Shown here: piece by piece, positions 1 through 55,619 of the stretch | How positions within the stretch are numbered: position 1 is the first letter of the stretch | How the letters are laid out: each line of letters opens with the position of its first letter | IMG/VR virus record: IMGVR_UViG_3300042305_001248 | Coordinates: 1 to 55,619 of that record | Length of the DNA stretch: 55,619 nt | Direction: 5' to 3' (one strand) | DNA from: a virus | Lineage: Duplodnaviria; Caudoviricetes | Notes under the pieces: generated by a model | Seen by the model: only the letters and a program-made list of their open reading frames with translations | What the model was told of the DNA's origin: nothing | Databases searched by the model: none | Position numbers and translations under genes: made by a program

Positions 1-26
1 CCGCCTTCGCCACCGCCGCATCCCGC
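1..26 (+). repeat. Terminal direct repeat (assembly circularisation overlap), identical to 55594-55619
   Basis: ccgccttcgccaccgccgcatcccgc at both ends; an ORF continues in frame across it. Confidence 0.97.
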
Positions 27-580
27 TCTGCTACGCGAGCGCGTACTGCGTGATGCGCCGTATCGGGATCTTCGTTTCCACAAGCCTGCGCGATTAGGAT
101 GAAGTGAGCTTTCAGCCGCTCGACCTCAGCCCGCGCCTCGTCGCGCTCGCGCTCGGCGTGTGCGAGCGCCTTCTGCGCCGTCTCAAGTAGCGCCTCGTGT
201 TCCCGTTCACGGCGGGCAACCTCGGCCCGCGCCTCGTCGCGCTCGGTATGCAGCCGCTCGACCTCGGCCCGTAATCCTTCGATTTCGTCCCTGAGATTCT
301 GAATCTCGGCGGCGCTTCGCTCGGCGACTGAGTCTACATCCGCAGGTCCGTGCGCGCCGACCTCTGCGATGAGCACCTGACAAGCTCGACGGGCGCGATG
401 CCGAGCCTCGTCGCGCTCGCCCCGCAGCCGCTCGACCTCGGCTCTCGCCTCGTCGCGCTCCTCCAGCGTCCGCAGTACGTCAGCGAGCCCGCAGACATGT
501 TCCTGACCGCGCGCGTGCCGCTGCCGCATGGCCTCGACCCAGCGGGCCTCGGCCTCCTTGTGGTGGTCGTAGGGCGTCAC
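1..580 (-). CDS. 5' part of a junction-spanning ~423-aa coiled-coil protein with ERDEARAEVERL repeats (continues into 55593..54902)
   Basis: GTG at 580 overlaps the TGA of the upstream gene; open frame to position 1, in frame with ORF 54902..55606. Confidence 0.85.
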   Translation of the reverse strand, partial: MTPYDHHKEAEARWVEAMRQRHARGQEHVCGLADVLRTLEERDEARAEVERLRGERDEARHRARRACQVLIAEVGAHGPADVDSVAERSAAEIQNLRDEIEGLRAEVERLHTERDEARAEVARREREHEALLETAQKALAHAERERDEARAEVERLKAHFILIAQACGNEDPDTAHHAVRARVAERDAAVAKA

Positions 581-813
581 CATTCCCTCGCCCTCCACGC
601 GCTCCAGTCGGCTCCGCGTCCCTCGCCGTCGTCGTCCTCGTCGCCGTAGTAGTCGGGCTCGCTCGGTTCGCTGCGCGAGCGTCCCGATCCGCCGCACGAA
701 CGGCAAACCATCGGCGGATCGCCGCCGCCAGAACCGCCGCACGACGCGCAGTCGTCGTAGGCGCAGTCGTCGTCCTCGGTCTCCTCGACCTCCTCGAAGT
801 CGTCGGGGCTCAC
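577..813 (-). CDS. Small acidic protein with a DnaJ-type zinc-finger pair
   Basis: CASCGGSG and CRSCGGSG motifs; GTGA coupling at both ends. Confidence 0.75.
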   Translation of the reverse strand: MSPDDFEEVEETEDDDCAYDDCASCGGSGGGDPPMVCRSCGGSGRSRSEPSEPDYYGDEDDDGEGRGADWSAWRAREW

Positions 814-989
814 GATCGGCCCTCCAGTCGGCGAGCGAGGCGCACCGCGTCCTCGTAGGTCCAGACGTAGGCGAGGACGCCGTAGCGCCCAGGCTCGCCC
901 GTAGGGCCGGTGACGTAGGCTCCCCGCGTCGTGCCGAACCGCTGCCCCTCGACGGCGACGTAGCGCCCGATCCTCTCGATCCGTCCCAT
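810..989 (-). CDS. Hypothetical protein (59 aa)
   Basis: ATG at 989 behind GCAAGGAGAG RBS and hairpin. Confidence 0.7.
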   Translation of the reverse strand: MGRIERIGRYVAVEGQRFGTTRGAYVTGPTGEPGRYGVLAYVWTYEDAVRLARRLEGRS

Positions 990-1024
990 GCTCTCCTTGC
1001 CTCTCTGACGCCCTTCGGCGTCGG

Positions 1025-1357
1025 TCACTCTTCGTCCGCTGCCAGCTCTCGGAGGACGCGACGACCTCGGCGAACCGCGTCGTCGAGCCTCTGCTCGTCG
1101 TCGTCCTCGACCGCGTCGAGGATCTCCGCGAGAGCCAGGACGGGATCCGTCTCAGGCTCCAGAGCGAGGCGGTAGTAGCCGAGGACGCGCACCGCTGCCT
1201 CCAGGGCCTTCGCCTCGCTGATGTCGAACGAGCGCACGCGCTCGTTCCGCGGCTCCTTGATCCGCTCTCGGAGGTGCTCCAGGCGGCGCTCCAGGTTCGC
1301 GATGTGCGCCCCGACGCGCTCGATCCTCGGGGCCGACTCTGCGGTGCTGACGGTCAT
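1025..1357 (-). CDS. Hypothetical helical protein
   Basis: ATGA coupling with upstream gene; protein-like composition (MTVSTAES...). Confidence 0.7.
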   Translation of the reverse strand: MTVSTAESAPRIERVGAHIANLERRLEHLRERIKEPRNERVRSFDISEAKALEAAVRVLGYYRLALEPETDPVLALAEILDAVEDDDEQRLDDAVRRGRRVLRELAADEE

Positions 1358-1683
1358 CGTCGCTCGTCCTCGTCTGCCCTCTCGGGCCTCGGCGCAGCGT
1401 AGCACGCTCGGAGCTGCTGGACCGCCTGGAAGAGCCCCGCGTAGGCGGGACCGACGCCCTCGATCGCTGCCGCAGCCGACCACGGCTCCTGGCTCTCCCG
1501 GTAGCGGGCGAACGCCTCGACGACCTCTCGGGCTCGGTCGAGCAGCTCCGCGTCCGCGAGGGTCATCGTCGAGCCGAAGCGACCGCTCCGGAGCAGCTCC
1601 GCGAGCGACTCGTGCGAGAGCGCGACCGTCAGCCGCGGACCCGCCGAGGTCTGCTCCGCACCCACCAGCGTAACGCGGATCAT
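1354..1683 (-). CDS. Hypothetical protein
   Basis: ATGA coupling (MIRVTLVG...). Confidence 0.7.
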   Translation of the reverse strand: MIRVTLVGAEQTSAGPRLTVALSHESLAELLRSGRFGSTMTLADAELLDRAREVVEAFARYRESQEPWSAAAAIEGVGPAYAGLFQAVQQLRACYAAPRPERADEDERR

Positions 1684-1925
1684 TCGCCGTGCTCCTCTCG
1701 CTCTTCGCCCGCGGCCTTCGCCGCTCGACGCAGAGCGGTCGCGAGCGCGAGCGCGTCCTCCGGATCGAGGTCCAGACGCTTCGTCACGCGGTCGCCGCCG
1801 TTCGGACCGACCTCCCAAAGCTCCAGGACGACCTCGACGAGCGCGAGCCGCGTCGAGGGCGCGACGGTGATCGACGCGCAGGCGTCCGAGTCGATGACCT
1901 CGACCAGCCTCCGAGCGACGCTCAC
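1680..1925 (-). CDS. Hypothetical protein
   Basis: GTGA coupling (MSVARRLVEV...). Confidence 0.65.
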   Translation of the reverse strand: MSVARRLVEVIDSDACASITVAPSTRLALVEVVLELWEVGPNGGDRVTKRLDLDPEDALALATALRRAAKAAGEEREEHGE

Positions 1926-2227
1926 GACGACGCCTCCAGGGCTTCGATCAGGAGGTCCACCTGAGCGCGGAGGAACAGCTCGATCGTCTCCGAGCGAGGA
2001 AACGGAGAGCACGAGCCCTGCGAGTGCCATCGTTGGTGGCAGAGGCGGCAGAGCGGGACCGTCTGGTAGTCGTCGCATTTCTGCCCGACCCCTCGGCGAC
2101 CGAAGTGGTGCGCCTCGCTCGGAGGCGGCGCGTAGCAGACGCAGCACGCCTTCTCGCGCACCCTCCGGAGGTGCTCGGGCCTCTGCTCCGGGGCCTTCGG
2201 CTTCGGGACTGCTCGTAGATGACTCAC
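1922..2227 (-). CDS. DUF968-like zinc-binding, HNH-related phage protein
   Basis: HLxxVRxxxCCVC...EAHH...KxxDxxTVPLCxxCH pattern. Confidence 0.75.
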   Translation of the reverse strand: MSHLRAVPKPKAPEQRPEHLRRVREKACCVCYAPPPSEAHHFGRRGVGQKCDDYQTVPLCRLCHQRWHSQGSCSPFPRSETIELFLRAQVDLLIEALEASS

Positions 2228-2535
2228 GCTTCCTCGTCCTCTCTGGCGTACTCGATCGCCTGATCGACCATCTCGTGATCCGTGCCTTCGGCGACATGCA
2301 TCCGGCGATGGACCGCCGTGATGCCCGCGGCTCGGGCCTCATCCATCACCGTCGCGAGGACCTCGACGTCGCGCTCCAGGTCGGCGTGGAACCGCTCCAG
2401 GGCCAGTTCCTGCTCCTCGGTCCTCGACGAGAAGAGGTCCCGGCCTCCGACTCGGGACAGGACGCGGAGGTAGATGTGTCTCGTGATTCTGTAGAGCGTC
2501 GCCTCGCGGCGGGCTCGGGGCGAGAGCGGCTGCAT
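2224..2535 (-). CDS. Hypothetical protein (103 aa)
   Basis: ORF coupled to downstream gene; AGAGG upstream. Confidence 0.6.
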   Translation of the reverse strand: MQPLSPRARREATLYRITRHIYLRVLSRVGGRDLFSSRTEEQELALERFHADLERDVEVLATVMDEARAAGITAVHRRMHVAEGTDHEMVDQAIEYAREDEEA

Positions 2536-2914
2536 GGAGTACCTCTACGGCTACCTCGACCCGCGGGCGAGCGCGGTCGAGCTGCGTCCTCGTGATCGCG
2601 AGCGACCATACCTGCGAGTCGTCGTCCCACGCGATGCCGTTCAGCGCATCGCTGACGGTCTTCGCGACGTTGTCGAGGTCGAAGCGCCTCGCGGAGCCGG
2701 GGACGATCAGCAGCTCCAGGAGGAAGCGCCCGCTCGTCCTCGGCCAGCCATGGTGCCCGTATCCCGCTCGACCGAGAGCCGCGATCGCTTCCCAGCGCAC
2801 GCGCTTCTCGTAGGAGCTGGTGGGCTCGGGCGTGTAGAATCTCCCGCCCGCGCCTCGACGAGCCCGCTGCTTCGGCTGCGGGTGCCCAGCGACGATCCAG
2901 GAGATCCTGCTCAC
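2339..2914 (-). CDS. rusA: RusA-family Holliday junction resolvase (with a C-terminal run-on overlapping the next gene)
   Basis: PxPKQRAR...FYTP, DLDNVAKxVxDALNGIAWxDDSQV, PRVEV motifs. Confidence 0.88.
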   Translation of the reverse strand: MSRISWIVAGHPQPKQRARRGAGGRFYTPEPTSSYEKRVRWEAIAALGRAGYGHHGWPRTSGRFLLELLIVPGSARRFDLDNVAKTVSDALNGIAWDDDSQVWSLAITRTQLDRARPRVEVAVEVLHAAALAPSPPRGDALQNHETHLPPRPVPSRRPGPLLVEDRGAGTGPGAVPRRPGARRRGPRDGDG

Positions 2915-3555
2915 CACTCGCGCTCCGGAGGCAGCCGAGCGTCGGCCGCGATCGCCTCGCCGAGAGAGACGGGACCGCTCTCGCGGCTCGGAGCCGCCCT
3001 GCGTCCCGAGCGCGGGAGGACGTCGAGCTTCGCGAGCCGCGCCGCGAACTCTCGGCGCTCGACGTAGCCCTGCGGGGCCGGGACGTTGCAGCCCCACTCG
3101 TCGGACAGGAACGCGAGGACCTCGTCGCGCAGGGCCTCGACGCGAGCGTCGCCGCCGACCGCGTCGAGGATGCGCTGGTAGTCGTCCACGACCGAGAGCA
3201 GGACGAGGACGCGCACCGCTCCCTCGCTCTCGGCGAGCCACACGGCGTAGCGCCAGCTCCCGAAGCTCGACGCGAGCTGCCGGTCCTCCTCGGAGGCGCG
3301 GTTGCGCCGCGCCCAGCGGAGCGCGGAGATCAGCTCGTCGTCGCTCGCCGGGAACTCGGGCGGGCGCTCGGGGACCTCGGGCCGACACCACGATCTGTGC
3401 ATCCCGAGGCGCACCGCCTCGGCGCTCGCGAAGCGGACCATCTGCGCCTCGTCGGGCTTGAGGTCGCCGTTCATCAGCCGCTGCATGTCGCGGATCAGCG
3501 CCTGCTCACGAGCCCTTGCCGGTGCGGAGGGCTCGAAGGATCCGGTTGTATTCAC
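2911..3555 (-). CDS. Hypothetical protein in the replication module (start uncertain)
   Basis: ORF with AGGAAGG RBS; lies between the replication organiser and rusA. Confidence 0.6.
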   Translation of the reverse strand: MNTTGSFEPSAPARAREQALIRDMQRLMNGDLKPDEAQMVRFASAEAVRLGMHRSWCRPEVPERPPEFPASDDELISALRWARRNRASEEDRQLASSFGSWRYAVWLAESEGAVRVLVLLSVVDDYQRILDAVGGDARVEALRDEVLAFLSDEWGCNVPAPQGYVERREFAARLAKLDVLPRSGRRAAPSRESGPVSLGEAIAADARLPPEREW

Positions 3556-4081
3556 TTGTGTTGCCTTCCTTTAGGTGTCGTTCTGCCTGCGCTCGAAGAG
3601 CGCGCTGTCGTTCGTCGGCCTGCTCGGCAGGCGTACTCGCGGGCGTCGGTCGCGCTCCTCCAGCGAGGGCCGCGAACCGCTCGACGCGGCTGCCGGTGCG
3701 ACAGATCATTTCGAGGTCATCGTAGACCGTGCCCGCGTCGTTCTGGCCCGAGTGGAACTCCGAGCCCAGGCAGCCGTCGATCGCGGCGCGGATCTCCGCC
3801 TCCGAGTAGCCCTGCCGCAGACGCGCCAGGACGCGAGACGCACGCTCTGGAGTCAGTCGCGCCTTCGGCTTCGAGGCCCTGCGCTGCCAGTAGTCGAAGA
3901 TCCGCTGGACGACCTCGCGATGCCCCTCGACGGGAGCCTCCGCGGGCTCGGAGACGAGCGCGAGCTGCGCGCCTCCCTGGAGGCGAGCGACGAAGGCCGA
4001 GAGGTCGGCGAGGACGTCCTCTCCGCGGGCGTACCGCGCCGCGATCGTGAGCAGCTCTGCGAGGGTCTCCGAGCGGTCCAT
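3506..4081 (-). CDS. Replication-organiser-like protein (conserved phage C-terminal replisome domain)
   Basis: VQRIFDYW...LTxxR...ARLxxGYSxxEIxxAIDGC...YDDLEMICR...VERF; GGAGG RBS. Confidence 0.65.
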   Translation of the reverse strand: MDRSETLAELLTIAARYARGEDVLADLSAFVARLQGGAQLALVSEPAEAPVEGHREVVQRIFDYWQRRASKPKARLTPERASRVLARLRQGYSEAEIRAAIDGCLGSEFHSGQNDAGTVYDDLEMICRTGSRVERFAALAGGARPTPASTPAEQADERQRALRAQAERHLKEGNTSEYNRILRALRTGKGS

Positions 4082-4146
4082 GTGCCTCCGAGGGGCTCGT
4101 CTCTCCGAGCTGCCACGCCTAGCAGGACCGGCGTTCGTCGATGGGA

Positions 4147-4677
4147 TCAGAACGGGATGTCGTCGTCGTCGCGCTGCTGGCTCGTCCCGCGCTTCTGCGG
4201 CTTCGCGTCGCCCATCGCCTCGGCCTCCTGCTGGTCGAGCACCCAGGCGTCCATCGTCCGCCGCTCCGCGGGCGAGACCTGGGCGAAGCACCGCTCCAGG
4301 TCCGTGTTCGTGTAGCCGTTCGACTCGCGGACCGAGACCTTCGCCTTGAACGGCTTTCCGAGGAAGGCTCGACGCACCGCCTCGTCGCTGTTGAGGTCGA
4401 AGGGCCGATCCTGCCCGATCGCGGCGCAGTAGACCGAGAGGCGACCGGCGACACCCGCCTTCGAGACGTCGAGCGAGACGTTCGCGAAGAACGTCTGCCC
4501 GCTCCTCGGACCGTGGATCACCTCGTACTTGGCGCGGAGGTAGGCCGCGCCGCTCTTCGCCGTGCGGCGCTCGAACCAGCGCATCGCGAGGAGGTACTCG
4601 CCCGCGGGGATGCCGCCGCCGTCATCGCGGCGGTCGCCGCTTCCGTTGCCGTGCTTGCTGGGATCGAACAGGGACAT
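4147..4677 (-). CDS. Single-stranded DNA-binding protein (DUF669/gp2.5-like)
   Basis: IPAGEY...KSGxxYL OB-fold start; acidic C-terminal DDDIPF tail; follows Sak4-like gene. Confidence 0.8.
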   Translation of the reverse strand: MSLFDPSKHGNGSGDRRDDGGGIPAGEYLLAMRWFERRTAKSGAAYLRAKYEVIHGPRSGQTFFANVSLDVSKAGVAGRLSVYCAAIGQDRPFDLNSDEAVRRAFLGKPFKAKVSVRESNGYTNTDLERCFAQVSPAERRTMDAWVLDQQEAEAMGDAKPQKRGTSQQRDDDDIPF

Positions 4678-4680
4678 GGA

Positions 4681-5541
4681 TCACTTGCCTTCCTGCGCCG
4701 TCGAGGCGCTCTTCTTCGGGGTGCTGGTGGGACTGGTGGAACCGGAGTGCGCCTCGCGGACGCGACGCACCCAGGAAGCGAAGTCGGGCTCCTCCAGATC
4801 GCGGAGCGGCCGGTAGGGCTTGAGCATGTAGTGCGAGGCCGCGACGGTGCGGACCTCGTAGGCGACCTGCCGCTGCCCGTCCTCGCCGCGGTCCTCGATG
4901 CGGCGCGAGGTGATGCCCACCACGTTGACGCAGCTCGCGAGGAACGAGGGGAGCGCCCGCATCGGGAGCGCGGGCTGGACGACGCGGCTCGCCTCGTCGC
5001 CCTCGCCGACGACGCGATCGTCCTGGAGCGAGAGGAAAACCACGTGCGTCGGGACGTCGCGGAAGGCGCGGATCAGCTTCTCGCTCCGGTCGCGCAGCGC
5101 GGCCCAATGCCGCTCGGTCCAGCGTTCCAGCCCGTCCTTCGCCTTCTCGGGAGGGGCCTCGCGGCGGACCTCGTTCTCCACCAGCTCGCAGGCGTCGGTC
5201 AGCGAGTCGATCACGACCGTCTCGGGCCACGCGCCCTCGTAGACGGTCGCGCTCTCGGAGCCGCGCTTCGCGGTGATCCGGAACGGCTGCGTGCGCGGCC
5301 CGTGGAGGGCCCGCACGACGTCGCGGTAGTCCTCCAGCGTCTCCATGTAGAGCGTCGGCGGGAGCGGCACGCCGCGGCGCACGGAGGCGCTGCGGACGGT
5401 CGCGAGACCCTGCCGCTCCGAGAGGAGGATCAGCGGCTTCGGGGCGCTGACGCCGATGTCCGTCTTTCCGGTTCCGGGTGGGCCGTAGATCGCGGCCTTG
5501 AGATAGCTCTCCGAGTCCGTGTCCGAGTCGATGCGCTTCAC
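4681..5541 (-). CDS. AAA_24 / Sak4-like P-loop ssDNA-annealing ATPase
   Basis: IYGPPGTGKT Walker A, TVVIDSLT Walker B, W..L...FRDVPTHVVF. Confidence 0.85.
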   Translation of the reverse strand: MKRIDSDTDSESYLKAAIYGPPGTGKTDIGVSAPKPLILLSERQGLATVRSASVRRGVPLPPTLYMETLEDYRDVVRALHGPRTQPFRITAKRGSESATVYEGAWPETVVIDSLTDACELVENEVRREAPPEKAKDGLERWTERHWAALRDRSEKLIRAFRDVPTHVVFLSLQDDRVVGEGDEASRVVQPALPMRALPSFLASCVNVVGITSRRIEDRGEDGQRQVAYEVRTVAASHYMLKPYRPLRDLEEPDFASWVRRVREAHSGSTSPTSTPKKSASTAQEGK

Positions 5542-5557
5542 GTTGTCTCTCCTTGCT

Positions 5558-5615
5558 GGTCGGCCTCGCCGACCTTGGGCTGCGCCCTCGCCGAGTCTAC
5601 CACGACCGGCGAGGG
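5558..5615 (-). promoter_or_regulatory. Two hairpins upstream of the Sak4-like gene; an extended -10-like TGG-TAGACT overlaps the loop and 3' arm of the first
   Basis: CCCTCGCCG/CGGCGAGGG stem (5585-5615); GGTCGGC/GCCGACC stem (5558-5574) followed by AGCAAGGAGAG. Confidence 0.5.
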
Positions 5616-5625
5616 AGCGAGCCGA

Positions 5626-5868
5626 TCATCTATCGATCGAGCGCCGCCACGCCTCGGCGTAGCTGACTCGGACTGCGCGGTCGTACTGACGCGCGAGCGA
5701 GGGTCCGAGGCGCTCCGGGACGAGCCCGTGCAGCCTCCAGGCGACCTCGGCCGGGGAAAGCTCCAGGACGTCCGCGTCGGCGTCCTGGAGGGCCTCCAGG
5801 GAGCAGCGCGACCGCTCCTCGCGGCAGAGCTGCTCCCCCAGGGCTCGGGCGACGGCGAGCCTCATCAC
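5626..5868 (-). CDS. Hypothetical protein (80 aa)
   Basis: GTGA-coupled ORF. Confidence 0.6.
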   Translation of the reverse strand: MMRLAVARALGEQLCREERSRCSLEALQDADADVLELSPAEVAWRLHGLVPERLGPSLARQYDRAVRVSYAEAWRRSIDR

Positions 5869-6794
5869 TCGCCCAGGATCGCGAGCCGCAGGGCGTCGCG
5901 GGCCTGCCCGATGGACGCGATCAGCTCGTCCCGCTTCGCCCCGAGGACGTCGGCGTAGGTCTCGACCTGGGCCGCGAGCTGCTCGTACCGCTCGCGGCGG
6001 ATCCCGATCGAGGCGTCGAGCTGCGCCTGCGTCTGCGCGTCCTCCGAGCCCGCCTCGGCCCGAGTCTTCGCCGCGAAGACCTCGACCTCGCGCCGCAGCG
6101 TGTCGAGCCGCGCCGAGAACGCCGTCGTCGCCGCCCTCGCGGCCTGCGCGAGGTGCTGGTGCGAGCCGGTCACCTGCCAGACCGAGAACTCGCTCTCGCC
6201 CTGCTCGCCCACCCAGCTCGCGAGCGTCTGGAGCTGCGCGAGCTTCTCTGCGGGGACGAAGTAGACGCCGCCCGCCTCGCCGCGCAGGTTCGTCGCGCAG
6301 AGGAGCGAGTCGGTACCCTTACCGTGCATCGCCCGCGAGAGGCACGCCGAGAGGTCCTCGGTGCCCGCGTAGGTCAGGATCTCCCCATACGCCTCCGCGA
6401 CCGCGAGGAGCGTCCCGTCGAGCTGATCCTCCAGCTCCAGAGCGCCGGTAGCCTTGCCGACCGCGATCCGGACCCGCTGGTCGTAGCGCACCGTTGCCGC
6501 GGTCTCGTCCTTCGTGCGGTCCGAGACCGCGTAGGTGACGCGCTCGGGCGTCTCGGAGACCTTGTCGAAGACGATCCCCGGCTTGCCGCGCCTGACGCGC
6601 TCGCACGCCCGCGTGAGGCACGCCGCGTAGCTCGGGTCGCGGGGCACCGCGTCGCCGAGCCCCATCGACTTGAACGCGGCGCGGAGCCCGTCGCGGGCGA
6701 CGAAGACGTCGCGAAGGGACCACATCGCGAGCGCGCCGACGATGTGCTCGCCATGTCCGCGTAGGACGGTCTGGATCTCCTGAGTCGGGGTCAT
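5865..6794 (-). CDS. DUF6744/DUF3150-like protein often associated with MoxR-vWA pairs
   Basis: IVGALAMWSL N-terminus, LRGxxGGVYFVP motif, coiled-coil C-terminus with Y.DVLG; family recalled, not searched. Confidence 0.65.
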   Translation of the reverse strand: MTPTQEIQTVLRGHGEHIVGALAMWSLRDVFVARDGLRAAFKSMGLGDAVPRDPSYAACLTRACERVRRGKPGIVFDKVSETPERVTYAVSDRTKDETAATVRYDQRVRIAVGKATGALELEDQLDGTLLAVAEAYGEILTYAGTEDLSACLSRAMHGKGTDSLLCATNLRGEAGGVYFVPAEKLAQLQTLASWVGEQGESEFSVWQVTGSHQHLAQAARAATTAFSARLDTLRREVEVFAAKTRAEAGSEDAQTQAQLDASIGIRRERYEQLAAQVETYADVLGAKRDELIASIGQARDALRLAILGE

Positions 6795-6831
6795 TCTGCT
6801 CTCTCCTTGCTGCCGCCCTATCGCGGCGAAG

Positions 6832-6877
6832 AGCGCGCCGAGGTCGCGAGCCTCGGTGCCGGCTGTCCGGTCGCGCT
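6832..6877 (-). ncRNA. Putative three-way-junction cis-RNA element, copy A
   Basis: AGCGCG/CGCGCT closing stem; CCGG-ACAG-CCGG; CCGAGG-CTCGCGA-CCTCGG; homologous to 13013-13055. Confidence 0.55.
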
Positions 6878-6884
6878 GGGGGCG

Positions 6885-7409
6885 TCAGTCGGCGTCGGCG
6901 GCGTCGTCGTCGTCGGCCGCGACGGCGTCGGCCGCGACGGCCTCGCGCCACGCGGCGGCATAGGCGCGCAGAACCTCGTCGCGCCGCACCCCGTAGCGGA
7001 CGAGGTGCGCCGCTCCGATGCGCTCCGCGACCTCCTCAATCGCGGCGTAGTCCCAGCCGCTCCCGTCGCCCGCCGAGGGGTCGTCCAGCACCTCGGGCGT
7101 GCAGTCGCCCGATGTGCGGTCGGCCGCGACCATGCGCTCGGCGATCCAGCGGATCGCGTGCTCGTCGGCCTCGTCGGCCTCGCCCTCGTCCTCGCCCTCG
7201 TCCTCGCCGTCGCCCTCGGCGACCGGCTCGACGATCAGGTCGCCGCGAAGCGCCTCGACGGTGGAGCCGAGCGCCTCGGCCGCGTCCCGCGAGGAGCGAT
7301 AGCCCGCGGCGCGGTCCATCGCCTCGACGGCGTCGTCAGGAGTCTCGCCCCAATAGAGTCCGAGGCTCAGGCCCGAGGTGCGGTTCGCGATGCGGTAATA
7401 GATGGTCAT
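6885..7409 (-). CDS. Highly acidic early protein
   Basis: First gene after the promoter at 7459-7486; strong RBS; D/E-rich. Confidence 0.75.
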   Translation of the reverse strand: MTIYYRIANRTSGLSLGLYWGETPDDAVEAMDRAAGYRSSRDAAEALGSTVEALRGDLIVEPVAEGDGEDEGEDEGEADEADEHAIRWIAERMVAADRTSGDCTPEVLDDPSAGDGSGWDYAAIEEVAERIGAAHLVRYGVRRDEVLRAYAAAWREAVAADAVAADDDDAADAD

Positions 7410-7458
7410 CTGCGTCTCTCCTTGCTGCTGCCGCCCTGTGCGGCGCGTCGATGGGATT

Positions 7459-7486
7459 ATCTTAGGACGCTTTTAAGCGTTGTCCA
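7459..7486 (-). promoter_or_regulatory. Early sigma70-like promoter with palindromic operator
   Basis: TGGACA-ACGCT TAAA AGCGT CC-TAAGAT (16-nt spacer); AT-rich upstream. Confidence 0.75.
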
Positions 7487-7523
7487 GTCTTTCGACGAAG
7501 TATTTTACAACCTCGCGAGATTG

Positions 7524-7742
7524 CTACGGAATCCGCCGCTCTTTTCTCTCCTCCGCCGCCTTTCGACGCTCGATCTCAGCCCGATACCGACGGAGGGCTC
7601 GACGGGCCCGCGCCAGCTCGTAGCGGCGCATCGGAGCGCCCTCGGGCTCCCTCCTCCGCTCGCAGGGGTCCGAGGCTCCGGGCCAGTCGCGACCCATCCC
7701 GCAGGCGCTACAGCGCCCCGAGGAGGCCCATCGGTGGCTCAC
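7524..7742 (-). CDS. Small CxxC-containing basic protein
   Basis: GTGA coupling; RCSACG...PC. Confidence 0.55.
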   Translation of the reverse strand: MSHRWASSGRCSACGMGRDWPGASDPCERRREPEGAPMRRYELARARRALRRYRAEIERRKAAEERKERRIP

Positions 7743-8479
7743 GGCTCCTCGGGCCAGGGCAGGGCGAGCGTGCCGCGCCTCGGGGCCGCAGGCAGGTCGC
7801 GCAGCCGCTCGCGCGCCAGCTCGACGTGTGTCTCGTCCAGGTCGCCGCCGATCCATCGGCGGCCGAGGAGCTTTGCCGCCAGGAGCGTGGTCCCGGCGCC
7901 GCAGCACGGATCGCATACCAGATCGCCGGGGCGGGTGTAGTCCTCGACGAGACGCTCCATGAGCCACAGTGGCTTTCCGCCGATGACCCCAGAACGCCCC
8001 TGCTTGTTGCCTCGCCACCCGTACTCCGGCGGGACCACGTACGCTCCGGGCAGCGCCCCCCATTGCTGGGCGGCACGCGTGCGCGGCCGAGCCGCCACGG
8101 CCCAGACCGACCACTGCGACGGGCCATCGCCAGACAGCCGAACGCGTGATCCTGGCTCCACGCACGCGAGCGGGGCAAAGGTGTATCTCTCGGCCGCGGC
8201 TAACGATGCCTCCCACGCCTTCGCAAGCACATGGTCAGTTAGCGACACGATCCACCCGCGAGTTAGCGGGGCCCAGGTGTAAACGAACTCCGCCACATCG
8301 GCCGCAGACCAGGACGCGTATACCAACGAGCCGCGCCCAACTTCCTCCATGTCGCGATACGCCGAGTGCGTGCGCTCGCTGTACGGCGCATCGACGATCA
8401 GCGTGTCCACATGCCCCACCGTCTCGCGGACGAGCTGGGCGAGGTCGCGCCAATGCAGGTGACCGACCGTCCCGATCAC
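7739..8479 (-). CDS. Amino (N6-A/N4-C) DNA methyltransferase, beta-class motif order
   Basis: IVDAPY (motif IV variant) precedes KPLWLMERLV..YTxPGDLVCDPCCGAGTT (motifs X/I). Confidence 0.85.
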   Translation of the reverse strand: MIGTVGHLHWRDLAQLVRETVGHVDTLIVDAPYSERTHSAYRDMEEVGRGSLVYASWSAADVAEFVYTWAPLTRGWIVSLTDHVLAKAWEASLAAAERYTFAPLACVEPGSRVRLSGDGPSQWSVWAVAARPRTRAAQQWGALPGAYVVPPEYGWRGNKQGRSGVIGGKPLWLMERLVEDYTRPGDLVCDPCCGAGTTLLAAKLLGRRWIGGDLDETHVELARERLRDLPAAPRRGTLALPWPEEP

Positions 8480-8862
8480 TCGTCGCCCTCGGCGAAAAGC
8501 GAGAGCTGGTGGATGTTCTCCATCGCCTCGCGGAGCCGCGTCTCGGCCGCGCTGACGTCCTCCTTCGCGCTCTTGATCGCGTCGGCGCGAGCCTGCTTCG
8601 CCTCCTCCAGCGTCTGCCACGCATCCTCGATCCGGTGGAGCTTCGCCAGGGCTCGGGCAGGCTCGCCGACCGGGATCCCCTCCTCCATCGAGGCGCGGAG
8701 GCCTGCGAGCGCGACCGCCATGAATCCGGCGTGCTCCTTTCGCAGCTCCTGGAGCTGCTCCTTCGTCGCCTCCCACGCGAGGAAGCGGCGGCTGATCTGC
8801 TGCTCGCGCTCGGTCGGGAGCGCCTCCTGTCCGGTCATCGTCGTCGGTGCCTTCTTCGTCAT
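8476..8862 (-). CDS. Coiled-coil protein with a C-terminal QLSLF beta-clamp-binding-like motif
   Basis: GAGGAGA RBS; ends ...HQLSLFAEGDE. Confidence 0.7.
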   Translation of the reverse strand: MTKKAPTTMTGQEALPTEREQQISRRFLAWEATKEQLQELRKEHAGFMAVALAGLRASMEEGIPVGEPARALAKLHRIEDAWQTLEEAKQARADAIKSAKEDVSAAETRLREAMENIHQLSLFAEGDE

Positions 8863-8872
8863 TGTCGTCTCC

Positions 8873-10057
8873 TCAGAATGGGGGCTCGGGTGCGGTCATC
8901 GCCGCGGTGATCTCCTCGTGCGTCTCGACCGCGACGCGGAACGACTCGCGCAGCTCGGGCGCGGACGGATCGAGGCAGACGCTCCGGTAGACGCAGGGCA
9001 TCGACCACGCGCTCGTGCAATTGCCGGGGTTCCTGGTCACGAGCCCGCCGTCGAGACGCGCCTCCCGCATCCGAGAGCCGTCGAGGAACGCCTCCCTCCG
9101 CCAGCGATCCAGCTCGGCATCGCTGCGGTAGAACTCCCGCCGCGAGAGGAACGTGTCGCCCTTCGCGATGAGCCTCGCGAGGAGGTCAGCCTGGGCCTCC
9201 GTGCGCTGGTAGCCTCGCTCCTCCTGCTGCTCCAGAGCGCGGGCGTAGATGCTCGGGAGCGTGTCGATCGCCGAGACCGAGACCATGCCCCGCTGCGTGA
9301 TCTCCGGGGTCCGCGGAGCCCGCTTGCGGAGGACGTTGTACGCGATCCTCCCGGTCGGGACCTCGCCGCGCTCGATACGCGCCCCGAGGTCGCGCAGGCT
9401 CGGAGGCACCGAGAGAAGCGAGAGGATCCGCCCCTGCCGGATGTACTCGCGCACGGCCCATAGATAGCCCGCCATCTGCGGGTCCATCTCGACGCGCCGA
9501 TCGATGGTCGAGACCTCCGCGCTCGTTGTCTTGTGATCGACCACGACGAGGTCCTGCGCCTCGGTGTCGTAGGCGATCAGGTCGATCACCCCGGCAAGCT
9601 GGAGGTGCGCGATCCGCCGCCCCATCGAGTCGATCAGCGGCGTCTGGAACGGGACCTCGACCCCGAGCGGGACGAGCGTCCGGAGGTCGCGCTCGTGCGT
9701 CTGCCAGTAGTGGCGGATCATCCAGAGCGCGGTCTCGAACGCCTTCGCTCCCTCCTCCTCGGACTGCTCCGAGGACGGCTCCCACGCCTCGCGGTAGCGC
9801 CTCGTCGCGCCCTCCGCGGCGTCGAGGACCTCGGGCAGCGCGGCCTCGCTGGCTCGCATCCGAGCCGCAGCGATCGCGAGATAGCCCGCGGCGAGACCAG
9901 CGTGGATCGCCGACCCGAACGAGAGCGGCGGAGCGACTGTCTTCGGGCGCAGACGCTCGACGTAAGCGAACGACCACTTCTGGCCGCAGTCGCGGAACGT
10001 CTGCACCTCCGAGTTGCTGATCACGGTGAGCTGCGGCTTCGAGCGGCGCTGCTTCAC
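8873..10057 (-). CDS. PD-(D/E)XK RecB/Cas4-like exonuclease
   Basis: SNSE..TFRDC..KW..Y, FGSAIH, GVEVPF, GVIDL, VVDHKT, Q...Y, C-terminal C..C..C. Confidence 0.88.
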   Translation of the reverse strand: MKQRRSKPQLTVISNSEVQTFRDCGQKWSFAYVERLRPKTVAPPLSFGSAIHAGLAAGYLAIAAARMRASEAALPEVLDAAEGATRRYREAWEPSSEQSEEEGAKAFETALWMIRHYWQTHERDLRTLVPLGVEVPFQTPLIDSMGRRIAHLQLAGVIDLIAYDTEAQDLVVVDHKTTSAEVSTIDRRVEMDPQMAGYLWAVREYIRQGRILSLLSVPPSLRDLGARIERGEVPTGRIAYNVLRKRAPRTPEITQRGMVSVSAIDTLPSIYARALEQQEERGYQRTEAQADLLARLIAKGDTFLSRREFYRSDAELDRWRREAFLDGSRMREARLDGGLVTRNPGNCTSAWSMPCVYRSVCLDPSAPELRESFRVAVETHEEITAAMTAPEPPF

Positions 10058-10278
10058 GACGGCACCTCCGCGAGAGCCGCCGCGACGAGCCCGCCGAGGG
10101 TCTCGGCGCGGTACGTCTGGAGCGAGAGCCTGGGGAGCCCGTGTGCGGACCGCCGCTCGACGGTCGCCTCCGCGCACCACTCGCCCCGGTGGAGCCAGAC
10201 CCGGATCTGCGCTGGACCCCTCTCGCGGAGCTGGGCCTCCAGCTCGCGGACCGTCATGTCGTCGTATCGCTTCGTCAT
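10054..10278 (-). CDS. Hypothetical protein (74 aa)
   Basis: ATG behind hairpin and GAGGA RBS. Confidence 0.65.
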   Translation of the reverse strand: MTKRYDDMTVRELEAQLRERGPAQIRVWLHRGEWCAEATVERRSAHGLPRLSLQTYRAETLGGLVAAALAEVPS

Positions 10279-10307
10279 CGTCTCGTCCTCTCTGCGGCCT
10301 TCGCCGC

Positions 10308-11777
10308 TCACATCGAAAACACGCCGTCGAGCTTCGCGCTCGCGCCGTCCAGGTCTCCCGGCGCGAGCGCGATCGCCTGCGTCGCTCGGTCGCTGATCCA
10401 GGCCGGGACCGCGCTCGCGATCCCGACCGCGAAGAGCGCCGCGCCGTGCGCTCGGAGCCCGTCGAGCTGCCGGAGCTGCCCGTCGCGGTCGTGATCGACG
10501 CCGTCCGTGATCAGGACGACGTCGGCCCGAGCGAAGGCCCGCTGCTCCGCCGCGTCGCGGAGGAGCCGGTTCGCCTCGCCGAGCGCGCTCGCGATCGAGG
10601 TCCCGCCCCCGGAGAAGGACGAGACGCAGGCGAGGAGCGCGTCGAGGCCGACCGCCTTCGGCTGCGCGAAGCGATCGACGCTGGTCACCGCGCCGTCGAA
10701 ATGCACGACCGAGAAGGCGCGGTTCTGACGCGCCGCGACCTCCATCATCGCGAGCGCGACCGCCTTCGCCCACTCGTCGCGAGCGCCGCGCATCGAGCCG
10801 CTCTCGTCGAGGCAGAGGACGATCGGGCCCTCGGCGCGATGGTCCTGCCCGCGGAGCTGGTACTGGAGCGCCGACCGCTCCAGGAGGCGACGGTAGAGGA
10901 GCGCCTCCAGGTCCTCGTCGGCGAGGAGGACCGACTCGCTCGGGAGGAGCCGCCCGAGGTCGTCGCCAGCCTCGACGTCGCACAGCTCTTCGCGACCGTG
11001 CGCGGCCTTCGTGTTCTGCTTCTGGATCGCCTGCGCTCGGAGGCGACCGGCGAGCTTCGCGATCCTCCGCAGCCGCTCGTCGGAGCGGAGCCGCTGGACG
11101 ACCTCCGAGCGCGGACCCTGGATCCTCCCCGGCGAGCCCGCCTCGGAGCCGCAGCCGAGACCCGTCGCCGCCTCCTCCAGCTCCCCGAGCTGCGCGTCCG
11201 CCTTGGACGCAGCCGTCCGGAGCGCCCTGCGGACGCGGGAGACCGCCTCGCGGGCCCGCTGCGCTGCGGCCTCGTCCGCCGCCTCCGCGGCCTCTGCGCG
11301 GGCCTCCAGGCCGGGGAGACGGCCCGAGCGCGGGTTCGCCTCGCGGACCGACTCCGCGGCCTCTCGGGCCTGCTGCGCGTCCTCCTCGGGAGGCTGGACG
11401 ACCGGAGCGAGCGCGTCGAGCGCCTGCGCCGCCGCGAGCCCCGAGGCCCAAGCGTCGCCCTCGGCGCGAGCCTGGAGCGCCCGCCACTCGGGGAGGCTCT
11501 CCGCCTGCGAGAGCAGATCGCGGACCCACGCCGCGCCCTTCGGCTCGCCCTCGACGGGCTCGCAGCCGAGCCCGTAGAGCGACCCGTAGACCTCGCGGGC
11601 GAGCGAGCCCCAGGGCCCGCCGTGCGCCCCGAGGACGCGACCGAACTCGCCCTCCGCCTTCGCCTCGTCCACGGCGAGGGAGCGGACCCACCCGCCGACC
11701 GCCAGCGCAGCGTCCGCGCCCGTCTCTAGCGAGACCATCGCGGCCTCGCGGTTCGCCTGTCGCCTGTCCTGCTCCAT
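10308..11777 (-). CDS. von Willebrand factor A domain protein (ViaA/CoxE-like MoxR partner)
   Basis: GDDLGRLLPSE, GPIVLCLDESGSM (MIDAS), GGGT, DVVLITDG. Confidence 0.92.
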   Translation of the reverse strand: MEQDRRQANREAAMVSLETGADAALAVGGWVRSLAVDEAKAEGEFGRVLGAHGGPWGSLAREVYGSLYGLGCEPVEGEPKGAAWVRDLLSQAESLPEWRALQARAEGDAWASGLAAAQALDALAPVVQPPEEDAQQAREAAESVREANPRSGRLPGLEARAEAAEAADEAAAQRAREAVSRVRRALRTAASKADAQLGELEEAATGLGCGSEAGSPGRIQGPRSEVVQRLRSDERLRRIAKLAGRLRAQAIQKQNTKAAHGREELCDVEAGDDLGRLLPSESVLLADEDLEALLYRRLLERSALQYQLRGQDHRAEGPIVLCLDESGSMRGARDEWAKAVALAMMEVAARQNRAFSVVHFDGAVTSVDRFAQPKAVGLDALLACVSSFSGGGTSIASALGEANRLLRDAAEQRAFARADVVLITDGVDHDRDGQLRQLDGLRAHGAALFAVGIASAVPAWISDRATQAIALAPGDLDGASAKLDGVFSM

Positions 11778-11815
11778 CGCTCTCTCCTCGCTGTCAGCCC
11801 TGCGCCGACGAGTGC

Positions 11816-11843
11816 ATCCTAGCACGCTTCCGAGCGTCGTCTA
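11816..11843 (-). promoter_or_regulatory. Early sigma70-like promoter with palindromic operator
   Basis: TAGACG-ACGCT CGGA AGCGT GC-TAGGAT (16-nt spacer, TG extension). Confidence 0.75.
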
Positions 11844-11850
11844 CTTTTCG

Positions 11851-12978
11851 TCAGAGGTCCAGCATCCGAGCGACCGCTTCGCGCAGCTCCGCGGAGCGGG
11901 CCTCCAGCTCGCCGACGAGGGCCCCGATCTTCCTCGCGCTCGCGGGGCTCGCCTGCGCCTGGAGGGCGCGGAGCTTCGCGACGCCCTTCCCCAGCTCGCG
12001 TCGGGTCGAGGGAGCCTTCGCCTCGAAGGCGGGGTCCGTCGGGGGCGGGAGCTTCGCGATGACCTCAACGAGCCCGTCGAAGGCCCGCTGCGCGTCGGCC
12101 AGCTCTGCGGAGGCGAAGCGGGCGCAGGCAGCGGCGACCTTCGGGGCCTGCTCGGGCACGTTCCAGAGCACGCTCGCGAGGACCGCGAGGTGCTCGGGAG
12201 AGACCTCCGAGAGACCGTCGAGCCACGCAGCGGCGCGGAGGAGCGCCGCGCACTTCCTCCAGCGTCGATCCGAGGCGACGATGCCCTCGCGGGCCAGCTC
12301 GGAGCGGAGCTGCCAGAGCGCCGAGACGACCGCCTTCGGGAGCGCGACCTGGGCGACCTCGGCCCGAGCCGCCTCCCACTCGTCGAGCGTGATCGTCGCC
12401 GTCGAGCGGAGGCTCGTCGTGCCCGTGATGATCGCCTCGAACGAGTCGGGCGCGTGGACGTACTCGACCCAATGCCGCAGGAGGAAGCGGTCCCAAAGCG
12501 CTCCCAGCTCGGCCGACTCGGGCAGCTCGTTCGACGCGCCGACGCAAGTCAGGAGCGGGACCGCCTGCGGCGTCGGACCGTTGTGGAACGTCCGCTCGTT
12601 GATCACGGCGAGAAGCGCGTTGAGGACCGCGCTGTTCGCCTTGAAAATCTCGTCCAAGAACGCGATGTGCGCCTCCGGGAGCTTGCCCGTCGTGACGCGG
12701 GTGAAGCGGTCGGCCTTGAGGGCCGAGAGCGAGACCGGCCCGAACAGCTCCTCGGGCGTCGAGAACTTCGAGAGGAGCCACTCGAAGTGACTCGCGCCCT
12801 GGATCGCGCCCGCGAACGCTCGGGCAAGCTCGGACTTCGCGGTGCCCGGAGGGCCGAGGAGGAGGATGTGCTCGCGGGCGAGCGCCGCGATCAGGAGGGA
12901 GTCGATCTCGCGGTCGCGCTCGACGAACGCGGACTGGAGCGAGGAGCGGATAGACTGGATCTTCGAGAGCGTCGTCAT
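11851..12978 (-). CDS. MoxR-family AAA+ ATPase (RavA-like)
   Basis: HILLLGPPGTAKS, STPEELFGP, FLDEIFKANSAVLNALL..INER, GASNELP, LWDRF, SDRRW. Confidence 0.93.
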   Translation of the reverse strand: MTTLSKIQSIRSSLQSAFVERDREIDSLLIAALAREHILLLGPPGTAKSELARAFAGAIQGASHFEWLLSKFSTPEELFGPVSLSALKADRFTRVTTGKLPEAHIAFLDEIFKANSAVLNALLAVINERTFHNGPTPQAVPLLTCVGASNELPESAELGALWDRFLLRHWVEYVHAPDSFEAIITGTTSLRSTATITLDEWEAARAEVAQVALPKAVVSALWQLRSELAREGIVASDRRWRKCAALLRAAAWLDGLSEVSPEHLAVLASVLWNVPEQAPKVAAACARFASAELADAQRAFDGLVEVIAKLPPPTDPAFEAKAPSTRRELGKGVAKLRALQAQASPASARKIGALVGELEARSAELREAVARMLDL

Positions 12979-13012
12979 GGTGCCTTCCCTTGCTGCCGCT
13001 TCGTGCGGCGAT

Positions 13013-13055
13013 GCGCCCTGCCGGTAGCGAGCCGGTCCCGATCCTCTCGGGGCGC
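13013..13055 (-). ncRNA. Putative three-way-junction cis-RNA element, copy B
   Basis: GCGCC/GGCGC closing stem; CCGA-GAGGA-TCGG; CCGG-CTCGCTA-CCGG. Confidence 0.55.
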
Positions 13056-13063
13056 TGCGGGGC

Positions 13064-13339
13064 TCAGGCAGCGAGCCCGCGAGCGAACCTCTTTGCCGCC
13101 GCGAGAGCAGCCCTCGGCGAGCCCGCCGCGGGGAAGGACGCGAGCACCTCGCCCTCGCTGCCGCAGACGTCGTAGCCGCCGACGATGTAGCGGCGCGACA
13201 TGCCCGACCAGAGCGTCTCGTGGATGACCTGGATCTCGCCGATCTCCTCGCCGTCGCGCTGCACCGAGATAGAGCCGCCGTTGCCGGGGCCCGCGCTGTC
13301 GATCCGTCCGAAGGTCACCTTGTTCTGCGTCGGGGTCAT
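13064..13339 (-). CDS. First early gene, hypothetical (91 aa)
   Basis: Directly after the promoter at 13382-13409; AAGGAGAG RBS. Confidence 0.75.
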   Translation of the reverse strand: MTPTQNKVTFGRIDSAGPGNGGSISVQRDGEEIGEIQVIHETLWSGMSRRYIVGGYDVCGSEGEVLASFPAAGSPRAALAAAKRFARGLAA

Positions 13340-13381
13340 CGTGCTCTCCTTGCTGCCGCCCTGCGCGGCGTCGATGGGGAG

Positions 13382-13409
13382 ACTCTACCACGCTTCGGAG
13401 CGTCGTCTA
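13382..13409 (-). promoter_or_regulatory. Main early promoter with palindromic operator
   Basis: TAGACG-ACGCT CCGA AGCGT GG-TAGAGT (16-nt spacer, TG extension); A7 tract upstream. Confidence 0.78.
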
Positions 13410-13442
13410 GTCTTTTTTTCGTCTACCCGAATTTCGTCCCGC

Positions 13443-13471
13443 TGGACTCCGTCCGGGCTCCGCGTTACAGT
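13443..13471 (+). promoter_or_regulatory. Divergent rightward promoter for the HNH gene
   Basis: TGGACT-N17-TACAGT. Confidence 0.55.
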
Positions 13472-13533
13472 CAGAGGGTCAGACGTCCAGGTCTGATGGG
13501 CGACGGCGTGCCGAGCGACGGGCAGACGGGAGA

Positions 13534-13627
13534 CCGGAGCCCAGAGCGAGGTCCCGGAGTCCCCGACCCACCCCAAGACGGACCGGGGGGTGGGGTTGGG
13601 GCTCCTGCGGCCTCACTCTGGGCTCCG
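13534..13627 (+). repeat. Long imperfect inverted repeat in the HNH leader
   Basis: CCGGAGCCCAGAG/CTCTGGGCTCCGG outer arms; GGAGTCCCCGACCCACCCC/GGGGTGGGGTTGGGGCTCC inner arms. Confidence 0.8.
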
Positions 13628-13651
13628 GGAGGTAGAGAAGAGGCAGAGAAG

Positions 13652-14170
13652 ATGATCCGATCCTTGGAAGATCTCAGGTCGAGGACCACCCCTCTAGACG
13701 AGTGCTGGATCTGGTCCGGCGGACTCACCCAAAAAGGGTACGGCTTCTTCATCCGAGGAAGGAAGAAGCTCCGCGTCCACCGTCTAGCCCTGGAGCTGAC
13801 GGGGGTCCGCGTCACCTCCGAGGATCTCGTGCTGCACTCGTGCGATAGGCCAGCGTGCTGCAACCCCGCCCACCTGCGCGTGGGGACGCACGAGGACAAC
13901 GTCCGCGACGCGATGGATAGAAACCGCGTGGCGTGCGGCACTCGAAAGAAAAACGCGAAGCTCACCGACGAGCGAGTTCGCGTAGCGAGAGCCGACTACT
14001 CGCACGGTGCCACGGTCTCATCCCTGGCAAAAAGGTTCTCGGTGGACTACCGAACCATGAAAGACGTCGTCCTGGGACGCGCCTGGAAACACGTGAACGC
14101 CGAAGGGCTCAGCCCCTCGCGGGGTGAGCCCTTCTTGGCGGCTGCCGTCGATTCCAGCGACAGTAGCTAG
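13652..14170 (+). CDS. HNH homing-type endonuclease with C-terminal DNA-binding helix region
   Basis: CWIWSG...GYG...VHRL...VLHSCDRPACCNPAHL..GT..DN..D; NAKLT...LAKRF. Confidence 0.9.
   Translation: MIRSLEDLRSRTTPLDECWIWSGGLTQKGYGFFIRGRKKLRVHRLALELTGVRVTSEDLVLHSCDRPACCNPAHLRVGTHEDNVRDAMDRNRVACGTRKKNAKLTDERVRVARADYSHGATVSSLAKRFSVDYRTMKDVVLGRAWKHVNAEGLSPSRGEPFLAAAVDSSDSS
14102..14134. terminator. Strong hairpin, probable terminator (possibly bidirectional)
   Basis: GAAGGGCTCA-G-CCCC-TCGC-GGGG-TGAGCCCTTC. Confidence 0.55.
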
Positions 14171-14174
14171 ACAT

Positions 14175-14204
14175 GATCCTGCACTACCAGCGATCGCTGG
14201 TCAA
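14175..14204 (-). promoter_or_regulatory. Leftward promoter overlapped by a perfect 16-bp palindrome
   Basis: TTGACC-N17-CAGGAT; ACCAGCGATCGCTGGT at 14186-14201. Confidence 0.5.
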
Positions 14205-14271
14205 GCAAGCCTCCCTCCCCTCTGGGCGAAGGGAAGAAACAGGCTACGAGGTAGCCAGCGAGGACGAGATA

Positions 14272-14849
14272 ATGATCGCAGCTCTCTACGTTGAGCGAGG
14301 AGGGGCCTACTACGACCTCCCCGAGATCGACCCCTGGGACGAGGCACGAGACGCTAGACGCTACGAGGGGCCGCATCCGGTCATCGCGCACCCTCCGTGC
14401 TCGACATGGTGCCGCCTCGCCGCGGTGAACGAGGCGCGATGGGGGCACCCAATCGGGAGCGACGGAGGCTGTTTCGAGGCGGCACTCTCGTCGGTGCGCC
14501 GCTGGGGCGGCGTCCTGGAGCATCCCGCGTACACCTACGCCTGGGGAGCCTTCGGCCTGCCGCGACCCGTGCGCGACGGCTGGCAGCAGCTCCTCGGCGA
14601 GCGAGCCTGGGTCACCGAGGTCTCCCAAAGCGCCTACGGACACGACGCGAGGAAGCGGACGTGGCTCCTCTACGTCGGAGAGCGGCCTCCGGAGTTGCTC
14701 GACTGGAGCGACCCGGAGGGCACCGCCTGGGTCGGGAACGACGGCTCTGCCGGCGCGAAGCGGCAGCTATCGAAGGCCGAAGCGAAGCGGACCCCCCCCC
14801 CTTCCGCGACCTCCTGGTCCGTCTCGCGAAGGGCGCTAGGCCCCGCTAG
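14272..14849 (+). CDS. Minimal C5-cytosine methyltransferase-like protein, frameshifted at a C10 tract (14792-14801)
   Basis: AHPPC (motif IV), VLEHP (VI), Q..YGH.ARKRTW (VIII); the FRDLL end lies in another frame after the poly-C. Confidence 0.7.
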
Positions 14850-15204
14850 GACGGATCGAGGCGACCGCGTCCCTCCAGCGGTCCAGCTCCCGCTGCATCG
14901 AGGACATGCGCTCGTCGCAGTCCCGGCCCTGAGCCTCTAGCTCCCCTCGGAGCGACTCGACCCGCTGGAGGCAGTCGCGCTCGCGCTCGTCGGAGGCCGA
15001 GTAGAGCCGCTTGGCTTCGTCCAGGTCGCGTCGGGCGTGCGCGTAGGCGTCGAGGACCGTCTGGCTCCTATGAGCCTCCTGCTCGGCCGCTATACGCGCC
15101 GCGTCGGCCCTGCTCTTCGCCGTGGTGCGGATCGCGAAGCCAATCGCTCCTCCGAGCCCTCCGGAGGCGATGGTCGCGAGGATCAGGTCTACGGCTGCGC
15201 CCAT
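14836..15204 (-). CDS. Membrane-anchored coiled-coil protein (holin or i-spanin candidate)
   Basis: N-terminal hydrophobic helix plus long coiled coil; follows the lysin genes. Confidence 0.55.
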   Translation of the reverse strand: MGAAVDLILATIASGGLGGAIGFAIRTTAKSRADAARIAAEQEAHRSQTVLDAYAHARRDLDEAKRLYSASDERERDCLQRVESLRGELEAQGRDCDERMSSMQRELDRWRDAVASIRPSGA

Positions 15205-15211
15205 AGGGGTC

Positions 15212-15838
15212 TCACTCCGGGGTGACGTCGGCGTTCTCGACGTCGGCGAGAGGTTCAAGCTGGCTCGGTCGGGCGTAGAAGTCGTTCGACGTCCCACCGC
15301 AGTCTACGTCGAGGAGGCCGAGGCGCGTCGCTCGGGCGCGGTCCATGGTCCCGCCCCAGTCGTGGACCGGACCGTCGCAGAGGCCCCACTCGTCTACGTC
15401 GTCCAGGCGCCAGGAGACGACCTCGCGGGCGCGTTCGAGGACGGCGAGCCAGCGGGCGCGGTAGGAGACCCACGGAGGATGCGGCTCGACGCGAACGAGC
15501 CCGCCTCGGCCTGGGCGCGTGATCACGCGAGGCCACGAGTACGGCTCGCCGCCGTCCGCTCGGAGTCCTGCGACCCAGGGGCGCAGGCGCGAGGGCTCCA
15601 TGCCGGTCGCTCTCGGCGAGTAGCTCCGGGCGAAGGTCTCGTAGCGCATCGCGTGGCGCTCCGCTCCTCGGAGGAGGACCTCGTGGATCGCGTAGCCGTC
15701 GCCGGTATCCCAGCACTCCCAACCGGCCTCGGAGACGCAGATGCGGGCGAGGAGGAGCGCGTCGGTCGCGAGGTCGGCGCGAGCGGAGGAGGCCCAGGCG
15801 AGGAGCAGGGCGAGGAGGAGGGGAGCGAGTCGGGTCAT
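15212..15838 (-). CDS. Secreted cell-wall-hydrolase-like protein (SleB/Hydrolase_2-like)
   Basis: Signal peptide ending ...ARA-D; LLLARICVSEAG catalytic-Glu-like motif. Confidence 0.5.
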   Translation of the reverse strand: MTRLAPLLLALLLAWASSARADLATDALLLARICVSEAGWECWDTGDGYAIHEVLLRGAERHAMRYETFARSYSPRATGMEPSRLRPWVAGLRADGGEPYSWPRVITRPGRGGLVRVEPHPPWVSYRARWLAVLERAREVVSWRLDDVDEWGLCDGPVHDWGGTMDRARATRLGLLDVDCGGTSNDFYARPSQLEPLADVENADVTPE

Positions 15839-16494
15839 AGCTGGACCCGATCGTAGCCCGCCGAGAGTAGGTGGCGCACGAGCTGGGTCCCCGCGTCCAC
15901 CTTCGTCGAGGAAGCGTTGAGGTGCTCGACGACGCCGCGGAAAGCCTTGAGCTTCGCGTCGGGGATTCGCGTCTCGACGGGACCGGAGAGGGTCGTCGGG
16001 ACTGCGCGAGGCATCCCGAGCGCGGCCTGGACCGCGTCGCAGAGCCAGAGCCACGAGTCGAGCTGCGCCTGCGTGAACGCGAGCTGCCGGATCATGCGTC
16101 CGTGGACGCGGTGCGAGACCTCTTCGCGCTCGCGGCCCTGGTCGGGCGGCAGGCCGCGGTTGACGACCTCTACGCCCCACGAGAAGTCGTTGACGGCTCC
16201 AGCGTGGAGGCACGTGACGGCGACGGGATCGGCGTACTGCCAGATCGCGCCGTCGTATCCGATCGTGAAGTGAACCGATAGGTTGCGCGAGACGAGGACG
16301 TCGTAGACGCGCTTTCCGTCGTCCGCGGCGCTCTTGATCCCGGCCTCGCCCCCGGTCCAATGGCCGACGCCGAGCGTGCATGGCTGACGTCTCACGCGGC
16401 AGCCCTTGTATGGCGGCGCGAAGGCGAGGCTGGTCGCGGTCCAGTCGAACACGCGCTCGGTACCTCGGATCGGCTTCCCGGCGACGATCAGCAT
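15835..16494 (-). CDS. Endolysin, N-acetylmuramoyl-L-alanine amidase (Amidase_2)
   Basis: HWTGG, SVHFxIxxDGxIxQ, HAGxxN..SxGVE, FTxAQ, GVVEH...KxD. Confidence 0.88.
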   Translation of the reverse strand: MLIVAGKPIRGTERVFDWTATSLAFAPPYKGCRVRRQPCTLGVGHWTGGEAGIKSAADDGKRVYDVLVSRNLSVHFTIGYDGAIWQYADPVAVTCLHAGAVNDFSWGVEVVNRGLPPDQGREREEVSHRVHGRMIRQLAFTQAQLDSWLWLCDAVQAALGMPRAVPTTLSGPVETRIPDAKLKAFRGVVEHLNASSTKVDAGTQLVRHLLSAGYDRVQL

Positions 16495-17939
16495 CAGCTC
16501 CTCCAGCCGATCAGCGAGGTCGTCAGGTCGATGTCGGCGACCGCGCCGGGATCGTTGATGACCTGGGCGCTCACCGTGACGAGGTCGCCGAGCTTCGCGA
16601 CGGGCCACTCGACGTCTACGGTGCCCGACATGGCGAGCGCCGCGAGCGTCTGGTTCTGCGTCGGGCCTGCGCCGGTCGCGCGAGCCTGGAAGCGGTAGAG
16701 GTTCACGAACGGAGGGGCGATGAAGACGTTCGAGGAGGCGACCTCGCAGCGGAGGATCGCCGTCGTCGCGTGCCGCGGGACGAACGTCGCGAGGTTGATG
16801 TTCCGCGTGATCACCGACGCGGCGAGGACGGAGCCCGAGTCGATGACGATCGAGAAGCCGCCCGCCAGCTCCAGCGGGGAGACGCCGCATCGGTCCGACT
16901 CGTCGGTCGCGATCCATCCGGTGTTCGCTGCGTTGCGTCGAAGGGCTCCGATGCAGATCGCGTTCGTCGTCGCGAGAGCGAACGGCGCGGGAGGCGTGAT
17001 CGCTGCCGAGGGAGTCGCGGTCCCGAGGACGGGAGGCGTCGCCGAGACGACGACGACGCCGCGCATCGAGAAGCCCTGGGCGCCCTGCGGAGCGAGCGCG
17101 AGGGCGCTCCACTCGGCGAGGTACAGGTAGTACCAGGAGCTGCCCGCGAAGACCGTCCCCGGCTCGATCACGACGCCCGAGGTCGCGTCGAAGACGCCCG
17201 TCGAGCCTCCGAGTCGAGCGCGGTCGTTGCTCGCCTCGGCGACGATGGAGACGTCATTCGAGACCACCGAAGGCGTCGAGGAGGTGAGGACCCGCTGCTG
17301 CTCGACCGTCGCCGTCGCAGGGAGCCCTCCCTCGACGACGTCGGGGAGCTGGCGGAGGTCCACGATGTTCAGCGGAGCGCCTCCGCCCGCGGGCCACTCG
17401 ACGCCAGCGAGCGGCACCCAATCGCCGCCGCTCGGAGCCGGGAGGTTCGCGCCGAGGCCCGCGACGAGCTGGAACGTGATCGACTGGAGCGTGATCTTCG
17501 TGACCAGCGTCGGAACGAAGACCTGGGTCGTCGGGTTGTAGACGTCTCGCACCTGGGTCGAGGCGACGAGCGGGACCATCTGCGCTTCGAGGAGGAACCA
17601 AGTGTTCGCGCCCGGAGTCGGGCCCGTGATCGTCGTCGCCGTGTCGAGCCGAGCGAGGCGGTAGGTCGAGTCGAGAGCGCCGGGGACGGGCGGCAGAGTC
17701 GCGCTCTGCTGCGCGAGCACGCCGAGGCCGACGACGACGTCCGCGCCGCTCGGGGTCACGCCGAGGCCCATGCAGATCGACCGCGTCGCGTCCGAGAACG
17801 GCTGCCCGAGCACGCGCCGCGAGAAGGTCCGCCGGAACAGCTCCGCGAGGACGCGAGCCTCCAGGCTCTGGAGGTCGTTGATGTCGCCGCTCGTCGCCCG
17901 TTCGAGCGTGTTCATCAGGAGGTTGTCGTTGCCGCTCAT
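16494..17939 (-). CDS. Tail fibre / baseplate-attached structural protein
   Basis: 481-aa beta-rich ORF following the baseplate wedge genes. Confidence 0.6.
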   Translation of the reverse strand: MSGNDNLLMNTLERATSGDINDLQSLEARVLAELFRRTFSRRVLGQPFSDATRSICMGLGVTPSGADVVVGLGVLAQQSATLPPVPGALDSTYRLARLDTATTITGPTPGANTWFLLEAQMVPLVASTQVRDVYNPTTQVFVPTLVTKITLQSITFQLVAGLGANLPAPSGGDWVPLAGVEWPAGGGAPLNIVDLRQLPDVVEGGLPATATVEQQRVLTSSTPSVVSNDVSIVAEASNDRARLGGSTGVFDATSGVVIEPGTVFAGSSWYYLYLAEWSALALAPQGAQGFSMRGVVVVSATPPVLGTATPSAAITPPAPFALATTNAICIGALRRNAANTGWIATDESDRCGVSPLELAGGFSIVIDSGSVLAASVITRNINLATFVPRHATTAILRCEVASSNVFIAPPFVNLYRFQARATGAGPTQNQTLAALAMSGTVDVEWPVAKLGDLVTVSAQVINDPGAVADIDLTTSLIGWRS

Positions 17940-17954
17940 GTCGTCCTCAGAGTG

Positions 17955-19244
17955 TCAGAGGGTAGGGTCGCGCACCAGGAGCCAACCGATGCCCGCCGCT
18001 CGCGCAGCCTCGATCGCAGCGTAGAGCGGAGCGAGCCCCGCGTAGTAGGTCACCGGGAAGCCGTCGTAGGCGTTCAGCGCATCGCTCGCGTCGTAGGCGT
18101 TCTCGGGATACGGCGCGTCATAGGCGAAGCCGAACTCGCCCGCGTTCCCGAAGCTCACGAAGAGCACGAAGAACGTCGTCTCGGTCCCGTCGCCGACGTA
18201 GACGGGCGCTCCGGGCGAGAAGAGGTCGAAGGCGTCGTAGGGGTCGAAGTCGTAGACGAAGCCGCGCAGGCCCGAGAGGCAGTCTCGCGTCTCCGCGAAG
18301 CGAAAGCGGATCCCGAGCGGAGTCAGGATCCGGCTCGCGATGCGGAGGATCGCTCCGGGGCTCACGACGTCGTCGAGGTAGGAGAGCCGCAAACGAAGCG
18401 CGGCGTCGGTCTCCCCAGGCTGCCTGCCCGAGCGCCGCTCGTCCGCGATCGCGTCGAGCCAGCCGTGCCGCCCGCCCGAGAGCGCCGAGGGCTGCTCGAC
18501 CGTCAGCCCGAGGTCGGCGAACTCCTCGACCTCCGCCGTCAGCGAGTCGGGGAAGACGAGCGGAGCGCCGTCGAGGACCGCATAGCTCGTCGGCGAGCCC
18601 TGCGTCACCGAGAGGATGCGCCTCGGGACCGTGCCCCCGTTGATGCCGCCGACCAAGCGGACGTACTGGCCGATCATCGCCTCCGTGAGCCGGTCGGGCG
18701 TGCCCGAGTCCCGGAGCACGTTCCCGCCCTCGATCGTCGCCGTCACCGTCGCTCGTCCACGCGCCGCGAAGCGCGTCACGGTCTCGGGGAGGAGGTTTCC
18801 CTGGTAGCCCGCTCGGACGGCCTCCACGGGCACGGTAGCGGCTCCCAGGGCCCCTGCCGGGATGGTGACGTCCGCCGTCGAGCGGAGGCGGATCCCATCC
18901 GAGACGAGCCCGCCCGGAGAGACGACGTCGGCGACCCACTCCGTGCCCTGGGCGAGCGTGATCGAGCCCGTCGCCGGGGCCGCTCGCGTGACGAGGAGCG
19001 TGCCCGTCGCCCGTCGCTCCCCGGCCGACTCGGGAGCCGTCTGTGTCGAGTGCGGTCGCAGGTAGTACGCCTGCGTCGTGATGTTCGCCGCCGTCGCTAC
19101 TCGGGCGAGCTGCTCCGCCTGCTGGGCGACCGCGTCGAGACCCTGCCCGTCGCCCTCGGTCTCGATCGGCGCGGTGTATGCGCGAGGAAAGAGCGTGCGC
19201 CAGAGCGCGAGAAGCTCGTCCTTGGAGATGGGCTCGAACGCCAT
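17955..19244 (-). CDS. Second baseplate J-like wedge protein
   Basis: ATGTLxxTR, VxVEAxxAGxxGN, GETDAALRxRL motifs. Confidence 0.7.
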   Translation of the reverse strand: MAFEPISKDELLALWRTLFPRAYTAPIETEGDGQGLDAVAQQAEQLARVATAANITTQAYYLRPHSTQTAPESAGERRATGTLLVTRAAPATGSITLAQGTEWVADVVSPGGLVSDGIRLRSTADVTIPAGALGAATVPVEAVRAGYQGNLLPETVTRFAARGRATVTATIEGGNVLRDSGTPDRLTEAMIGQYVRLVGGINGGTVPRRILSVTQGSPTSYAVLDGAPLVFPDSLTAEVEEFADLGLTVEQPSALSGGRHGWLDAIADERRSGRQPGETDAALRLRLSYLDDVVSPGAILRIASRILTPLGIRFRFAETRDCLSGLRGFVYDFDPYDAFDLFSPGAPVYVGDGTETTFFVLFVSFGNAGEFGFAYDAPYPENAYDASDALNAYDGFPVTYYAGLAPLYAAIEAARAAGIGWLLVRDPTL

Positions 19245-19247
19245 GGA

Positions 19248-20372
19248 TCAGACCGCCGTCACGAGGTCCGTCCGCGTCCGCAGGATCTGCCCCGCGCTCG
19301 GGACGAGGTCGCCGATCGGGGTCACTACCGCGTCGTCGAGCACGATCACCCCAGGGACCGAGCGAGCGACCGAGAAGAGCAGGCTCACCGGCAGCGTCGC
19401 GTTCGGCGGGAGCGCGTTCACCGCCGAGACCGTCGCCGCCTGGACGCGAGCGAAGGCCGCGGTCGTATCGACGCCAGCGGCGAAGCGGAGGAGATACTGG
19501 ATCGGGACGAAGAGCGGGATCGAGCTGCTGACGTCCACGTAGACGCCCGCGGCGCGGTACTCCAGGAGCGCGGACTGGACCGCGAGGACGAGCGCGGCGT
19601 TCGCCTGCCCGAGCGCGTCCGCGACGTAGAGCGAGACGCGGCCGGTCGGGATGCCGAGCGAGTCTACCTCCTCGACCGCCGTCGCCTGCCGAACGCCAGG
19701 GACTGTCAGCGCGCCGAACTCAATCGCCGCGATCGTCCCTCGCCGAGCCTGCCGGAAGAAGTCCCGCGCCCGCGCTCGGAGCCTCGCGTCGGTCTCGACC
19801 TCGTCCCCGCCTGCGGTCGGCTCCGCGTTGAGCACGAGGAGGTTCGGGTCGCTCGGAGGATTGACGAAGGCGTTGATCGCCGCGGGCGCGACGTTGCCCG
19901 CGAGGCCCGCCTGCCGAGCGCGGATCGGGACCGAGACGGGTCCCGTCGAGCCAGCGAGGACCGTCGCGACGACGGTCGTCTCGAACTGAACGCCGCTGCC
20001 GGTCGTGAGCTGCGTCCCGATCGGGAGCGTGACGAGAGGCAGAGCGCCCGCGACTCGCGTGAGCTGCACCGTGCCGAGCGCAGGCGTCGCGCTCTTCCGG
20101 ACGATCGTCGGCGAGAAGCGGTCGCCCACGAGGCGATCGAGGTCCTCGCCCGTCGCGCCGTCGAGGAAGAGCGCGTTGATCCGGAGCGCGAGCTGCCGCG
20201 TGACCTCCTCGGCCATCGCCGAGGCCGAGGCGACGAGGACGTTGATGTCGCTCCCGTCCGTGTAGACCTGCGCCGCGTCGATGCGCTGCGCGGGAGGACG
20301 GGTCTCGGACCGCAGGAGGACCTCGTCCGCGCCGAGGCGGAAGAGGTCGGCTCTCGTAGGCAGATCGGGCAT
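19248..20372 (-). CDS. Baseplate J/gp47-like protein
   Basis: ATGEDLD, AGLAGNV, GGDEVETDARLRAR, GT..AIE, YRAAGV. Confidence 0.9.
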   Translation of the reverse strand: MPDLPTRADLFRLGADEVLLRSETRPPAQRIDAAQVYTDGSDINVLVASASAMAEEVTRQLALRINALFLDGATGEDLDRLVGDRFSPTIVRKSATPALGTVQLTRVAGALPLVTLPIGTQLTTGSGVQFETTVVATVLAGSTGPVSVPIRARQAGLAGNVAPAAINAFVNPPSDPNLLVLNAEPTAGGDEVETDARLRARARDFFRQARRGTIAAIEFGALTVPGVRQATAVEEVDSLGIPTGRVSLYVADALGQANAALVLAVQSALLEYRAAGVYVDVSSSIPLFVPIQYLLRFAAGVDTTAAFARVQAATVSAVNALPPNATLPVSLLFSVARSVPGVIVLDDAVVTPIGDLVPSAGQILRTRTDLVTAV

Positions 20373-20373
20373 G

Positions 20374-21228
20374 TCAGCCGCTCCTCACTCGCACGGGCAC
20401 CGTCAGCTCCTCCGTGAGCCCGTAGCGGTCCGTGACCTTCATCGTCAGGACGATCGTGTCGGTCGTACCGGCCGCGAGCTGCGCCGTGACGAGCGCCGTC
20501 GCGACGTCGGGCTCGCGGAGGATCTGCGCCTGCGCCTCGGCCTGGAGACGACGCAGAACGTCCGGACGGATCGTGCCCTTGAGCGTCAGGCCGAAGCCAT
20601 AGCTGGGCAAGTGGAAGAACTCGCCCTGCATCGTCGTCGCCCTGCGGAGGATCCGCTTCCGCAGGTAGCTCTCGCCGCGCTCTAGAGCGTAGTCGCCCTC
20701 GGGCGTGACCTGGAGCGTGCCGAGCGGCGTCGGGCGCACGCCCTGGGCGTCTTTGAGGAGCCAAGGGTTGTTGAGGTCCGCGGGCGTCTGCGCTGCGGGC
20801 GCGAAGGGCGAAGCGACTCGCGTCGGCGGGAACGTCTCGAAGACCGCGCCCGCGCAGAGGCTCACGATCGGGAGGCCGGTCAGGTCCTCGATCGTCGGGC
20901 TCGCGTGGATCTCGTACCGCGCAGGAGCCGAGAGCGGACCGTCGAAGAGCACGCGCACGGTCAGCGCATCGACGCGCTCGGTCCATTGCGCGAGGCGGAC
21001 CTCCGCGTCGTAGGGCTCCAGCACCGAGAGCGTCCAGTTTGCGGGGTTCCTCGCGTCGTAGACCGAGCCGGGGTCGAACATCCTCGGAGGCGCGGAGAAC
21101 GTCACCAGGACGGCGTTTAGCGCCTCCTGGACCGCCGAGACGACCGCGAGCGACGAGCCCGAGCCGAAGGGCGTCGAGCCGACGCCTCCCGATCCGAACG
21201 CGCCGCCGCATGTCGCGAAGGAGGTCAC
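20374..21228 (-). CDS. Baseplate wedge protein (N-terminal Ig-like region, C-terminal gpW/gp25-like domain)
   Basis: GDYAL...LRKRI.RR..T..GEF.H.P.YG...I..EP.V; directly upstream of gpJ. Confidence 0.7.
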   Translation of the reverse strand: MTSFATCGGAFGSGGVGSTPFGSGSSLAVVSAVQEALNAVLVTFSAPPRMFDPGSVYDARNPANWTLSVLEPYDAEVRLAQWTERVDALTVRVLFDGPLSAPARYEIHASPTIEDLTGLPIVSLCAGAVFETFPPTRVASPFAPAAQTPADLNNPWLLKDAQGVRPTPLGTLQVTPEGDYALERGESYLRKRILRRATTMQGEFFHLPSYGFGLTLKGTIRPDVLRRLQAEAQAQILREPDVATALVTAQLAAGTTDTIVLTMKVTDRYGLTEELTVPVRVRSG

Positions 21229-22703
21229 CGGACGTAGACGACGCCGGTGACGTTGCCCGCGCCCGCGCCGATGCTCGCTTCGCAGGTGACGTCGGTCGCG
21301 TTCTTGTTCACGGCAGCGAGGTTCCCGGCGGCGACGTTGTCGCTCTCCAGGATCGCGACGTACCCGTTCGGCGAGTAGAGGTCGAAGCCGAAGACGAGCA
21401 GAGCGCCCGCAGGCGGAGGGCCCGGAGGCAGCGCGACCGTGGGCAACGGGAACGAGCGCGGGGCGATCGCGCCCGACGCGGGTCCTCCGCTCGTCGCGAA
21501 CGGGACCGGGAGACCGCCGCGGAAGGTCGAGCTGCGGGCGTCCATGTCGATCCCCGCCCTCGCGTCCGCGAGCAGCGAGACCGAGCAGCCGCGGAGGAGG
21601 ATCACCTGACGGTTCGCGGCTGGAGCCTTGACCTCCGCAGCGATCGTGCCGATCGCCACGCCTGCGAAGTCGAAGAGCATGTTGAAAGGCGAGTCGGGGA
21701 TCTGGTTGATCGTGAGGTCGATCGACGTCGCGCTGCCTCCGATCATGCGGATCTGCGGGAACTGGAGCGCCGCCACGAGCAGCTTGTCGTCGCGCATCGC
21801 CGTCTGGATCGTGCAGTCGATCCAGGTGCTCCGCGTCTGCCCGCTCACCTTCGCGATGTCGCGCACCGTACACCGCTCGTAGGTCGAGCCGAGGCATCCG
21901 GTCGGAGGCGCTCCGGGAGAGGCGAAGTCAAGGTTGTCGATCACGTTGCTGATCGTGACGTCCCGGATCTGCGCCTCCGCGCAGTTGACGATCGACAGCT
22001 CCAGAGCGTCCGCGACGTCGCGCTCGACGATGCGCTCCACGCGGAGCAGCCCGCAGGAGCGGAACGCGAGAGCGCCTCCAGGGACGGTCGTCGTGACGTC
22101 GAGGTCGAAGAAGCAGGCACCGAAGCGGTTGTCCGTGCCTGGAGTCGGGAACCACAACGGAGCGTTCGTCCCGTCGAGCACGATCGGGTTCGTGCCGTCT
22201 CCCCGAACGGTCATCGACGCGAGGACGAACTGCTCCCATTCGACGAGGTTCGGAGCGGGCGTCCCGTAGACGAGCGAGAACGCGGGACCGCTCGCAGCCG
22301 TCACGAACGTCGTCTTCGGGCCACGCCCGATGATCGAGATGTCCTTCAACGTCGGGTTGGAGAGGTACATCGTCCCAGGGCCGACGAAGTAGCCCGCGCC
22401 GAGGAGGATGACGTCCGTGTCGAGCGCCGAGGAGAGCGCCGCCGCGATGGTCGCGAACGGCTTCGTCGAGTCGCCTCGCGCACCCGTCGCGTCGTTGCCG
22501 CCGTTCGCTGCGGTCTCGACGTAGAGCACGTTCGCAGCGGTGATCCCGCTGCCGCCGCCGCCCCCGCCGATCGGGCCGACCGTCGCGCCCGCCGCGTCGA
22601 TGATGTAGAGCTGCTGGTCGCTATCGTCGAAGTAGAGGATCCCCTCGCCTGCGGAGGGAGCGGGAGGCGTGCCCTCCCCGAGTCGGATGTGCGCTGCTGT
22701 CAT
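21225..22703 (-). CDS. Tail spike / receptor-binding protein with a beta-helix
   Basis: LYV...GGND.TG..GD..KPFATIAAAL...VILLGAG.F beta-helix cap. Confidence 0.65.
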   Translation of the reverse strand: MTAAHIRLGEGTPPAPSAGEGILYFDDSDQQLYIIDAAGATVGPIGGGGGGSGITAANVLYVETAANGGNDATGARGDSTKPFATIAAALSSALDTDVILLGAGYFVGPGTMYLSNPTLKDISIIGRGPKTTFVTAASGPAFSLVYGTPAPNLVEWEQFVLASMTVRGDGTNPIVLDGTNAPLWFPTPGTDNRFGACFFDLDVTTTVPGGALAFRSCGLLRVERIVERDVADALELSIVNCAEAQIRDVTISNVIDNLDFASPGAPPTGCLGSTYERCTVRDIAKVSGQTRSTWIDCTIQTAMRDDKLLVAALQFPQIRMIGGSATSIDLTINQIPDSPFNMLFDFAGVAIGTIAAEVKAPAANRQVILLRGCSVSLLADARAGIDMDARSSTFRGGLPVPFATSGGPASGAIAPRSFPLPTVALPPGPPPAGALLVFGFDLYSPNGYVAILESDNVAAGNLAAVNKNATDVTCEASIGAGAGNVTGVVYVR

Positions 22704-22716
22704 GCTCTGGCTCCTA

Positions 22717-23361
22717 TCAGGGGAGGACGACGATCTGCCCGCCCGGAAGCGCGACGAGCGACGCTCCAGGGTCGATGATGAGAGGGGCTTTCACGAGATA
22801 CTGGTAGTTGGGCTGCACCGTGACGTTGACGCCCGAGACGAGCCGATACCGGATCCCCGTGCTCGAAGCGTCGGCCTGGAGCACGAGGTCGCGGAGGGCC
22901 TTCCACCAGCCGAAGGCGGAGCCGGTCCCGAAGGGCGCGAAAGGCTCGTTGTTCTCGCTCCTCGCGATGACGTTCGCGCCCGCGTTCAGCCTCGACGCGC
23001 TCGGGTCGGCGGTCTCGTTCGCGGCCGGGATCAGGAGCCCCGAGGACGGCAGACGCACGCCGAAGATCCGCACCTGTCGCGACTCGGTCGGCAGCCCCTC
23101 GTCCACGATCAGCTCGATCCGGTACGAGCCCCAGCATCCAGCCTGCGGCGAGAACGTCCAGCTCGTCGGCCCTGCCGCGACGAGGCTCGGGATCGCCGTG
23201 AGGTCCTCGGGCGGGACCCAAAGGAGGCGGACCTTCGTCGAGCTGCCGCCGCCGACGTTCGTCACGGTCACGAGCGCGCCCGTGTCGAGCCCGTCCGTGC
23301 GTGCGATGCCGGGGGTCCCGAGGGGCAGACCGGCCTGATCGATCCTCATCTGCGCGGGCAT
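22717..23361 (-). CDS. Structural tail protein, hypothetical
   Basis: ORF in tail cluster; leaderless-type promoter upstream. Confidence 0.65.
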   Translation of the reverse strand: MPAQMRIDQAGLPLGTPGIARTDGLDTGALVTVTNVGGGSSTKVRLLWVPPEDLTAIPSLVAAGPTSWTFSPQAGCWGSYRIELIVDEGLPTESRQVRIFGVRLPSSGLLIPAANETADPSASRLNAGANVIARSENNEPFAPFGTGSAFGWWKALRDLVLQADASSTGIRYRLVSGVNVTVQPNYQYLVKAPLIIDPGASLVALPGGQIVVLP

Positions 23362-23377
23362 GGCGCGGAGCGTAGCA

Positions 23378-24127
23378 CTACTCGCCCCGGATCCGGCTCG
23401 ACAGGGCGCTCTGGAGGGCCGTCTTCGCCGCGATCAGGGCAGGGGCGAGGGAAGCATAGGCTGCGGCCACGGAGGCCACCGTGAGCGCCCCGTTGGGCGG
23501 CGCAGGGGTCGCGGTAGCTAGGGCCTGCGCGAATGCATCGAGGGCGTCGATCAGGTCGTCGAGCGCGTCGAGCTGGTCGTCGCCTCGGACGTAGCTCTGG
23601 CCCGCGCTGTCGTCGGCGAGGGTCACGGTCTGCGCGAGGAGCTTCGCGTCGTCTTCCGCCGAGACTCGCCAGAGCGAGCCGACCTGGGCCTCGTAGTCGT
23701 GCGGCGTCACGAGGAAGTGGGTGGTCTCCGCGAACGCCTCGTCGATCGTCTGCCCGTTGACCTCCTCGGGCACGGGGCGCTCGGTCGTCGGGACCAGCGC
23801 AACGATCGTCGGCGTCCCGTTGAGGTCCGCCTCGGGGAGCAGGCAGGCCGCGAGGACGCCGCGCTCGATGGGCGAGGACGAGCCCGCGCCGTCGCCCGCG
23901 TAGGGCCAGCCGACGCGGCAGGGGATGGGCCCCTCGCCGTCCAGGGGCCCGCCGACGACGGTGACGTCCACGATCCAGCCGAGCCCCTCCTCCCAGCGGA
24001 TCGCGTCGTCGTCGTCGTCCACGCGCCCGTAGAAGAGCCACGTGCGCGTATCGGAGCCGGGGCCCTTGATCAGCTCTCGGAGCCGACCGGCGTCGAAGCG
24101 AGTCCGGATGCGCGAGCGGACCGTCAC
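23378..24127 (-). CDS. Baseplate spike (gpV/gp45-like)
   Basis: OB-fold-like N-terminus (GRV...VDV...PCRV..P.AG.G.G...P..G); follows the hub gene. Confidence 0.65.
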   Translation of the reverse strand: MTVRSRIRTRFDAGRLRELIKGPGSDTRTWLFYGRVDDDDDAIRWEEGLGWIVDVTVVGGPLDGEGPIPCRVGWPYAGDGAGSSSPIERGVLAACLLPEADLNGTPTIVALVPTTERPVPEEVNGQTIDEAFAETTHFLVTPHDYEAQVGSLWRVSAEDDAKLLAQTVTLADDSAGQSYVRGDDQLDALDDLIDALDAFAQALATATPAPPNGALTVASVAAAYASLAPALIAAKTALQSALSSRIRGE

Positions 24128-26196
24128 GGTAGCGTCCCTCCTCCCGTCCTCACTGCCTCGACCGCCTCGGGCGTCGCCTCGTCGAGCGCCGCGGAGCGGT
24201 CGGCGTATTCGTCGGGGCTCACCGAGCCACCCTCGACCGCGTCGCCGAGGAGGTCGCTCTCGCGGTAGACGCGGGCGACGTCCGCTGCCAGCTCCGGAGG
24301 CGCTCGCTCGACGTCCTCGGCGACGTCCGGAGGCAGGGCCGAGTCGTCGGAGATCGAGCCCGCGCTGATCGTGCCTGCGTCGTCCACGAGCGGGACCGCG
24401 TCTCGCTCCTCGCGAGCGGTGATGAAATTGATAAAGTCCACGACCGCGTTGAAGCCCTGCTCCGCGTCCCATTGCAGTCGGATGTTCTGGGCGCGGAAGA
24501 TCGTCTGGTTCGCCGTCGCGTCCTGGAGCGCCGCGAACCGCTCCGCGGTCGCCGAGGGCCAGCCGAGGGCGCGGTAGTAGTCGGTCCGAGCCTCGCGAGT
24601 CAGGGCCGCGATCTGCGCCGCCGTCATCCCGGTACCGCCCTCGACGTCCTGGCTCGCCGAGACGAGCAGCTCGACGCCGTCGCCGTTGTCGAGGTTGAGG
24701 AGGTCCGCAGGGTCGTCGCTCTCGACCGAGGCGACGTCGTCCGTCTCCAGGTTGCCCTCGATCTCCTGTCTGCCGGTCTGCTCGAAGATGTTCCTCGCGA
24801 CGCCGAGGAGGGTCTCCCCGTCCTCGACGCCGCGGACGACGTAGGTCTGGATCCGCTCGCTCGGATCATGCCCCGAAACCCCAGGCGTGTTCGGCCTCGT
24901 GGGCGTTCGCGGAGGATCGTTGATCCCGAGCGTGCCGTAGCGCGGCGAGCCCTCGGGGCAGGGCCAGCGAGCCCAGGCGGTGCGACCCGAGGACGGCTGG
25001 AAGCAGCGCACCTCGATCGTCGGGACGCGGTTCCCGCCGAGCTTCCGCGTGAATTCTAAGTGTTTGAGGTTGCGCCCGTAGACCATGCGCCGCGGGACGT
25101 CCTCGCCGACGTAGAAGGTCCTCGGCTCGCATATGTGCAGCTCGTAGTCGTAGATGATCGGGACGAGCCCGACGCGGGCGCACGCCTCGGTGATGTGGTC
25201 CCATATCGTCTGCTGCTGGTCGCCGCTCCTCCGCTGCCTGAGAGCGCGACCTCGCCGAGCCCTCGTCGTCGTCGGGGCCGAGTCCGCGGGCGTCGGAGCG
25301 ATGCCGGGGTTCGTCGATCCAGGCCGACCGTAGACGACGCGGATCCCTCGCGTCGGCGCGTAGTCGTCGCAGAAGGCGCGGACGCCCTCGTCGATCGGCA
25401 CGGTGAGGTCGATCCCCGATCCAGTCGCGAGCGGCGTGTCGAAGAAGATCGCGGAGAGGTCGCGGCACTCCAGCGTGATCGTGTCGCCCTCGTCCTGGTC
25501 GAACGCGATCTGCCACGTATCGACCCACCCGACGAAGCGCGTCGTCTGCGCGGCGCGAGACTCCGGACCCGCGAGCGTCGTCGAGCGCGGCACCAGCGAG
25601 CGGAGCGAGCCGTCCTCTCGACGCTCTCCGCGCATCCCCGCCTCGTAGTCCTCCGCCGAGACGACGCCGAGCGTGATCTCTATCGCCGCCGCTCTCACGA
25701 GCCGCGGGTCGAACGGCGCGTCCGCGTAGTTGATCGTGACGCTCGCGGTGTCGGCGGTCCGGATCCCGTTGCGCTCGATCTGGACGTTCATCGGCACGAT
25801 CGACCCGAAGACCTGACGGTCGTCGGGCGAGGGACCGTCGATCACCGGAGGCGCGTCCGCGGGAGTCGCCGCGGCCGAGCCGACGCCGAGCTGCGCGAGG
25901 AGCGACTCCCGCTGCGTCCGCAGCCGCACGAGCGCCGCCTCCGGATCCCCGGTCGTCACGGAGTCCGGGTCCGTCTCGATGGTCGCGATCGACGACTCGA
26001 CCTCGGCCAGCTCCGACTCCAGCCGCTCTCGCGTCGCAGGGCTCGCCGCGTCGGTCGAGGGAGCCGACGCGGCCTCGGTCTCGGTCTCAGGCAGGCCCGC
26101 CTCGTCGCGGAGGCGAGAGACGAGCGCACCATCGTCGGCGAACTCCTCGACGCGGATCGCGAGCTGGACGCGGGCGCTCGGGTAGAAGACGGTCAT
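24124..26196 (-). CDS. Baseplate hub (gpD/gp44-like)
   Basis: RFVGWVD...ITLECRDLSAIF.D; position after the LysM gene. Confidence 0.7.
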   Translation of the reverse strand: MTVFYPSARVQLAIRVEEFADDGALVSRLRDEAGLPETETEAASAPSTDAASPATRERLESELAEVESSIATIETDPDSVTTGDPEAALVRLRTQRESLLAQLGVGSAAATPADAPPVIDGPSPDDRQVFGSIVPMNVQIERNGIRTADTASVTINYADAPFDPRLVRAAAIEITLGVVSAEDYEAGMRGERREDGSLRSLVPRSTTLAGPESRAAQTTRFVGWVDTWQIAFDQDEGDTITLECRDLSAIFFDTPLATGSGIDLTVPIDEGVRAFCDDYAPTRGIRVVYGRPGSTNPGIAPTPADSAPTTTRARRGRALRQRRSGDQQQTIWDHITEACARVGLVPIIYDYELHICEPRTFYVGEDVPRRMVYGRNLKHLEFTRKLGGNRVPTIEVRCFQPSSGRTAWARWPCPEGSPRYGTLGINDPPRTPTRPNTPGVSGHDPSERIQTYVVRGVEDGETLLGVARNIFEQTGRQEIEGNLETDDVASVESDDPADLLNLDNGDGVELLVSASQDVEGGTGMTAAQIAALTREARTDYYRALGWPSATAERFAALQDATANQTIFRAQNIRLQWDAEQGFNAVVDFINFITAREERDAVPLVDDAGTISAGSISDDSALPPDVAEDVERAPPELAADVARVYRESDLLGDAVEGGSVSPDEYADRSAALDEATPEAVEAVRTGGGTLP

Positions 26197-27263
26197 CGTC
26201 GAGGCGGGATGTAGACGGTCGTCCCGGCGAGCACGAGCGAGTCAACGAGACCGTTCGCGTCCGCGATCCGCTGCCAGTCGTCCGAGGAGCCGTAGTAGCG
26301 CAGCGCGAGGCCGCGAAGGGTCGTATCGCCAGGGACGACGACGGTCTGCCCTCGCGGAGCGACGTCGCGCTCCAGCTCTCGACGGGCGACCCGAGTCGCC
26401 TCCGCCGCGAGGACGTCCTGCGTCCGAGAGACCGTCCTGCGCCACGACTCGATGGAGAGCACGCCGAGGACCGAGTCGCTCGTGATCGCCTCGGTGTAGG
26501 GGAGGTCCGAGAGGAGGACCGCCGCGCCCTCGACCTCGGAGCGGATCGTCGAGGCCGACGACGCGACGAGGTTGACCGGCTCCGTGATGCTCGCTCCGGG
26601 AGCCGTGAGCGTGATCGCGTTGAGCCCCGAGAAGACCTGGGCGAGCTGGACGCGCTCGCTCCGGAGCGCCGCCGAGAGCGCCGCTCGATAGGCAGGGAGC
26701 GCAGCGCGTCCACGGGTGCTCCGGACCGCCTCGTCGTTCGCGTCCATCGACGAGCGAAGCGCGGGCTTCGGCTCCGCGACCTCCTCGGCCGCACGAGGAG
26801 CCGAGAGAGCCTCCTGGAACCAGACGAACTCGGCCTCCCACTCGACGTCTTGCGGGCGGATCCACGACGGCGTGAAGCGCGAAAGGATGCCCTCGCGGAC
26901 GACCGAGTACCATTGAACGCGGAGCCGCTGGCCCGAGCGCCGCAGCGCCTCGAACGCCTGGACGACGCGCTCCGCCGTCGCGGTATCGCCAGGAGAGAGC
27001 CCATCGAAGCCGACCGCCTCGACCTGTCCAGGGAGGAAGCGGTCCTTCCAGGTGCCCTGGATGACCGTAGGCTCCAGCGTCGAGGCGAGAACCTGCATCG
27101 TGCCCGAGGGGTTGCCTGGGTAGAACGTGAGCTTGTGGTTCGTCGAGCCGCCGAACGCGACGCGCTGATAGGGCAGGGCGCGACCGAGCAGCTCGACCTC
27201 GCGGAGCTGTCCGGTCAGCTCGACGATCGAGAATCGGCCAGCGAGAGACAGCGGCTCGGTCAC
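26193..27263 (-). CDS. Tail tube initiator with C-terminal LysM/tail-X domain
   Basis: TLRGLALRYYGSSDDWQRIADANGL...L..G..VYIP. Confidence 0.8.
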   Translation of the reverse strand: MTEPLSLAGRFSIVELTGQLREVELLGRALPYQRVAFGGSTNHKLTFYPGNPSGTMQVLASTLEPTVIQGTWKDRFLPGQVEAVGFDGLSPGDTATAERVVQAFEALRRSGQRLRVQWYSVVREGILSRFTPSWIRPQDVEWEAEFVWFQEALSAPRAAEEVAEPKPALRSSMDANDEAVRSTRGRAALPAYRAALSAALRSERVQLAQVFSGLNAITLTAPGASITEPVNLVASSASTIRSEVEGAAVLLSDLPYTEAITSDSVLGVLSIESWRRTVSRTQDVLAAEATRVARRELERDVAPRGQTVVVPGDTTLRGLALRYYGSSDDWQRIADANGLVDSLVLAGTTVYIPPRR

Positions 27264-29120
27264 TCAGTACCTCGTCAACGCGGGCACGAAATTGGAGGTG
27301 ATCCGCGACTCGGCCTGCCGGTTGATGTCCTCGATCATGTACATCAGGACGCGGTCGGGGTCGCTCTGCCGGAATTCCTGGTTGACCGTGATCCGAGAGC
27401 CGCGGAAGTCGTTGACGGTCGTCGCTCGCTCGGTCGGCGTCGTCCCTCCCATGCCGGTCGGAGCCTCGACCTGTCGAGCGCCCTGCGAGATAGCCCGGAC
27501 GGTCTCCGAAACTGCGCCCGTCGTCGGCGCCGTCGTCGCGAGGCCGAAGATCCCGAGGAGCCGAGACAGCTCGACGCCCAGCTCCAGGATGAAGTCTCGG
27601 AACGGATCGACGAGATAGACCCGGACCGCCTCTGCCATGGCGGACATCTGCGTCAGCACGCCGCGAAGGGCGAAGACAAAGATCCGGACGCTGCTGATCC
27701 CCTGGAGGAGCGCCGGGATCAGGATCGCGGAGAGCACGGTCCCGAGCAGCTCCAGCATCGGGACGAGGACGTCGCCGCCGTAGACGCCGATCATCGCGAG
27801 GTCGGCCCCGATCTGCTCCAGCACGGGCAACACGAACGAGAACATCTTCTGGAAGGCGTCGAACCGCTGGTAGACGACGAGCGCGACGCCAGCGACCGCA
27901 GCGAAGACAGCCGCGACCGCCGCGAGAGGCGCTGCGAGGCCCGACATGGCAGCCGCGAACGCGCCGACGCCTCCTCCCGCCCCTCCAGCCGAGAGGAGCA
28001 GCGTGCCCAGCTCTGCGAGCGCGGAGAGCCCGTTGATCGCAGTCGCGATCCCGCCGAGGCCCGTCGCGAGAACCGCACGAGCCGCGGAGAACGCGAGGAA
28101 GGTCTGCCCCGCTCGGATCAGACCGGGGAGCACTTCGCGGAGGTGGCGCACCATGTCGCGCCCCGCCTCCATCATCTCGCCCCAATGGCTCGCGAGGTAA
28201 TCCATCGCCCGATCGAGCGCAGCGAAGACGCGCCCGAGGTGCTCCCCGAGCTGCGCCCCCGCAGCCTGGAGCGTCTGCCGCATCGAGTCGCGGTTCTCCA
28301 GGAGCCGATCGTTGAGCGACCCGAGCCAAGTCGTCAGCCGCCCGAACGCGGGCCCGAAGAGCGCCCCCGTGAGGTTCTCGACGATGTCGCGGAAGGTCGA
28401 GGTGACGCCCGCGAAGCTCTGCCCGTATGCCTCCGACGCCTCGGAGAAGCTTCCGAGCGCCCGCGTCATTATCGCGATCCGCTCGGGCTGCGATAGCGCG
28501 TTGAACGCCTGCGCGTCCTCCGCGATCGCGCCCGTCGCCCGAAGCATCGAGAACAGGCGGACGTCCATGCCCGCAGCGCCGCGAGCCATCGCCTGAATGT
28601 CCCGGCTCGCTTGCGGGAGGTCGATGTTCAGCGCCGTCGCCGCGCTGACCGTGTCGAGCATGACGTCGCGGATCTCGGTCGTCGCGAGACCCGCGCCTCG
28701 GAGCGGGCCGTAGATGCCTTGGAAAATGTCGAACAGCTCTCGCGACGTCGCGACCGAGCGGAGCGCGTCGGTCTGGATCTGCTCGAAAAGCGCCGCGCTC
28801 TCCCGCTGCGCCTCGGAGAACGGGATGTGCTCGACCGCCGACATGACAGCCGCGAGACCGATCCGCGTCCCTTCGAGACCCTGCTGGTACTCGACCGCGT
28901 TCGAGACGAGCGCCCGCATACCGCCGACGACGGCGTTGATCCCGACGTAGGCAGCCCCGAAGCCCATCAGCGAGCGCACGAGCCCGCCCGCGAGACTCTG
29001 CGAGCCAGCGAGACCCGAGCGCAGGCTCTCCAGACGACCGGCGAGAGACTGGAGCGAGCGGATCCCGGCCTGGGCCCGGATCACCAGCTCGCCTTCTACG
29101 CGGTACTCCTCGCCTGCCAC
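27264..29120 (-). CDS. Tape measure protein (618 aa)
   Basis: Ala/Gly-rich helical protein with hydrophobic stretches, after the tail chaperones. Confidence 0.85.
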   Translation of the reverse strand: MAGEEYRVEGELVIRAQAGIRSLQSLAGRLESLRSGLAGSQSLAGGLVRSLMGFGAAYVGINAVVGGMRALVSNAVEYQQGLEGTRIGLAAVMSAVEHIPFSEAQRESAALFEQIQTDALRSVATSRELFDIFQGIYGPLRGAGLATTEIRDVMLDTVSAATALNIDLPQASRDIQAMARGAAGMDVRLFSMLRATGAIAEDAQAFNALSQPERIAIMTRALGSFSEASEAYGQSFAGVTSTFRDIVENLTGALFGPAFGRLTTWLGSLNDRLLENRDSMRQTLQAAGAQLGEHLGRVFAALDRAMDYLASHWGEMMEAGRDMVRHLREVLPGLIRAGQTFLAFSAARAVLATGLGGIATAINGLSALAELGTLLLSAGGAGGGVGAFAAAMSGLAAPLAAVAAVFAAVAGVALVVYQRFDAFQKMFSFVLPVLEQIGADLAMIGVYGGDVLVPMLELLGTVLSAILIPALLQGISSVRIFVFALRGVLTQMSAMAEAVRVYLVDPFRDFILELGVELSRLLGIFGLATTAPTTGAVSETVRAISQGARQVEAPTGMGGTTPTERATTVNDFRGSRITVNQEFRQSDPDRVLMYMIEDINRQAESRITSNFVPALTRY

Positions 29121-29135
29121 GACGCCTCCAGCGTA

Positions 29136-29393
29136 TCAGCCTCCGGGCCTATGCGCCGCGTTCTCCTCGCGCACGATCTCCGCCACGCAGTCCGCGAAGA
29201 GCCCGAGCCAGTAGACGTCACACGAAAGCGCCTCGGCGAGCGTGATCGAGGTGTACCGCGTCACAAACGCAAGCCGCTTCGTCACGACCTTTTCGTGATG
29301 CTCGACCTCGTGGCGCGACCAGTACGCGAGCCACGCCCAATAGGCGATCGTCCCCTCCGTCAGCCGATCCGGAGAGACGCCTGCGCTTTTCCC
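29136..29393 (-). CDS. Tail assembly chaperone GT extension (-1 frameshift product)
   Basis: Slippery heptamer G GGA AAA at 29393-29387; the -1 frame is open to 29136. Confidence 0.75.
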   Translation of the reverse strand, partial: GKSAGVSPDRLTEGTIAYWAWLAYWSRHEVEHHEKVVTKRLAFVTRYTSITLAEALSCDVYWLGLFADCVAEIVREENAAHRPGG

Positions 29394-29797
29394 ATCGCGT
29401 CCTCCCCAGGCGTGCCGACCCACGCGAACATCGCCGTCGCGAGCTGCCGCCCGCCCGAGCCGAGGTGCTCCCAGAGCCACTCGTCCATGCCTCGGCCTCG
29501 GTCGATCACCTCGCCGTTCAGCGAGTGCAGAGACCGGCGAGCCATGGCCTGAGCCATGGACATGACGTCGCCCTTGCTCTCGCGAGCCGCAGCCAGCTCG
29601 TCCGCAGGCGAGAGCGCGAACAGAGTCAGCTCGAAGTCCTCGCCGAAGACGCCAGGGGCGCAGACCGAGTGATCGACGACGAACGTCACGCTCCGACGAG
29701 GGACCTCGGGACGACGTCCGCCCTCCAGGCCCTTCGTCGTCCGCTCGAACGCATCCAACAACAGCCGCCCGTTGCGGGGCTTCTCTCCGCTCGTCAT
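29360..29797 (-). CDS. Tail assembly chaperone (gpG-like)
   Basis: Between tube and TMP; slippery site near the 3' end. Confidence 0.8.
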   Translation of the reverse strand: MTSGEKPRNGRLLLDAFERTTKGLEGGRRPEVPRRSVTFVVDHSVCAPGVFGEDFELTLFALSPADELAAARESKGDVMSMAQAMARRSLHSLNGEVIDRGRGMDEWLWEHLGSGGRQLATAMFAWVGTPGEDAMGKAQASLRIG

Positions 29798-29830
29798 GTC
29801 TCTCCTCGCCTCGCCGCCTTCTTGGAGGAC

Positions 29831-29865
29831 GCGGCGGGCTCGGAGAAGGCGACCGAGCCCGCCGC
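29831..29865 (-). terminator. 13-bp hairpin after the tail tube gene
   Basis: GCGGCGGGCTCGG/CCGAGCCCGCCGC; weak U-tract. Confidence 0.55.
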
Positions 29866-29870
29866 ACCAA

Positions 29871-30311
29871 TCAGAAGAGGAACCGGCCCTGCGAGCACTC
29901 GAACTCGACGGTCGCCGAGACGTACTCGTCGCGACCGCCCACGTTCACCGGCAAGGGGCCGAAGAAGACGTCCTCCAGGAGCACGCGAGGGCGCTCGCCG
30001 TTCGGGAAGCTCATCGCGACGAGAACGTTGAACCGAGCGCCCGCGGGGCTCCGACGCTGCGAGCGGTCGGTCACCTGCTGGACGAAGCGGAAGTACGCCT
30101 GCCGGTCGAGGTGAAACTCCATCCGGCCCGATACGCCCTTGAAAATGTCGTCCTTCCGCTCCGTGGTCTCGCCCAGGTAGCCCTCGGACAAGATCTCGGT
30201 CTTGAACTCCAGCTCGAAGGAGCTGACGCCTCCGGAGCCGATCGCCTCGACGTTGCCCGTGGGGGCGACCATCGTGACGCGGACCTCCTGGCCTTTGATG
30301 CGCTGCGACAT
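29871..30311 (-). CDS. Tail tube protein
   Basis: 146-aa beta-rich ORF directly after the sheath. Confidence 0.8.
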   Translation of the reverse strand: MSQRIKGQEVRVTMVAPTGNVEAIGSGGVSSFELEFKTEILSEGYLGETTERKDDIFKGVSGRMEFHLDRQAYFRFVQQVTDRSQRRSPAGARFNVLVAMSFPNGERPRVLLEDVFFGPLPVNVGGRDEYVSATVEFECSQGRFLF

Positions 30312-30331
30312 AGTGCGGGTCTCCTACTCGA

Positions 30332-32575
30332 TCAGGACAGGTCGGCCACGGTGACGACGCCCTCGCCGATCTCGGTCTGGAGCACGATCGCATCCAGGCT
30401 GGAGAGGGTCCGGACCTTGACGATGAACACGAAGATGCCGCGAGCGGTCAGCTCGGGCGTCTGCCCGCTCGTCTCGTCCACGAGGAACGAGTCGATGCGC
30501 GCCGTCTCGGGCGCGTTGATGCTCTGCAGCTCCGCGAGGAACTGCTCGATCACCGAGCGGATCGAGTCGCGCCGAGCAGGCGTCGCGAGCCGCTTCGAGA
30601 ACGGCACCAGAGCCCGAGCGAGCGAGTCCTGGATGAAGTCGGCCATCTTCCGCCGCGCCTGCGTCGTCTTCCCCGCGGTGAGGTCGGTCGTGATGCCGCT
30701 CTGGTAGACGCTGCCGCTCGTCGGGTCGCGCCGAGGAGCGCAGATCCCGTTCGCCTTGAACGCGATGTACGAGTCGATCCCGAGCGCGACCGTCGAGCCG
30801 CTCTCCACGACGGGCTCGACCGCGAAGAAGTTCTCGATCAGGCCGGTCGCCTGCCCAGGGTTCTCCTCGGGCGGGAGCTGGCAGTCGATGGTCGCGAGAG
30901 GCGCGTCGCCGCGCATCGTGATCACGCCGTCCTCGGTGAAGCCGAGCCCGCCAGCGGTGCCACGAGCCGCGATCTCCGGGACGCGGACCTTCCACCCAGG
31001 GTAGGTGTAGAAGACCCGATCCCGCCGATACTGCGCGACGTCCGCGATCGCCTGCGCCCGCGTGAAGCCGAGCGGAGCGCCCGTGATGTACTTGCGCCCG
31101 TACATGCCGCCCGCCGAGGCATCGACGGCGTTCTCGCGACCCTTGCGGATCACCGCGTCGCTCCGCCGAGCCGCGATCGAGAAGTTGACCTCGCGGACGA
31201 CGTTCGCGAGGTCGATCGTCCGGTCGAACGCCGCCTCGTAGGCGACGTCCATTTGCGGCTCCGTGAGCGCAGCCCCGAGCGCGTTCGGGTTCGTGACGTC
31301 CATGTCGGCGAAGGACGGGAGGTCCACGAGGACGCTCACCGTGCCCGCGCCAGTCCCGAGCGCCGTTCCGTCGTCGAGTGCGGGGCGCACCTTGACGATG
31401 TGCGGGCCGACGTTCGGCGACGTCGCCGTGCCCGCCGCGATGGTCAGCGTCTGCATCGTGACCCACTCCGCGCCGCCCGCCGTCCGCACCCGAGTCCCCG
31501 CCGCGATGACGCCACCGGAATGCTCGCCCGCCGTGATCGTCGTCGCCAGAGGCGAGAGGCCGAGCGTCACGGACATGGAGGTCGAGGCGACGCTGATCGT
31601 CCCAGGCCCGCCCGAGCGGTAGAGCCGGATCCGACCCTGCGAGTCCACCCGAGCCGCCGCGTTGATCGCGAGCAGAGCGAGCGTCGCGTTGACGATGGTC
31701 GCGACCTCCGCGGGAGTCACCGAGAGGATGTTCGCGACGTTGCCCGTGCCCGCCGTCGAGCCCGCGACATGACCGATCGACGCCAGAGCGCCCGCCGTGC
31801 CGTCCGCGAGTACGACACTCCCGCTCGTGCCCGCGACGATGCCGTCGAGCTGCACCGCGCCGCCGACGACGCTCGCCGCCGCGTAGCCGAGCACGAGATT
31901 GATCTTCGCCGCGACCTGAGCGGGAGTCTGATCGCCCGCCGCGAAGGTCACGCGAACGGTCGGCCCGCCGTCGATCGTGAAGTCGATCGCCTCTCCGCCG
32001 ACGTAGCCCGAGGCCACGAAGACCGCGCCGGTCACCGTCGCGACCGCAGCCGCGAGAGCCGTCGAGGAGGCAGGACCGCCGACGTCGGTCGTCATCGTCA
32101 GGACGTCGCCCACCGTCAGCGCGAAGGGGCCCGACCGGCCGATGATCGCCGCCAGAGGCGAGAACGCGACCGAGCCCACCGACGTATCGACGCGGGCGAC
32201 GATCAGACGACGAGGGCGACAGAACTTGAGCTTGAGGAAGCCGTTCCCGTTCCACAGCTCGAAGAGATGCCGCCGCGCCGAGGGGTTGTTGCTCGGGACG
32301 CTCCCGTAGGTGTAGCCGAAGCCGCCGAAGCGGTTCACGAGGTCCTCCGAGCCGAAGACCTCCTGGACGCCGGAGACGCCCGCTCCGACGTACTCCGGAG
32401 CATCGCCGCCCGCTGCGAAGGAGCCGTCCTCGAACTCGCCGACGCAGAGAAGCGTTCCGCTCCCGGTGCCCGTCGTCGGGCTCTGCGGCGGGAGGTCGAT
32501 GATGTCGACCGCCTCGATCTCCGCCAGCGTCTCGATCGTGGGCTGGCTCTCGAACCGTCGGATGAAACCGGCCAT
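30332..32575 (-). CDS. Contractile tail sheath protein
   Basis: 747 aa; FGGFG N-terminal region, YPGW, RRKMADFI and C-terminal sheath fold pattern. Confidence 0.88.
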   Translation of the reverse strand: MAGFIRRFESQPTIETLAEIEAVDIIDLPPQSPTTGTGSGTLLCVGEFEDGSFAAGGDAPEYVGAGVSGVQEVFGSEDLVNRFGGFGYTYGSVPSNNPSARRHLFELWNGNGFLKLKFCRPRRLIVARVDTSVGSVAFSPLAAIIGRSGPFALTVGDVLTMTTDVGGPASSTALAAAVATVTGAVFVASGYVGGEAIDFTIDGGPTVRVTFAAGDQTPAQVAAKINLVLGYAAASVVGGAVQLDGIVAGTSGSVVLADGTAGALASIGHVAGSTAGTGNVANILSVTPAEVATIVNATLALLAINAAARVDSQGRIRLYRSGGPGTISVASTSMSVTLGLSPLATTITAGEHSGGVIAAGTRVRTAGGAEWVTMQTLTIAAGTATSPNVGPHIVKVRPALDDGTALGTGAGTVSVLVDLPSFADMDVTNPNALGAALTEPQMDVAYEAAFDRTIDLANVVREVNFSIAARRSDAVIRKGRENAVDASAGGMYGRKYITGAPLGFTRAQAIADVAQYRRDRVFYTYPGWKVRVPEIAARGTAGGLGFTEDGVITMRGDAPLATIDCQLPPEENPGQATGLIENFFAVEPVVESGSTVALGIDSYIAFKANGICAPRRDPTSGSVYQSGITTDLTAGKTTQARRKMADFIQDSLARALVPFSKRLATPARRDSIRSVIEQFLAELQSINAPETARIDSFLVDETSGQTPELTARGIFVFIVKVRTLSSLDAIVLQTEIGEGVVTVADLS

Positions 32576-32581
32576 GTCTCG

Positions 32582-33295
32582 TCACTCCTCGCAGGGAAGG
32601 TCGCACGGAGAAGGCGTGCGGCCGATCTGAACCGTCTCGCCGACGCCGCACTCCGGGAGCACGACGCGGATCGCCGCGAGCGTAGCACGCCGAAGGTGGA
32701 CCTCGTCCACCTCCGCTCGGATCCGAGCCATGAGCCGACGCTCGCGGACGTAGACCGAGCCCGCCGCGTCCATGCGCTGCATCGAGAGCAGGCTAAGGCG
32801 CACGCGCCGCCCGAAGTACGTCGGCGGGCCCTGGACGACCACGCCCCAGGAGTCCTCGCCCGGAGCGAAGAGCCGAGGGAGCGACGCCGCGACGGCCTCC
32901 CGCGTAGGGTCGTCCTCGCACCAGAAGTCGACCTGGAAGCTCGTCGCGACCTCCGCCGTCTTCCACAGGACCGTGCCCTCGCCGAACTGCCCGAAGGTCT
33001 CGTCGAGGGGCGCAGGGACGAGCGAGAAGGCCTCCTGCGGTACGTCCTGCGCGTCGAGGACGGAGGCCGAGGGGTAGTCGAGAGCTTGCGACGGCTCGGG
33101 CCACTGCCGGTAGACGCGGAGGAGGCGGAAGACGATGTCCTCGCCCGCTCCGGGTCCGCCCCAGCGGACGAACTCCGCGCAGCGGAGGTACTCGATCAGC
33201 GCCTCGCTCGCAGCCGAGCGGGAGTCGATCTGCGGAGCCCGAACGACGGGCTGATAGGGCTGCGGAAGCAGCACCGAGCCCGTCGCCGCGGTCAC
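32582..33295 (-). CDS. Tail completion/terminator-like protein
   Basis: Position before the sheath; YPSA...FQVDFW. Confidence 0.55.
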   Translation of the reverse strand: MTAATGSVLLPQPYQPVVRAPQIDSRSAASEALIEYLRCAEFVRWGGPGAGEDIVFRLLRVYRQWPEPSQALDYPSASVLDAQDVPQEAFSLVPAPLDETFGQFGEGTVLWKTAEVATSFQVDFWCEDDPTREAVAASLPRLFAPGEDSWGVVVQGPPTYFGRRVRLSLLSMQRMDAAGSVYVRERRLMARIRAEVDEVHLRRATLAAIRVVLPECGVGETVQIGRTPSPCDLPCEE

Positions 33296-33453
33296 TTCGC
33301 GAGACCCTTCAGACGCTTCCCTGCCTTCTTTGCGGCCTCTCGTGCGGTGCTGAGAGCGATCGCGATCGCCTGCTTAGGCGGTCGTCCCGCAGCGCGCTCC
33401 GCCGAGATGTTCTCGCCGATCGTCGCTCTGCTGTATCCCTTTTTCAGCGGCAT
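33292..33453 (-). CDS. Small basic phage protein (MPLKKG...KQAIAIAL type)
   Basis: Recognisable motif; GGAG RBS. Confidence 0.75.
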   Translation of the reverse strand: MPLKKGYSRATIGENISAERAAGRPPKQAIAIALSTAREAAKKAGKRLKGLAK

Positions 33454-33461
33454 CGTCGCTC

Positions 33462-33947
33462 CTACCGGGCCGGGCGAATCTTCGCCAGCTCGCGAACGAT
33501 ATCCGAAGGCAGCTCTCGCCGCATCCGTTCCCAGGCCTTCGAGAAGAATCGACGAGGCTCGATCCCTCGCTGGGAGATCGCCTTCGCGACGGCGAACGCG
33601 ACGCCCTTCGCCTCCTCCTCCGTCGTCGCGAAGCCCTTTCGCTTCGCCCACTCGACGAGAGGAGCGACCGGAGGGAAGAACGGGCGCGTCCCGTATTCGA
33701 TCATGGGAGCGTGCGGAGCGTCGACGCTCACGATCGCTCCGCCCGAGACGAACTCGGTCGAGACGCTCCCGCGGAGGGCCCTCGTGTCGACCGCAGGATG
33801 GGGCTCCGCAGAGTCGATCTCCTCGACCGCGTACCGCTCCAGACGCAGAGCGGCTCGACGGAATCCCGCGACGTAGGCACGCTCCAGATCCGGAGCGAAC
33901 CGCAGGACGCGAGCCTCGAACGCGGAGAGGCTGATCCTCCGAGTCAT
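33462..33947 (-). CDS. HK97 gp10-like neck/tail-completion protein
   Basis: VDTxxLRxS...HAxxIEYGTRP...I..RGI.PR.F. Confidence 0.8.
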   Translation of the reverse strand: MTRRISLSAFEARVLRFAPDLERAYVAGFRRAALRLERYAVEEIDSAEPHPAVDTRALRGSVSTEFVSGGAIVSVDAPHAPMIEYGTRPFFPPVAPLVEWAKRKGFATTEEEAKGVAFAVAKAISQRGIEPRRFFSKAWERMRRELPSDIVRELAKIRPAR

Positions 33948-34558
33948 CGCGGGCCCGCAGGGAGGCCCGAGCGCGTCCGATCCTCGTCCTGCCGGAGCAG
34001 GGTCGCTCGCCATTGAAAGCCGTCGGCGTCGCGGAACGGGATCCCGCGGACGATGAACCGGCGCCGCTCCGTCGAGCCGTCCCGAGCGTCGATCCGGACC
34101 TCGATGAAGCCCTGCCGCCCGGGAGGCAGCGGGAGCGCGAAGAACAGAACGCGGACCTGATCCTCGGTGTAGCGCGGACTGATCTGCTCCAGGCGCACAG
34201 AGCCACGCTCGACGAGGCCCGCGCTCCGAAGCTCGCCCGCGACGCCCGAGGTATCGACGACCCTCGGAGTCGGGAGAAGCTCCTCGTCGGAGATCACTCG
34301 CGGGAGACCTCGCCCGACGTCGCCGCCGCTCCATTCGTAGACGACGGAGTGGACGCGATACGGGCGCAGGCCGAAGTCGGTGTAGAGCTGCCGCAGAGAG
34401 TCGACCGTCTCGCCGAGAGACTCGACGAGCGAGAGGCAGGGATCCGCGAGCGGCCTCGCTCCCGAGTCGTCTCCCGGCTGACCGGGCAGGAAGAGCCGGG
34501 AGCCGCACGAGGAGCAGCCCGAGGCGGTGCCGCCACCTCCGCAGGCTCCGCAGCTCAC
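33944..34558 (-). CDS. Head closure-like protein with Cys-rich N-terminus
   Basis: Position in neck cluster; GLRPYRV...W.G. Confidence 0.55.
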   Translation of the reverse strand: MSCGACGGGGTASGCSSCGSRLFLPGQPGDDSGARPLADPCLSLVESLGETVDSLRQLYTDFGLRPYRVHSVVYEWSGGDVGRGLPRVISDEELLPTPRVVDTSGVAGELRSAGLVERGSVRLEQISPRYTEDQVRVLFFALPLPPGRQGFIEVRIDARDGSTERRRFIVRGIPFRDADGFQWRATLLRQDEDRTRSGLPAGPR

Positions 34559-34797
34559 GAGCGGCTCCTGGCCCGCGCACGGAGCGCACGAGCGGCCTTC
34601 CGGTTGAGGACGCCGCAGACGGGATCCCCAGGCTCCCGAGAGACTGCCGCGACGGGCTCGCCGACGCCGTTCAGCACGACGCGCATCGGGCGCCCGTGCT
34701 TGGCCTCGGCCTCGTCGAGGAGTCGCTCGACGGTCTCGGCGAGACCGATCGGTCGCTCTCGCGAGTCGAGACCTCGCCGGTAGATGTCGAAGCTCAC
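34555..34797 (-). CDS. Hypothetical protein (80 aa)
   Basis: GTGA coupling on both sides. Confidence 0.55.
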   Translation of the reverse strand: MSFDIYRRGLDSRERPIGLAETVERLLDEAEAKHGRPMRVVLNGVGEPVAAVSREPGDPVCGVLNRKAARALRARARSRS

Positions 34798-35207
34798 GAG
34801 CTGCTCCGCCCGCTCACGCCGCCCATCGCGAGGATCCCCTGGTACATCATCTGCGAGTAGGGGTTCGAGACGACGCCCAGGCTGTCGGCGAGCCGCGTCA
34901 TCCAGTAGAGCAGCTCGCGTCGGAGCATCTTCGTCTCGTGCGGGTTGAGGTGCAGCTCGCCGAGCTTCGTCGCCTTGAACCGGCTCCGAGCGTCCGAGAG
35001 CTGCTTCTCGATCGACTCGCACTCGCAGAGGGCTCGGCGGACCGAGAACTCGCCCTGCGGCGTGATCCGCTTGAACGAGTCGTCCACCAGGAAAAGCGGC
35101 TGCGAGGCCGCGGGGTAGCCGAGCTGGAAGCTCTGCGCGAGAGCGAGGAAGTCAGGGTAGCTCAGGAAATATTTGATCCGCGTCTGCTCGTCGGCGGTGA
35201 AGGCCAT
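34794..35207 (-). CDS. Head-tail adaptor-like protein
   Basis: MAFTxxExxRIxxFLxYP helical protein; GGAGG RBS. Confidence 0.6.
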   Translation of the reverse strand: MAFTADEQTRIKYFLSYPDFLALAQSFQLGYPAASQPLFLVDDSFKRITPQGEFSVRRALCECESIEKQLSDARSRFKATKLGELHLNPHETKMLRRELLYWMTRLADSLGVVSNPYSQMMYQGILAMGGVSGRSSS

Positions 35208-35209
35208 CG

Positions 35210-35461
35210 TCAGCCTCCCTTCTTGGTCGGGACCATGATCGGACGCTTGCCGATGCGGCGCGTGTCCCGCTCCGCTTCTCGCTTGCGTCGCAGCGCCGAG
35301 CGTACCTCCGAGGAGGTCATCGACGCAGCGCGAGCCGCAGGGACGCACTTCGGGTAGGAGCCCTTCGAGGCGTCGCTCCGGCCGCAGTCCTCGTAGCCGC
35401 CGCCCTTCTTCGGGCGCCCGAGGTCGACCCACCGCTCGCCGAACCACCTAGTCAGGCTCAT
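35210..35461 (-). CDS. Small basic protein (DUF5872-like)
   Basis: LxRWFxExWVD...CGR...YPKCVP...RRKR; family recalled, not searched. Confidence 0.7.
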   Translation of the reverse strand: MSLTRWFGERWVDLGRPKKGGGYEDCGRSDASKGSYPKCVPAARAASMTSSEVRSALRRKREAERDTRRIGKRPIMVPTKKGG

Positions 35462-35625
35462 CGGCTCGCCTTCGGAGAGGCCTCGACGCGGTACTTCCCG
35501 CCGCGCTTTTTGTACTCCTGGACGAGCCACGCGTTGGCGTAGGCCGACGGGTAGACGTCGAACTTGCGCTGCGCTTCCGCCTTCACGCGAGCGTAGAGGT
35601 CCGCGTTCGTCGGGACGTTCCGCAC
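35458..35625 (-). CDS. Small basic protein (KFDVYPSAYAN motif), not in the ORF track
   Basis: GTG start; PTNxxLYxRVKxEAxxKFDVYPSAYANAWLVQEYKKRGG. Confidence 0.75.
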   Translation of the reverse strand: MRNVPTNADLYARVKAEAQRKFDVYPSAYANAWLVQEYKKRGGKYRVEASPKASR

Positions 35626-35627
35626 CG

Positions 35628-35954
35628 TCAGCTCCGCTTCGTCCTCGCGTACCGCTCCAGGAGGCTCTCGCCCTTCGCCGCGAGGCGACGAACCGCAGCC
35701 TGCGAGGTAGGCACCGGCTCTCCCCAGGCCCGAGCCTGGAGAGCGTGCCGCGTCGGCTCGCCCGAGGGCTTCTCCAAAGGCTTCGCGGGGCCCGCGTAGT
35801 GCCTCCGGAGGAACGAGCCCTTCCGCCGCATCTTCTCCGGAGTATCGGCCGCGCCCTTCACTCCGGGCTTGAGGTTCGCGCCCTCGGTCCGAGCGTAGTG
35901 TGCTCGACCCGCAGCGGTCAGGCCGCCCTCGGGGTCTTTGAGCGGCTTCCTCAT
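35628..35954 (-). CDS. Small basic protein (DUF6321-like)
   Basis: KDPxGGLTxxGR..Y....G.NLKP...RKxSF..R; family recalled, not searched. Confidence 0.7.
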   Translation of the reverse strand: MRKPLKDPEGGLTAAGRAHYARTEGANLKPGVKGAADTPEKMRRKGSFLRRHYAGPAKPLEKPSGEPTRHALQARAWGEPVPTSQAAVRRLAAKGESLLERYARTKRS

Positions 35955-36136
35955 TCGGAGCCCTTGATCCCGGAGAGGCGAGAGAGGAGCGAGCGAGCCA
36001 CGAGCTTGCCCTTAGAGCCTCGCAGAGCGCGCAGGCGGACCTTTCCCGCTCCGGGCTCCTCGGGAGCCGCCTCGGGCTTGCCTGGGGGCACGGACGGGCC
36101 TCCGGGCGCGTCGTTCGGCTTCGCCTTGCCCCTCAC
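35951..36136 (-). CDS. Small Pro/basic hypothetical protein
   Basis: GTGA/ATGA coupling. Confidence 0.5.
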   Translation of the reverse strand: MRGKAKPNDAPGGPSVPPGKPEAAPEEPGAGKVRLRALRGSKGKLVARSLLSRLSGIKGSE

Positions 36137-36480
36137 GGCCTCTCCCCATAGGCGTCGAGCGGGCGCTGGATCCGATCGCAGGGCTCCATCGCCACGCCTG
36201 CGGCTCGGAGCGCCTCCAGGTCGTGCGTCGCCTCCGAGACGAGAGATCCGGGAGCGAGGACAGCGACGCAGCCGTCGACGAAGACGCGACCGGGAGAGAG
36301 CGTGCGGAACCACTCGTGGTGGGGGACGACCGGAGGAGCCTCGGGAGGAGCCTCGGGAGGAGCCTCGGGAGCGACCGGCATCGACGGCGCCGCGCCTGCC
36401 GGGACGAGGCTCTCTGCGTCGTCGTAGGTCGCCGGAGGCACCTCGACGACGACCGGCTTCTCTGCTCGCTTCTTTGCCAT
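36133..36480 (-). CDS. Capsid-associated small protein (Pro-rich linker plus small C-terminal domain)
   Basis: Directly downstream of the MCP; 12-bp APPE repeat x3. Confidence 0.7.
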   Translation of the reverse strand: MAKKRAEKPVVVEVPPATYDDAESLVPAGAAPSMPVAPEAPPEAPPEAPPVVPHHEWFRTLSPGRVFVDGCVAVLAPGSLVSEATHDLEALRAAGVAMEPCDRIQRPLDAYGERP

Positions 36481-36526
36481 GCGCGGAGGATACCAGCCTC
36501 GCCGCGCTCGCGCACGATGCGCGAAA

Positions 36527-36569
36527 GCGACGAGGCCGGAGCCCCCAGGAGGAGCGCCGGCCTCGTCGC
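36527..36569 (-). terminator. Intrinsic terminator after the major capsid gene
   Basis: GCGACGAGGCCGG/CCGGCCTCGTCGC stem followed by TTT. Confidence 0.7.
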
Positions 36570-36585
36570 GTGTCGCCGCCTCGAC

Positions 36586-37968
36586 TCAGGCGTGCTCGAT
36601 GATCGCCGCCCGCTTGAACCGGGCGCTGTTCCCGACGAGCCCGTCACTCGGGACGGGGAAGTCGCCCGACCACGACCAGCTCTGCGAGACGATCTGCTGG
36701 AGGCGATCCAGCGGAGCGCGGAGGATGTACCGGATGCGCTCGGTCATGACCGCGACGCCGCCGTTCATCACCGAGAACTCGCCGATCTTGCCGGTCACGC
36801 CCGCGTCGGTGAGGAACTGGCTCTCGTCGATGTACTTCTCGTAGATCGCGCCGCCGCCGAGGACGATCTCCCGCTTGATCGAGATCCCGCTCTGGTTGGT
36901 GACCTCGCCGCCGATCTCGGGGCTCTCACGAGCGAAGCCCGCTCCACCCGAGGTGTCGACGAGCGCACCGCTGTTCGTGTCGTCCGGGTTCTCCACGTTG
37001 CGGTAGAAGCGGCAGCCGACGAGCTGACCGATGCCGAGGTCGCGGTACACCGCGTTTTCGGGAAGGCTCTGGAAGAGACGCTGGAAGGCGTTGTCCTGGA
37101 AGAGCTGCGCCTCGCCCTCGGGCGTCACGTGCACGTGGTAGAAGCCGTCCGCGGTCGGCGGGACGTTCTGCGAGCGCATCCGGGCCACGGTGTTGATGAC
37201 GTCCTGGAGGGTCAGGACGTTCGCGACGACGATGCCGTCGACGGTCGCCGCTCCGCCGACGCGGGTGATCCGCGAGCGGGTCTGCGCCCGGACGCCCGCA
37301 CGCAGAGCGAGCGGAGCCGAGAGCGGAGCGCCGAGCGTGATCACGCCCGGGCCCAGCGGGTCGGCCGGGACGAGCGGCGCCGCGCCGATGACGCTGTTCG
37401 CCGCGGGCCCCGCGGAGAACGTGATCGGGAGCGGGTTCGCAGGCGAGACCGGCAGGAGGCGCCCGCTCACGAGCACCTCGTTGAATCCGTTCAGCGAGGC
37501 GACGACGATCGAGGTCGCGCCAGCGAGAGCCGCCGCGATCGAGACGGTCTCACCGCCGAGGTAGGCGCGGAAGAGCCGGTCGCGGACGAGCCGGTTCATC
37601 GTCTGGCCCGCGTTGAGACCGAGCTGCACGGTGTCGCGCAGGAACGTCGGCGCGAGCGCGACGTAGGAGGTCGGCATGTGGGTGTCGAGGCTCTTCCCGT
37701 ACTGCGCGCACTCCGCCTCCCACTGCTCGATGGCGTAGGTCGCGGGCGTCGGGTCCGAGCCCGGGGTGAGCGGCGTGGTGTCGACGCTCACGAGGCCGGT
37801 GCGGGTGTACACCTGCCGCTGGCCGATGTTGGCGTCCCACTTCTCCGCCATCGCTTCCGAGCGGTAGAGCAGGCGAGGGAAGAGCGCGTCGTGGAAGACG
37901 CGCTCCAGGGTGCGGTCCTGGATCAAATTGACGATCGACGGGTTGAGTCCGAGCTGTGCGATGCTCAC
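36586..37968 (-). CDS. Major capsid protein
   Basis: 460 aa after the scaffold; QYG...AGQT.N.LVRD, Y..H..P....L..D, DRLQQ...SW (N4-gp56-like pattern); own promoter and terminator. Confidence 0.88.
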   Translation of the reverse strand: MSIAQLGLNPSIVNLIQDRTLERVFHDALFPRLLYRSEAMAEKWDANIGQRQVYTRTGLVSVDTTPLTPGSDPTPATYAIEQWEAECAQYGKSLDTHMPTSYVALAPTFLRDTVQLGLNAGQTMNRLVRDRLFRAYLGGETVSIAAALAGATSIVVASLNGFNEVLVSGRLLPVSPANPLPITFSAGPAANSVIGAAPLVPADPLGPGVITLGAPLSAPLALRAGVRAQTRSRITRVGGAATVDGIVVANVLTLQDVINTVARMRSQNVPPTADGFYHVHVTPEGEAQLFQDNAFQRLFQSLPENAVYRDLGIGQLVGCRFYRNVENPDDTNSGALVDTSGGAGFARESPEIGGEVTNQSGISIKREIVLGGGAIYEKYIDESQFLTDAGVTGKIGEFSVMNGGVAVMTERIRYILRAPLDRLQQIVSQSWSWSGDFPVPSDGLVGNSARFKRAAIIEHA

Positions 37969-38068
37969 GAGAGCCTCCGTTCAAGGGGTCTTTGGGGTCG
38001 TCTCGTGGCTCCCGAATCCCGACCGTCTGCCGCCGTCGTCCGCGTGGGAGAGCCTCTGTGACGAGAGA

Positions 38069-38097
38069 AGCGTGCAACGCGCCGATGCGCGCTGCAA
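38069..38097 (-). promoter_or_regulatory. Capsid gene promoter
   Basis: TTGCAG-N17-CACGCT. Confidence 0.5.
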
Positions 38098-38104
38098 TAG
38101 GGGG

Positions 38105-38272
38105 TCAGTCCTCTCCGGTCGTCGGCGAGCGCAGGAAGCCCGCGAGGCCGGTCAGGAGCGCGACGAGAGGAGCCCGCAGCTCCTCGGGCGCGTAGAGGAC
38201 GATCGAGACGGCGCCGCCGATCAGGGCGACGAGCACCGCAGCCTGCGGCCAGTTGATCTTCGGGATCTTCAC
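38105..38272 (-). CDS. Small two-TM holin-like protein (55 aa), not in the ORF track
   Basis: MKIPKINWPQAAVLVALIGGAVSIVLYAPEELRAPLVALLTGLAGFLRSP... Confidence 0.65.
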   Translation of the reverse strand: MKIPKINWPQAAVLVALIGGAVSIVLYAPEELRAPLVALLTGLAGFLRSPTTGED

Positions 38273-38442
38273 GAGCCTGCTCCGTGCTTCTTTGCGAGGT
38301 CCGCGTTCGTCCTCGACCTCGCCGCAGCGAGCGTCGCGTCGAGCGCCGCGAGGACGGCGTCGCGCTGCCCCAGGCCCTCGGCGAGCGAGATGATCGTCTG
38401 GATCCCCAGGACGGCGAGGCGGATCACTTCCTCGGGCTTCAC
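38269..38442 (-). CDS. Small amphipathic protein (57 aa), not in the ORF track
   Basis: GTGA coupled on both sides; MKPEEVIRLAVLGIQTIISLAEGLG... Confidence 0.6.
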   Translation of the reverse strand: MKPEEVIRLAVLGIQTIISLAEGLGQRDAVLAALDATLAAARSRTNADLAKKHGAGS

Positions 38443-38663
38443 GGCGCTCCTCCGATTGCTGCGAGCGCAGCGTCGCAGCGAGCCCGCTCCGCTGCGAGGT
38501 CGGCGAGGTCCTGCTCCCGCGTCGTCCCCTCGCGGTCGACGATCGCTCGCTCGTTCGCGACGCAGAGCGCGACCTCTGCCGCGTAGGCGACGCGGAGCTG
38601 CTCCGAGGCGCCGCAGGAGACGCCCATCGAGAGCAGAGCGAGCGCGACGAGAGCGGGCCTCAC
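38439..38663 (-). CDS. Putative lipoprotein (spanin-like candidate)
   Basis: MRPALVALALLSMGVS-C signal/lipobox-like sequence; two further Cys; helical. Confidence 0.6.
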   Translation of the reverse strand: MRPALVALALLSMGVSCGASEQLRVAYAAEVALCVANERAIVDREGTTREQDLADLAAERARCDAALAAIGGAP

Positions 38664-39325
38664 GGGATCCCCAGCTCCGCCTTGCGCCGCGTCCACTCGC
38701 TCGCGTTGAGGTCGTAGGCGCTCTTCGGGACCTGGACCGGGTTCGACGGCGGAGGCTTCGGAGCGCCCGCGGTCGAGGCAGTCGTCGTCGGCGGGACCTC
38801 GACCTTGCGAGGCTCAGGCTCGGGAGCCTCGACGCCGAGAGCGACGCGCTCCCGCTGGTCGGCGAGTAGCTCGCGGAGGTAGGCCTCTTCGTCCAGCTCC
38901 TCCGAGTCGGGGATCTGGTTCAGCTTGTCCATGATCCGCCACGTGGCGTAGTCCGGATTCCGGACACCGTGGCGAGCGAAGAGCTTGGTGAGGTGCAGAT
39001 CGACCCGGGCCTGCTCCGCCGCAGCCGAAGCGGCCTCGGCTGCCTTGCGAGCCTCCGCAAGCTCCGCCTGGAGCTTCTCCTGCTCCGACATCGCAGCCTT
39101 GCGGCGCTCTTCTTCGGCCCGCTCCAGGTCGGCGAGCTTGCCTCTCGCAGCCTTGATCTCGTCCGCGCTCTCGGCGCCCAGCTCCCGCTTGAGGAACGAT
39201 CGGACGGCTCGCTCCATGCGCTCGTTGAGCTGCTTCGTCGTCAGCGTGACCGTGTCCTCCGCGGGCTCGGGAGCCGTCGCTGGAGGCGCTGCCGGGGGCG
39301 CTGCCTGGGTCTTCTCGTCGCTCAT
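38660..39325 (-). CDS. Capsid scaffolding protein
   Basis: Acidic coiled coil with MSEQEKL motif; GAGGAGAGG RBS; upstream of the MCP. Confidence 0.85.
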   Translation of the reverse strand: MSDEKTQAAPPAAPPATAPEPAEDTVTLTTKQLNERMERAVRSFLKRELGAESADEIKAARGKLADLERAEEERRKAAMSEQEKLQAELAEARKAAEAASAAAEQARVDLHLTKLFARHGVRNPDYATWRIMDKLNQIPDSEELDEEAYLRELLADQRERVALGVEAPEPEPRKVEVPPTTTASTAGAPKPPPSNPVQVPKSAYDLNASEWTRRKAELGIP

Positions 39326-39425
39326 CCTCTCCTCGTCCTTCTCCGCCGTTTCCGCCGACGTAGCGTGGTTGGGGTCCTCGTCTCTCCGAGGCGTCACGCC
39401 TGCGACGCGGGCGTTCGCGAACGAC

Positions 39426-40064
39426 TCAGAAGTCCGCCTGCTCCGCGAGGCGCGAGGTCAGCGAGGAGGTCCCGCCCGAGCCGGGGGTGACGACGTAGGT
39501 CAGCTCACAGGAGCCCGCGACGACGTCCGCCGCGTTGAACGCGATCGCGGTCCCGGCCGCGTTGATCGCCGCCTCGCCCGCCGCCGGAGCGCCGCCGCGA
39601 GCGACGACGGTCTTCGCGCCGGGGATGATGCCCGAGACGACCGAGGCCGAGAGCAGGAGGACCGCCTTCCGGCCGCTCGGGAGCGCCGCCGAGGACGCAG
39701 CGACGAAGACCGACTCGGTGATGACCTCGCCCTCGATCGGGAGGTAGAGCACCTCCGCACGGGTCACGGCGTCGGCCGCGGCGAAGACGATGTCCCCGCT
39801 CGCCGAGACCGAGAACTCCCCCGCGACGGGAGCGCCGCCCGCGACGTAGGCGAGCGGGCCGGTCGCGCCGCCCGCCGAGGCGAAGGCCGCGAGGCCGAGA
39901 GCCGCCTTCGCGGCGCTCGGGAGAGCGATCGCGTTCGCGGTCACGCCCGCGTCGATGAACGCGGGCTCCAGCGAGAGCGCGGAGCCGAGCTTCGCGATCT
40001 GCGCCCCGCTCGGGAGCTTGTTGGGGTTCGCCTCGTCGAGAACGTCCTTGATCGTCCGTGCCAT
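39426..40064 (-). CDS. Head decoration-like structural protein
   Basis: MARTIKDVLDEANPN...; Ala-rich beta protein with internal GAPxAGE..(V/I)...G..IxFxAADxV duplication. Confidence 0.6.
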   Translation of the reverse strand: MARTIKDVLDEANPNKLPSGAQIAKLGSALSLEPAFIDAGVTANAIALPSAAKAALGLAAFASAGGATGPLAYVAGGAPVAGEFSVSASGDIVFAAADAVTRAEVLYLPIEGEVITESVFVAASSAALPSGRKAVLLLSASVVSGIIPGAKTVVARGGAPAAGEAAINAAGTAIAFNAADVVAGSCELTYVVTPGSGGTSSLTSRLAEQADF

Positions 40065-40081
40065 GTCTCTGTCTCCTCGTC

Positions 40082-40813
40082 TCAGGTAGTGCGGCCAGCG
40101 GCCACGATGGTCAGGTTCGCGGTCCCGCTGAACTGGACCCGCTCCGGAGGCGCAGGGAGAGACCCAGCGACGCCGAACTCGCAGAGGAAGGTGCCCCACA
40201 CCGGGACGTCCGAGCCCTCGCCCTGATCGCTCGGGAGAGCGCCGAAGCCGAGCGTCGCAGCGCCGGTCCCGCCCGTCACCGAGAGGGTCGAGGAAGCGCC
40301 CGTTCCGAGGCCAGCGATCACGAGCTGGCCCGAAGTCGCGACCGAGACGCGAGGCGTCGGTAGGCCCGCGAGAGCGCACGCCGCGTTGATCCGCGCCGCG
40401 ACCTGGGCCGAGGTCTGATCGCCCACGAGGAAGGCCGTCGTTACCGTCGTCCCGTCGAAGTCGATCAAAAGAGTCTCGCCGCCCGCGAAGAGCGTCGGGA
40501 AGATCCCGCCCGAGCCCGTCAGCTCGGGCTCCGCCGCGCCGATGCGGAGGACGATCGGCTGGTCGCTCTTGCAGTAGAGCAGCTCGATCGCCGTCAGGTC
40601 GCCGAGGAGCGATAGGTCCGCGAACGAGGAGCCGACCGCGCCGGGAGTCGAGATCCGGATCGTCTCCGCCGTCGCGACCGCCGACTGGAACTGCTGCCCC
40701 GTCGCGCATCGAAGCGCGATCGGGTAGGTCGCACGCGCAGCGACGCCGCAGGCCGAGACGCAGGTGCCCGCGCCGACCTCTAGGACGCCCTTGAGGCTCA
40801 GAGAGTCCGCCAC
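40082..40813 (-). CDS. Structural protein sharing an insertion domain with the tail sheath
   Basis: GGE...DG.TV...F..GDQT.AQVAA.IN also occurs in the sheath. Confidence 0.65.
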   Translation of the reverse strand: MADSLSLKGVLEVGAGTCVSACGVAARATYPIALRCATGQQFQSAVATAETIRISTPGAVGSSFADLSLLGDLTAIELLYCKSDQPIVLRIGAAEPELTGSGGIFPTLFAGGETLLIDFDGTTVTTAFLVGDQTSAQVAARINAACALAGLPTPRVSVATSGQLVIAGLGTGASSTLSVTGGTGAATLGFGALPSDQGEGSDVPVWGTFLCEFGVAGSLPAPPERVQFSGTANLTIVAAGRTT

Positions 40814-40817
40814 GCGC

Positions 40818-41087
40818 TCACCGCTTCGGGGGCATGGGGAAGCCCGTCGAGGACCCCGGCTCGGGCAGCGGAGCCGTCGCGTCGGTCGGGCGGAAGCCCG
40901 AGGTCGTCATCGGCATACCCGCGCCCGAGTGCGACTGGATCGGCAGCTCCGCCTCGGTGAAGAACCGGCCCGCGGGCGCTCCGCCCTGCGTCGCGTTCGG
41001 ATTCTGGTAGGGGCCCTGCCGGGTGTCGCCTCCCATCGGAGAGACGGCGCCGGGCTGATCGAGGAACGCGGGACGATTGTCGGCCAT
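40818..41087 (-). CDS. Pro/Gly-rich disordered small protein
   Basis: ORF with leaderless-type promoter. Confidence 0.6.
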   Translation of the reverse strand: MADNRPAFLDQPGAVSPMGGDTRQGPYQNPNATQGGAPAGRFFTEAELPIQSHSGAGMPMTTSGFRPTDATAPLPEPGSSTGFPMPPKR

Positions 41088-41125
41088 GCGCGGAGCGTCG
41101 CACCGCGCATCGCCGAACGCAAGCG

Positions 41126-41317
41126 TCAGCGGAGGCGGAAGGGTTTGTAGTCCTCGGGCCCGACGGGACGGATCGGCAGCTCGCGGAGCGGGCTGTCCTG
41201 GAGCCCGCCGCTGCGCTTGCGCTCGACGTCCTGGTGGCTCGGCCGAGGCTGACCGAACCGCTCGGCCTCGGGGACGTCGGCGGGGAAGGGACCGTAGGTA
41301 TCGGCGGGGTAGCCCAT
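41126..41317 (-). CDS. Small hypothetical protein (63 aa)
   Basis: ATG 6 nt after a TACCAT -10 box. Confidence 0.55.
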   Translation of the reverse strand: MGYPADTYGPFPADVPEAERFGQPRPSHQDVERKRSGGLQDSPLRELPIRPVGPEDYKPFRLR

Positions 41318-41337
41318 GCGTCGATGGTAGCCGAGTG

Positions 41338-42423
41338 TCAGGACGACCGCACGACGCCTCGCTGCGCCCTCGACGTAGCCCTCGCCGCTGCGAGCCGCGA
41401 CGCTTGGTGCTCCGGATCGATCCCTGCGCCGTCGCGCCTCCGAGCTGCCTCGATGCGACTCGGCGAGAGCGGTCGGGAGATCGGAGTCTCCTCCCACTCC
41501 GGGAGCCACGGGATCACGACCTCGCGATCGTTCGGTCGCGCCGGAGGCTGCATATAGACGCGCCCTGCGCCGTCGACGAAGGGCTCTTCGAGGCGCCGGA
41601 TCTGCCCGTGGACCACGACCGAGTCGAACGCCGTGCGGTTGTCGAAGGTCGCGAGGATTTTTTTTCGGAGTTGCGGGAACGCCTGCCGCTGCTCGAAGAG
41701 GCCCTCCATCCTCGCGACCGAGTAGGCCCGAGCCGTCTCGGTCCGGACGATCCTCCAGGCCCAGGAGCGGTAGCGGACGAAGAGCCCCTCCGGGATCTCC
41801 TCCTCGACGAGGCGGACGACGCCGCTCAGAGTCTCTCTCGCCGCGAGCGAGACCGTCCCCGTCGGCCCGCCGTGCCCGCAAAGCTCGTCGACCATGTCCC
41901 GCTGGGAGATCCCGGCGATCAGGCCGCGCCGCATCCGGGTCTCGAACTCCGCGATCATCGCCTGCCCGTAGCGATCGACGCTCGTCGCCCTCTGCGCGAG
42001 GAGCGAGGAGTCGATCCTCAGCGTCCGCATCATCGTCGCCGCAGGACGAAGCGCCAGAGGCCTCGCGATGCCCCGAAACCGGGCGTCAAGCGTCGCGAGG
42101 AGGCGGAAGGTCTCGGAGTAGCCCTCCGCGCTCGACGCGCTCGTGGAGGCCTCCAGGAGCCCGGAGAGATTCCTCGCGACGCGACGACGGACGAGGTCGA
42201 TCTGCCGCTGGTAGGAGACCATCGACGCGGGCGTGAACCGCTCGTCCGAGTCGGCGTAGCGACGCAGGCGCCGCCGCAGGAGGCGGTCCGCCGCGTCGAG
42301 GTCTCGGAGCAGCTCCGCGTTCGCCGCTCGTCCCGCTCGGTTCGTCGCGGTGACAACGCGATCCGCTCGCCCGAGAGAAGCTCGAAGCGCCGCGTCGACC
42401 CTCGCCCGAGTCTCGGGATCCAC
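41338..42423 (-). CDS. Minor head morphogenesis protein (Mu gpF / SPP1 gp7-like)
   Basis: RIVRTETARAY, D.RT..DS...HGQ, PPARPNDR. Confidence 0.85.
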   Translation of the reverse strand: MDPETRARVDAALRASLGRADRVVTATNRAGRAANAELLRDLDAADRLLRRRLRRYADSDERFTPASMVSYQRQIDLVRRRVARNLSGLLEASTSASSAEGYSETFRLLATLDARFRGIARPLALRPAATMMRTLRIDSSLLAQRATSVDRYGQAMIAEFETRMRRGLIAGISQRDMVDELCGHGGPTGTVSLAARETLSGVVRLVEEEIPEGLFVRYRSWAWRIVRTETARAYSVARMEGLFEQRQAFPQLRKKILATFDNRTAFDSVVVHGQIRRLEEPFVDGAGRVYMQPPARPNDREVVIPWLPEWEETPISRPLSPSRIEAARRRDGAGIDPEHQASRLAAARATSRAQRGVVRSS

Positions 42424-42624
42424 TCAGGCCTCGCAGAGCGTCCAGGAGATAACGGGGTTCGCGACCGTGCCGTCGAGCGCCAGGAGGAGCGACCTCTGCC
42501 GGTCCTCCCACTTCTCCGCGCAGGCGACGGAGCAGACCGAGAGCGAGGGCCGAGGAATACGAAAGCAGGCCTCCAGCCGATGCGAGCCGAACCGCTCAGA
42601 GCAGAGCGCGCAGACCCGCCTCAC
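42424..42624 (-). CDS. Small Cys-rich protein
   Basis: CxxC...CSxxC; fills the gap between portal and gpF. Confidence 0.5.
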   Translation of the reverse strand: MRRVCALCSERFGSHRLEACFRIPRPSLSVCSVACAEKWEDRQRSLLLALDGTVANPVISWTLCEA

Positions 42625-44288
42625 GACTCCGCCTCGACCTCGACCTCCGCCGTCTGCCCGCCAGGGCCCGGAGGGACGCTTTCGCGCTCCTCCTCCTCGT
42701 CCTCTTCCTCTTCCTCGTCCTCGGCTTCGTATTCCGGCTCCGGGCCGGGGCCCATCGCCTTCTGCGCGAGCTTCACCTCGTGCTCCGAGTCCTCGTGGAT
42801 CCGGTCCAGCTCCGCCGCGACGTCGTCGACTCCGAAGAGCGTCTGCACGCTCGCGACCGACGTCTGCTGAGAGATGACGGGCTTCCCGCCGTTGGCGAGC
42901 TTCGCCGCCTCCGCTGCGGTCTTGATGTCGCTCCAGGTCGGAGCGAAGTAGGGGTTCCAGTTGGCGACGATGTCCGAGGAGCGACCGGGGCTGCGCTCGG
43001 AGATCACGGTCCGCTCGCCCTCCTGCGAGACCTTCGGCGGGAGCTTGACCGGCTGCGTGACGACGACGCGCTCGCCTTCCTCGGTCGTCATCTCCTGCCG
43101 CGAGGCAGCGAGCGAGCGAGCCGCGGAGAGCATGTCTCGGAGGATCGGCAGGATCGCGAACTCGGTGTATTGCTCGCGCAGGAGGTCGCACTTCGCCAGC
43201 ATCGGAGCGTAGAGGATTCGGAGCGCCTGGGCGCTCTGCGCTGCGCCGGAGAGCTTCTCGGGGTCGGCGAGGACGACGCCGCAGGCATCGAGCGCGTAGG
43301 CTCGCAGGCGGTCGAGGAGCTGGAGCGCCGTCTGCGTCGAGCCTCCTCGAAGCTCCAGGTACTCCGCTCCGCCCTCGGACCAGATCACGTTATCCGAGCC
43401 GCGTCGGATCACGCCGTCGTTGTTCGCGGAGGACATCTTCACGACGAGCGTCGGGTCGACGTTGCTCTTCGTCCCCCGCGAGGTCGCCGAGAGAAGCTGG
43501 TTGATCTCGTCGAGCGTGTCGCAGAGCCCTTCGTAGTCGCTCTCGCCGTCCGGGTCCTGCGAGTCGGGGAGATTCTGGATCCAGTAGAAGGGCGCGAAGC
43601 CGAAGCCGTGCGCGATGGTCCGCGAGGGCGCGTTGCGCCACATCACCGAGGAGGCGACGTCCATCGGCATCGGCTCCCAGACGACCTCGACCTTCTCGTC
43701 CCAATAGCGGGCGAAGTAGAAGTCGCGGACGACGACCTTCCCGCGCTCGATCACCTGACGAGGGAAGCGGTAGGCCTGGATCGCAGCGCCGACGCGCATC
43801 TCCGAGCGGTCCGCCCAGCGGAGGACCGTGCAATGCTTCGCGTTCAGTACGTCAACCCGCGGACGGCCTCGCACGAAGCCCCAGGAGAGGCACACCGAGC
43901 CGCAGGCGCCTCCGAGAGAGCGGGCCTCGGCCATTCGCATCGGGAGCCGAGAGGCATCGCAGAGGGCGCGGACGTAGTCCTCCGCCTCGGCGTCTCCAGG
44001 GACGCGCAGCTCGGGGAATCGGTCCGAGCCGAAGAGGAGCGAGGTCAGCCGCGAGACGACGACCTTCGCGAGGTCGTAGCGCGACGAGGGCTTCCGCCGT
44101 TTGTACGGGACGAACCACCCGGGAGCGATGTCGGCTTCTGCCCCGTAGCCGAGGAACATCCCGTCCCAGTCGTATTGCTTGTGGTCGTCCTGCGTGCAGC
44201 GGTAGTAGCTCTCCTGCCGATCGATGGAGCGGAAGCGCCGAGTCTCGGCGAGGTCGAGGAGCCGCACGCCGTCGAGGACGTCTGCCAT
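42621..44288 (-). CDS. Portal protein (SPP1 gp6-like)
   Basis: Start MADVLDG at 44288; HGFGF.P...I.N, G.SDY, SA.AL...Y.P...K; acidic tail. Confidence 0.88.
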   Translation of the reverse strand: MADVLDGVRLLDLAETRRFRSIDRQESYYRCTQDDHKQYDWDGMFLGYGAEADIAPGWFVPYKRRKPSSRYDLAKVVVSRLTSLLFGSDRFPELRVPGDAEAEDYVRALCDASRLPMRMAEARSLGGACGSVCLSWGFVRGRPRVDVLNAKHCTVLRWADRSEMRVGAAIQAYRFPRQVIERGKVVVRDFYFARYWDEKVEVVWEPMPMDVASSVMWRNAPSRTIAHGFGFAPFYWIQNLPDSQDPDGESDYEGLCDTLDEINQLLSATSRGTKSNVDPTLVVKMSSANNDGVIRRGSDNVIWSEGGAEYLELRGGSTQTALQLLDRLRAYALDACGVVLADPEKLSGAAQSAQALRILYAPMLAKCDLLREQYTEFAILPILRDMLSAARSLAASRQEMTTEEGERVVVTQPVKLPPKVSQEGERTVISERSPGRSSDIVANWNPYFAPTWSDIKTAAEAAKLANGGKPVISQQTSVASVQTLFGVDDVAAELDRIHEDSEHEVKLAQKAMGPGPEPEYEAEDEEEEEDEEEERESVPPGPGGQTAEVEVEAES

Positions 44289-44560
44289 CACGGGACCACT
44301 TGCGCGTCGACGAGCTGCGAGGAGCTGATCGTCCCGGTCCAGGGAGGCGAGGTCGAGCCCGAGGCGGGAGAGGGATCGAGGACGTTCACGGTCGAGTAGT
44401 AGCACCACCCTGCCGTGCCCGTGTCGAGCACCCGCTGGTAGTACCGGATGTTCGCCGCGACGGTGATCGATCCGACGCCGTAGTAGTCTGCGCTCGACGG
44501 GCTCTGCACCAGGAGGAGCTGCTCGCCGCCCGAGCGAAGGTCCGCGTTGAAGTCGGCCAC
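44288..44560 (-). CDS. Hypothetical protein (90 aa)
   Basis: GAGGGGG RBS; coupled to the portal gene. Confidence 0.6.
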   Translation of the reverse strand: MADFNADLRSGGEQLLLVQSPSSADYYGVGSITVAANIRYYQRVLDTGTAGWCYYSTVNVLDPSPASGSTSPPWTGTISSSQLVDAQVVP

Positions 44561-44572
44561 GATGCCACCCCC

Positions 44573-45544
44573 TCAGACGAGCGGAACGACGCTCGTGACC
44601 CAGGGCAGAGCCACGCCCGCGACGCCCGCGAGCGTCCCGTAGGGAGTGATCTTCGGCGCGGCCGACGAGAGGTTGAACGTGTCCTGCGCGTTCTGCGCGG
44701 TCGCGAACCAGAGCGCCTCGGTCGAGTAGCCCTTCGGGTGAACGCTCGCGAGACCGAAGGCCGACGACCACATCGGGACCTTGCCCGTGTAGGGGTCGAG
44801 CGCCGCAGTACCGGGCGGCAGGACGTTGGTGTTGGACCCGCTGCTGTTGTTGTAGATCCAGCCGAGCGAGCCCCCGGTGCGGTACGTCGCGCCGCCGAGG
44901 CCGTAAGCCTCCCACCACTGCGTCGTGCCCGTGGGGCCGTAGAGGCTGTCCCGGTAGCGCACGCTCGGATCCTGATCCGTCGCCGCCGTCGAGCCGGGCG
45001 ATACCGCCTCGGTGCCGATCAGCCGAGGCGTCGCGCCGCCCGCGAGGTATCCGTACCACCACCAGCCGTAGACGCCGTTGACCGCGACGTCGCTCGCGAC
45101 GGCGTGGTAGTAGCCCGTCGCAGCGCCCGGGAGCCACGTTGTCTGCACCGGAGCCGCGTCGGTGCCCGTGCCGATCCAGACGACGCCGTCGCCGCCCGTC
45201 GTCGGCGCGACCGTCGCGGTGCCGCCCGTGCCGAAGCCCGTCGCTCGGCTGTACTTGATGATGACGTTGACCGAGCTGTCCGCGTTGCCGTTCTGGAGGA
45301 TGTACTCCCGGGAGCCCGCTCCTCCCGGCTCTCGGATGCGGACCCAGGCGCTCGCCCGAGCGAAACTGCCGATCGCAGTCCCGGTCCCGGTCGTGATCAG
45401 GTCGCTCGCCGAGGTCGTTCCGCTCGTGCCCGTCCCGCTCGCGAGGACGCTCCAGCCCGCGAGCTTGAGGGTCTCCTTGATCGTGAACAAAGCGAGGCCG
45501 CTCGTGTTGCTCGCGGGGACGTTCGTGGTTCCGACGTAGGCCAT
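44573..45544 (-). CDS. Gly/Thr-rich virion structural protein (fibre-associated)
   Basis: 323 aa; L...GW.V.AS motif; follows the giant fibre gene. Confidence 0.65.
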   Translation of the reverse strand: MAYVGTTNVPASNTSGLALFTIKETLKLAGWSVLASGTGTSGTTSASDLITTGTGTAIGSFARASAWVRIREPGGAGSREYILQNGNADSSVNVIIKYSRATGFGTGGTATVAPTTGGDGVVWIGTGTDAAPVQTTWLPGAATGYYHAVASDVAVNGVYGWWWYGYLAGGATPRLIGTEAVSPGSTAATDQDPSVRYRDSLYGPTGTTQWWEAYGLGGATYRTGGSLGWIYNNSSGSNTNVLPPGTAALDPYTGKVPMWSSAFGLASVHPKGYSTEALWFATAQNAQDTFNLSSAAPKITPYGTLAGVAGVALPWVTSVVPLV

Positions 45545-45557
45545 GGAGAGACTCCGA

Positions 45558-48500
45558 TCAGACGAGGTAGAGGCCGCGGGCGAACGCCGTTCCGGACGCG
45601 CCAGGGGTCAGCACGATGTCGTACCAGCCCGCGACGAGCGAGCCGCCGCTCGTCAGGGCTTGGCTCCCGAGGAGGCCCGTTCGCGTCCAGGTCGCCGCAG
45701 CGGGGCCTCCTCCCGAGGGCACGAGCGTAAGCGAGGAGGTGTCGGTGATGAGCGAGCCGCCGAAGAAGCCGAGGCTCCCTGCGGTCAGCGTGCGCGCCTG
45801 CGGGACGTAGACGCTCCCGATGGTCGCAGGGGTCGAGAGGGTTGCCGTGCCGTCGAGCGCGACGTTCGAGGCGACGATCGTCAGGCTCGTCAGGGTCGCG
45901 CCGCCCGCGAGCGTCGAGCCGCCCTGGGGCTGCGAGTCGAGGCTCAGATTGACCGCCGCCGCAGCCGAGGCGTTGAGGCTGCCTCCGATGGTCGAGGAGG
46001 TCGCCGAGAGGCTCCCGCCGCTGACCGCGACGTTGCCGGTGACGCTCGTGTTCGAGAGCGCCGTCGTGCTGTTGGTCGAGGAGATCGAGAGGAACGAGGA
46101 CGCCGTCGCCGAGAAGCTCGTCGTGTTGTTGATCGTGGTCGAGCTGCTCGCCCGGGAGTAGTCGTAGACGACGCTGTTCGTCGGCCCGCCGTTGATCGTC
46201 GTCGCGCCGCCGAAGGTCGTATTCGTCGTGACGAAGGCCGTATTCGTCCCGTTGTTGTTGACCGTCGTCGCCGAGGTGACGAAGACCCTCGTGAGGTTCA
46301 CCGTCGCGCCGGGGCCTGCGGGCCTCGTCCCGGTCGTCGCGATCGTCGGCGTCGTCAGGGAGACGTTCTCCAGCGCCGTGCCCTCGCTCATCGTCACCCC
46401 TGCGGGAGCGACGATCGTTGTCTCGGGCGAGCCGACCACCGAGCGGTCCAGCGGGATCGCGAGCGGAGCTGCCTCGGTGAAGGTGCCCGGACCGACGCTC
46501 ACGACGGTCCCTGCTCCTGCCACCGCGAGCGCAGCCGAGATCGAGGCGAAGGGTGCGAGGATCGAGCCCGTCCCGGTGACGTCCGAGCCTCCCTGCGCCA
46601 CGTGGAAGGTCCCGTTCGGCGACGCGCTGACCGCGACCGAGACCGAGCCTGCGCCGTTCGCGATCGCGATGTTCGCGCCTGCCGTCAGCGTTGCGGGCGT
46701 GAAGCTGGTTCCGTTGCCGATCGGGATCTGCCCGTTGCTCGGAGCGGCCGCGAGGAGGCCCGTTGCCGCGACCTTGTCGAGCGCCGACTGCACCGTCACC
46801 GGGTCGGGGTCGAGCCAGTTAGCGCCCGTCGTCGGCGTGTACGCGAGGCTCCTGGCCTCGTCTTGGAAGTCGAACGCGACGAGCGCCGTGACCGTGTACG
46901 TGGTGCCCGCTGCCGGATTCGTTCCCCAGGCGGGAGAGACCGTGATCGCCGTCGCCGTGTTCGAGGAGATCGTTCTGCTCTGCCCCGAGCCCGTGCCGCC
47001 CGTGAGCGTGAGCGTGCCTCCGGCCCAGCGGTTCGTCGTCCAGGCCGCAGCCGAGTCCGTGAGCGTGGTCGCTCCGCCCGCCGTAGCCGTCCCCGAGGCG
47101 GTCGGGACGTTCAGCGTCCGAGCGGTCAGCACGCCCGTCGTCGAGCTGCGAGAGAAGGCGAGCGTCGTGTAGCTCGTGCTGTCGATCTTGTATCGCGTCC
47201 CGCTCAGAGCCGAGCCGAGCTGGTACTGCGAGGCCGGGATCCCCGTCCCCGAGTAGGTCCGGAACTGATTGACCACCGAGCCCAGGTAGGAGGAGGAGAT
47301 CGAGCCCGTAACGCCGCCGTTGTCGACGGTCCCGAGCATCGTCTGATCCAGGTCGTAGACGCGGCAGCCGTCCAGCTCTCCGAGCGTGACGCGAGGACCG
47401 ACCGACGCGCCGAGGGTCGTGTTGTGGACCTTCGCGGTGAGCGTGCCCTCGGCGACCTTGTTCGCGACGCCGACGAGCGAGTAGACGCTCGACGCCGCGA
47501 CCGGCGTGGTCCCCCAGGCCGCAGAGACCGTCAGCGCCGTCGCGGTGTTCGAGAGGACCGTGCGCGTCTGGCTCGCTCCCGTCCCCGCGGTGATCACGAC
47601 CGTCGCGCCTGCGTACTCGTTGACCGTCCACGCCTTCGTCGTGTCCTGCAACGTCGTGCTCGACTGCGCTCCCGTCGCAACGCCCGTGCCCTTGTTCCAG
47701 AGCGTGGGGTTAGCTGCGTAGGCGTAAGGGACCGCGCCGAAGTAGCTCCGCGACGAGATGGCCGACTCGCCGATCGTGCAGGAGTCGACCTCCAGGACCG
47801 ATGTGCAGAGGCCCCGCGTCGGCGTCGAGACGTAGCTGGTCGAATAGACCATGCCGCCGACGAGGTACGCCTTGTTCGCGTAGAAGTTGAACTGCCCGTA
47901 GTTGTTCTCCCAGGCGGTCCCCGAGGAGATCGTCCCGGGGACGGTGGGCTCGTCGAAGAGGAGCATCGACAGGCCCGTGACGACGAACGGATCGGCCGTC
48001 GTGTCGGCCTCTACTCCTCCGCCGCTGCTCCCGGTGATCTCGAACGTCGCGAGCGTGCCTGCTCCCGTGTAGGGCGCAGGGAAGCTCGCCTTGATCGACT
48101 CCATGTTCGCAGCCGGGAAGTCGGCGCGCAGAGCGCGCATCGTCACCGAGCCGAGGATCTGCACGCCGTTGCCGACGAGCTGCACGCGGCCTCGCCGGAA
48201 GCCGAGGACGACGTTCTCGCTGTAGCGCCCTGGGGCAAGCTGGAAAACGAGCTTCTCGGTGACGAACTGCCCGACCTGCGCGTTGTAGACCGTATTCGTG
48301 GGGTTCCCGAGCGACGGGACCTGCGAATAGGCGTAGTTGATCGTGCGGTAGGGAGCGCCGAGCGTGCCGCCACCGGGAGCGTCCAGCCCGTTCGTGGGGT
48401 CCACGTAGACCGTGAGCGAGCCCGCGAAGACTGCGCCGCCTCCGCCCGTCGCGTCGATCGTGATCGACCCAGCGCCGTTGGTGATCGAGACGCCAGAGCC

Positions 48501-49973
48501 AGCGGTGAGGGTCGCCTGCGCGTAGCCGGTGCCGTTGCCGATGAGGAGCTGACCGTTGCTCGGCGCAGTCGCGAGACCCGTTCCGCCGTTGCCTACCGGG
48601 AGCGTGCCGCTGATCTCGGTCGCGCCTGCGGTCAGGTCGACCGGGCTCGCGGGGCTCTGCACCACGCCGTTGATCACGTGGACGAGACCCGTCCCCGCGA
48701 TGCTCGGGAGCGTCGTGTGGAGGTGCGAGGGGCGGGCGTCGCCGAAGTCGAGCGTGATCGTGTGGTTGTTCGCCGTCGCCGTCGCCTCGATCGCGATGTA
48801 GATCCGATCGGTCGCGAGGATCGTCGTCTGCGGGAGCAGCGCGGACGCGATGTACTGGATCGGCTGCGAGGGGTCGTAGAGCGGAGCCGTCGAGCTGGTC
48901 GCGAGGAGCGTCGAGGTCGCGCCGTCCCACGTATAGATGCGGAGGCGGAATCGGACGACGTTCTCCGTCGCGCTCGGTCCGCTTGCGCTCGCCCAGACGT
49001 TGCAGTCCCAGAGCCCCGCGGGGATCGTCGTCAGGCCCGGAGCGCCCAGGTCGGTGACGAAGCCTGCGACGAGCGCGAACGTCGTCCCGTCGCTCGGCAG
49101 GATCGCAGAGGTGACGCTGGAGAGCGGAGTCTCGGCGACGAGGCCCAGCTCCTTCGTGCCAGCGACGGGAAGAGGCGCGTCGCCGCTCGTCCCGTTGTTG
49201 AAGAAGTAGATCTGACCGCCTCCGCCGCTGCCGCCCGACGCGGGAGCGCCCGGTACCCATGCGGAGCCGTTCCAGGTCAGCACCTGCCCGTCGCTCGGGA
49301 GGACCGAAGAAACCGGGTTGCCCTGGAGCGCAGACACGGTCGCCGCCTGCGATCCCGAGCCGGGGCCCGCGAGGACGTCTCCGGTCAGCTCCGTGATCCC
49401 GGTATCGGCCGGGAGCGTCGTCGGCGTCCACCACGTTCCGTCGTAGCCGAGCACCTGTCCGGGCGTCGGCGGGGTCGCGTCGACCGGGATCCCCTCGATG
49501 CCTGCGACGATCGCGTTCTGGAGCCCCGTCCCGGGCCCGGCGATGACGTCGCCTCCCAGCTCCGTGATCCCGGTGACAGCGGGCGCAGAGCCCGTCCAGG
49601 AGGCGCCGTTCCAGGTCAGGACGTCGCCTGCGGAGCTGCCCGCCGACAGAGAGATGTCGGGCGTCGCTCCTCCAGAGGAAGCGAGAGGGGCGCTCGCCGT
49701 GACGCTTGTGACGCCTCCGCCGCTGCCTCCGATTGCTCCCGCCGCGAGGAGTAGCGCCGTCAGGTCGCCGGAGTTGTCGGGGACCGCGGGGCGGCTCCCT
49801 CGCGCAGCGAGGAACGCGAGGCGCGATGCCTCCATCGTCGCGGGGTTGTAAAGGACCGCTGCGAGGCCTGCCGACTGGAGCTGCGCGATGTTGATCGAGG
49901 TCGAGTCGAGGAGCGATCCTGCGCTCGCCGAGACAGAACCGGCGACGAAGTCTTCGAGGACGAGGAAGATCAC
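45558..49973 (-). CDS. Giant 1471-aa modular fibre/adhesin protein
   Basis: G/T/S/A-rich; duplicated fibre repeats; two beta-helix cap motifs. Confidence 0.8.
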   Translation of the reverse strand: MIFLVLEDFVAGSVSASAGSLLDSTSINIAQLQSAGLAAVLYNPATMEASRLAFLAARGSRPAVPDNSGDLTALLLAAGAIGGSGGGVTSVTASAPLASSGGATPDISLSAGSSAGDVLTWNGASWTGSAPAVTGITELGGDVIAGPGTGLQNAIVAGIEGIPVDATPPTPGQVLGYDGTWWTPTTLPADTGITELTGDVLAGPGSGSQAATVSALQGNPVSSVLPSDGQVLTWNGSAWVPGAPASGGSGGGGQIYFFNNGTSGDAPLPVAGTKELGLVAETPLSSVTSAILPSDGTTFALVAGFVTDLGAPGLTTIPAGLWDCNVWASASGPSATENVVRFRLRIYTWDGATSTLLATSSTAPLYDPSQPIQYIASALLPQTTILATDRIYIAIEATATANNHTITLDFGDARPSHLHTTLPSIAGTGLVHVINGVVQSPASPVDLTAGATEISGTLPVGNGGTGLATAPSNGQLLIGNGTGYAQATLTAGSGVSITNGAGSITIDATGGGGAVFAGSLTVYVDPTNGLDAPGGGTLGAPYRTINYAYSQVPSLGNPTNTVYNAQVGQFVTEKLVFQLAPGRYSENVVLGFRRGRVQLVGNGVQILGSVTMRALRADFPAANMESIKASFPAPYTGAGTLATFEITGSSGGGVEADTTADPFVVTGLSMLLFDEPTVPGTISSGTAWENNYGQFNFYANKAYLVGGMVYSTSYVSTPTRGLCTSVLEVDSCTIGESAISSRSYFGAVPYAYAANPTLWNKGTGVATGAQSSTTLQDTTKAWTVNEYAGATVVITAGTGASQTRTVLSNTATALTVSAAWGTTPVAASSVYSLVGVANKVAEGTLTAKVHNTTLGASVGPRVTLGELDGCRVYDLDQTMLGTVDNGGVTGSISSSYLGSVVNQFRTYSGTGIPASQYQLGSALSGTRYKIDSTSYTTLAFSRSSTTGVLTARTLNVPTASGTATAGGATTLTDSAAAWTTNRWAGGTLTLTGGTGSGQSRTISSNTATAITVSPAWGTNPAAGTTYTVTALVAFDFQDEARSLAYTPTTGANWLDPDPVTVQSALDKVAATGLLAAAPSNGQIPIGNGTSFTPATLTAGANIAIANGAGSVSVAVSASPNGTFHVAQGGSDVTGTGSILAPFASISAALAVAGAGTVVSVGPGTFTEAAPLAIPLDRSVVGSPETTIVAPAGVTMSEGTALENVSLTTPTIATTGTRPAGPGATVNLTRVFVTSATTVNNNGTNTAFVTTNTTFGGATTINGGPTNSVVYDYSRASSSTTINNTTSFSATASSFLSISSTNSTTALSNTSVTGNVAVSGGSLSATSSTIGGSLNASAAAAVNLSLDSQPQGGSTLAGGATLTSLTIVASNVALDGTATLSTPATIGSVYVPQARTLTAGSLGFFGGSLITDTSSLTLVPSGGGPAAATWTRTGLLGSQALTSGGSLVAGWYDIVLTPGASGTAFARGLYLV

Positions 49974-49975
49974 GA

Positions 49976-50386
49976 TCAGCCTCCCGACCCGCGGACGATC
50001 CGCGTCTGCGTGAGCGTGTCAGCGGTGACGCGCAGGTAGAGCGTACCGAGAGCGAGCGGGACGTTGCTCGCGAGCCCGTACAGCTCGCCGCCCGTGAGCG
50101 TGATCGCGCTCTCCAGGAGGTAGAAGCGCCGCTCGGAGAGGCCCGCCGTCGGATCGTCCGCTCCGGGGTCGACGTCGCTCCCGTCGTCGAGGACCCAGGC
50201 GTCGAGCGTCACCGTCTCCGCCGCGGGCGCGTCGAGGACGAGCCACGCAGGGACGACGGTCGGCTGGCTCGCCGGGTACTGCCGACCGAAGCGAGCGAGG
50301 AGCGCGTCGGGGACGAGCCCCGGAGACGCAGCGGGATCGGGGCCCACGATCGCGGGCTCGACGGTAGCGGACGCGGGAAAGAGCAT
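49976..50386 (-). CDS. Hypothetical beta-rich protein (136 aa)
   Basis: First gene of the fibre cassette; leaderless-type promoter. Confidence 0.65.
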   Translation of the reverse strand: MLFPASATVEPAIVGPDPAASPGLVPDALLARFGRQYPASQPTVVPAWLVLDAPAAETVTLDAWVLDDGSDVDPGADDPTAGLSERRFYLLESAITLTGGELYGLASNVPLALGTLYLRVTADTLTQTRIVRGSGG

Positions 50387-50428
50387 GGCCGCGAGGGTAG
50401 CACCGGGAAGTGGGTCGAGGCTACGGGC

Positions 50429-51901
50429 TCACCGCGCCTGGAGGTTGTGCTGCCCGAAGACCGTCGGAGCGAAGCTCCGCGCTCCCTCGCGAGCGAACCA
50501 CGACGCCATGAGCCGATCGCCGGTATGCGCCTCGGGCGAGTAGAAGAGCATCTCGCGCATCCACTCCCGGGCCTCCTCGGGCACCTCGTCGCCCTTCGGG
50601 CCCGTCGGGACGATCCAGAGCCCTTGCCGCATCTCGATCGCGAGGCTCTCGACGCCGAAATGCTCGTCGTACTTGTTCCGGCCCGTGAAGAACGGGCGCA
50701 CGGGCAAGGCGCGGTCCGAGGCGAACTGCACGAGGAACCGCTGCGCGGCGTTGCTCTCGACGAGGATGTGGCTCTGGTAGCGGGCGTGGATGTCGAAGAG
50801 CCGCTGGAGGATCTCCGGAGCGGTCCAGCGCCCGCTCTGGATCTCCAGGACGACGCGACGACGACGACCGACGGGCTCCAGGCCGATCGTGAAGAGCACC
50901 GTCAGAGCGTCCGCCTCGCTCTCGCCGACGCCGAGGTCGACGCCCGTAAAGCAGGGCCAGACTCTCCCGTTCGTCGAGGGCGCTCGACGGTACGGGCCCC
51001 AGCCCTTGCCGCCGTCCACCATCGAGTCGAGCCACGCCTGCTGGAAGCGGCTCTGCGCGTCGGTGCGGACCGCGCAGAGGTACTTCCTCGCGAAGTTGAT
51101 CGGCGTCGTCGACTCGTAGACCGAGCGGAGGCGCTCGACGGGGAAGGCCTCGGGCCAGAGAGGGCGCCACTCGCTCTGCGGGTCCTCGGGATTCAGCACC
51201 GCCGAGTAGCGGGCGCTCGCCCAGCCTGCGCGCTTCGCGAGCCGATGCCCGAGGTCCTCCGTGCTCCAGGGCGTGTTGACGAAGTGGATGAAGCCGCCCT
51301 CTGTGAGCCGGGTCAAGATCGTCGAGTCGAACCACTCCTCCAGCTTGGCGAGCTGGTCGGCGGTCCGGGTGTTCTCGAAGTCGAGGACGTCGTCGAGGAC
51401 GACGCCGTCGAGACGCGAGCCGACGACCGGGCCTCCGACGCCTAGCGCCTGGACGCTCGGATCCTTCGCGATGGTCGGGCGGTCGACCGTGATCGCCGTC
51501 TGGTTCCAAGGGTCCTCTTCGTTCGGGCTCTGCCGAAGGTGCGGGAAGACCTCGTGGAGGCGCTCGTTCCGCTCGATGTGGGCTTTGATCGCAGCGATGA
51601 GCTTCTGCCCCTGCTGAGAGGTGTTCGAGACGAGAGCGAGCCGCAGCGTAGGGTCGCTCCCGAGGAGCCAGAGGACGCGCCCGATCGCTTGTTGGGTCTT
51701 CCCGTGCTCGACGGGAGCCCAGAGCACCGCTCGCTTGTTTGCGTCGAGGAAGGCCTGCCACTCGATGTGGTGCGCCGCGTTCCGGAGCCGCTTCCCGGTC
51801 TTCTCGTGCGCGATGACGTATTCGATGAACGCCGCAGCGGAGCGCCGGCAGCTCCGGAGGAGTAGCTCCTGCCGCGCCCTCGCCCGAGCCGCCCAGGTCA
51901 C
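50429..51901 (-). CDS. terL: Terminase large subunit
   Basis: APVEHGKT Walker A, VVLDD Walker B, NTPW..ED, GVDLG and GDRLMA nuclease motifs. Confidence 0.92.
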   Translation of the reverse strand: MTWAARARARQELLLRSCRRSAAAFIEYVIAHEKTGKRLRNAAHHIEWQAFLDANKRAVLWAPVEHGKTQQAIGRVLWLLGSDPTLRLALVSNTSQQGQKLIAAIKAHIERNERLHEVFPHLRQSPNEEDPWNQTAITVDRPTIAKDPSVQALGVGGPVVGSRLDGVVLDDVLDFENTRTADQLAKLEEWFDSTILTRLTEGGFIHFVNTPWSTEDLGHRLAKRAGWASARYSAVLNPEDPQSEWRPLWPEAFPVERLRSVYESTTPINFARKYLCAVRTDAQSRFQQAWLDSMVDGGKGWGPYRRAPSTNGRVWPCFTGVDLGVGESEADALTVLFTIGLEPVGRRRRVVLEIQSGRWTAPEILQRLFDIHARYQSHILVESNAAQRFLVQFASDRALPVRPFFTGRNKYDEHFGVESLAIEMRQGLWIVPTGPKGDEVPEEAREWMREMLFYSPEAHTGDRLMASWFAREGARSFAPTVFGQHNLQAR

Positions 51902-52338
51902 CCGACGTCCTCAGGCCAGCGACCGTGCTCGACGAAGTGCCGGAGGTCGTCCTCCGACCTCGTCGCGAAGCCGTCCTGCGGCCCTGCGTGGCGAGTGACC
52001 GTCTCGGTCTTCTGGCTCCGGACGAGCCCGATCCGATCAAGGATGGAATCGGCCGCGGCGAGGCGGATCTTCGACTCGTGCTGCCCGACGATCGCCTGCC
52101 CGAGCGAGCCGATCGCCGCATCGGCGAGGAACTCCAGACGCGCCCGAGCCCGCGCTACGCGAGCCTCCCGCAGCTCCCGGAGCTTCGCCTGCGCGTCCTC
52201 GGTCCGGAGGTAGTCGTAGACCGTCCGCTCCGCCGTCTGGAGTCGCTCCCCGATCTGCCGGTTCGAGAGCCCGTCCGCCGCGAGCTGGAGCACCGCCTCG
52301 CGCTTCGAGCTGCCCATCTTCGTCCGAGGTCCGCTCAC
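51898..52338 (-). CDS. Terminase small subunit-like HTH protein
   Basis: GLSNRQIGERL...ERTVY HTH, RLAAA.SILDR.G; coupled to terL. Confidence 0.7.
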   Translation of the reverse strand: MSGPRTKMGSSKREAVLQLAADGLSNRQIGERLQTAERTVYDYLRTEDAQAKLRELREARVARARARLEFLADAAIGSLGQAIVGQHESKIRLAAADSILDRIGLVRSQKTETVTRHAGPQDGFATRSEDDLRHFVEHGRWPEDVG

Positions 52339-53036
52339 TTCGCCGCCTCCTGCCTCGCCCGCACCGCAGGATCGACCGCGGGGAGCATCTGGACCCGCAT
52401 CATCCACGCCCGAAGGTCGCGCTCTCGAAAGCGCACCGTCCGAGGGCCGAGGCGGACGAAGGGAACCTGCCCTCGATGGACGCGCACTCGCAGGCACCCG
52501 TTCGTCACGCCGAGGAGCTTCGCCGCCTCGTCGTAGGTCATCAGAGGCTCGTCCTGGATCGTCAGTACCACCTCCCGAGCTTGTAACGCAGCGAAACGAG
52601 GCGCAACGTCGAGCCCGAGCGTTTCCCGCAAAAAAGCCCGCGCTCTCTCGCGCACCCTCGGGCGGCAATAGCTCGGGCACCTCCCGCTCGGGAACGGGAT
52701 CGTCGCCGCTCGGACCTCTCGGCCTCCGACCTCGACCAGCCGCCACCGAAAGCGCCGACGCGGGTCGAGGCCGAACGCGAGCGCGACTCTGCCCCCGCAG
52801 AGGACCAGCGGGTGCGAGCCCGCCTTCTGCGCGAGGGCTGCCGCAGCCGCACGGAGGGCCCACCGCGGCTCCGCAGCGCGCTCGACGAGGTGAGCCCCCT
52901 CCGCCAGCTCGAAGAGGGCGCTGCGGCTCTCCAGGCCCGCCAGACGGGCCAGCCTCGTTCCGCTCGCTCCCTCCCACGGTCCCGCCCAGGGAGCGCCCGG
53001 AGGAGGATGCTCGCCGACGAAGACCGGCAGCGGCAC
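52335..53036 (-). CDS. Uracil-DNA-glycosylase-like domain fused to an excisionase-type (HTH_17) domain
   Basis: VFVGEHP, GASG.RL, VLCG.., IPFPSG; C-terminal LMTYDEAAKLLGV...L...V..G.VP..RLG...RF...DL..W. Confidence 0.65.
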   Translation of the reverse strand: MPLPVFVGEHPPPGAPWAGPWEGASGTRLARLAGLESRSALFELAEGAHLVERAAEPRWALRAAAAALAQKAGSHPLVLCGGRVALAFGLDPRRRFRWRLVEVGGREVRAATIPFPSGRCPSYCRPRVRERARAFLRETLGLDVAPRFAALQAREVVLTIQDEPLMTYDEAAKLLGVTNGCLRVRVHRGQVPFVRLGPRTVRFRERDLRAWMMRVQMLPAVDPAVRARQEAAK

Positions 53037-53038
53037 GA

Positions 53039-53392
53039 CTACGCCCGCTTTCCGCCGTGCCGGTAGGGCCGCGTCCGGTTGTACTGGTGCTTCCGCTCAA
53101 TCTCGGCCTCCAGGTCGATCCCGAGCGCGTCGGCGAGGTCGAGGATGCGGATCACGGCGTCGGCCAGCTCCACGCTGAAGCCCTCGGGCTTCCCGCCCTC
53201 GCCCGTCCACGGCTCCAGGCGTCCGCGCCGGTACTCCTCCAGAGCCTCCGAGACCTCGGCGTGGACGAGGCAGAGAGCCTCGGGGATGCGGCGCACGGGA
53301 TCGACGGGCTCGCCCGAGTCGGGGTCGCTCCACCAGCCCTTCTCGACTGCGAGCGCGTGGATCTCGGCCTGCCGATCACGGAGCGAGGTCAT
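53039..53392 (-). CDS. MazG-like NTP pyrophosphohydrolase
   Basis: L.H.EVSEALE, KPEG...ELAD..IRI.D, K..YN..RPY.HGGK. Confidence 0.88.
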   Translation of the reverse strand: MTSLRDRQAEIHALAVEKGWWSDPDSGEPVDPVRRIPEALCLVHAEVSEALEEYRRGRLEPWTGEGGKPEGFSVELADAVIRILDLADALGIDLEAEIERKHQYNRTRPYRHGGKRA

Positions 53393-54899
53393 CGTCTCCC
53401 TCAAACTCTGCGATCCGAACCGGACCGCACGCTTCGGTCGCCTTCCCTGGGTCTCCCTTCACGAAGACGAGGACGTTCTGGTGAGTTTTTCCGACCTTCC
53501 TCCCGCTCTCAAAGAAGCGGCGAACTCGCATCGGCATCGAACCGGCTGGAATCAGAAGCACCATTTCGTTGTAGTAGCGAAGGCCCGCAGCCTCGCAGGC
53601 TCGGATCGTGTCCTGGACGAAGCCTCGATACGCTCCTCCGCCCTTCTTCTCTCGGACCTCGCCGACGACGATCGCGAAGAAGCGATCCGGAGCGAGGAGT
53701 GAAGCGGATCCCTCGATCGCTTTCGAGTAGGCTGACAGGAACTCGGGATAGTCCATCGTGGAGAGGTCTCTCGGGTCGTCGGAGTAGACCTCAAGGTCGG
53801 CGTAGGGAGGGCATGTCAGGACGAAGTCGTAGGGAGCGCCGTCAGCCGCGAGGGACCCTACGTCCTGAGCGTCGCCGACGATCCATGTCGGAGGGGATAC
53901 CTGCGCTCCGGAAACGCCAGCCGACCGCGCTCGCTCGGACGAGGAGAATATCCGCGCCGCCTGGGATCGGTTCTCCTCCACTTGCTCTTCTCGCAGATCG
54001 ACTCCGACGTAGGAACGACCGAGCCACCCGGAAACGACTCCTCGGACGGATCCTCCTGCGAACGGGTCGAGGACTCGACCTCCGACTGGAGAGAACCAAG
54101 TCACGAGCACCTCTGCGAGAACGGGATTGAATATGCTCGTGCCTAGCGTTCCATTGACCAAACTAAGCCTATCTCCGTGCAGCTCGACGACCTCCTCTTG
54201 CGATAGCTTCCTTCCGAGCTTCTGTTCGGACTCGTTCTTCAGTTTGTAGTAGTTGCCGAAAGAAGCAGAAGGTGAAAACCCGATCAAGTTGTCTCCTCTT
54301 CCGCTGTGCGAACGCAGGCCGAGAGCCATCCAGTTTGTCTTCCTCTCGTTCCACGCTCCCTGGCGAGCGTCGAGAACGGAGAACGGCGGGACAAGGAACT
54401 CCTCCGAGAGCTTGATCCCAGCCTCTCGGCTCTCCGCGTCTTTCGCCTCTCGCTCCGACTCCTTCTCGACCTGGAACTCGTCCGGATTCCAACCGAGGGC
54501 CGCGATCTCGGCCTCGCTCTCGGCGCACTCGCGCAGGGCCTGACGCAGCGCGTCGTCGTCCCACTCGGCCAGCTCCGCCGTCCGGTTGTCCCGGAGCGCG
54601 TAGCGGGTCGCCTCGACGTCTCCCTCCTCGACGACGACGACCGCGAGGCTCGACCAACCGAGCTGCTGCGCTGCCGCCAGCGTCCCGTTTCCCGCCCTGA
54701 CGATCAGCCGGTCGCCGACGCGCTGCGCCACGATCGGCTTCCGCTGCCCGTGCTCGTCCAGGCTCTGCGCGATCGCCTGGAGGTTCCGGTCGTCGTGCCG
54801 CCTCGCGTTCGTCGGATCCGGCACGAGCTGCTCAACCGACATCGCCAGCGATGCGAGCTGCGGGTGGATCTTCGCCTCGATCTGCTTCCTCTTCGCCAT
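53376..54899 (-). CDS. ParB/Srx-like domain fused to an amino DNA methyltransferase (probably N4-C)
   Basis: PDPTNAR.H...GQRKPI...AGNG...DNRTAE; SIFNPVL, VLDPFAGGSVRG, TCPPY. Confidence 0.88.
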   Translation of the reverse strand: MAKRKQIEAKIHPQLASLAMSVEQLVPDPTNARRHDDRNLQAIAQSLDEHGQRKPIVAQRVGDRLIVRAGNGTLAAAQQLGWSSLAVVVVEEGDVEATRYALRDNRTAELAEWDDDALRQALRECAESEAEIAALGWNPDEFQVEKESEREAKDAESREAGIKLSEEFLVPPFSVLDARQGAWNERKTNWMALGLRSHSGRGDNLIGFSPSASFGNYYKLKNESEQKLGRKLSQEEVVELHGDRLSLVNGTLGTSIFNPVLAEVLVTWFSPVGGRVLDPFAGGSVRGVVSGWLGRSYVGVDLREEQVEENRSQAARIFSSSERARSAGVSGAQVSPPTWIVGDAQDVGSLAADGAPYDFVLTCPPYADLEVYSDDPRDLSTMDYPEFLSAYSKAIEGSASLLAPDRFFAIVVGEVREKKGGGAYRGFVQDTIRACEAAGLRYYNEMVLLIPAGSMPMRVRRFFESGRKVGKTHQNVLVFVKGDPGKATEACGPVRIAEFEGDDDLAP

Positions 54900-54901
54900 G
54901 C

Positions 54902-55619
54902 TCACCTCGTCGGGACCCGGAGCGCCCACACCGGCTGCCGCCGCCTGTGCGAGCCCGAGGTCTCCCAGCCGATCTGCTGCCAGCCGCGACCGCGAAAGAC
55001 GCAGCCCATGAAGCGCCGATCGACCGCGTCGATCTCGTCACCCATCCCCTGATCCCGCATCGCCTGGAGGACGCCGCTCGACGTCACCCGACCGTGCTGG
55101 AGCGCGAGCGTCCGAGCCACGCCGCGGGCCAGCTCGATCACCTCGGCGCGGTGCTCCTCCAGAGCGTCCAGGGCCGCGTCCCGAGCCGCTGCCTGCGCCG
55201 AGACAGGGGCAGGAGGTCGAGGCGCAGGGACAGGCGCAGGAGGCGCTCTACGGGCCTCCTGTGGCCCGCCGAAGAGCGCGAGCTGCGACGGGCCCTCCGA
55301 CCTCGCGAGACGCTCTGCCTCGGCGAGCATCGGACGGGCGCGCTCCTCGACCAGCTCGCGCTCCGCGTACTCCGCTCGGGCTCGGAGACGAGCAACCTCG
55401 GCCCGGAGAGAGTCGCGCTCCGCCGTCGCAGCCGCGAGGGAGCGAGCGAGCCCGTCGCGATGCCGCTGCGCCGACTCGACCTCGGCCCTCGCCTCGTCGC
55501 GCTCGCGCTCGACGACGCGCACTCGCTCACGGAGCTTCGCGGTCGCCGTGCCGAACTCGCTCTTTGCATCGTACCAGTCGCGCTCATAGGCAGCCGCCTT
55601 CGCCACCGCCGCATCCCGC
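54902..55619 (-). CDS. 3' part of the junction-spanning repeat protein; QLALF motif and C-terminal winged-helix-like domain
   Basis: In frame with the ORF starting at 580. Confidence 0.8.
   Translation of the reverse strand, partial: RDAAVAKAAAYERDWYDAKSEFGTATAKLRERVRVVERERDEARAEVESAQRHRDGLARSLAAATAERDSLRAEVARLRARAEYAERELVEERARPMLAEAERLARSEGPSQLALFGGPQEARRAPPAPVPAPRPPAPVSAQAAARDAALDALEEHRAEVIELARGVARTLALQHGRVTSSGVLQAMRDQGMGDEIDAVDRRFMGCVFRGRGWQQIGWETSGSHRRRQPVWALRVPTR

Follow-up and report, generated by a model that had tools for sequence, protein, structure and literature searches.

The genes for a MoxR-type AAA+ ATPase, a vWA protein and a DUF6744-family protein are neighbours on one strand in the genome of a lake-water phage and in most of the viral loci compared with it, and this conserved neighbourhood strongly supports a functional link between the three. 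The phage is represented by a complete virus record of 55.6 kb, all 55,619 nucleotides of which were analysed and are referred to here as the window. We consider that two things probably overlap in its early region, a self-contained three-gene phage module and the modular early-region expression cassettes of the lineage. The first-pass annotation had described a unit of promoter, leader hairpin, small ORF, three-way-junction (3WJ) RNA and large gene occurring twice, with a third promoter copy before the vWA gene, and had read these elements as the wiring of one early regulon. This is borne out in part: the window does contain the unit in duplicate and the additional promoter, and the gene linkage and the variation of the small ORFs are upheld, but the 3WJs and the hairpins next to the Shine-Dalgarno (SD) sequence proved not to be specific to the regulon. 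All features of the module lie on the minus strand where they had been placed:

13382..13409, minus strand: promoter P1, -35 TAGACG, 14-bp palindrome ACGCTccgaAGCGT in a 16-nt spacer, gg, -10 TAGAGT, before orf91 and MoxR
13344..13369, minus strand: orf91 leader hairpin, GCCGC-gcagg-GCGGC, abutting the SD AGCAAGGAGAG
13064..13339, minus strand: orf91, lineage-specific small ORF with the N-terminus MTPTQ as in DUF6744
13013..13055, minus strand: A-type 3WJ, starting 8 nt past the orf91 stop
12984..13009, minus strand: MoxR leader hairpin, GCCGC-acgaa-GCGGC, abutting the SD
11851..12978, minus strand: MoxR-type AAA+ ATPase (bpMoxR; P-loop GPPGTAKS)
11816..11843, minus strand: promoter P2, TAGACG-ACGCTcggaAGCGT-gc-TAGGAT, in the 73-nt MoxR-vWA spacer
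11785..11809, minus strand: vWA leader hairpin, GTCGGC-gcagg-GCTGAC with one sense-strand G-U pair, abutting the SD
10308..11777, minus strand: vWA protein with a helical N-terminal part and a C-terminal vWA domain with intact MIDAS
7459..7486, minus strand: promoter P3, TGGACA-ACGCTtaaaAGCGT-cc-TAAGAT, before acid174 and DUF6744
7416..7444, minus strand: acid174 leader hairpin, GCCGC-acagg-GCGGC, 3 nt 5' of the SD
6885..7409, minus strand: acid174, acidic small ORF confined to close relatives
6832..6877, minus strand: B-type 3WJ, starting 7 nt past the acid174 stop
6801..6827, minus strand: DUF6744 leader hairpin, GCCGC-gatagg-GCGGC, abutting the SD
5865..6794, minus strand: DUF6744-family protein with an alpha/beta N-domain (residues 1-210) and a C-terminal bundle of long helices

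According to the window annotation the triad is located at the promoter-proximal end of the replication/recombination arm, where its neighbours include PD-(D/E)XK nuclease, AAA_24, SSB-like and methylase genes. An HNH endonuclease gene adjoins P1. The proposal that these would be the first genes expressed draws on position, P1 being the head of the leftward gene run. RNA-library contigs from a relative span some of the region; as they also cross P1 and extend upstream of it, they are uninformative on transcript starts.

Profile searches confirmed the identities first given to the three large proteins. The best match of the MoxR protein is PF20030 (bpMoxR; 1e-61, 207.8 bits with a cut-off of 27), with AAA_5 (95.6 bits) and AAA_lid_8 (58.6 bits) also matched, and its P-loop together with a Walker B of AFLDEIF fits the GxxxTAKS plus hhhhDE pattern of the bp/FtsH type, for which the GxxxTAKS variant is given as a marker in the available text of PMC7159879. 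The vWA protein matches the VWA profile (7e-12) over residues 319-458 of 489 and has all MIDAS residues (DxSxS...T...D) at D324, S326, S328, T393 and D425; across 48 vWA sequences D324, S328 and D425 are invariant and S326 and T393 are at least 90% conserved. PF20529 is the only Pfam match of the DUF6744 protein (31.3 bits, cut-off 27, residues 12-69), and family members such as P0109, P0087 and MTATph1 CDS0119 match almost the full length of the PF20529 profile. A profile built from the relatives of the window protein retrieves 797 clusters at 50% identity; the protein-atlas clusters closest to DUF6744 are mostly viral. Its predicted structure is a confident model that gave no significant match when compared with solved structures and hence no fold relative with known function, and a full-text literature search returned nothing on DUF6744.

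The linkage of the three large genes, which the first-pass annotation had claimed, was observed well beyond the window. Among 45 viral loci retrieved by MoxR a vWA gene is found in 44 and a DUF6744 HMM match in 37, and in all 37 of the latter the triad shares a strand, its genes separated by a median of 96 nt. The gene order varies (D for DUF6744, M for MoxR, V for vWA), with D-M-V in 20 loci, M-V-D in 12, M-D-V in three and V-M-D and D-V-M in one each. When metagenome loci were retrieved by DUF6744 instead, MoxR and vWA were present in 9 of the 11 with at least 4 kb on both sides; the exceptions are thus 2/11 well-flanked DUF6744 loci lacking MoxR-vWA and 8/45 MoxR-vWA viral loci with no detectable DUF6744. 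Clustering of the neighbouring genes at 49 loci gave vWA in 49, MoxR in 48 and DUF6744 in 42 with the next family in at most 10, leaving the triad as the sole conserved core of the neighbourhood. The GC content of loci with the triad spans 41-73%, and a phage of Firmicutes has it too: in the cultured Moorella phage MTATph1, DUF6744 (5.6e-61) is followed by three small ORFs, then MoxR, then vWA. The 3.5 kb between DUF6744 and vWA in the window is the largest distance of all loci, the maximum elsewhere being 2.7 kb.

Each unit of the module in the window has its own promoter copy, which suggests that the three units would be co-regulated. The exact palindrome ACGCT-N4-AGCGT occurs three times in the 55.6 kb and all three occurrences are the spacers of P1, P2 and P3, with 10 matches in the window at one mismatch or fewer against 3.5 expected. 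In a strict sigma70 scan P3 passes (9/12 positions) and P1 and P2 were rejected. We suggest that the 14-bp spacer palindrome may serve as operator for a dimeric regulator; the sole HTH found, of type HTH_17, belongs to an ORF far from these promoters. The association of shared promoters with the three units, as originally proposed, recurs in relatives. In L077, whose MoxR is 84% identical, palindrome promoters stand before MoxR, vWA and the leader plus DUF6744, with a fourth in addition, and they are kept even though MoxR and DUF6744 are divergent there. In the diverged relative L080 (MoxR 71% identical) an unrelated motif, GATTCTTTCTTGAMC, is present in exactly three copies in 20.9 kb and these precede the same three units.

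The hairpin next to the SD is by comparison a general early-region cassette. A 5-7 bp stem is set against AGC(A/G)AGGAG before orf91, MoxR, vWA, acid174 and DUF6744, and the same arrangement is found at the AAA_24 gene, a 74-aa ORF at 10278 and a plus-strand gene at 14272. In the window 8/15 sites with SD and start codon carry such a hairpin versus 8.6% in shuffles, and all eight are in the early region. The relatives L077 (4/5 sites), L048 (6/7), L078 (3/3), L079 (2/2) and L080 (6/10) also have it with many different stems, including three sense-strand G-U pairs. It may serve each cistron autonomously as a leader, stabilising or insulating the transcript.

The 3WJ, consisting of a closing stem and two hairpins in 43-51 nt, is likewise a multi-copy repeat of the whole lineage. 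A strict descriptor applied to both strands of 1.197 Mb matches the window, L048, L077, L078, L079 and L080, which constitute this lineage, and its sole match outside has a 4-bp closing stem in L087 and the duplicate L088. All 11 copies defined in this way share one orientation on the coding strand and lie 6-9 nt 3' of a stop codon; after eight of them a hairpin-SD and start codon come 3-7 nt further on. The 3WJ is the minimum-energy fold of each isolated core in the window; whole spacers do not fold more stably than shuffles (z = +0.88 and -0.22) and a looser descriptor also matches five coding sites within the window, so that the significance of the element rests on comparison with relatives and not on thermodynamics. 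Among eight distinct sequences, with 4-5 different stem sets per helix, the stems vary by compensatory substitution and the loops are unchanged. A covariance model recovers seven copies at E <= 4e-12. The alignment used for counting comprises 6-8 distinct sequences with few independent events and had itself been adjusted to the model; in it, pairing reaches 93.8% of cells versus 78.8% in shuffles and 15 cells show compensatory changes (each reached by 0/500 shuffles), with slid-alignment controls pairing at 52% or less. Rfam gave no matches at gathering score in the whole window and none at E <= 1 in 5500-13700, and no U-tract follows either 3WJ of the window. The element could be an intercistronic attenuator or a structure for processing or protection of 3' ends.

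The small ORFs, considered from the outset to be exchangeable, do vary among relatives. L077 lacks orf91 together with its 3WJ before MoxR, and L077 and L048 have a different leader of 76 aa before DUF6744. For orf91 there is only one further protein cluster, for acid174 there are five; orf91 and DUF6744 have their first five codons in common. The first-pass reading of the small ORFs as substrates, like that of the module as a host-remodelling or anti-defence machine, is speculative. The repeats may double as recombination points at which small ORFs are swapped, in the manner of promoter-early stem-loop cassettes (PeSLs).

By analogy with the MoxR-vWA pairs RavA-ViaA, CbbQ-CbbO and ATV p618/p892, the vWA protein would dock on the MoxR ring and grip an acidic peptide of the client through its MIDAS, and ATP hydrolysis by MoxR would then remodel or release the client. 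DUF6744 could be the third subunit of the module, serving as a targeting adaptor or being the client in its own right. From its place at the head of the early/replication arm, the module most likely works early within the cell, not on the assembly of virions; we infer its function, its timing and any anti-defence role from such arguments, and a PADLOC scan gave nothing relevant to the last. A more far-reaching reading, which we regard as possible but rather unlikely, is that of a widespread and undescribed viral ternary DUF6744-MoxR-vWA machine directed against a host complex, with the 3WJ/SD-hairpin spacer as a new class of structured intercistronic RNA. The machine would be a phage counterpart to bacterial MoxR-vWA conflict systems, made at the onset of infection and remodelling or disarming the host complex with DUF6744 as targeting subunit, and the fixed 6-9 nt between stop codon and 3WJ would couple termination of translation of a swappable upstream leader ORF to downstream transcription or processing.

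We judge it improbable that MoxR and vWA, with or without DUF6744, form a virion-assembly chaperone instead of an early intracellular remodeller. Such a role in tail or virion assembly has been proposed for ATV p618/p892 and for the MoxR-vWA pairs of jumbo phages in the portions of PMC7824862 and PMC7159879 available, but the triad here is distant from the structural genes at 16.5-52 kb, and the AAA-vWA pair of haloarchaeal siphoviruses is likewise placed in a replication/accessory module in the available text of PMC7911831. It also appears very improbable that the 3WJ acts as DNA and not RNA, as a single-strand or cruciform site for recombination, homing or replication or as an attC-like cassette boundary. 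This would accommodate the appearance of the elements as islands of 98-100% identity amid unrelated flanks (an L078 copy with a different gene context matches the A-type element at 100% over 47 nt), the half-elements left in L077 and L079, the change of the hairpin-B loop from TCGCGA to TCATGA, both palindromic 6-mers, the HNH gene beside P1 and the fact that the ORF content of relatives changes exactly at 3WJs. Against it stand the single coding-strand orientation shortly after stop codons in 11/11 copies and the compensatory stem changes with constant loops, and the eight copies leading into a hairpin-SD and start codon are consistent with a role in mRNA. That the repeats are scars of recent duplication and regulate nothing, and that the genes are adjacent by chance, is already disfavoured and extremely improbable: the window copies are very similar, with a 19-nt exact match of the orf91 and DUF6744 leaders, and their fold energies are unremarkable, but relatives retain the architecture with other stems, with another promoter motif (L080) or in a divergent layout (L077), and the triad recurs across the GC range given above and in the Firmicutes phage.

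To our knowledge, viral MoxR-vWA pairs have been noted in many genomes with a function known for one archaeal virus only. To this the comparison adds DUF6744 as a third partner consistently linked to the viral pair, so that a vague annotation of ATPase plus vWA gives way to a module of three defined parts. Should this module work on host targets early in infection, it would represent a new type of device for phage takeover or counter-defence. The operator-promoter, the insulating leader hairpin and the intercistronic 3WJ may offer natural compact parts for high-GC phage and host systems, and the PeSL idea of recombination-prone regulatory cassettes would be widened past the T4-type phages.

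Bacterial MoxR-vWA ternary conflict systems comprise VMAP, iSTAND, FtsH and beta-propeller types (Kaur et al. 2020, PMC7159879), and as far as the available portion of that account describes them the phage module shares with them MoxR, vWA and a dedicated third gene on one strand, bpMoxR as best Pfam match with the GxxxTAKS P-loop, and a vWA protein whose N-terminal region is long and helical; the commonest phage order, third gene-MoxR-vWA, is the VMAP order. In contrast to those systems the module is virus-encoded, its gene order is loose (five orders), its third component is DUF6744 in place of VMAP, iSTAND, FtsH or TPR/beta-propeller proteins, and its vWA protein ends some 30 residues past the vWA domain with no beta-propeller or effector domain. 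Two of the bacterial types were considered as candidates and set aside. For the VMAP system, whose third component has VMAP-C, the Pfam scan of the third protein gives PF20529 alone; for the beta-propeller system as outlined there, the vWA protein has no further domain match and the DUF6744 model, alpha/beta with long helices, has no Pfam match to TPR, beta-propeller or membrane segment. As in ATV p618/p892, jumbo phages and haloarchaeal siphoviruses, a MoxR AAA+ gene adjoins a vWA-MIDAS gene (PMC7824862, PMC7911831), the halovirus pair lying in a replication/accessory module; unlike in the window, no third conserved partner is mentioned in the available parts of these papers, and the jumbo-phage vWA carries a metallopeptidase domain (PMC7824862) that the window protein lacks.

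The regulatory elements resemble the PeSLs of T4-type phages as presented in the accessible sections of PMC2839356 and PMC4122927, being small repeated cassettes of sigma70-like promoter and stem-loop between small variable ORFs of the early region, with insertions, deletions and replacements there among relatives. The likeness is one of sequence and of differences among relatives; terminator activity and mini-circles are traits of the PeSLs. They differ from the PeSLs so described in the high-GC host or phage group, in having a three-way junction with no U-tract followed by a separate SD-abutting hairpin, and in the putative palindromic operator of the promoter. The region is thus best described as a phage version of the MoxR-vWA ternary systems combined with PeSL-like regulatory cassettes.

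The genes for a MoxR ATPase, a vWA protein and a DUF6744 protein (the triad) are the only conserved neighbourhood core among 49 non-identical loci, with vWA found in 49, MoxR in 48 and DUF6744 in 42, while the next family is present in at most 10. Among 45 viral loci retrieved by MoxR, vWA was present in 44, the exception being a 2.4-kb fragment, and an ORF of the DUF6744 family was detected with the family HMM in 37. All three genes lie on the same strand in each of these 37, with a median gap to the nearest partner of 96 nt (maximum 2.7 kb), in five different gene orders. Retrieval by DUF6744 gave 60 metagenome loci, and 9 of the 11 flanked by >=4 kb in each direction contained MoxR and vWA. 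The GC content of the loci ranges from 41 to 73%. The co-occurrence of the three genes proposed in the first-pass annotation is therefore borne out in relatives, in 37/45 viral and 9/11 well-flanked metagenome loci. The cultured Moorella phage MTATph1 likewise carries the triad.

The MIDAS residues of the vWA protein are conserved and the MoxR P-loop is a GxxxTAKS variant, as reported for bp/FtsH-type MoxR in a previous study (PMC7159879). The DUF6744 family comprises 797 clusters at 50% identity. A protein atlas search with DUF6744 returned DUF6744 clusters only, and no informative fusions were found in longer family members. Although tblastn with DUF6744 as the query found nothing in 50,697 phage records, a profile search does find the family in MTATph1. 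PHROGs held nothing for DUF6744, PADLOC gave no relevant match for the eight proteins scanned, and a full-text literature search for 'DUF6744' found no paper. Structural models of DUF6744 were confident (pLDDT 88.8 at full length, 96.0 for the N-domain), and neither the full model nor the N-domain had a PDB match at E <= 1e-3. RnlA and CorA were considered as fold relatives of the full model and were unusable (best E = 3.7e-3, TM ~0.2), as was the best PDB match of the N-domain (E = 1.8e-2), and a PDB sequence-profile search gave coiled-coil-like matches only. In BFVD its structural relatives were viral proteins, all uncharacterised, including one of a haloarchaeal tailed virus. A complex prediction for vWA (alignment A7) with DUF6744 (alignment A5) returned a score of 0.00 (mark 0.32), which weighs neither way on binding.

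The window, an entire IMG/VR virus record, is 55,619 bp long with direct terminal repeats and a GC content of ~70%, and its minus strand carries nearly all of the genes. The region studied is the start of the leftward early arm. Going down from 13409, the gene order is orf91 (a leader ORF of 91 aa), MoxR ATPase, vWA protein, a 74-aa ORF, a PD-(D/E)XK nuclease, orf128, a DNA methylase, acid174 (an acidic leader ORF of 174 aa), DUF6744, orf80, an AAA_24 ATPase and an SSB-like protein. Its control elements and divergent genes are:

13409-13382, minus strand: promoter-like site P1, before orf91 and MoxR, with the palindrome ACGCT-N4-AGCGT in its spacer
13055-13013, minus strand: three-way-junction (3WJ) element in the spacer after orf91
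11843-11816, minus strand: promoter-like site P2, before vWA, with the same palindrome in its spacer
7486-7459, minus strand: promoter-like site P3, before acid174 and DUF6744, with the same palindrome in its spacer
6877-6832, minus strand: 3WJ element in the spacer after acid174
13220-14170, plus strand: HNH/His-Me endonuclease ORF, diverging from P1 and upstream of it
14272-14940, plus strand: unknown ORF, likewise diverging from P1 and upstream of it

Near-identical contigs of 5500-13700 occur in runs labelled as lake-water or freshwater metagenomes, including pieces with 0-1 differences across 5795-13059 in run X4 and 15 contigs at >=99% in run X8. In the RNA library X24, short contigs from a relative at 90-97% cover parts of the region; one corresponds to 13239-13468 and runs across and upstream of P1. 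These contigs say nothing about transcript starts, ends or level. Elsewhere in the record, ARAGORN called a tRNA-Arg (anticodon gcg) at 41996-42075 on the minus strand, inside a region that can also be read as a high-GC3 ORF (41338-42423); the call may be either false or a genuine phage tRNA. The minus-strand ORF at 14836-15297 has a sub-threshold Pfam match to EACC1 (E = 0.0045; 17.4 bits, with the cut-off at 23.6), a domain named in the same paper as MoxR-vWA ternary systems (PMC7159879), and this match is probably coiled-coil noise.

No close cultured phage was found for the window phage in phage-collection searches, and relatives were drawn from metagenome and viral contigs, giving three useful sets. 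L077 is 84% identical to the window in MoxR and 79% in DUF6744, L048, L078 and L079 are fragments of the L077 type, and L080 is 71% identical in MoxR and 52% in DUF6744. A protein scan of genome contigs gave no match; a degenerate AGGVYFVP pattern found 120 loci in genome contigs, 3 with the triad and 1 with MoxR-vWA only.

P1-P3 have in common a -35 box T(A/G)GAC(G/A), a 16-nt spacer and a -10 box TA(G/A)(G/A)(G/A)T. The 20-nt promoter core occurs twice in the window at 0 mismatches against 0.03 expected, and the exact palindrome is found three times, confined to P1-P3. Only P3 among them passes a strict sigma70 scan. A scan of viral contigs with the operator-promoter pattern gave 24 loci, chance matches only except for the relative L048 (also retrieved as L075). 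In L077, where the MoxR operon and the leader-DUF6744 unit diverge from one control region, the palindrome-bearing promoter is kept before MoxR, vWA and leader-DUF6744, with a fourth copy after DUF6744. In L080 the triad genes are adjacent and a motif unlike the window palindrome promoter, GATTCTTTCTTGAMC followed by TAGAAC-like -10 boxes, has exactly 3 copies in 20.9 kb, one each before leader-DUF6744, MoxR and vWA. A phage-specific promoter thus precedes each triad unit separately, across three layouts and two unrelated promoter sequences, and these per-unit copies across the window, L077 and L080 are the strongest support for the proposal that the triad forms one regulon.

No candidate repressor for the putative palindromic operator was found in the ten window ORFs scanned; the sole DNA-binding domain among them is a C-terminal HTH_17 (8.5e-8) in the minus-strand ORF at 52335-53036. 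Immediately upstream of P3 on the same strand lies an AT-rich stretch, TAGCAATC-N9-TTGTAAAATA (7490-7525), which is also conserved ahead of the fourth operator promoter of L077 (6590-6625), L048 and L079. Candidate roles for it are those of an UP-like element, a second promoter or a factor site. In another retrieved locus, L003, a 415-aa ORF and MoxR begin with the same codons (MTQTQ) and have the same SD leader and promoter-like region before them (2100-2220 and 4400-4570), in parallel with the MTPTQ start common to orf91 and DUF6744 in the window.

The folding energy of the two spacers with 3WJ elements is no better than that of shuffles, and a loose descriptor also matches 5 coding sites in the window, so that the significance of the 3WJ had to be settled by comparing relatives. 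A strict descriptor, which required a Watson-Crick closing stem, a hairpin A and a hairpin B whose 7-nt loop reads YTC(A/G)NNA, was applied to both strands of 1.197 Mb and found 2 copies in the window, 3 in L048, 2 in L077 (one in a shifted register), 1 in L078, 2 in L079 and 1 in L080. The one other match, shared by L087 and its duplicate L088, has a closing stem of 4 bp and is likely due to chance. The 11 true copies are all found on the coding strand, 6-9 nt past a TGA stop. In 8 of them a short hairpin abutting a Shine-Dalgarno site (hairpin-SD) and a start codon come 3-7 nt further on, and the 3 after the DUF6744 stop (L048, L077, L079) lead into CTCGAAAAA, an AT-rich stretch and the next promoter. 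Among the 8 distinct sequences there are 5 sets of closing stems, 5 of hairpin A and 4 of hairpin B.

A covariance model of the B-type recovered 7 copies at E <= 4e-12, including an extra copy at L078 654-702, with none other at that level, and did not pick up the A-type copies. In its alignment, which holds only 6 distinct rows and is fitted to the model, 93.8% of cells are paired compared with 78.8% when shuffled and 15 cells carry compensatory changes (0/500 shuffles reach either value), while slid controls pair at <=52%. Between unrelated flanking genes, the A-type copy of the window matches L078 at 100% identity over 47 nt and L079 at 98% over 50 nt. The duplicated RNA element described in the first-pass annotation is present, and belongs to a repeat family with compensatory changes in relatives, although its own fold energy is unremarkable. 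Rfam had no match to the 3WJ, and a hairpin-B motif scan of viral contigs gave 4 loci, chance matches only except L048 (again as L075). MAFFT alignments of the copies were dropped as not structure-consistent, and a relaxed descriptor gave only noise. A more distant relative, L004, has its own unrelated two-hairpin junction twice (4850-4945, 6585-6650), once between a small ORF and MoxR and once between a small ORF and vWA, so that the theme of small ORF, structured spacer and triad gene recurs with a different sequence.

A hairpin of 5-7 bp abuts the SD of orf91, MoxR, vWA, acid174 and DUF6744, and likewise the SD of three further genes, namely the 74-aa ORF, the AAA_24 gene and one plus-strand gene. 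It is general to translation starts of the early arm and not peculiar to the five genes, being found at 8/15 SD and start sites of the window, all within 5557-14257, against 8.6% in shuffles. The plus-strand gene among these is the unknown ORF at 14272-14940, whose SD-abutting hairpin is GGCTAC-gag-GTAGCC. Relatives have hairpin-SD sites at 4/5 (L077), 6/7 (L048), 3/3 (L078), 2/2 (L079) and 6/10 (L080) starts, with differing stems (GCCTCC, GGCTCC, GCGGCT, GCCGGT, GCCCG, GTGGC and others). Stems differ even between orthologous genes of the window and L077 (GCCGC/GCGGC vs GCGGCT/GGCCGC at MoxR; GTCGGC/GCTGAC vs GCCGGT/ACCGGC at vWA), and the sense strand contains three G-U pairs, which together point to selection on the hairpin as an RNA structure, as judged from sequence comparison.

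The small ORFs themselves are variable. L077 has neither leader ORF nor 3WJ before MoxR, and the leader before DUF6744 is 76 aa in L077 and L048 vs the acidic 174-aa ORF in the window. Other protein clusters among 5.8 billion sequences number one for orf91 and five for acid174. With leaders that differ in this way and so few clusters, the small ORFs are thus lineage-specific and exchangeable, as first suggested; their suggested role as substrates of the machine is speculative. In the window, orf91 and DUF6744 have a common leader, with a 19-nt exact match, and first five codons (MTPTQ). PHROGs had nothing for orf91, orf128, acid174 or orf80, and the 91-aa ORF preceding MoxR in MTATph1 is not homologous to orf91.

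We propose that the triad module would be expressed from the promoters that head the early arm, with a separate operator-controlled promoter for every unit and a leader hairpin to insulate every cistron. In the spacers behind the leader ORFs, the 3WJ may act as an attenuator, or as a processing and stability element; given its fixed spacing to the stop codon, the 5' arm of the closing stem would probably be covered by a ribosome during termination. A MoxR hexamer would work with a vWA adaptor gripping an acidic peptide via its MIDAS, with DUF6744 as a putative dedicated third component.

The regulatory repeats of the window resemble the promoter-early stem-loop cassettes (PeSLs) of T4-type phages, but differ from them in structure and composition, as far as the available part of their description extends. 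The module is predicted to work like the bacterial MoxR-vWA ternary systems. It has no propeller, VMAP-C domain or effector domain and so fits the definition of neither the beta-propeller nor the VMAP type, and, set against the available portion of the published descriptions, the triad is therefore a new, virus-borne MoxR-vWA ternary variant with DUF6744 as its new third component.

Follow-up and report, generated by a model that had tools for sequence, protein, structure and literature searches.

The 3WJ elements and their surroundings

The window, that is, the whole stretch of 55,619 nucleotides that was analysed, contains two three-way-junction (3WJ) elements, copy A and copy B, each closed by a helix P1 and carrying two hairpins, P2 and P3. 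Both are on the minus strand and lie between the stop codon of an open reading frame and a leader hairpin with a ribosome-binding site (RBS). The features of these regions are the following.

6878 to 6887, minus strand: TGA stop (6887-6885) of a 174-aa ORF (6885-7409) and 7-nt C-rich spacer leading to P1 of copy A
6832 to 6877, minus strand: 3WJ copy A, all 16 pairs Watson-Crick
6877-6872 with 6837-6832, minus strand: P1 of copy A, AGCGCG/CGCGCT
6870-6867 with 6862-6859, minus strand: P2 of copy A, CCGG-acag-CCGG, loop ACAG
6856-6851 with 6843-6838, minus strand: P3 of copy A, CCGAGG-ctcgcga-CCTCGG, loop CTCGCGA
6803 to 6827, minus strand: leader hairpin GCCGC-gatagg-GCGGC, AGC and RBS AAGGAG, upstream of the DUF6744 gene (ATG at 6794)
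7459 to 7486, minus strand: promoter-like site C, TGGACA, 16-nt spacer with the palindrome ACGCT-N4-AGCGT, TAAGAT
7418 to 7444, minus strand: the same leader hairpin and RBS without a 3WJ, directly 3' of promoter C
13056 to 13066, minus strand: TGA stop (13066-13064) of a 91-aa ORF (13064-13339) and 8-nt spacer leading to P1 of copy B
13013 to 13055, minus strand: 3WJ copy B, all 13 pairs Watson-Crick, a divergent and weak member; P1 GCGCC/GGCGC, P2 CCGA-gagga-TCGG, P3 CCGG-ctcgcta-CCGG
12983 to 13009, minus strand: leader hairpin GCCGC-acgaa-GCGGC, AGC and AAGGGAAGG, upstream of the bpMoxR ATPase gene (ATG at 12978)
13382 to 13409, minus strand: promoter-like site D, read by eye, TAGACG, 16-nt spacer, TAGAGT, same palindrome
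13346 to 13369, minus strand: the same leader hairpin and RBS, 3' of promoter D, aligning to the copy A cassette minus the 3WJ
11816 to 11843, minus strand: promoter-like site E, read by eye, TAGACG, 16-nt spacer, TAGGAT, same palindrome
11783 to 11809, minus strand: variant leader hairpin GTCGGC-gcagg-GCTGAC (one G-U pair) and GAGGAG, 3' of promoter E

A preliminary description of this DNA had reported both elements, and they are present at these positions with exactly the sequences that it gave, each followed downstream by the GCCGC-N5/6-GCGGC hairpin and AGCAAGG. It had also placed both of them 7 nt after a stop codon, which holds for copy A; the distance for copy B is 8 nt, A13056 being unpaired. 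The order of the parts (stop codon, 7-8 nt, 3WJ, leader hairpin, Shine-Dalgarno sequence (SD)) is common to the two copies. At the junction, P3 of copy A abuts the 3' strand of P1 with no unpaired base between them, and in copy B, where P3 has 4 bp only, the two are separated by the 3-nt CAG.

Both the leader hairpin and the promoter palindrome are repeated well above expectation, since the window contains four GCCGC-N5/6-GCGGC hairpins as compared to 0.16 expected, and three ACGCT-N4-AGCGT palindromes as compared to 0.12. What precedes the leader hairpin and SD is either a promoter (C, D, E) or a 3WJ (A, B), and the two are interchangeable in this position. When the leader at D, which ranked fifth in the search with covariance model R1, was aligned to the copy A cassette, exactly the 44 3WJ positions were absent. 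A terminator scan of positions 1-16000 gave no match at either 3WJ, and no U-tract follows P1.

Relatives of copy A and covariation of the stems

The search for homologues with covariance models found relatives of copy A that carry compensatory changes. Eighteen 3WJs were annotated in nine phage, prophage or metagenome sequences, which come from the window's own clade, Microbacterium prophages, a Rhodoglobus MAG region and two unrelated IMG/VR contigs. The elements are 43-51 nt long, with 9-12 bp in P1 and P3 together and only 2-5 unpaired bases at the junction; the divergent copies score only 16-25 bits, and their helices were annotated by hand from minimum-free-energy folds.

In these 18 hand-annotated copies, 277 of 278 base-pair cells pair (272 Watson-Crick and 5 G-U, with 1 mismatch), although the stems occur in many versions, with 15 distinct sequences of P1, 7 of P2 and 9 of P3. 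When the 3' strands were re-dealt among the copies, pairing fell to a mean of 57.8% (maximum 67.7%). In a set of six copies, 98% of the cells pair, compared with 82.8% in shuffles, eight pairs have both sides changed (0 of 500 shuffles), and sliding the partner strand reduced pairing to 26-52%. Moreover, among 198 distinct matches to a pattern fixing only P2, the junction segment J2 and the P3 loop, full pairing of P1 and of the outer part of P3 was found only in six family copies. The P3 loop reads N-U-C-R-Y-K-A in 15 of the 18 copies, and J2 is mostly CA, a conservation that is partly circular for L193 and L197, retrieved with a pattern fixing P2, J2 and the loop, and for L305 and L410, retrieved with one fixing P2 and TCACG.

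Because the stems vary yet stay paired, and the loop is conserved, the structure of the family around copy A is a selected one, as the preliminary description had argued, and copy A belongs to a real RNA family. The comparison of A with B, on which that argument had been built, involved two sequences, one of them the weakest member; it is the copy A side that was borne out, through homologues with compensatory changes. The motif is undescribed, in that the Rfam scan gave no family match.

Scores and the standing of copy B

Copy A is recognised by the 3WJ-only model R3 with 65.1 bits (E 1.1e-11). Neither the bare 3WJ geometry nor the folding energy carries any weight here: in this 70% GC DNA the geometry is found 37 times on one strand and 28 times on the other (about 0.5 per kb per strand), the mean of 20 shuffles being 27.3, and the folding energy is no better than that of shuffled sequence (z of -0.20, +0.85 and -0.30). 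When the loop motif is added, a descriptor written after A and B were known finds these two copies only in the whole genome (111 kb, both strands), with a mean of 0.4 shuffle matches for NTCNNNA and matches in 0 of 20 shuffles for YTCRYKA. Similarly, the exact 11-mer GGCTCGCKACC occurs in the window only in copies A and B.

Copy B is a weak member, supported by its loop motif and its context. That it is instead a chance look-alike, a GC-rich intergenic fold with a CTCGCTA loop beside a real repeated leader hairpin, seems to us rather unlikely. In favour of chance, R3 built without copy B scores it at 13.2 bits (E 0.84, rank 13 of 68), and it is missing from the matches of model R2 at E up to 5. 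Its 24 bits (E 0.0072) with R1, a model that includes the leader hairpin, could mostly derive from that hairpin, given that the leader-only site D obtains 22.6 bits. Geometries of this kind are also common by chance, and the 4-bp P3 and the three unpaired bases before the 3' strand of P1 point the same way. However, a 4-bp P3 and an unpaired base after P3 are found also in clear members (L276 and the four copies of L305), the part order is that of copy A, and A and B are the sole genome matches to the 3WJ with its loop.

Placement between genes and spread among phages

The 3WJ is found among the early genes of this high-GC phage and in unrelated prophages of Microbacteriaceae. All 18 copies are flanked by co-directional genes and share their sense strand, and they contain G-U pairs but no A-C pair, which suggests that the 3WJ acts on the sense strand. 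In 13 of the 14 cases checked, P1 starts 6-10 nt past the upstream stop codon; judging from the ribosome footprint, this would place it immediately outside the stretch that a terminating ribosome covers. In most copies a second hairpin and an RBS follow, and the hairpin and SD of the following gene come 3-30 nt after the 3WJ. The second copies of L055 and L056 follow the stop codon of DUF6744, have a promoter about 60 nt downstream and no RBS next. Several copies may occur in one gene array, as in L305 (four in 8 kb) and in L410 (three in under 2 kb, after successive genes).

The genes downstream of the copies are unrelated (DUF6744, bpMoxR, an HTH protein and ORFans), and so are those upstream. 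The phage of the window and two other carriers, G006 and G007, share no protein at E 1e-5. Since unrelated phages share the 3WJ but no protein, the factor that reads the P3 loop is probably encoded by the host. The closest full-length relative, G001, which is syntenic and has a major capsid protein 75% identical, has no copy; therefore the 3WJ is dispensable. Among the pieces listed for one RNA run, of which contigs only were used, none falls on either 3WJ.

Alternative explanations

Antitermination was among the roles listed in the preliminary description, and would make the 3WJ an RNA of the HK022 put type, binding host RNA polymerase as it is transcribed and resisting pausing and termination across the early operon. 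In the accessible text of PMC9378689, put is a cis-acting nascent RNA of adjacent stem-loops, present as two related copies in two early operons and requiring no phage protein, which would fit the lack of a protein common to the carriers. Likewise, the window has two related copies, one in each of two early transcription units, both after a short first gene and about 300-580 nt from a sigma-70-like promoter, and L055-1 lies about 280 nt from its promoter, to be compared with the approximately 270 nt between putR and PR. However, put as described there is about 70 nt long and V-shaped, with two long stems, no closing helix and one copy per operon, whereas the 3WJ is smaller and closed by P1. 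The multiple copies in L305 and L410 would be needless for a processive modifier and weaken this role, the second copies of L055 and L056 stand at the end of a unit, and no gene-strand terminator-like site was found downstream of either 3WJ, the minus-strand matches being only upstream of promoter D. We consider antitermination improbable, and slightly more so than an operator for a factor acting in trans, be it a protein of the host or the phage or a small ligand, which would control how the downstream gene is translated or how stable its RNA is by way of the adjacent hairpin and RBS. A conserved loop and J2 on variable stems are a typical recognition surface, and the proximity of most copies to the next SD agrees with an operator, but the second copies of L055 and L056 lead to a promoter and not to the RBS of a gene, the flanking genes are unrelated, the alternative pairing with the SD is not conserved and is seen only in the fold of copy A, and the few unpaired junction bases are in our judgement too few for a ligand pocket.

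The 3WJ might also be mainly a feature of the DNA, with a secondary RNA fold: a repeated boundary cassette for recombination and gene shuffling between phages, or a miniature mobile insertion. The PeSLs of T4-type phages, small regulatory cassettes that are repeated and in which a sigma-70-like promoter and a stem-loop flank non-essential early genes, have been proposed to serve modular shuffling (PMC2839356, in the part accessible), and the window similarly has repeated promoter, hairpin and 3WJ cassettes, with homologous promoter/leader cassettes ahead of non-homologous genes. In copy A, P1 and P2 are those of L055-2 and P3 is that of L055-1, leader D corresponds to what is left of cassette A once the 3WJ is taken out, and the 3WJ is common to phages without shared proteins and absent from G001. 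The unit also seems to bring its own stop codon, as TAG-CACGACC in L305 (where one copy has no long ORF ending there) and as C-TGA in nine of ten TGA cases, and one contig of a DNA run joins 6822 to 13005, inside the two leader hairpins. Yet this join is found in one contig only, the shorter side of which has 36 letters, and neither a transposase nor a target duplication was seen. Moreover, a recombination sequence should stay conserved, whereas the many P1 versions all remain paired, and the strict sense orientation, the presence of G-U but not of A-C pairs and the fixed distance from the stop point to selection on the transcript. PeSL stem-loops differ too, being effective terminators with a conserved sequence in the same part of PMC2839356, while the 3WJ covaries, has no U-tract and mostly comes without a promoter. 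A chiefly DNA-level role appears about as improbable as antitermination. Least probable of all is a tRNA-like mimic, in which a stack of P1 and P3 would take the shape of the acceptor/T-arm minihelix, so that either RNase P or RNase Z would process the operon transcript at the borders of the mimic ("tRNA punctuation") or the RNA released in this way would serve as a decoy against tRNA-targeting defences. No unpaired base separates P3 from the 3' strand of P1 in 12 of the 18 copies, and the two helices add up to 12 bp in 10 of them, including 6+6, 7+5 and 8+4 splits; in the other 8, however, the stack has 9-11 bp, so that no ruler holds. The 7-nt P3 loop starts with Y-U-C-R, which resembles the consensus of T-loop positions 54-57, but its position 5 is C or U and never A, whereas the T-loop has A58 at the matching position. 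A G near the 3' end of every P2 loop could, speculatively, act as G19, and R2 weakly matched the T-arm and acceptor of an apparently real tRNA in L049 (16.2 bits). The tRNA-like reading of the preliminary description was not supported, given that ARAGORN recognised none of 11 copies in its standard and two mitochondrial modes, Rfam gave no tRNA or tmRNA match even when E values up to 10 were allowed, the element is not followed by CCA, and the "anticodon" positions are free to vary.

Comparison with known systems

There is a parallel in arrangement with the RNase III sites among the early genes of phage T7, which are repeated, related stem-loops in intergenic spacers, after stop codons and before the next RBS; there, a host enzyme reads the sites and cuts the polycistronic RNA, and the 3' hairpins stabilise the resulting units. 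The 3WJ is likewise a repeated, related module of the early operon, placed after a stop and before an RBS. The T7 sites, however, are single long hairpins with an internal bubble, whereas the 3WJ is a branched element with a short stack and a conserved 7-nt loop, its cleavage is putative, and its hosts are high-GC Actinomycetota. The MIRUs of mycobacteria are also intercistronic repeats of operons (about 46-100 bp), in sense orientation and in contact with the flanking stop and start codons, as the 3WJ is next to a stop; but they are chromosomal tandem direct repeats with a conserved sequence, the 3WJ being phage-borne and covarying, and to our knowledge MIRUs are not known as covarying three-way junctions.

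Another actinophage repeat with a single orientation is the SAS/ESAS of Cluster K mycobacteriophages, which is found in the non-structural half of the genome, is tied to translation starts and is, in the accessible part of PMC3203893, of unknown function; about half of the SAS are immediately preceded by an inverted repeat whose spacer varies. Neither the 13-bp SAS motif GGGATAGGAGCCC nor the 17-bp consensus of the inverted repeat occurs here, and, unlike the single inverted repeat of ESAS described there, the 3WJ is a junction anchored to the preceding stop.

A putative punctuation cassette between genes

Among the roles listed in the preliminary description, processing or a role at the 3' end fits the context best. 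We propose, with a probability of roughly 0.4, that the 3WJ is a cis-acting RNA and the structured core of a portable cassette which serves as intercistronic "punctuation" in polycistronic early transcripts and is read by the machinery of the host. It would set the 3' end of the upstream mRNA or shield it, and the next cistron would start with a 5' hairpin. The fold, its conservation and its position are shown, and its action as RNA, its part in 3'-end formation or cleavage and its reading by a host factor are inferred. In agreement with this proposal, the second copies of L055 and L056 end a unit, several copies per array resemble gene-to-gene punctuation, and the leader hairpin and SD follow a promoter and a 3WJ alike. 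There are points on the other side. The helices are short with respect to classical RNase III substrates, which are longer than 9-12 bp, and a pure exonuclease block would leave the conserved loop and the branched fold unexplained. In addition, the U-tract is missing and the terminator scan is blank at both 3WJs, the folding energy is ordinary and the bare geometry common by chance, copy B fails with the 3WJ-only model, and G001 does without the element.

A precedent exists in GC-rich Streptomyces, where GC stem-loops that lack a U-tract coincide with many of the 3' ends of transcripts (PMC8269248, in the part accessible). The 3WJ resembles these "I-shaped" or HS-U-lack ends in being GC-rich, devoid of a U-tract and carried in GC-rich Actinomycetota; unlike them, described in that part as generic hairpins with no conserved loop or branching, it is branched with a conserved loop, and a 3' end at the 3WJ is putative.

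In the punctuation cassette that we propose, the order would be stop codon, spacer of about 7 nt, 3WJ, short linker, second hairpin, RBS and start codon. The GC-rich 3WJ would form just outside the ribosome terminating on the upstream gene, and a host factor would read its P3 loop. The 3' end of the upstream mRNA could then be fixed or protected in one of three ways: the 3WJ could work as a terminator or attenuator that lacks a U-tract, it could obstruct 3' exonucleases, or it could call in a host endonuclease. The downstream cistron would then begin with the same 5' hairpin leader as the promoter-initiated transcripts of this phage.

Two three-way-junction elements in the early region of the phage

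The 55,619-bp IMG/VR virus record is complete, has direct terminal repeats and a GC content of about 70%, and carries contractile-tail virion genes (sheath, baseplate J, tape measure, major head protein and large terminase). Both three-way-junction (3WJ) elements of the preliminary description were found where it had placed them and with the sequences it had given, on the minus strand of the early region. Each is made of a closing stem (P1) and two hairpin arms (P2 and P3).

about 13,500 to 4,000, minus strand: early or DNA-metabolism region (bpMoxR ATPase, VWA protein, PD-(D/E)XK nuclease, DNA methylase, DUF6744, AAA_24 ATPase, DUF669)
6877-6832, minus strand: copy A; P1 AGCGCG/CGCGCT, P2 CCGG-acag-CCGG, P3 CCGAGG-ctcgcga-CCTCGG
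13055-13013, minus strand: copy B; P1 GCGCC/GGCGC, P2 CCGA-gagga-TCGG, P3 CCGG-ctcgcta-CCGG
10308-12978, minus strand: bpMoxR AAA ATPase, then VWA-domain protein
13652-14170 and 14173-14940, plus strand: HNH / His-Me finger endonuclease-like ORF and phrog_12600 match (E 3.3e-52), just upstream of promoter D
41996-42075, minus strand: tRNA-Arg, anticodon GCG, in the structural region; the sole ARAGORN call in the window

The proximity to stop codons was confirmed, copy A starting 7 nt past the TGA of a 174-aa ORF and copy B 8 nt past the TGA of a 91-aa ORF, as was the shared 3' context: a GCCGC-N5/6-GCGGC hairpin comes next in both, then AGC and a ribosome-binding site of the AAGG type (AGCAAGG). 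In copy A, P3 directly abuts the 3' strand of P1 with zero unpaired bases; in copy B the three nucleotides CAG precede that strand. The exact 11-mer GGCTCGCKACC occurs in the window at A and B only.

The bpMoxR and VWA pair is better known from cellular ternary systems, and a relative, G001, has it in the same order. The ORF pair at 13652-14940 is oppositely oriented and forms the sole plus-strand block near the early region, and the tRNA-Arg overlaps a long ORF (41338-42423) taken as a Mu F-like head protein. The region is contained in lake and freshwater metagenome runs, with half or more of the sampled words present in five of them. At its 3' end (6890-6940, minus strand) the 174-aa ORF is a low-complexity GAC/GCC repeat giving an Asp/Ala-rich tail; unrelated metagenome contigs pile up on it (depth 3057 in bin 6828-7084 of run X6), and read-based analysis beside copy A is therefore spoiled. 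RNA-library contigs with 80-95% likeness lie on parts of 5944-13468, which does not show that the elements are transcribed; among the pieces listed (four runs, all of contigs, which do not reveal RNA ends), none covers either 3WJ.

Related copies in other phages and prophages

A search pattern in which only P2, the linker J2 and the P3 loop were fixed was run on IMG/VR and 185,579 species genomes, and gave 198 distinct matches. Full pairing of P1 and outer P3 was present in only six: copy A, four copies in two contigs, and one in a 52.7-kb provirus (L193/G006). The two contigs, one from IMG/VR (L054/L055, 6.2 kb) and one from a metagenome (L056, 7.9 kb), encode a DUF6744 protein 79-80% identical to that of the window and have two copies each. 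Their first copies occupy the orthologous site between the small gene and the DUF6744 gene and differ from copy A in P1 (GCGGGC/GCCCGC) and P2 (CCGGG/CCCGG); the P3 loop of the first L056 copy is CTCATGA. The second copies stand directly behind the stop codon of the DUF6744 gene, differ in P3 (GAGGGG/CCCCTC) and have a promoter of the same type as the window's about 60 nt downstream.

The fold is also present, at 43.3 bits and with a single A-A mismatch, in the viral contig L197/G007. The G006 provirus is 99% identical to a prophage of Microbacterium sp. K24 across the gene adjoining the element, and three more Microbacterium prophages (L276, L277 and L278), whose neighbour gene is 60-66% identical, carry a 3WJ beside that gene with largely different stems. 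Another pattern brought up region L305 of a Rhodoglobus MAG and L410, an IMG/VR contig, in which R3, a 3WJ-only covariance model, together with inspection, gave four and three copies, respectively; the scan with this pattern returned at least 120 matches, mostly chance ones in coding sequence. Among 151 Microbacterium genomes, matches at E <= 0.01 were obtained in 4, and three of these matches (L280-L282) were discarded on inspection as coding or non-3WJ.

No protein is common to the window phage and G006 or G007 at E 1e-5, so that the element is shared by phages without common proteins. The closest full-length relative, G001 (syntenic, capsid 75% identical), has no 3WJ copy; neither do 45 MoxR-neighbour loci, and the 'phages' collection of cultured phages gave neither a DNA nor a protein match. 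When five related virus records were searched with R1, a covariance model that includes the leader hairpin, two weak matches (13.8 and 14.8 bits) were found; the same search missed the true copy of G006, and its negatives are therefore worthless.

Chance expectation and covariation

Folding energy was rejected as a line of support, the z-scores of three folds against dinucleotide shuffles being near 0 (-0.20, +0.85 and -0.30). A bare junction descriptor gave 37 and 28 matches on the two strands, as compared to a mean of 27.3 in 20 shuffles. A descriptor joining junction and loop motif, which was composed after both A and B were known, matched only these two copies genome-wide, with a shuffle mean of 0.4 for the loop NTCNNNA and 0/20 for YTCRYKA.

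Pairing was analysed in Infernal alignments, used instead of MAFFT alignments A1, A2 and A7, which were structurally inconsistent. In the six-copy alignment 98% of cells were paired vs. 82.8% in column shuffles, eight pairs showed changes on both sides (0/500 shuffles), and sliding the partner strand by 1-3 columns lowered pairing to 26-52%. In 18 hand-annotated copies from 9 phage, prophage and metagenome sequences, 272 of 278 cells were Watson-Crick, 5 G-U and 1 a mismatch, with no A-C, the helices of the divergent copies having been taken from minimum-free-energy folds and thus chosen to pair; these copies score only 16-25 bits with R3. The 18 copies have 15 distinct sequences in P1, 7 in P2 and 9 in P3, and when the 3' strands were re-dealt among copies (1,118 derangements) pairing averaged 57.8%, with a maximum of 67.7%. 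The P3 loop reads N-T-C-R-Y-K-A in 15/18 copies and J2 is CA in most; this conservation of P2 and loop is partly circular, because both were fixed in the search patterns, a bias that does not extend to how P1 and outer P3 pair.

The proposal that the stems vary and still pair around a kept loop thus holds across the family, and copy B is the part for which the model scores bring no support. With R3, built from six copies without B, copy B scored 13.2 bits at E 0.84 and ranked 13th among 68 in the window; it is absent from the matches of R2, another covariance model, and with R1 it reached 24 bits as compared to 22.6 at leader-only site D. Since these scores are weak or may owe most to the leader, the case for copy B comes from its loop motif, position and order of parts. 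P3 stems of 4 bp and an unpaired base after P3 are also seen in clear members (L276 and L305). By our estimate copy B has about a one-in-four chance of being a look-alike.

Position after stop codons and exchange with promoters

The fold is under selection, belongs to the sense strand and has its place just beyond a terminating ribosome. In all 18 copies the genes on either side run in one direction, which is also that of the element, and P1 starts 6-10 nt past the stop codon in 13 of the 14 upstream ORFs checked, a set that leaves out three L410 copies and the fourth copy of L305; the exception, in L197, starts at 41 nt. The surroundings of the stop look repeat-like (TAG-C(A/T)CGACC in L305; C-TGA in 9 of 10 TGA cases). 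From one locus to another the neighbouring genes are unrelated, and homology between the flanking small proteins was not found. Several genes in a row can each be followed by a 3WJ, and a transcription unit can end with one.

In several copies the spacer between stop and P1 is C(A/T)CGACC (L305 2344-2350, 3078-3084 and 5148-5154; L410 about 2744-2752), and these letters recur in the P3 loop and 3' strand of the same elements (TCACGACC). The match could be a duplicated recognition motif.

A second hairpin with a ribosome-binding site follows within 3-30 nt in most copies; in the second copies of L055 and L056 a promoter takes its place. In the window this hairpin and ribosome-binding site are a repeat with 4 exact occurrences vs. 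0.16 expected, and a fifth, covaried leader reads GTCGGC-gcagg-GCTGAC, with one G-U pair.

6803-6827, 7418-7444, 11783-11809, 12983-13009 and 13346-13369, minus strand: 5' leader repeat (GC hairpin of 5-6 bp, AGC, AAGGAG), just before five early start codons
7459-7486, 11816-11843 and 13382-13409, minus strand: sigma-70-like early promoters C, E and D, respectively (C by scan tool, D and E by eye)

The 3WJ swaps with a promoter ahead of this common leader. At three of the five leader sites a sigma-70-like promoter, instead of a 3WJ, precedes the hairpin, and the order promoter, leader hairpin, small gene, 3WJ, leader hairpin, next gene is found twice in the window. When leader D was aligned to cassette A, exactly the 44 positions of the 3WJ were missing (rank 5). 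Because the leader follows either of them, and leader D equals cassette A minus the 3WJ, promoter and 3WJ are alternatives before the same 5' leader. All three promoters have the palindrome ACGCT-N4-AGCGT in their 16-nt spacer (3 matches vs. 0.12 expected), probably as a shared operator to which a single repressor or switch protein binds.

Promoters C, D and E have an A-tract upstream of the -35 box, and a promoter of the same type is present in L054 at about 1752-1779. The leader stem covaries in one window copy and in L054, L056 and L009. A single DNA contig (run X12, depth 15.9) joins 6822 to 13005, skipping 6,182 bp; the joint lies inside the loops of two leader hairpins, with 36 letters on its shorter side and 7 shared letters, and could be a deletion or rearrangement variant produced by cassette recombination, or a relative with another gene order. 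The Microbacterium prophages have a start-proximal repeat of their own, GGGAG-N-TTGCACC-ATG, distinct from that of the window (L193 4700-4760, in tandem, twice; L277 3131-3200; L278 1797-1860).

Comparison with known RNA classes

Rfam 15 gave no family match at gathering thresholds across the whole window; at relaxed thresholds (E <= 10 for the region of A, <= 5 for L054 600-1800) only sub-threshold microRNA and snoRNA noise appeared, with no match of the tRNA clan. A prior description of the element was found neither in Rfam 15 nor in the full-text literature, in which few subscription journals were covered.

The mini-tRNA-like fold suggested in the preliminary description was not supported. 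The T-loop consensus is U-U-C-R-A-N-N, with A58; the 3WJ loop is N-U-C-R-Y-K-A, with C or U at position 5 in all 15 motif-fitting loops. ARAGORN (-t, -mt and -mtx) called no tRNA gene in 11/11 elements, and CCA after P1 is absent in the 11 copies with a printed 3' flank. The P1 and P3 stack measures 12 bp in 10 of the 18 copies, 11 in four, 10 in three and 9 in one, with zero unpaired bases after P3 in 12; a strict 12-bp ruler, fitting 9/11 copies at first, was dropped when inclusion of L305 and L410 made it 10/18.

In RNase III sites of the T7 type the enzyme cleaves coaxial double-stranded RNA that is about two turns long and has an internal loop; the longest coaxial stack of the 3WJ, 9-12 bp, is shorter. 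Intrinsic terminators differ in that no U-tract follows P1 in the 3WJ (CTTCGC, ATCGCC, ATTCCC, CTCGAA, ACGGGA and so on), and a terminator scan of 1-16000 gave six sites, none at A or B. Three further candidates were rejected. Read-through fusion of the flanking ORFs is excluded, because of four loci only two keep the frame from stop to start, A (93 nt) and the first L055 copy (99 nt), B (88 nt) and the first L056 copy (100 nt) being out of frame. A palindromic kissing loop is not the rule, TCGCGA and TCATGA being palindromic and TCACGA, TCGTGA and TCGCTA not. An anti-SD switch was seen only in the fold of copy A, where the 3' strand of P1 pairs with the SD region.

Among actinophages, the closest precedent is the SAS/ESAS repeat system of Cluster K mycobacteriophages, likewise without an assigned function (PMC3203893). 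It consists of a 13-bp GGGATAGGAGCCC at the start codon, which may have 17-bp inverted repeats upstream of it. The leader repeat of the window resembles these start-associated sequences, and by the published motif definition is set apart from them, being GCGGCAGCAAGGAGAG after a hairpin with a 5-bp stem.

Possible role of the element

The reading that we favour, tentatively and with a probability of about 0.4, is inferred from these features: the 3WJ acts as RNA, is read by host machinery and marks a cistron boundary, where it would fix or protect the 3' end of the upstream message. The end could be set by termination without a U-tract, by a block to exonucleases or by an endonuclease signal, and the downstream message would begin at the 5' leader hairpin. 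In Streptomyces, transcript ends at GC stem-loops lacking U-tracts are documented (PMC8269248).

An antiterminator resembling put of phage HK022 fits in part. put binds the zinc-binding domain of the RNA polymerase beta' subunit and suppresses termination; according to PMC9378689 it is about 70 nt long, with two long stem-loops in a V shape, and stands once per early operon downstream of the promoter. In two units of the window a 3WJ stands behind the first gene, a position that resembles that layout; the size of the element (43-51 nt), its closing helix and its multi-copy arrays (4 copies in 8 kb of L305) do not fit. An operator for a protein or ligand also fits in part: it agrees with the conserved loop and disagrees with those copies that stand before a promoter. 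A cassette for shuffling at the DNA level, like the PeSLs of PMC2839356, may well apply in addition to a role as RNA; taken by itself it leaves stem covariation, strand bias and stop-codon spacing unexplained. A more ambitious variant, which we consider improbable, makes the 3WJ both a punctuation mark read by the host and a portable gene junction, with an elbow- or minihelix-like fold cut by a conserved host ribonuclease. An enzyme of RNase P or Z type, or another host enzyme, would then cut at the borders of P1 and dice the early operon RNA into cistrons with a 3' 3WJ cap and a 5' hairpin cap; the cassette of about 90 nt, carrying its own stop codon and ribosome-binding site, would thereby allow gene swaps between otherwise unrelated Microbacteriaceae phages.

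Structured intercistronic elements set the amount of each early phage protein, and we class the 3WJ among the structured intercistronic regulatory cassettes of phage early operons. To our knowledge, transcript ends and processing are almost unknown in high-GC actinobacterial phages, since classical terminators are scarce there. What we describe is a compact covarying fold that recurs after stop codons in phages unrelated in their proteins and changes places with a promoter before one and the same leader. Bench tests are feasible, because a prophage of a cultured Microbacterium strain has a strong copy. Even if its role were ordinary 3'-end protection, the 3WJ would still be a new RNA motif for the annotation of actinophage genomes, and it offers a testable way into two questions: how mRNAs are ended, cut or stabilised in these phages, and how regulatory cassettes move from genome to genome.
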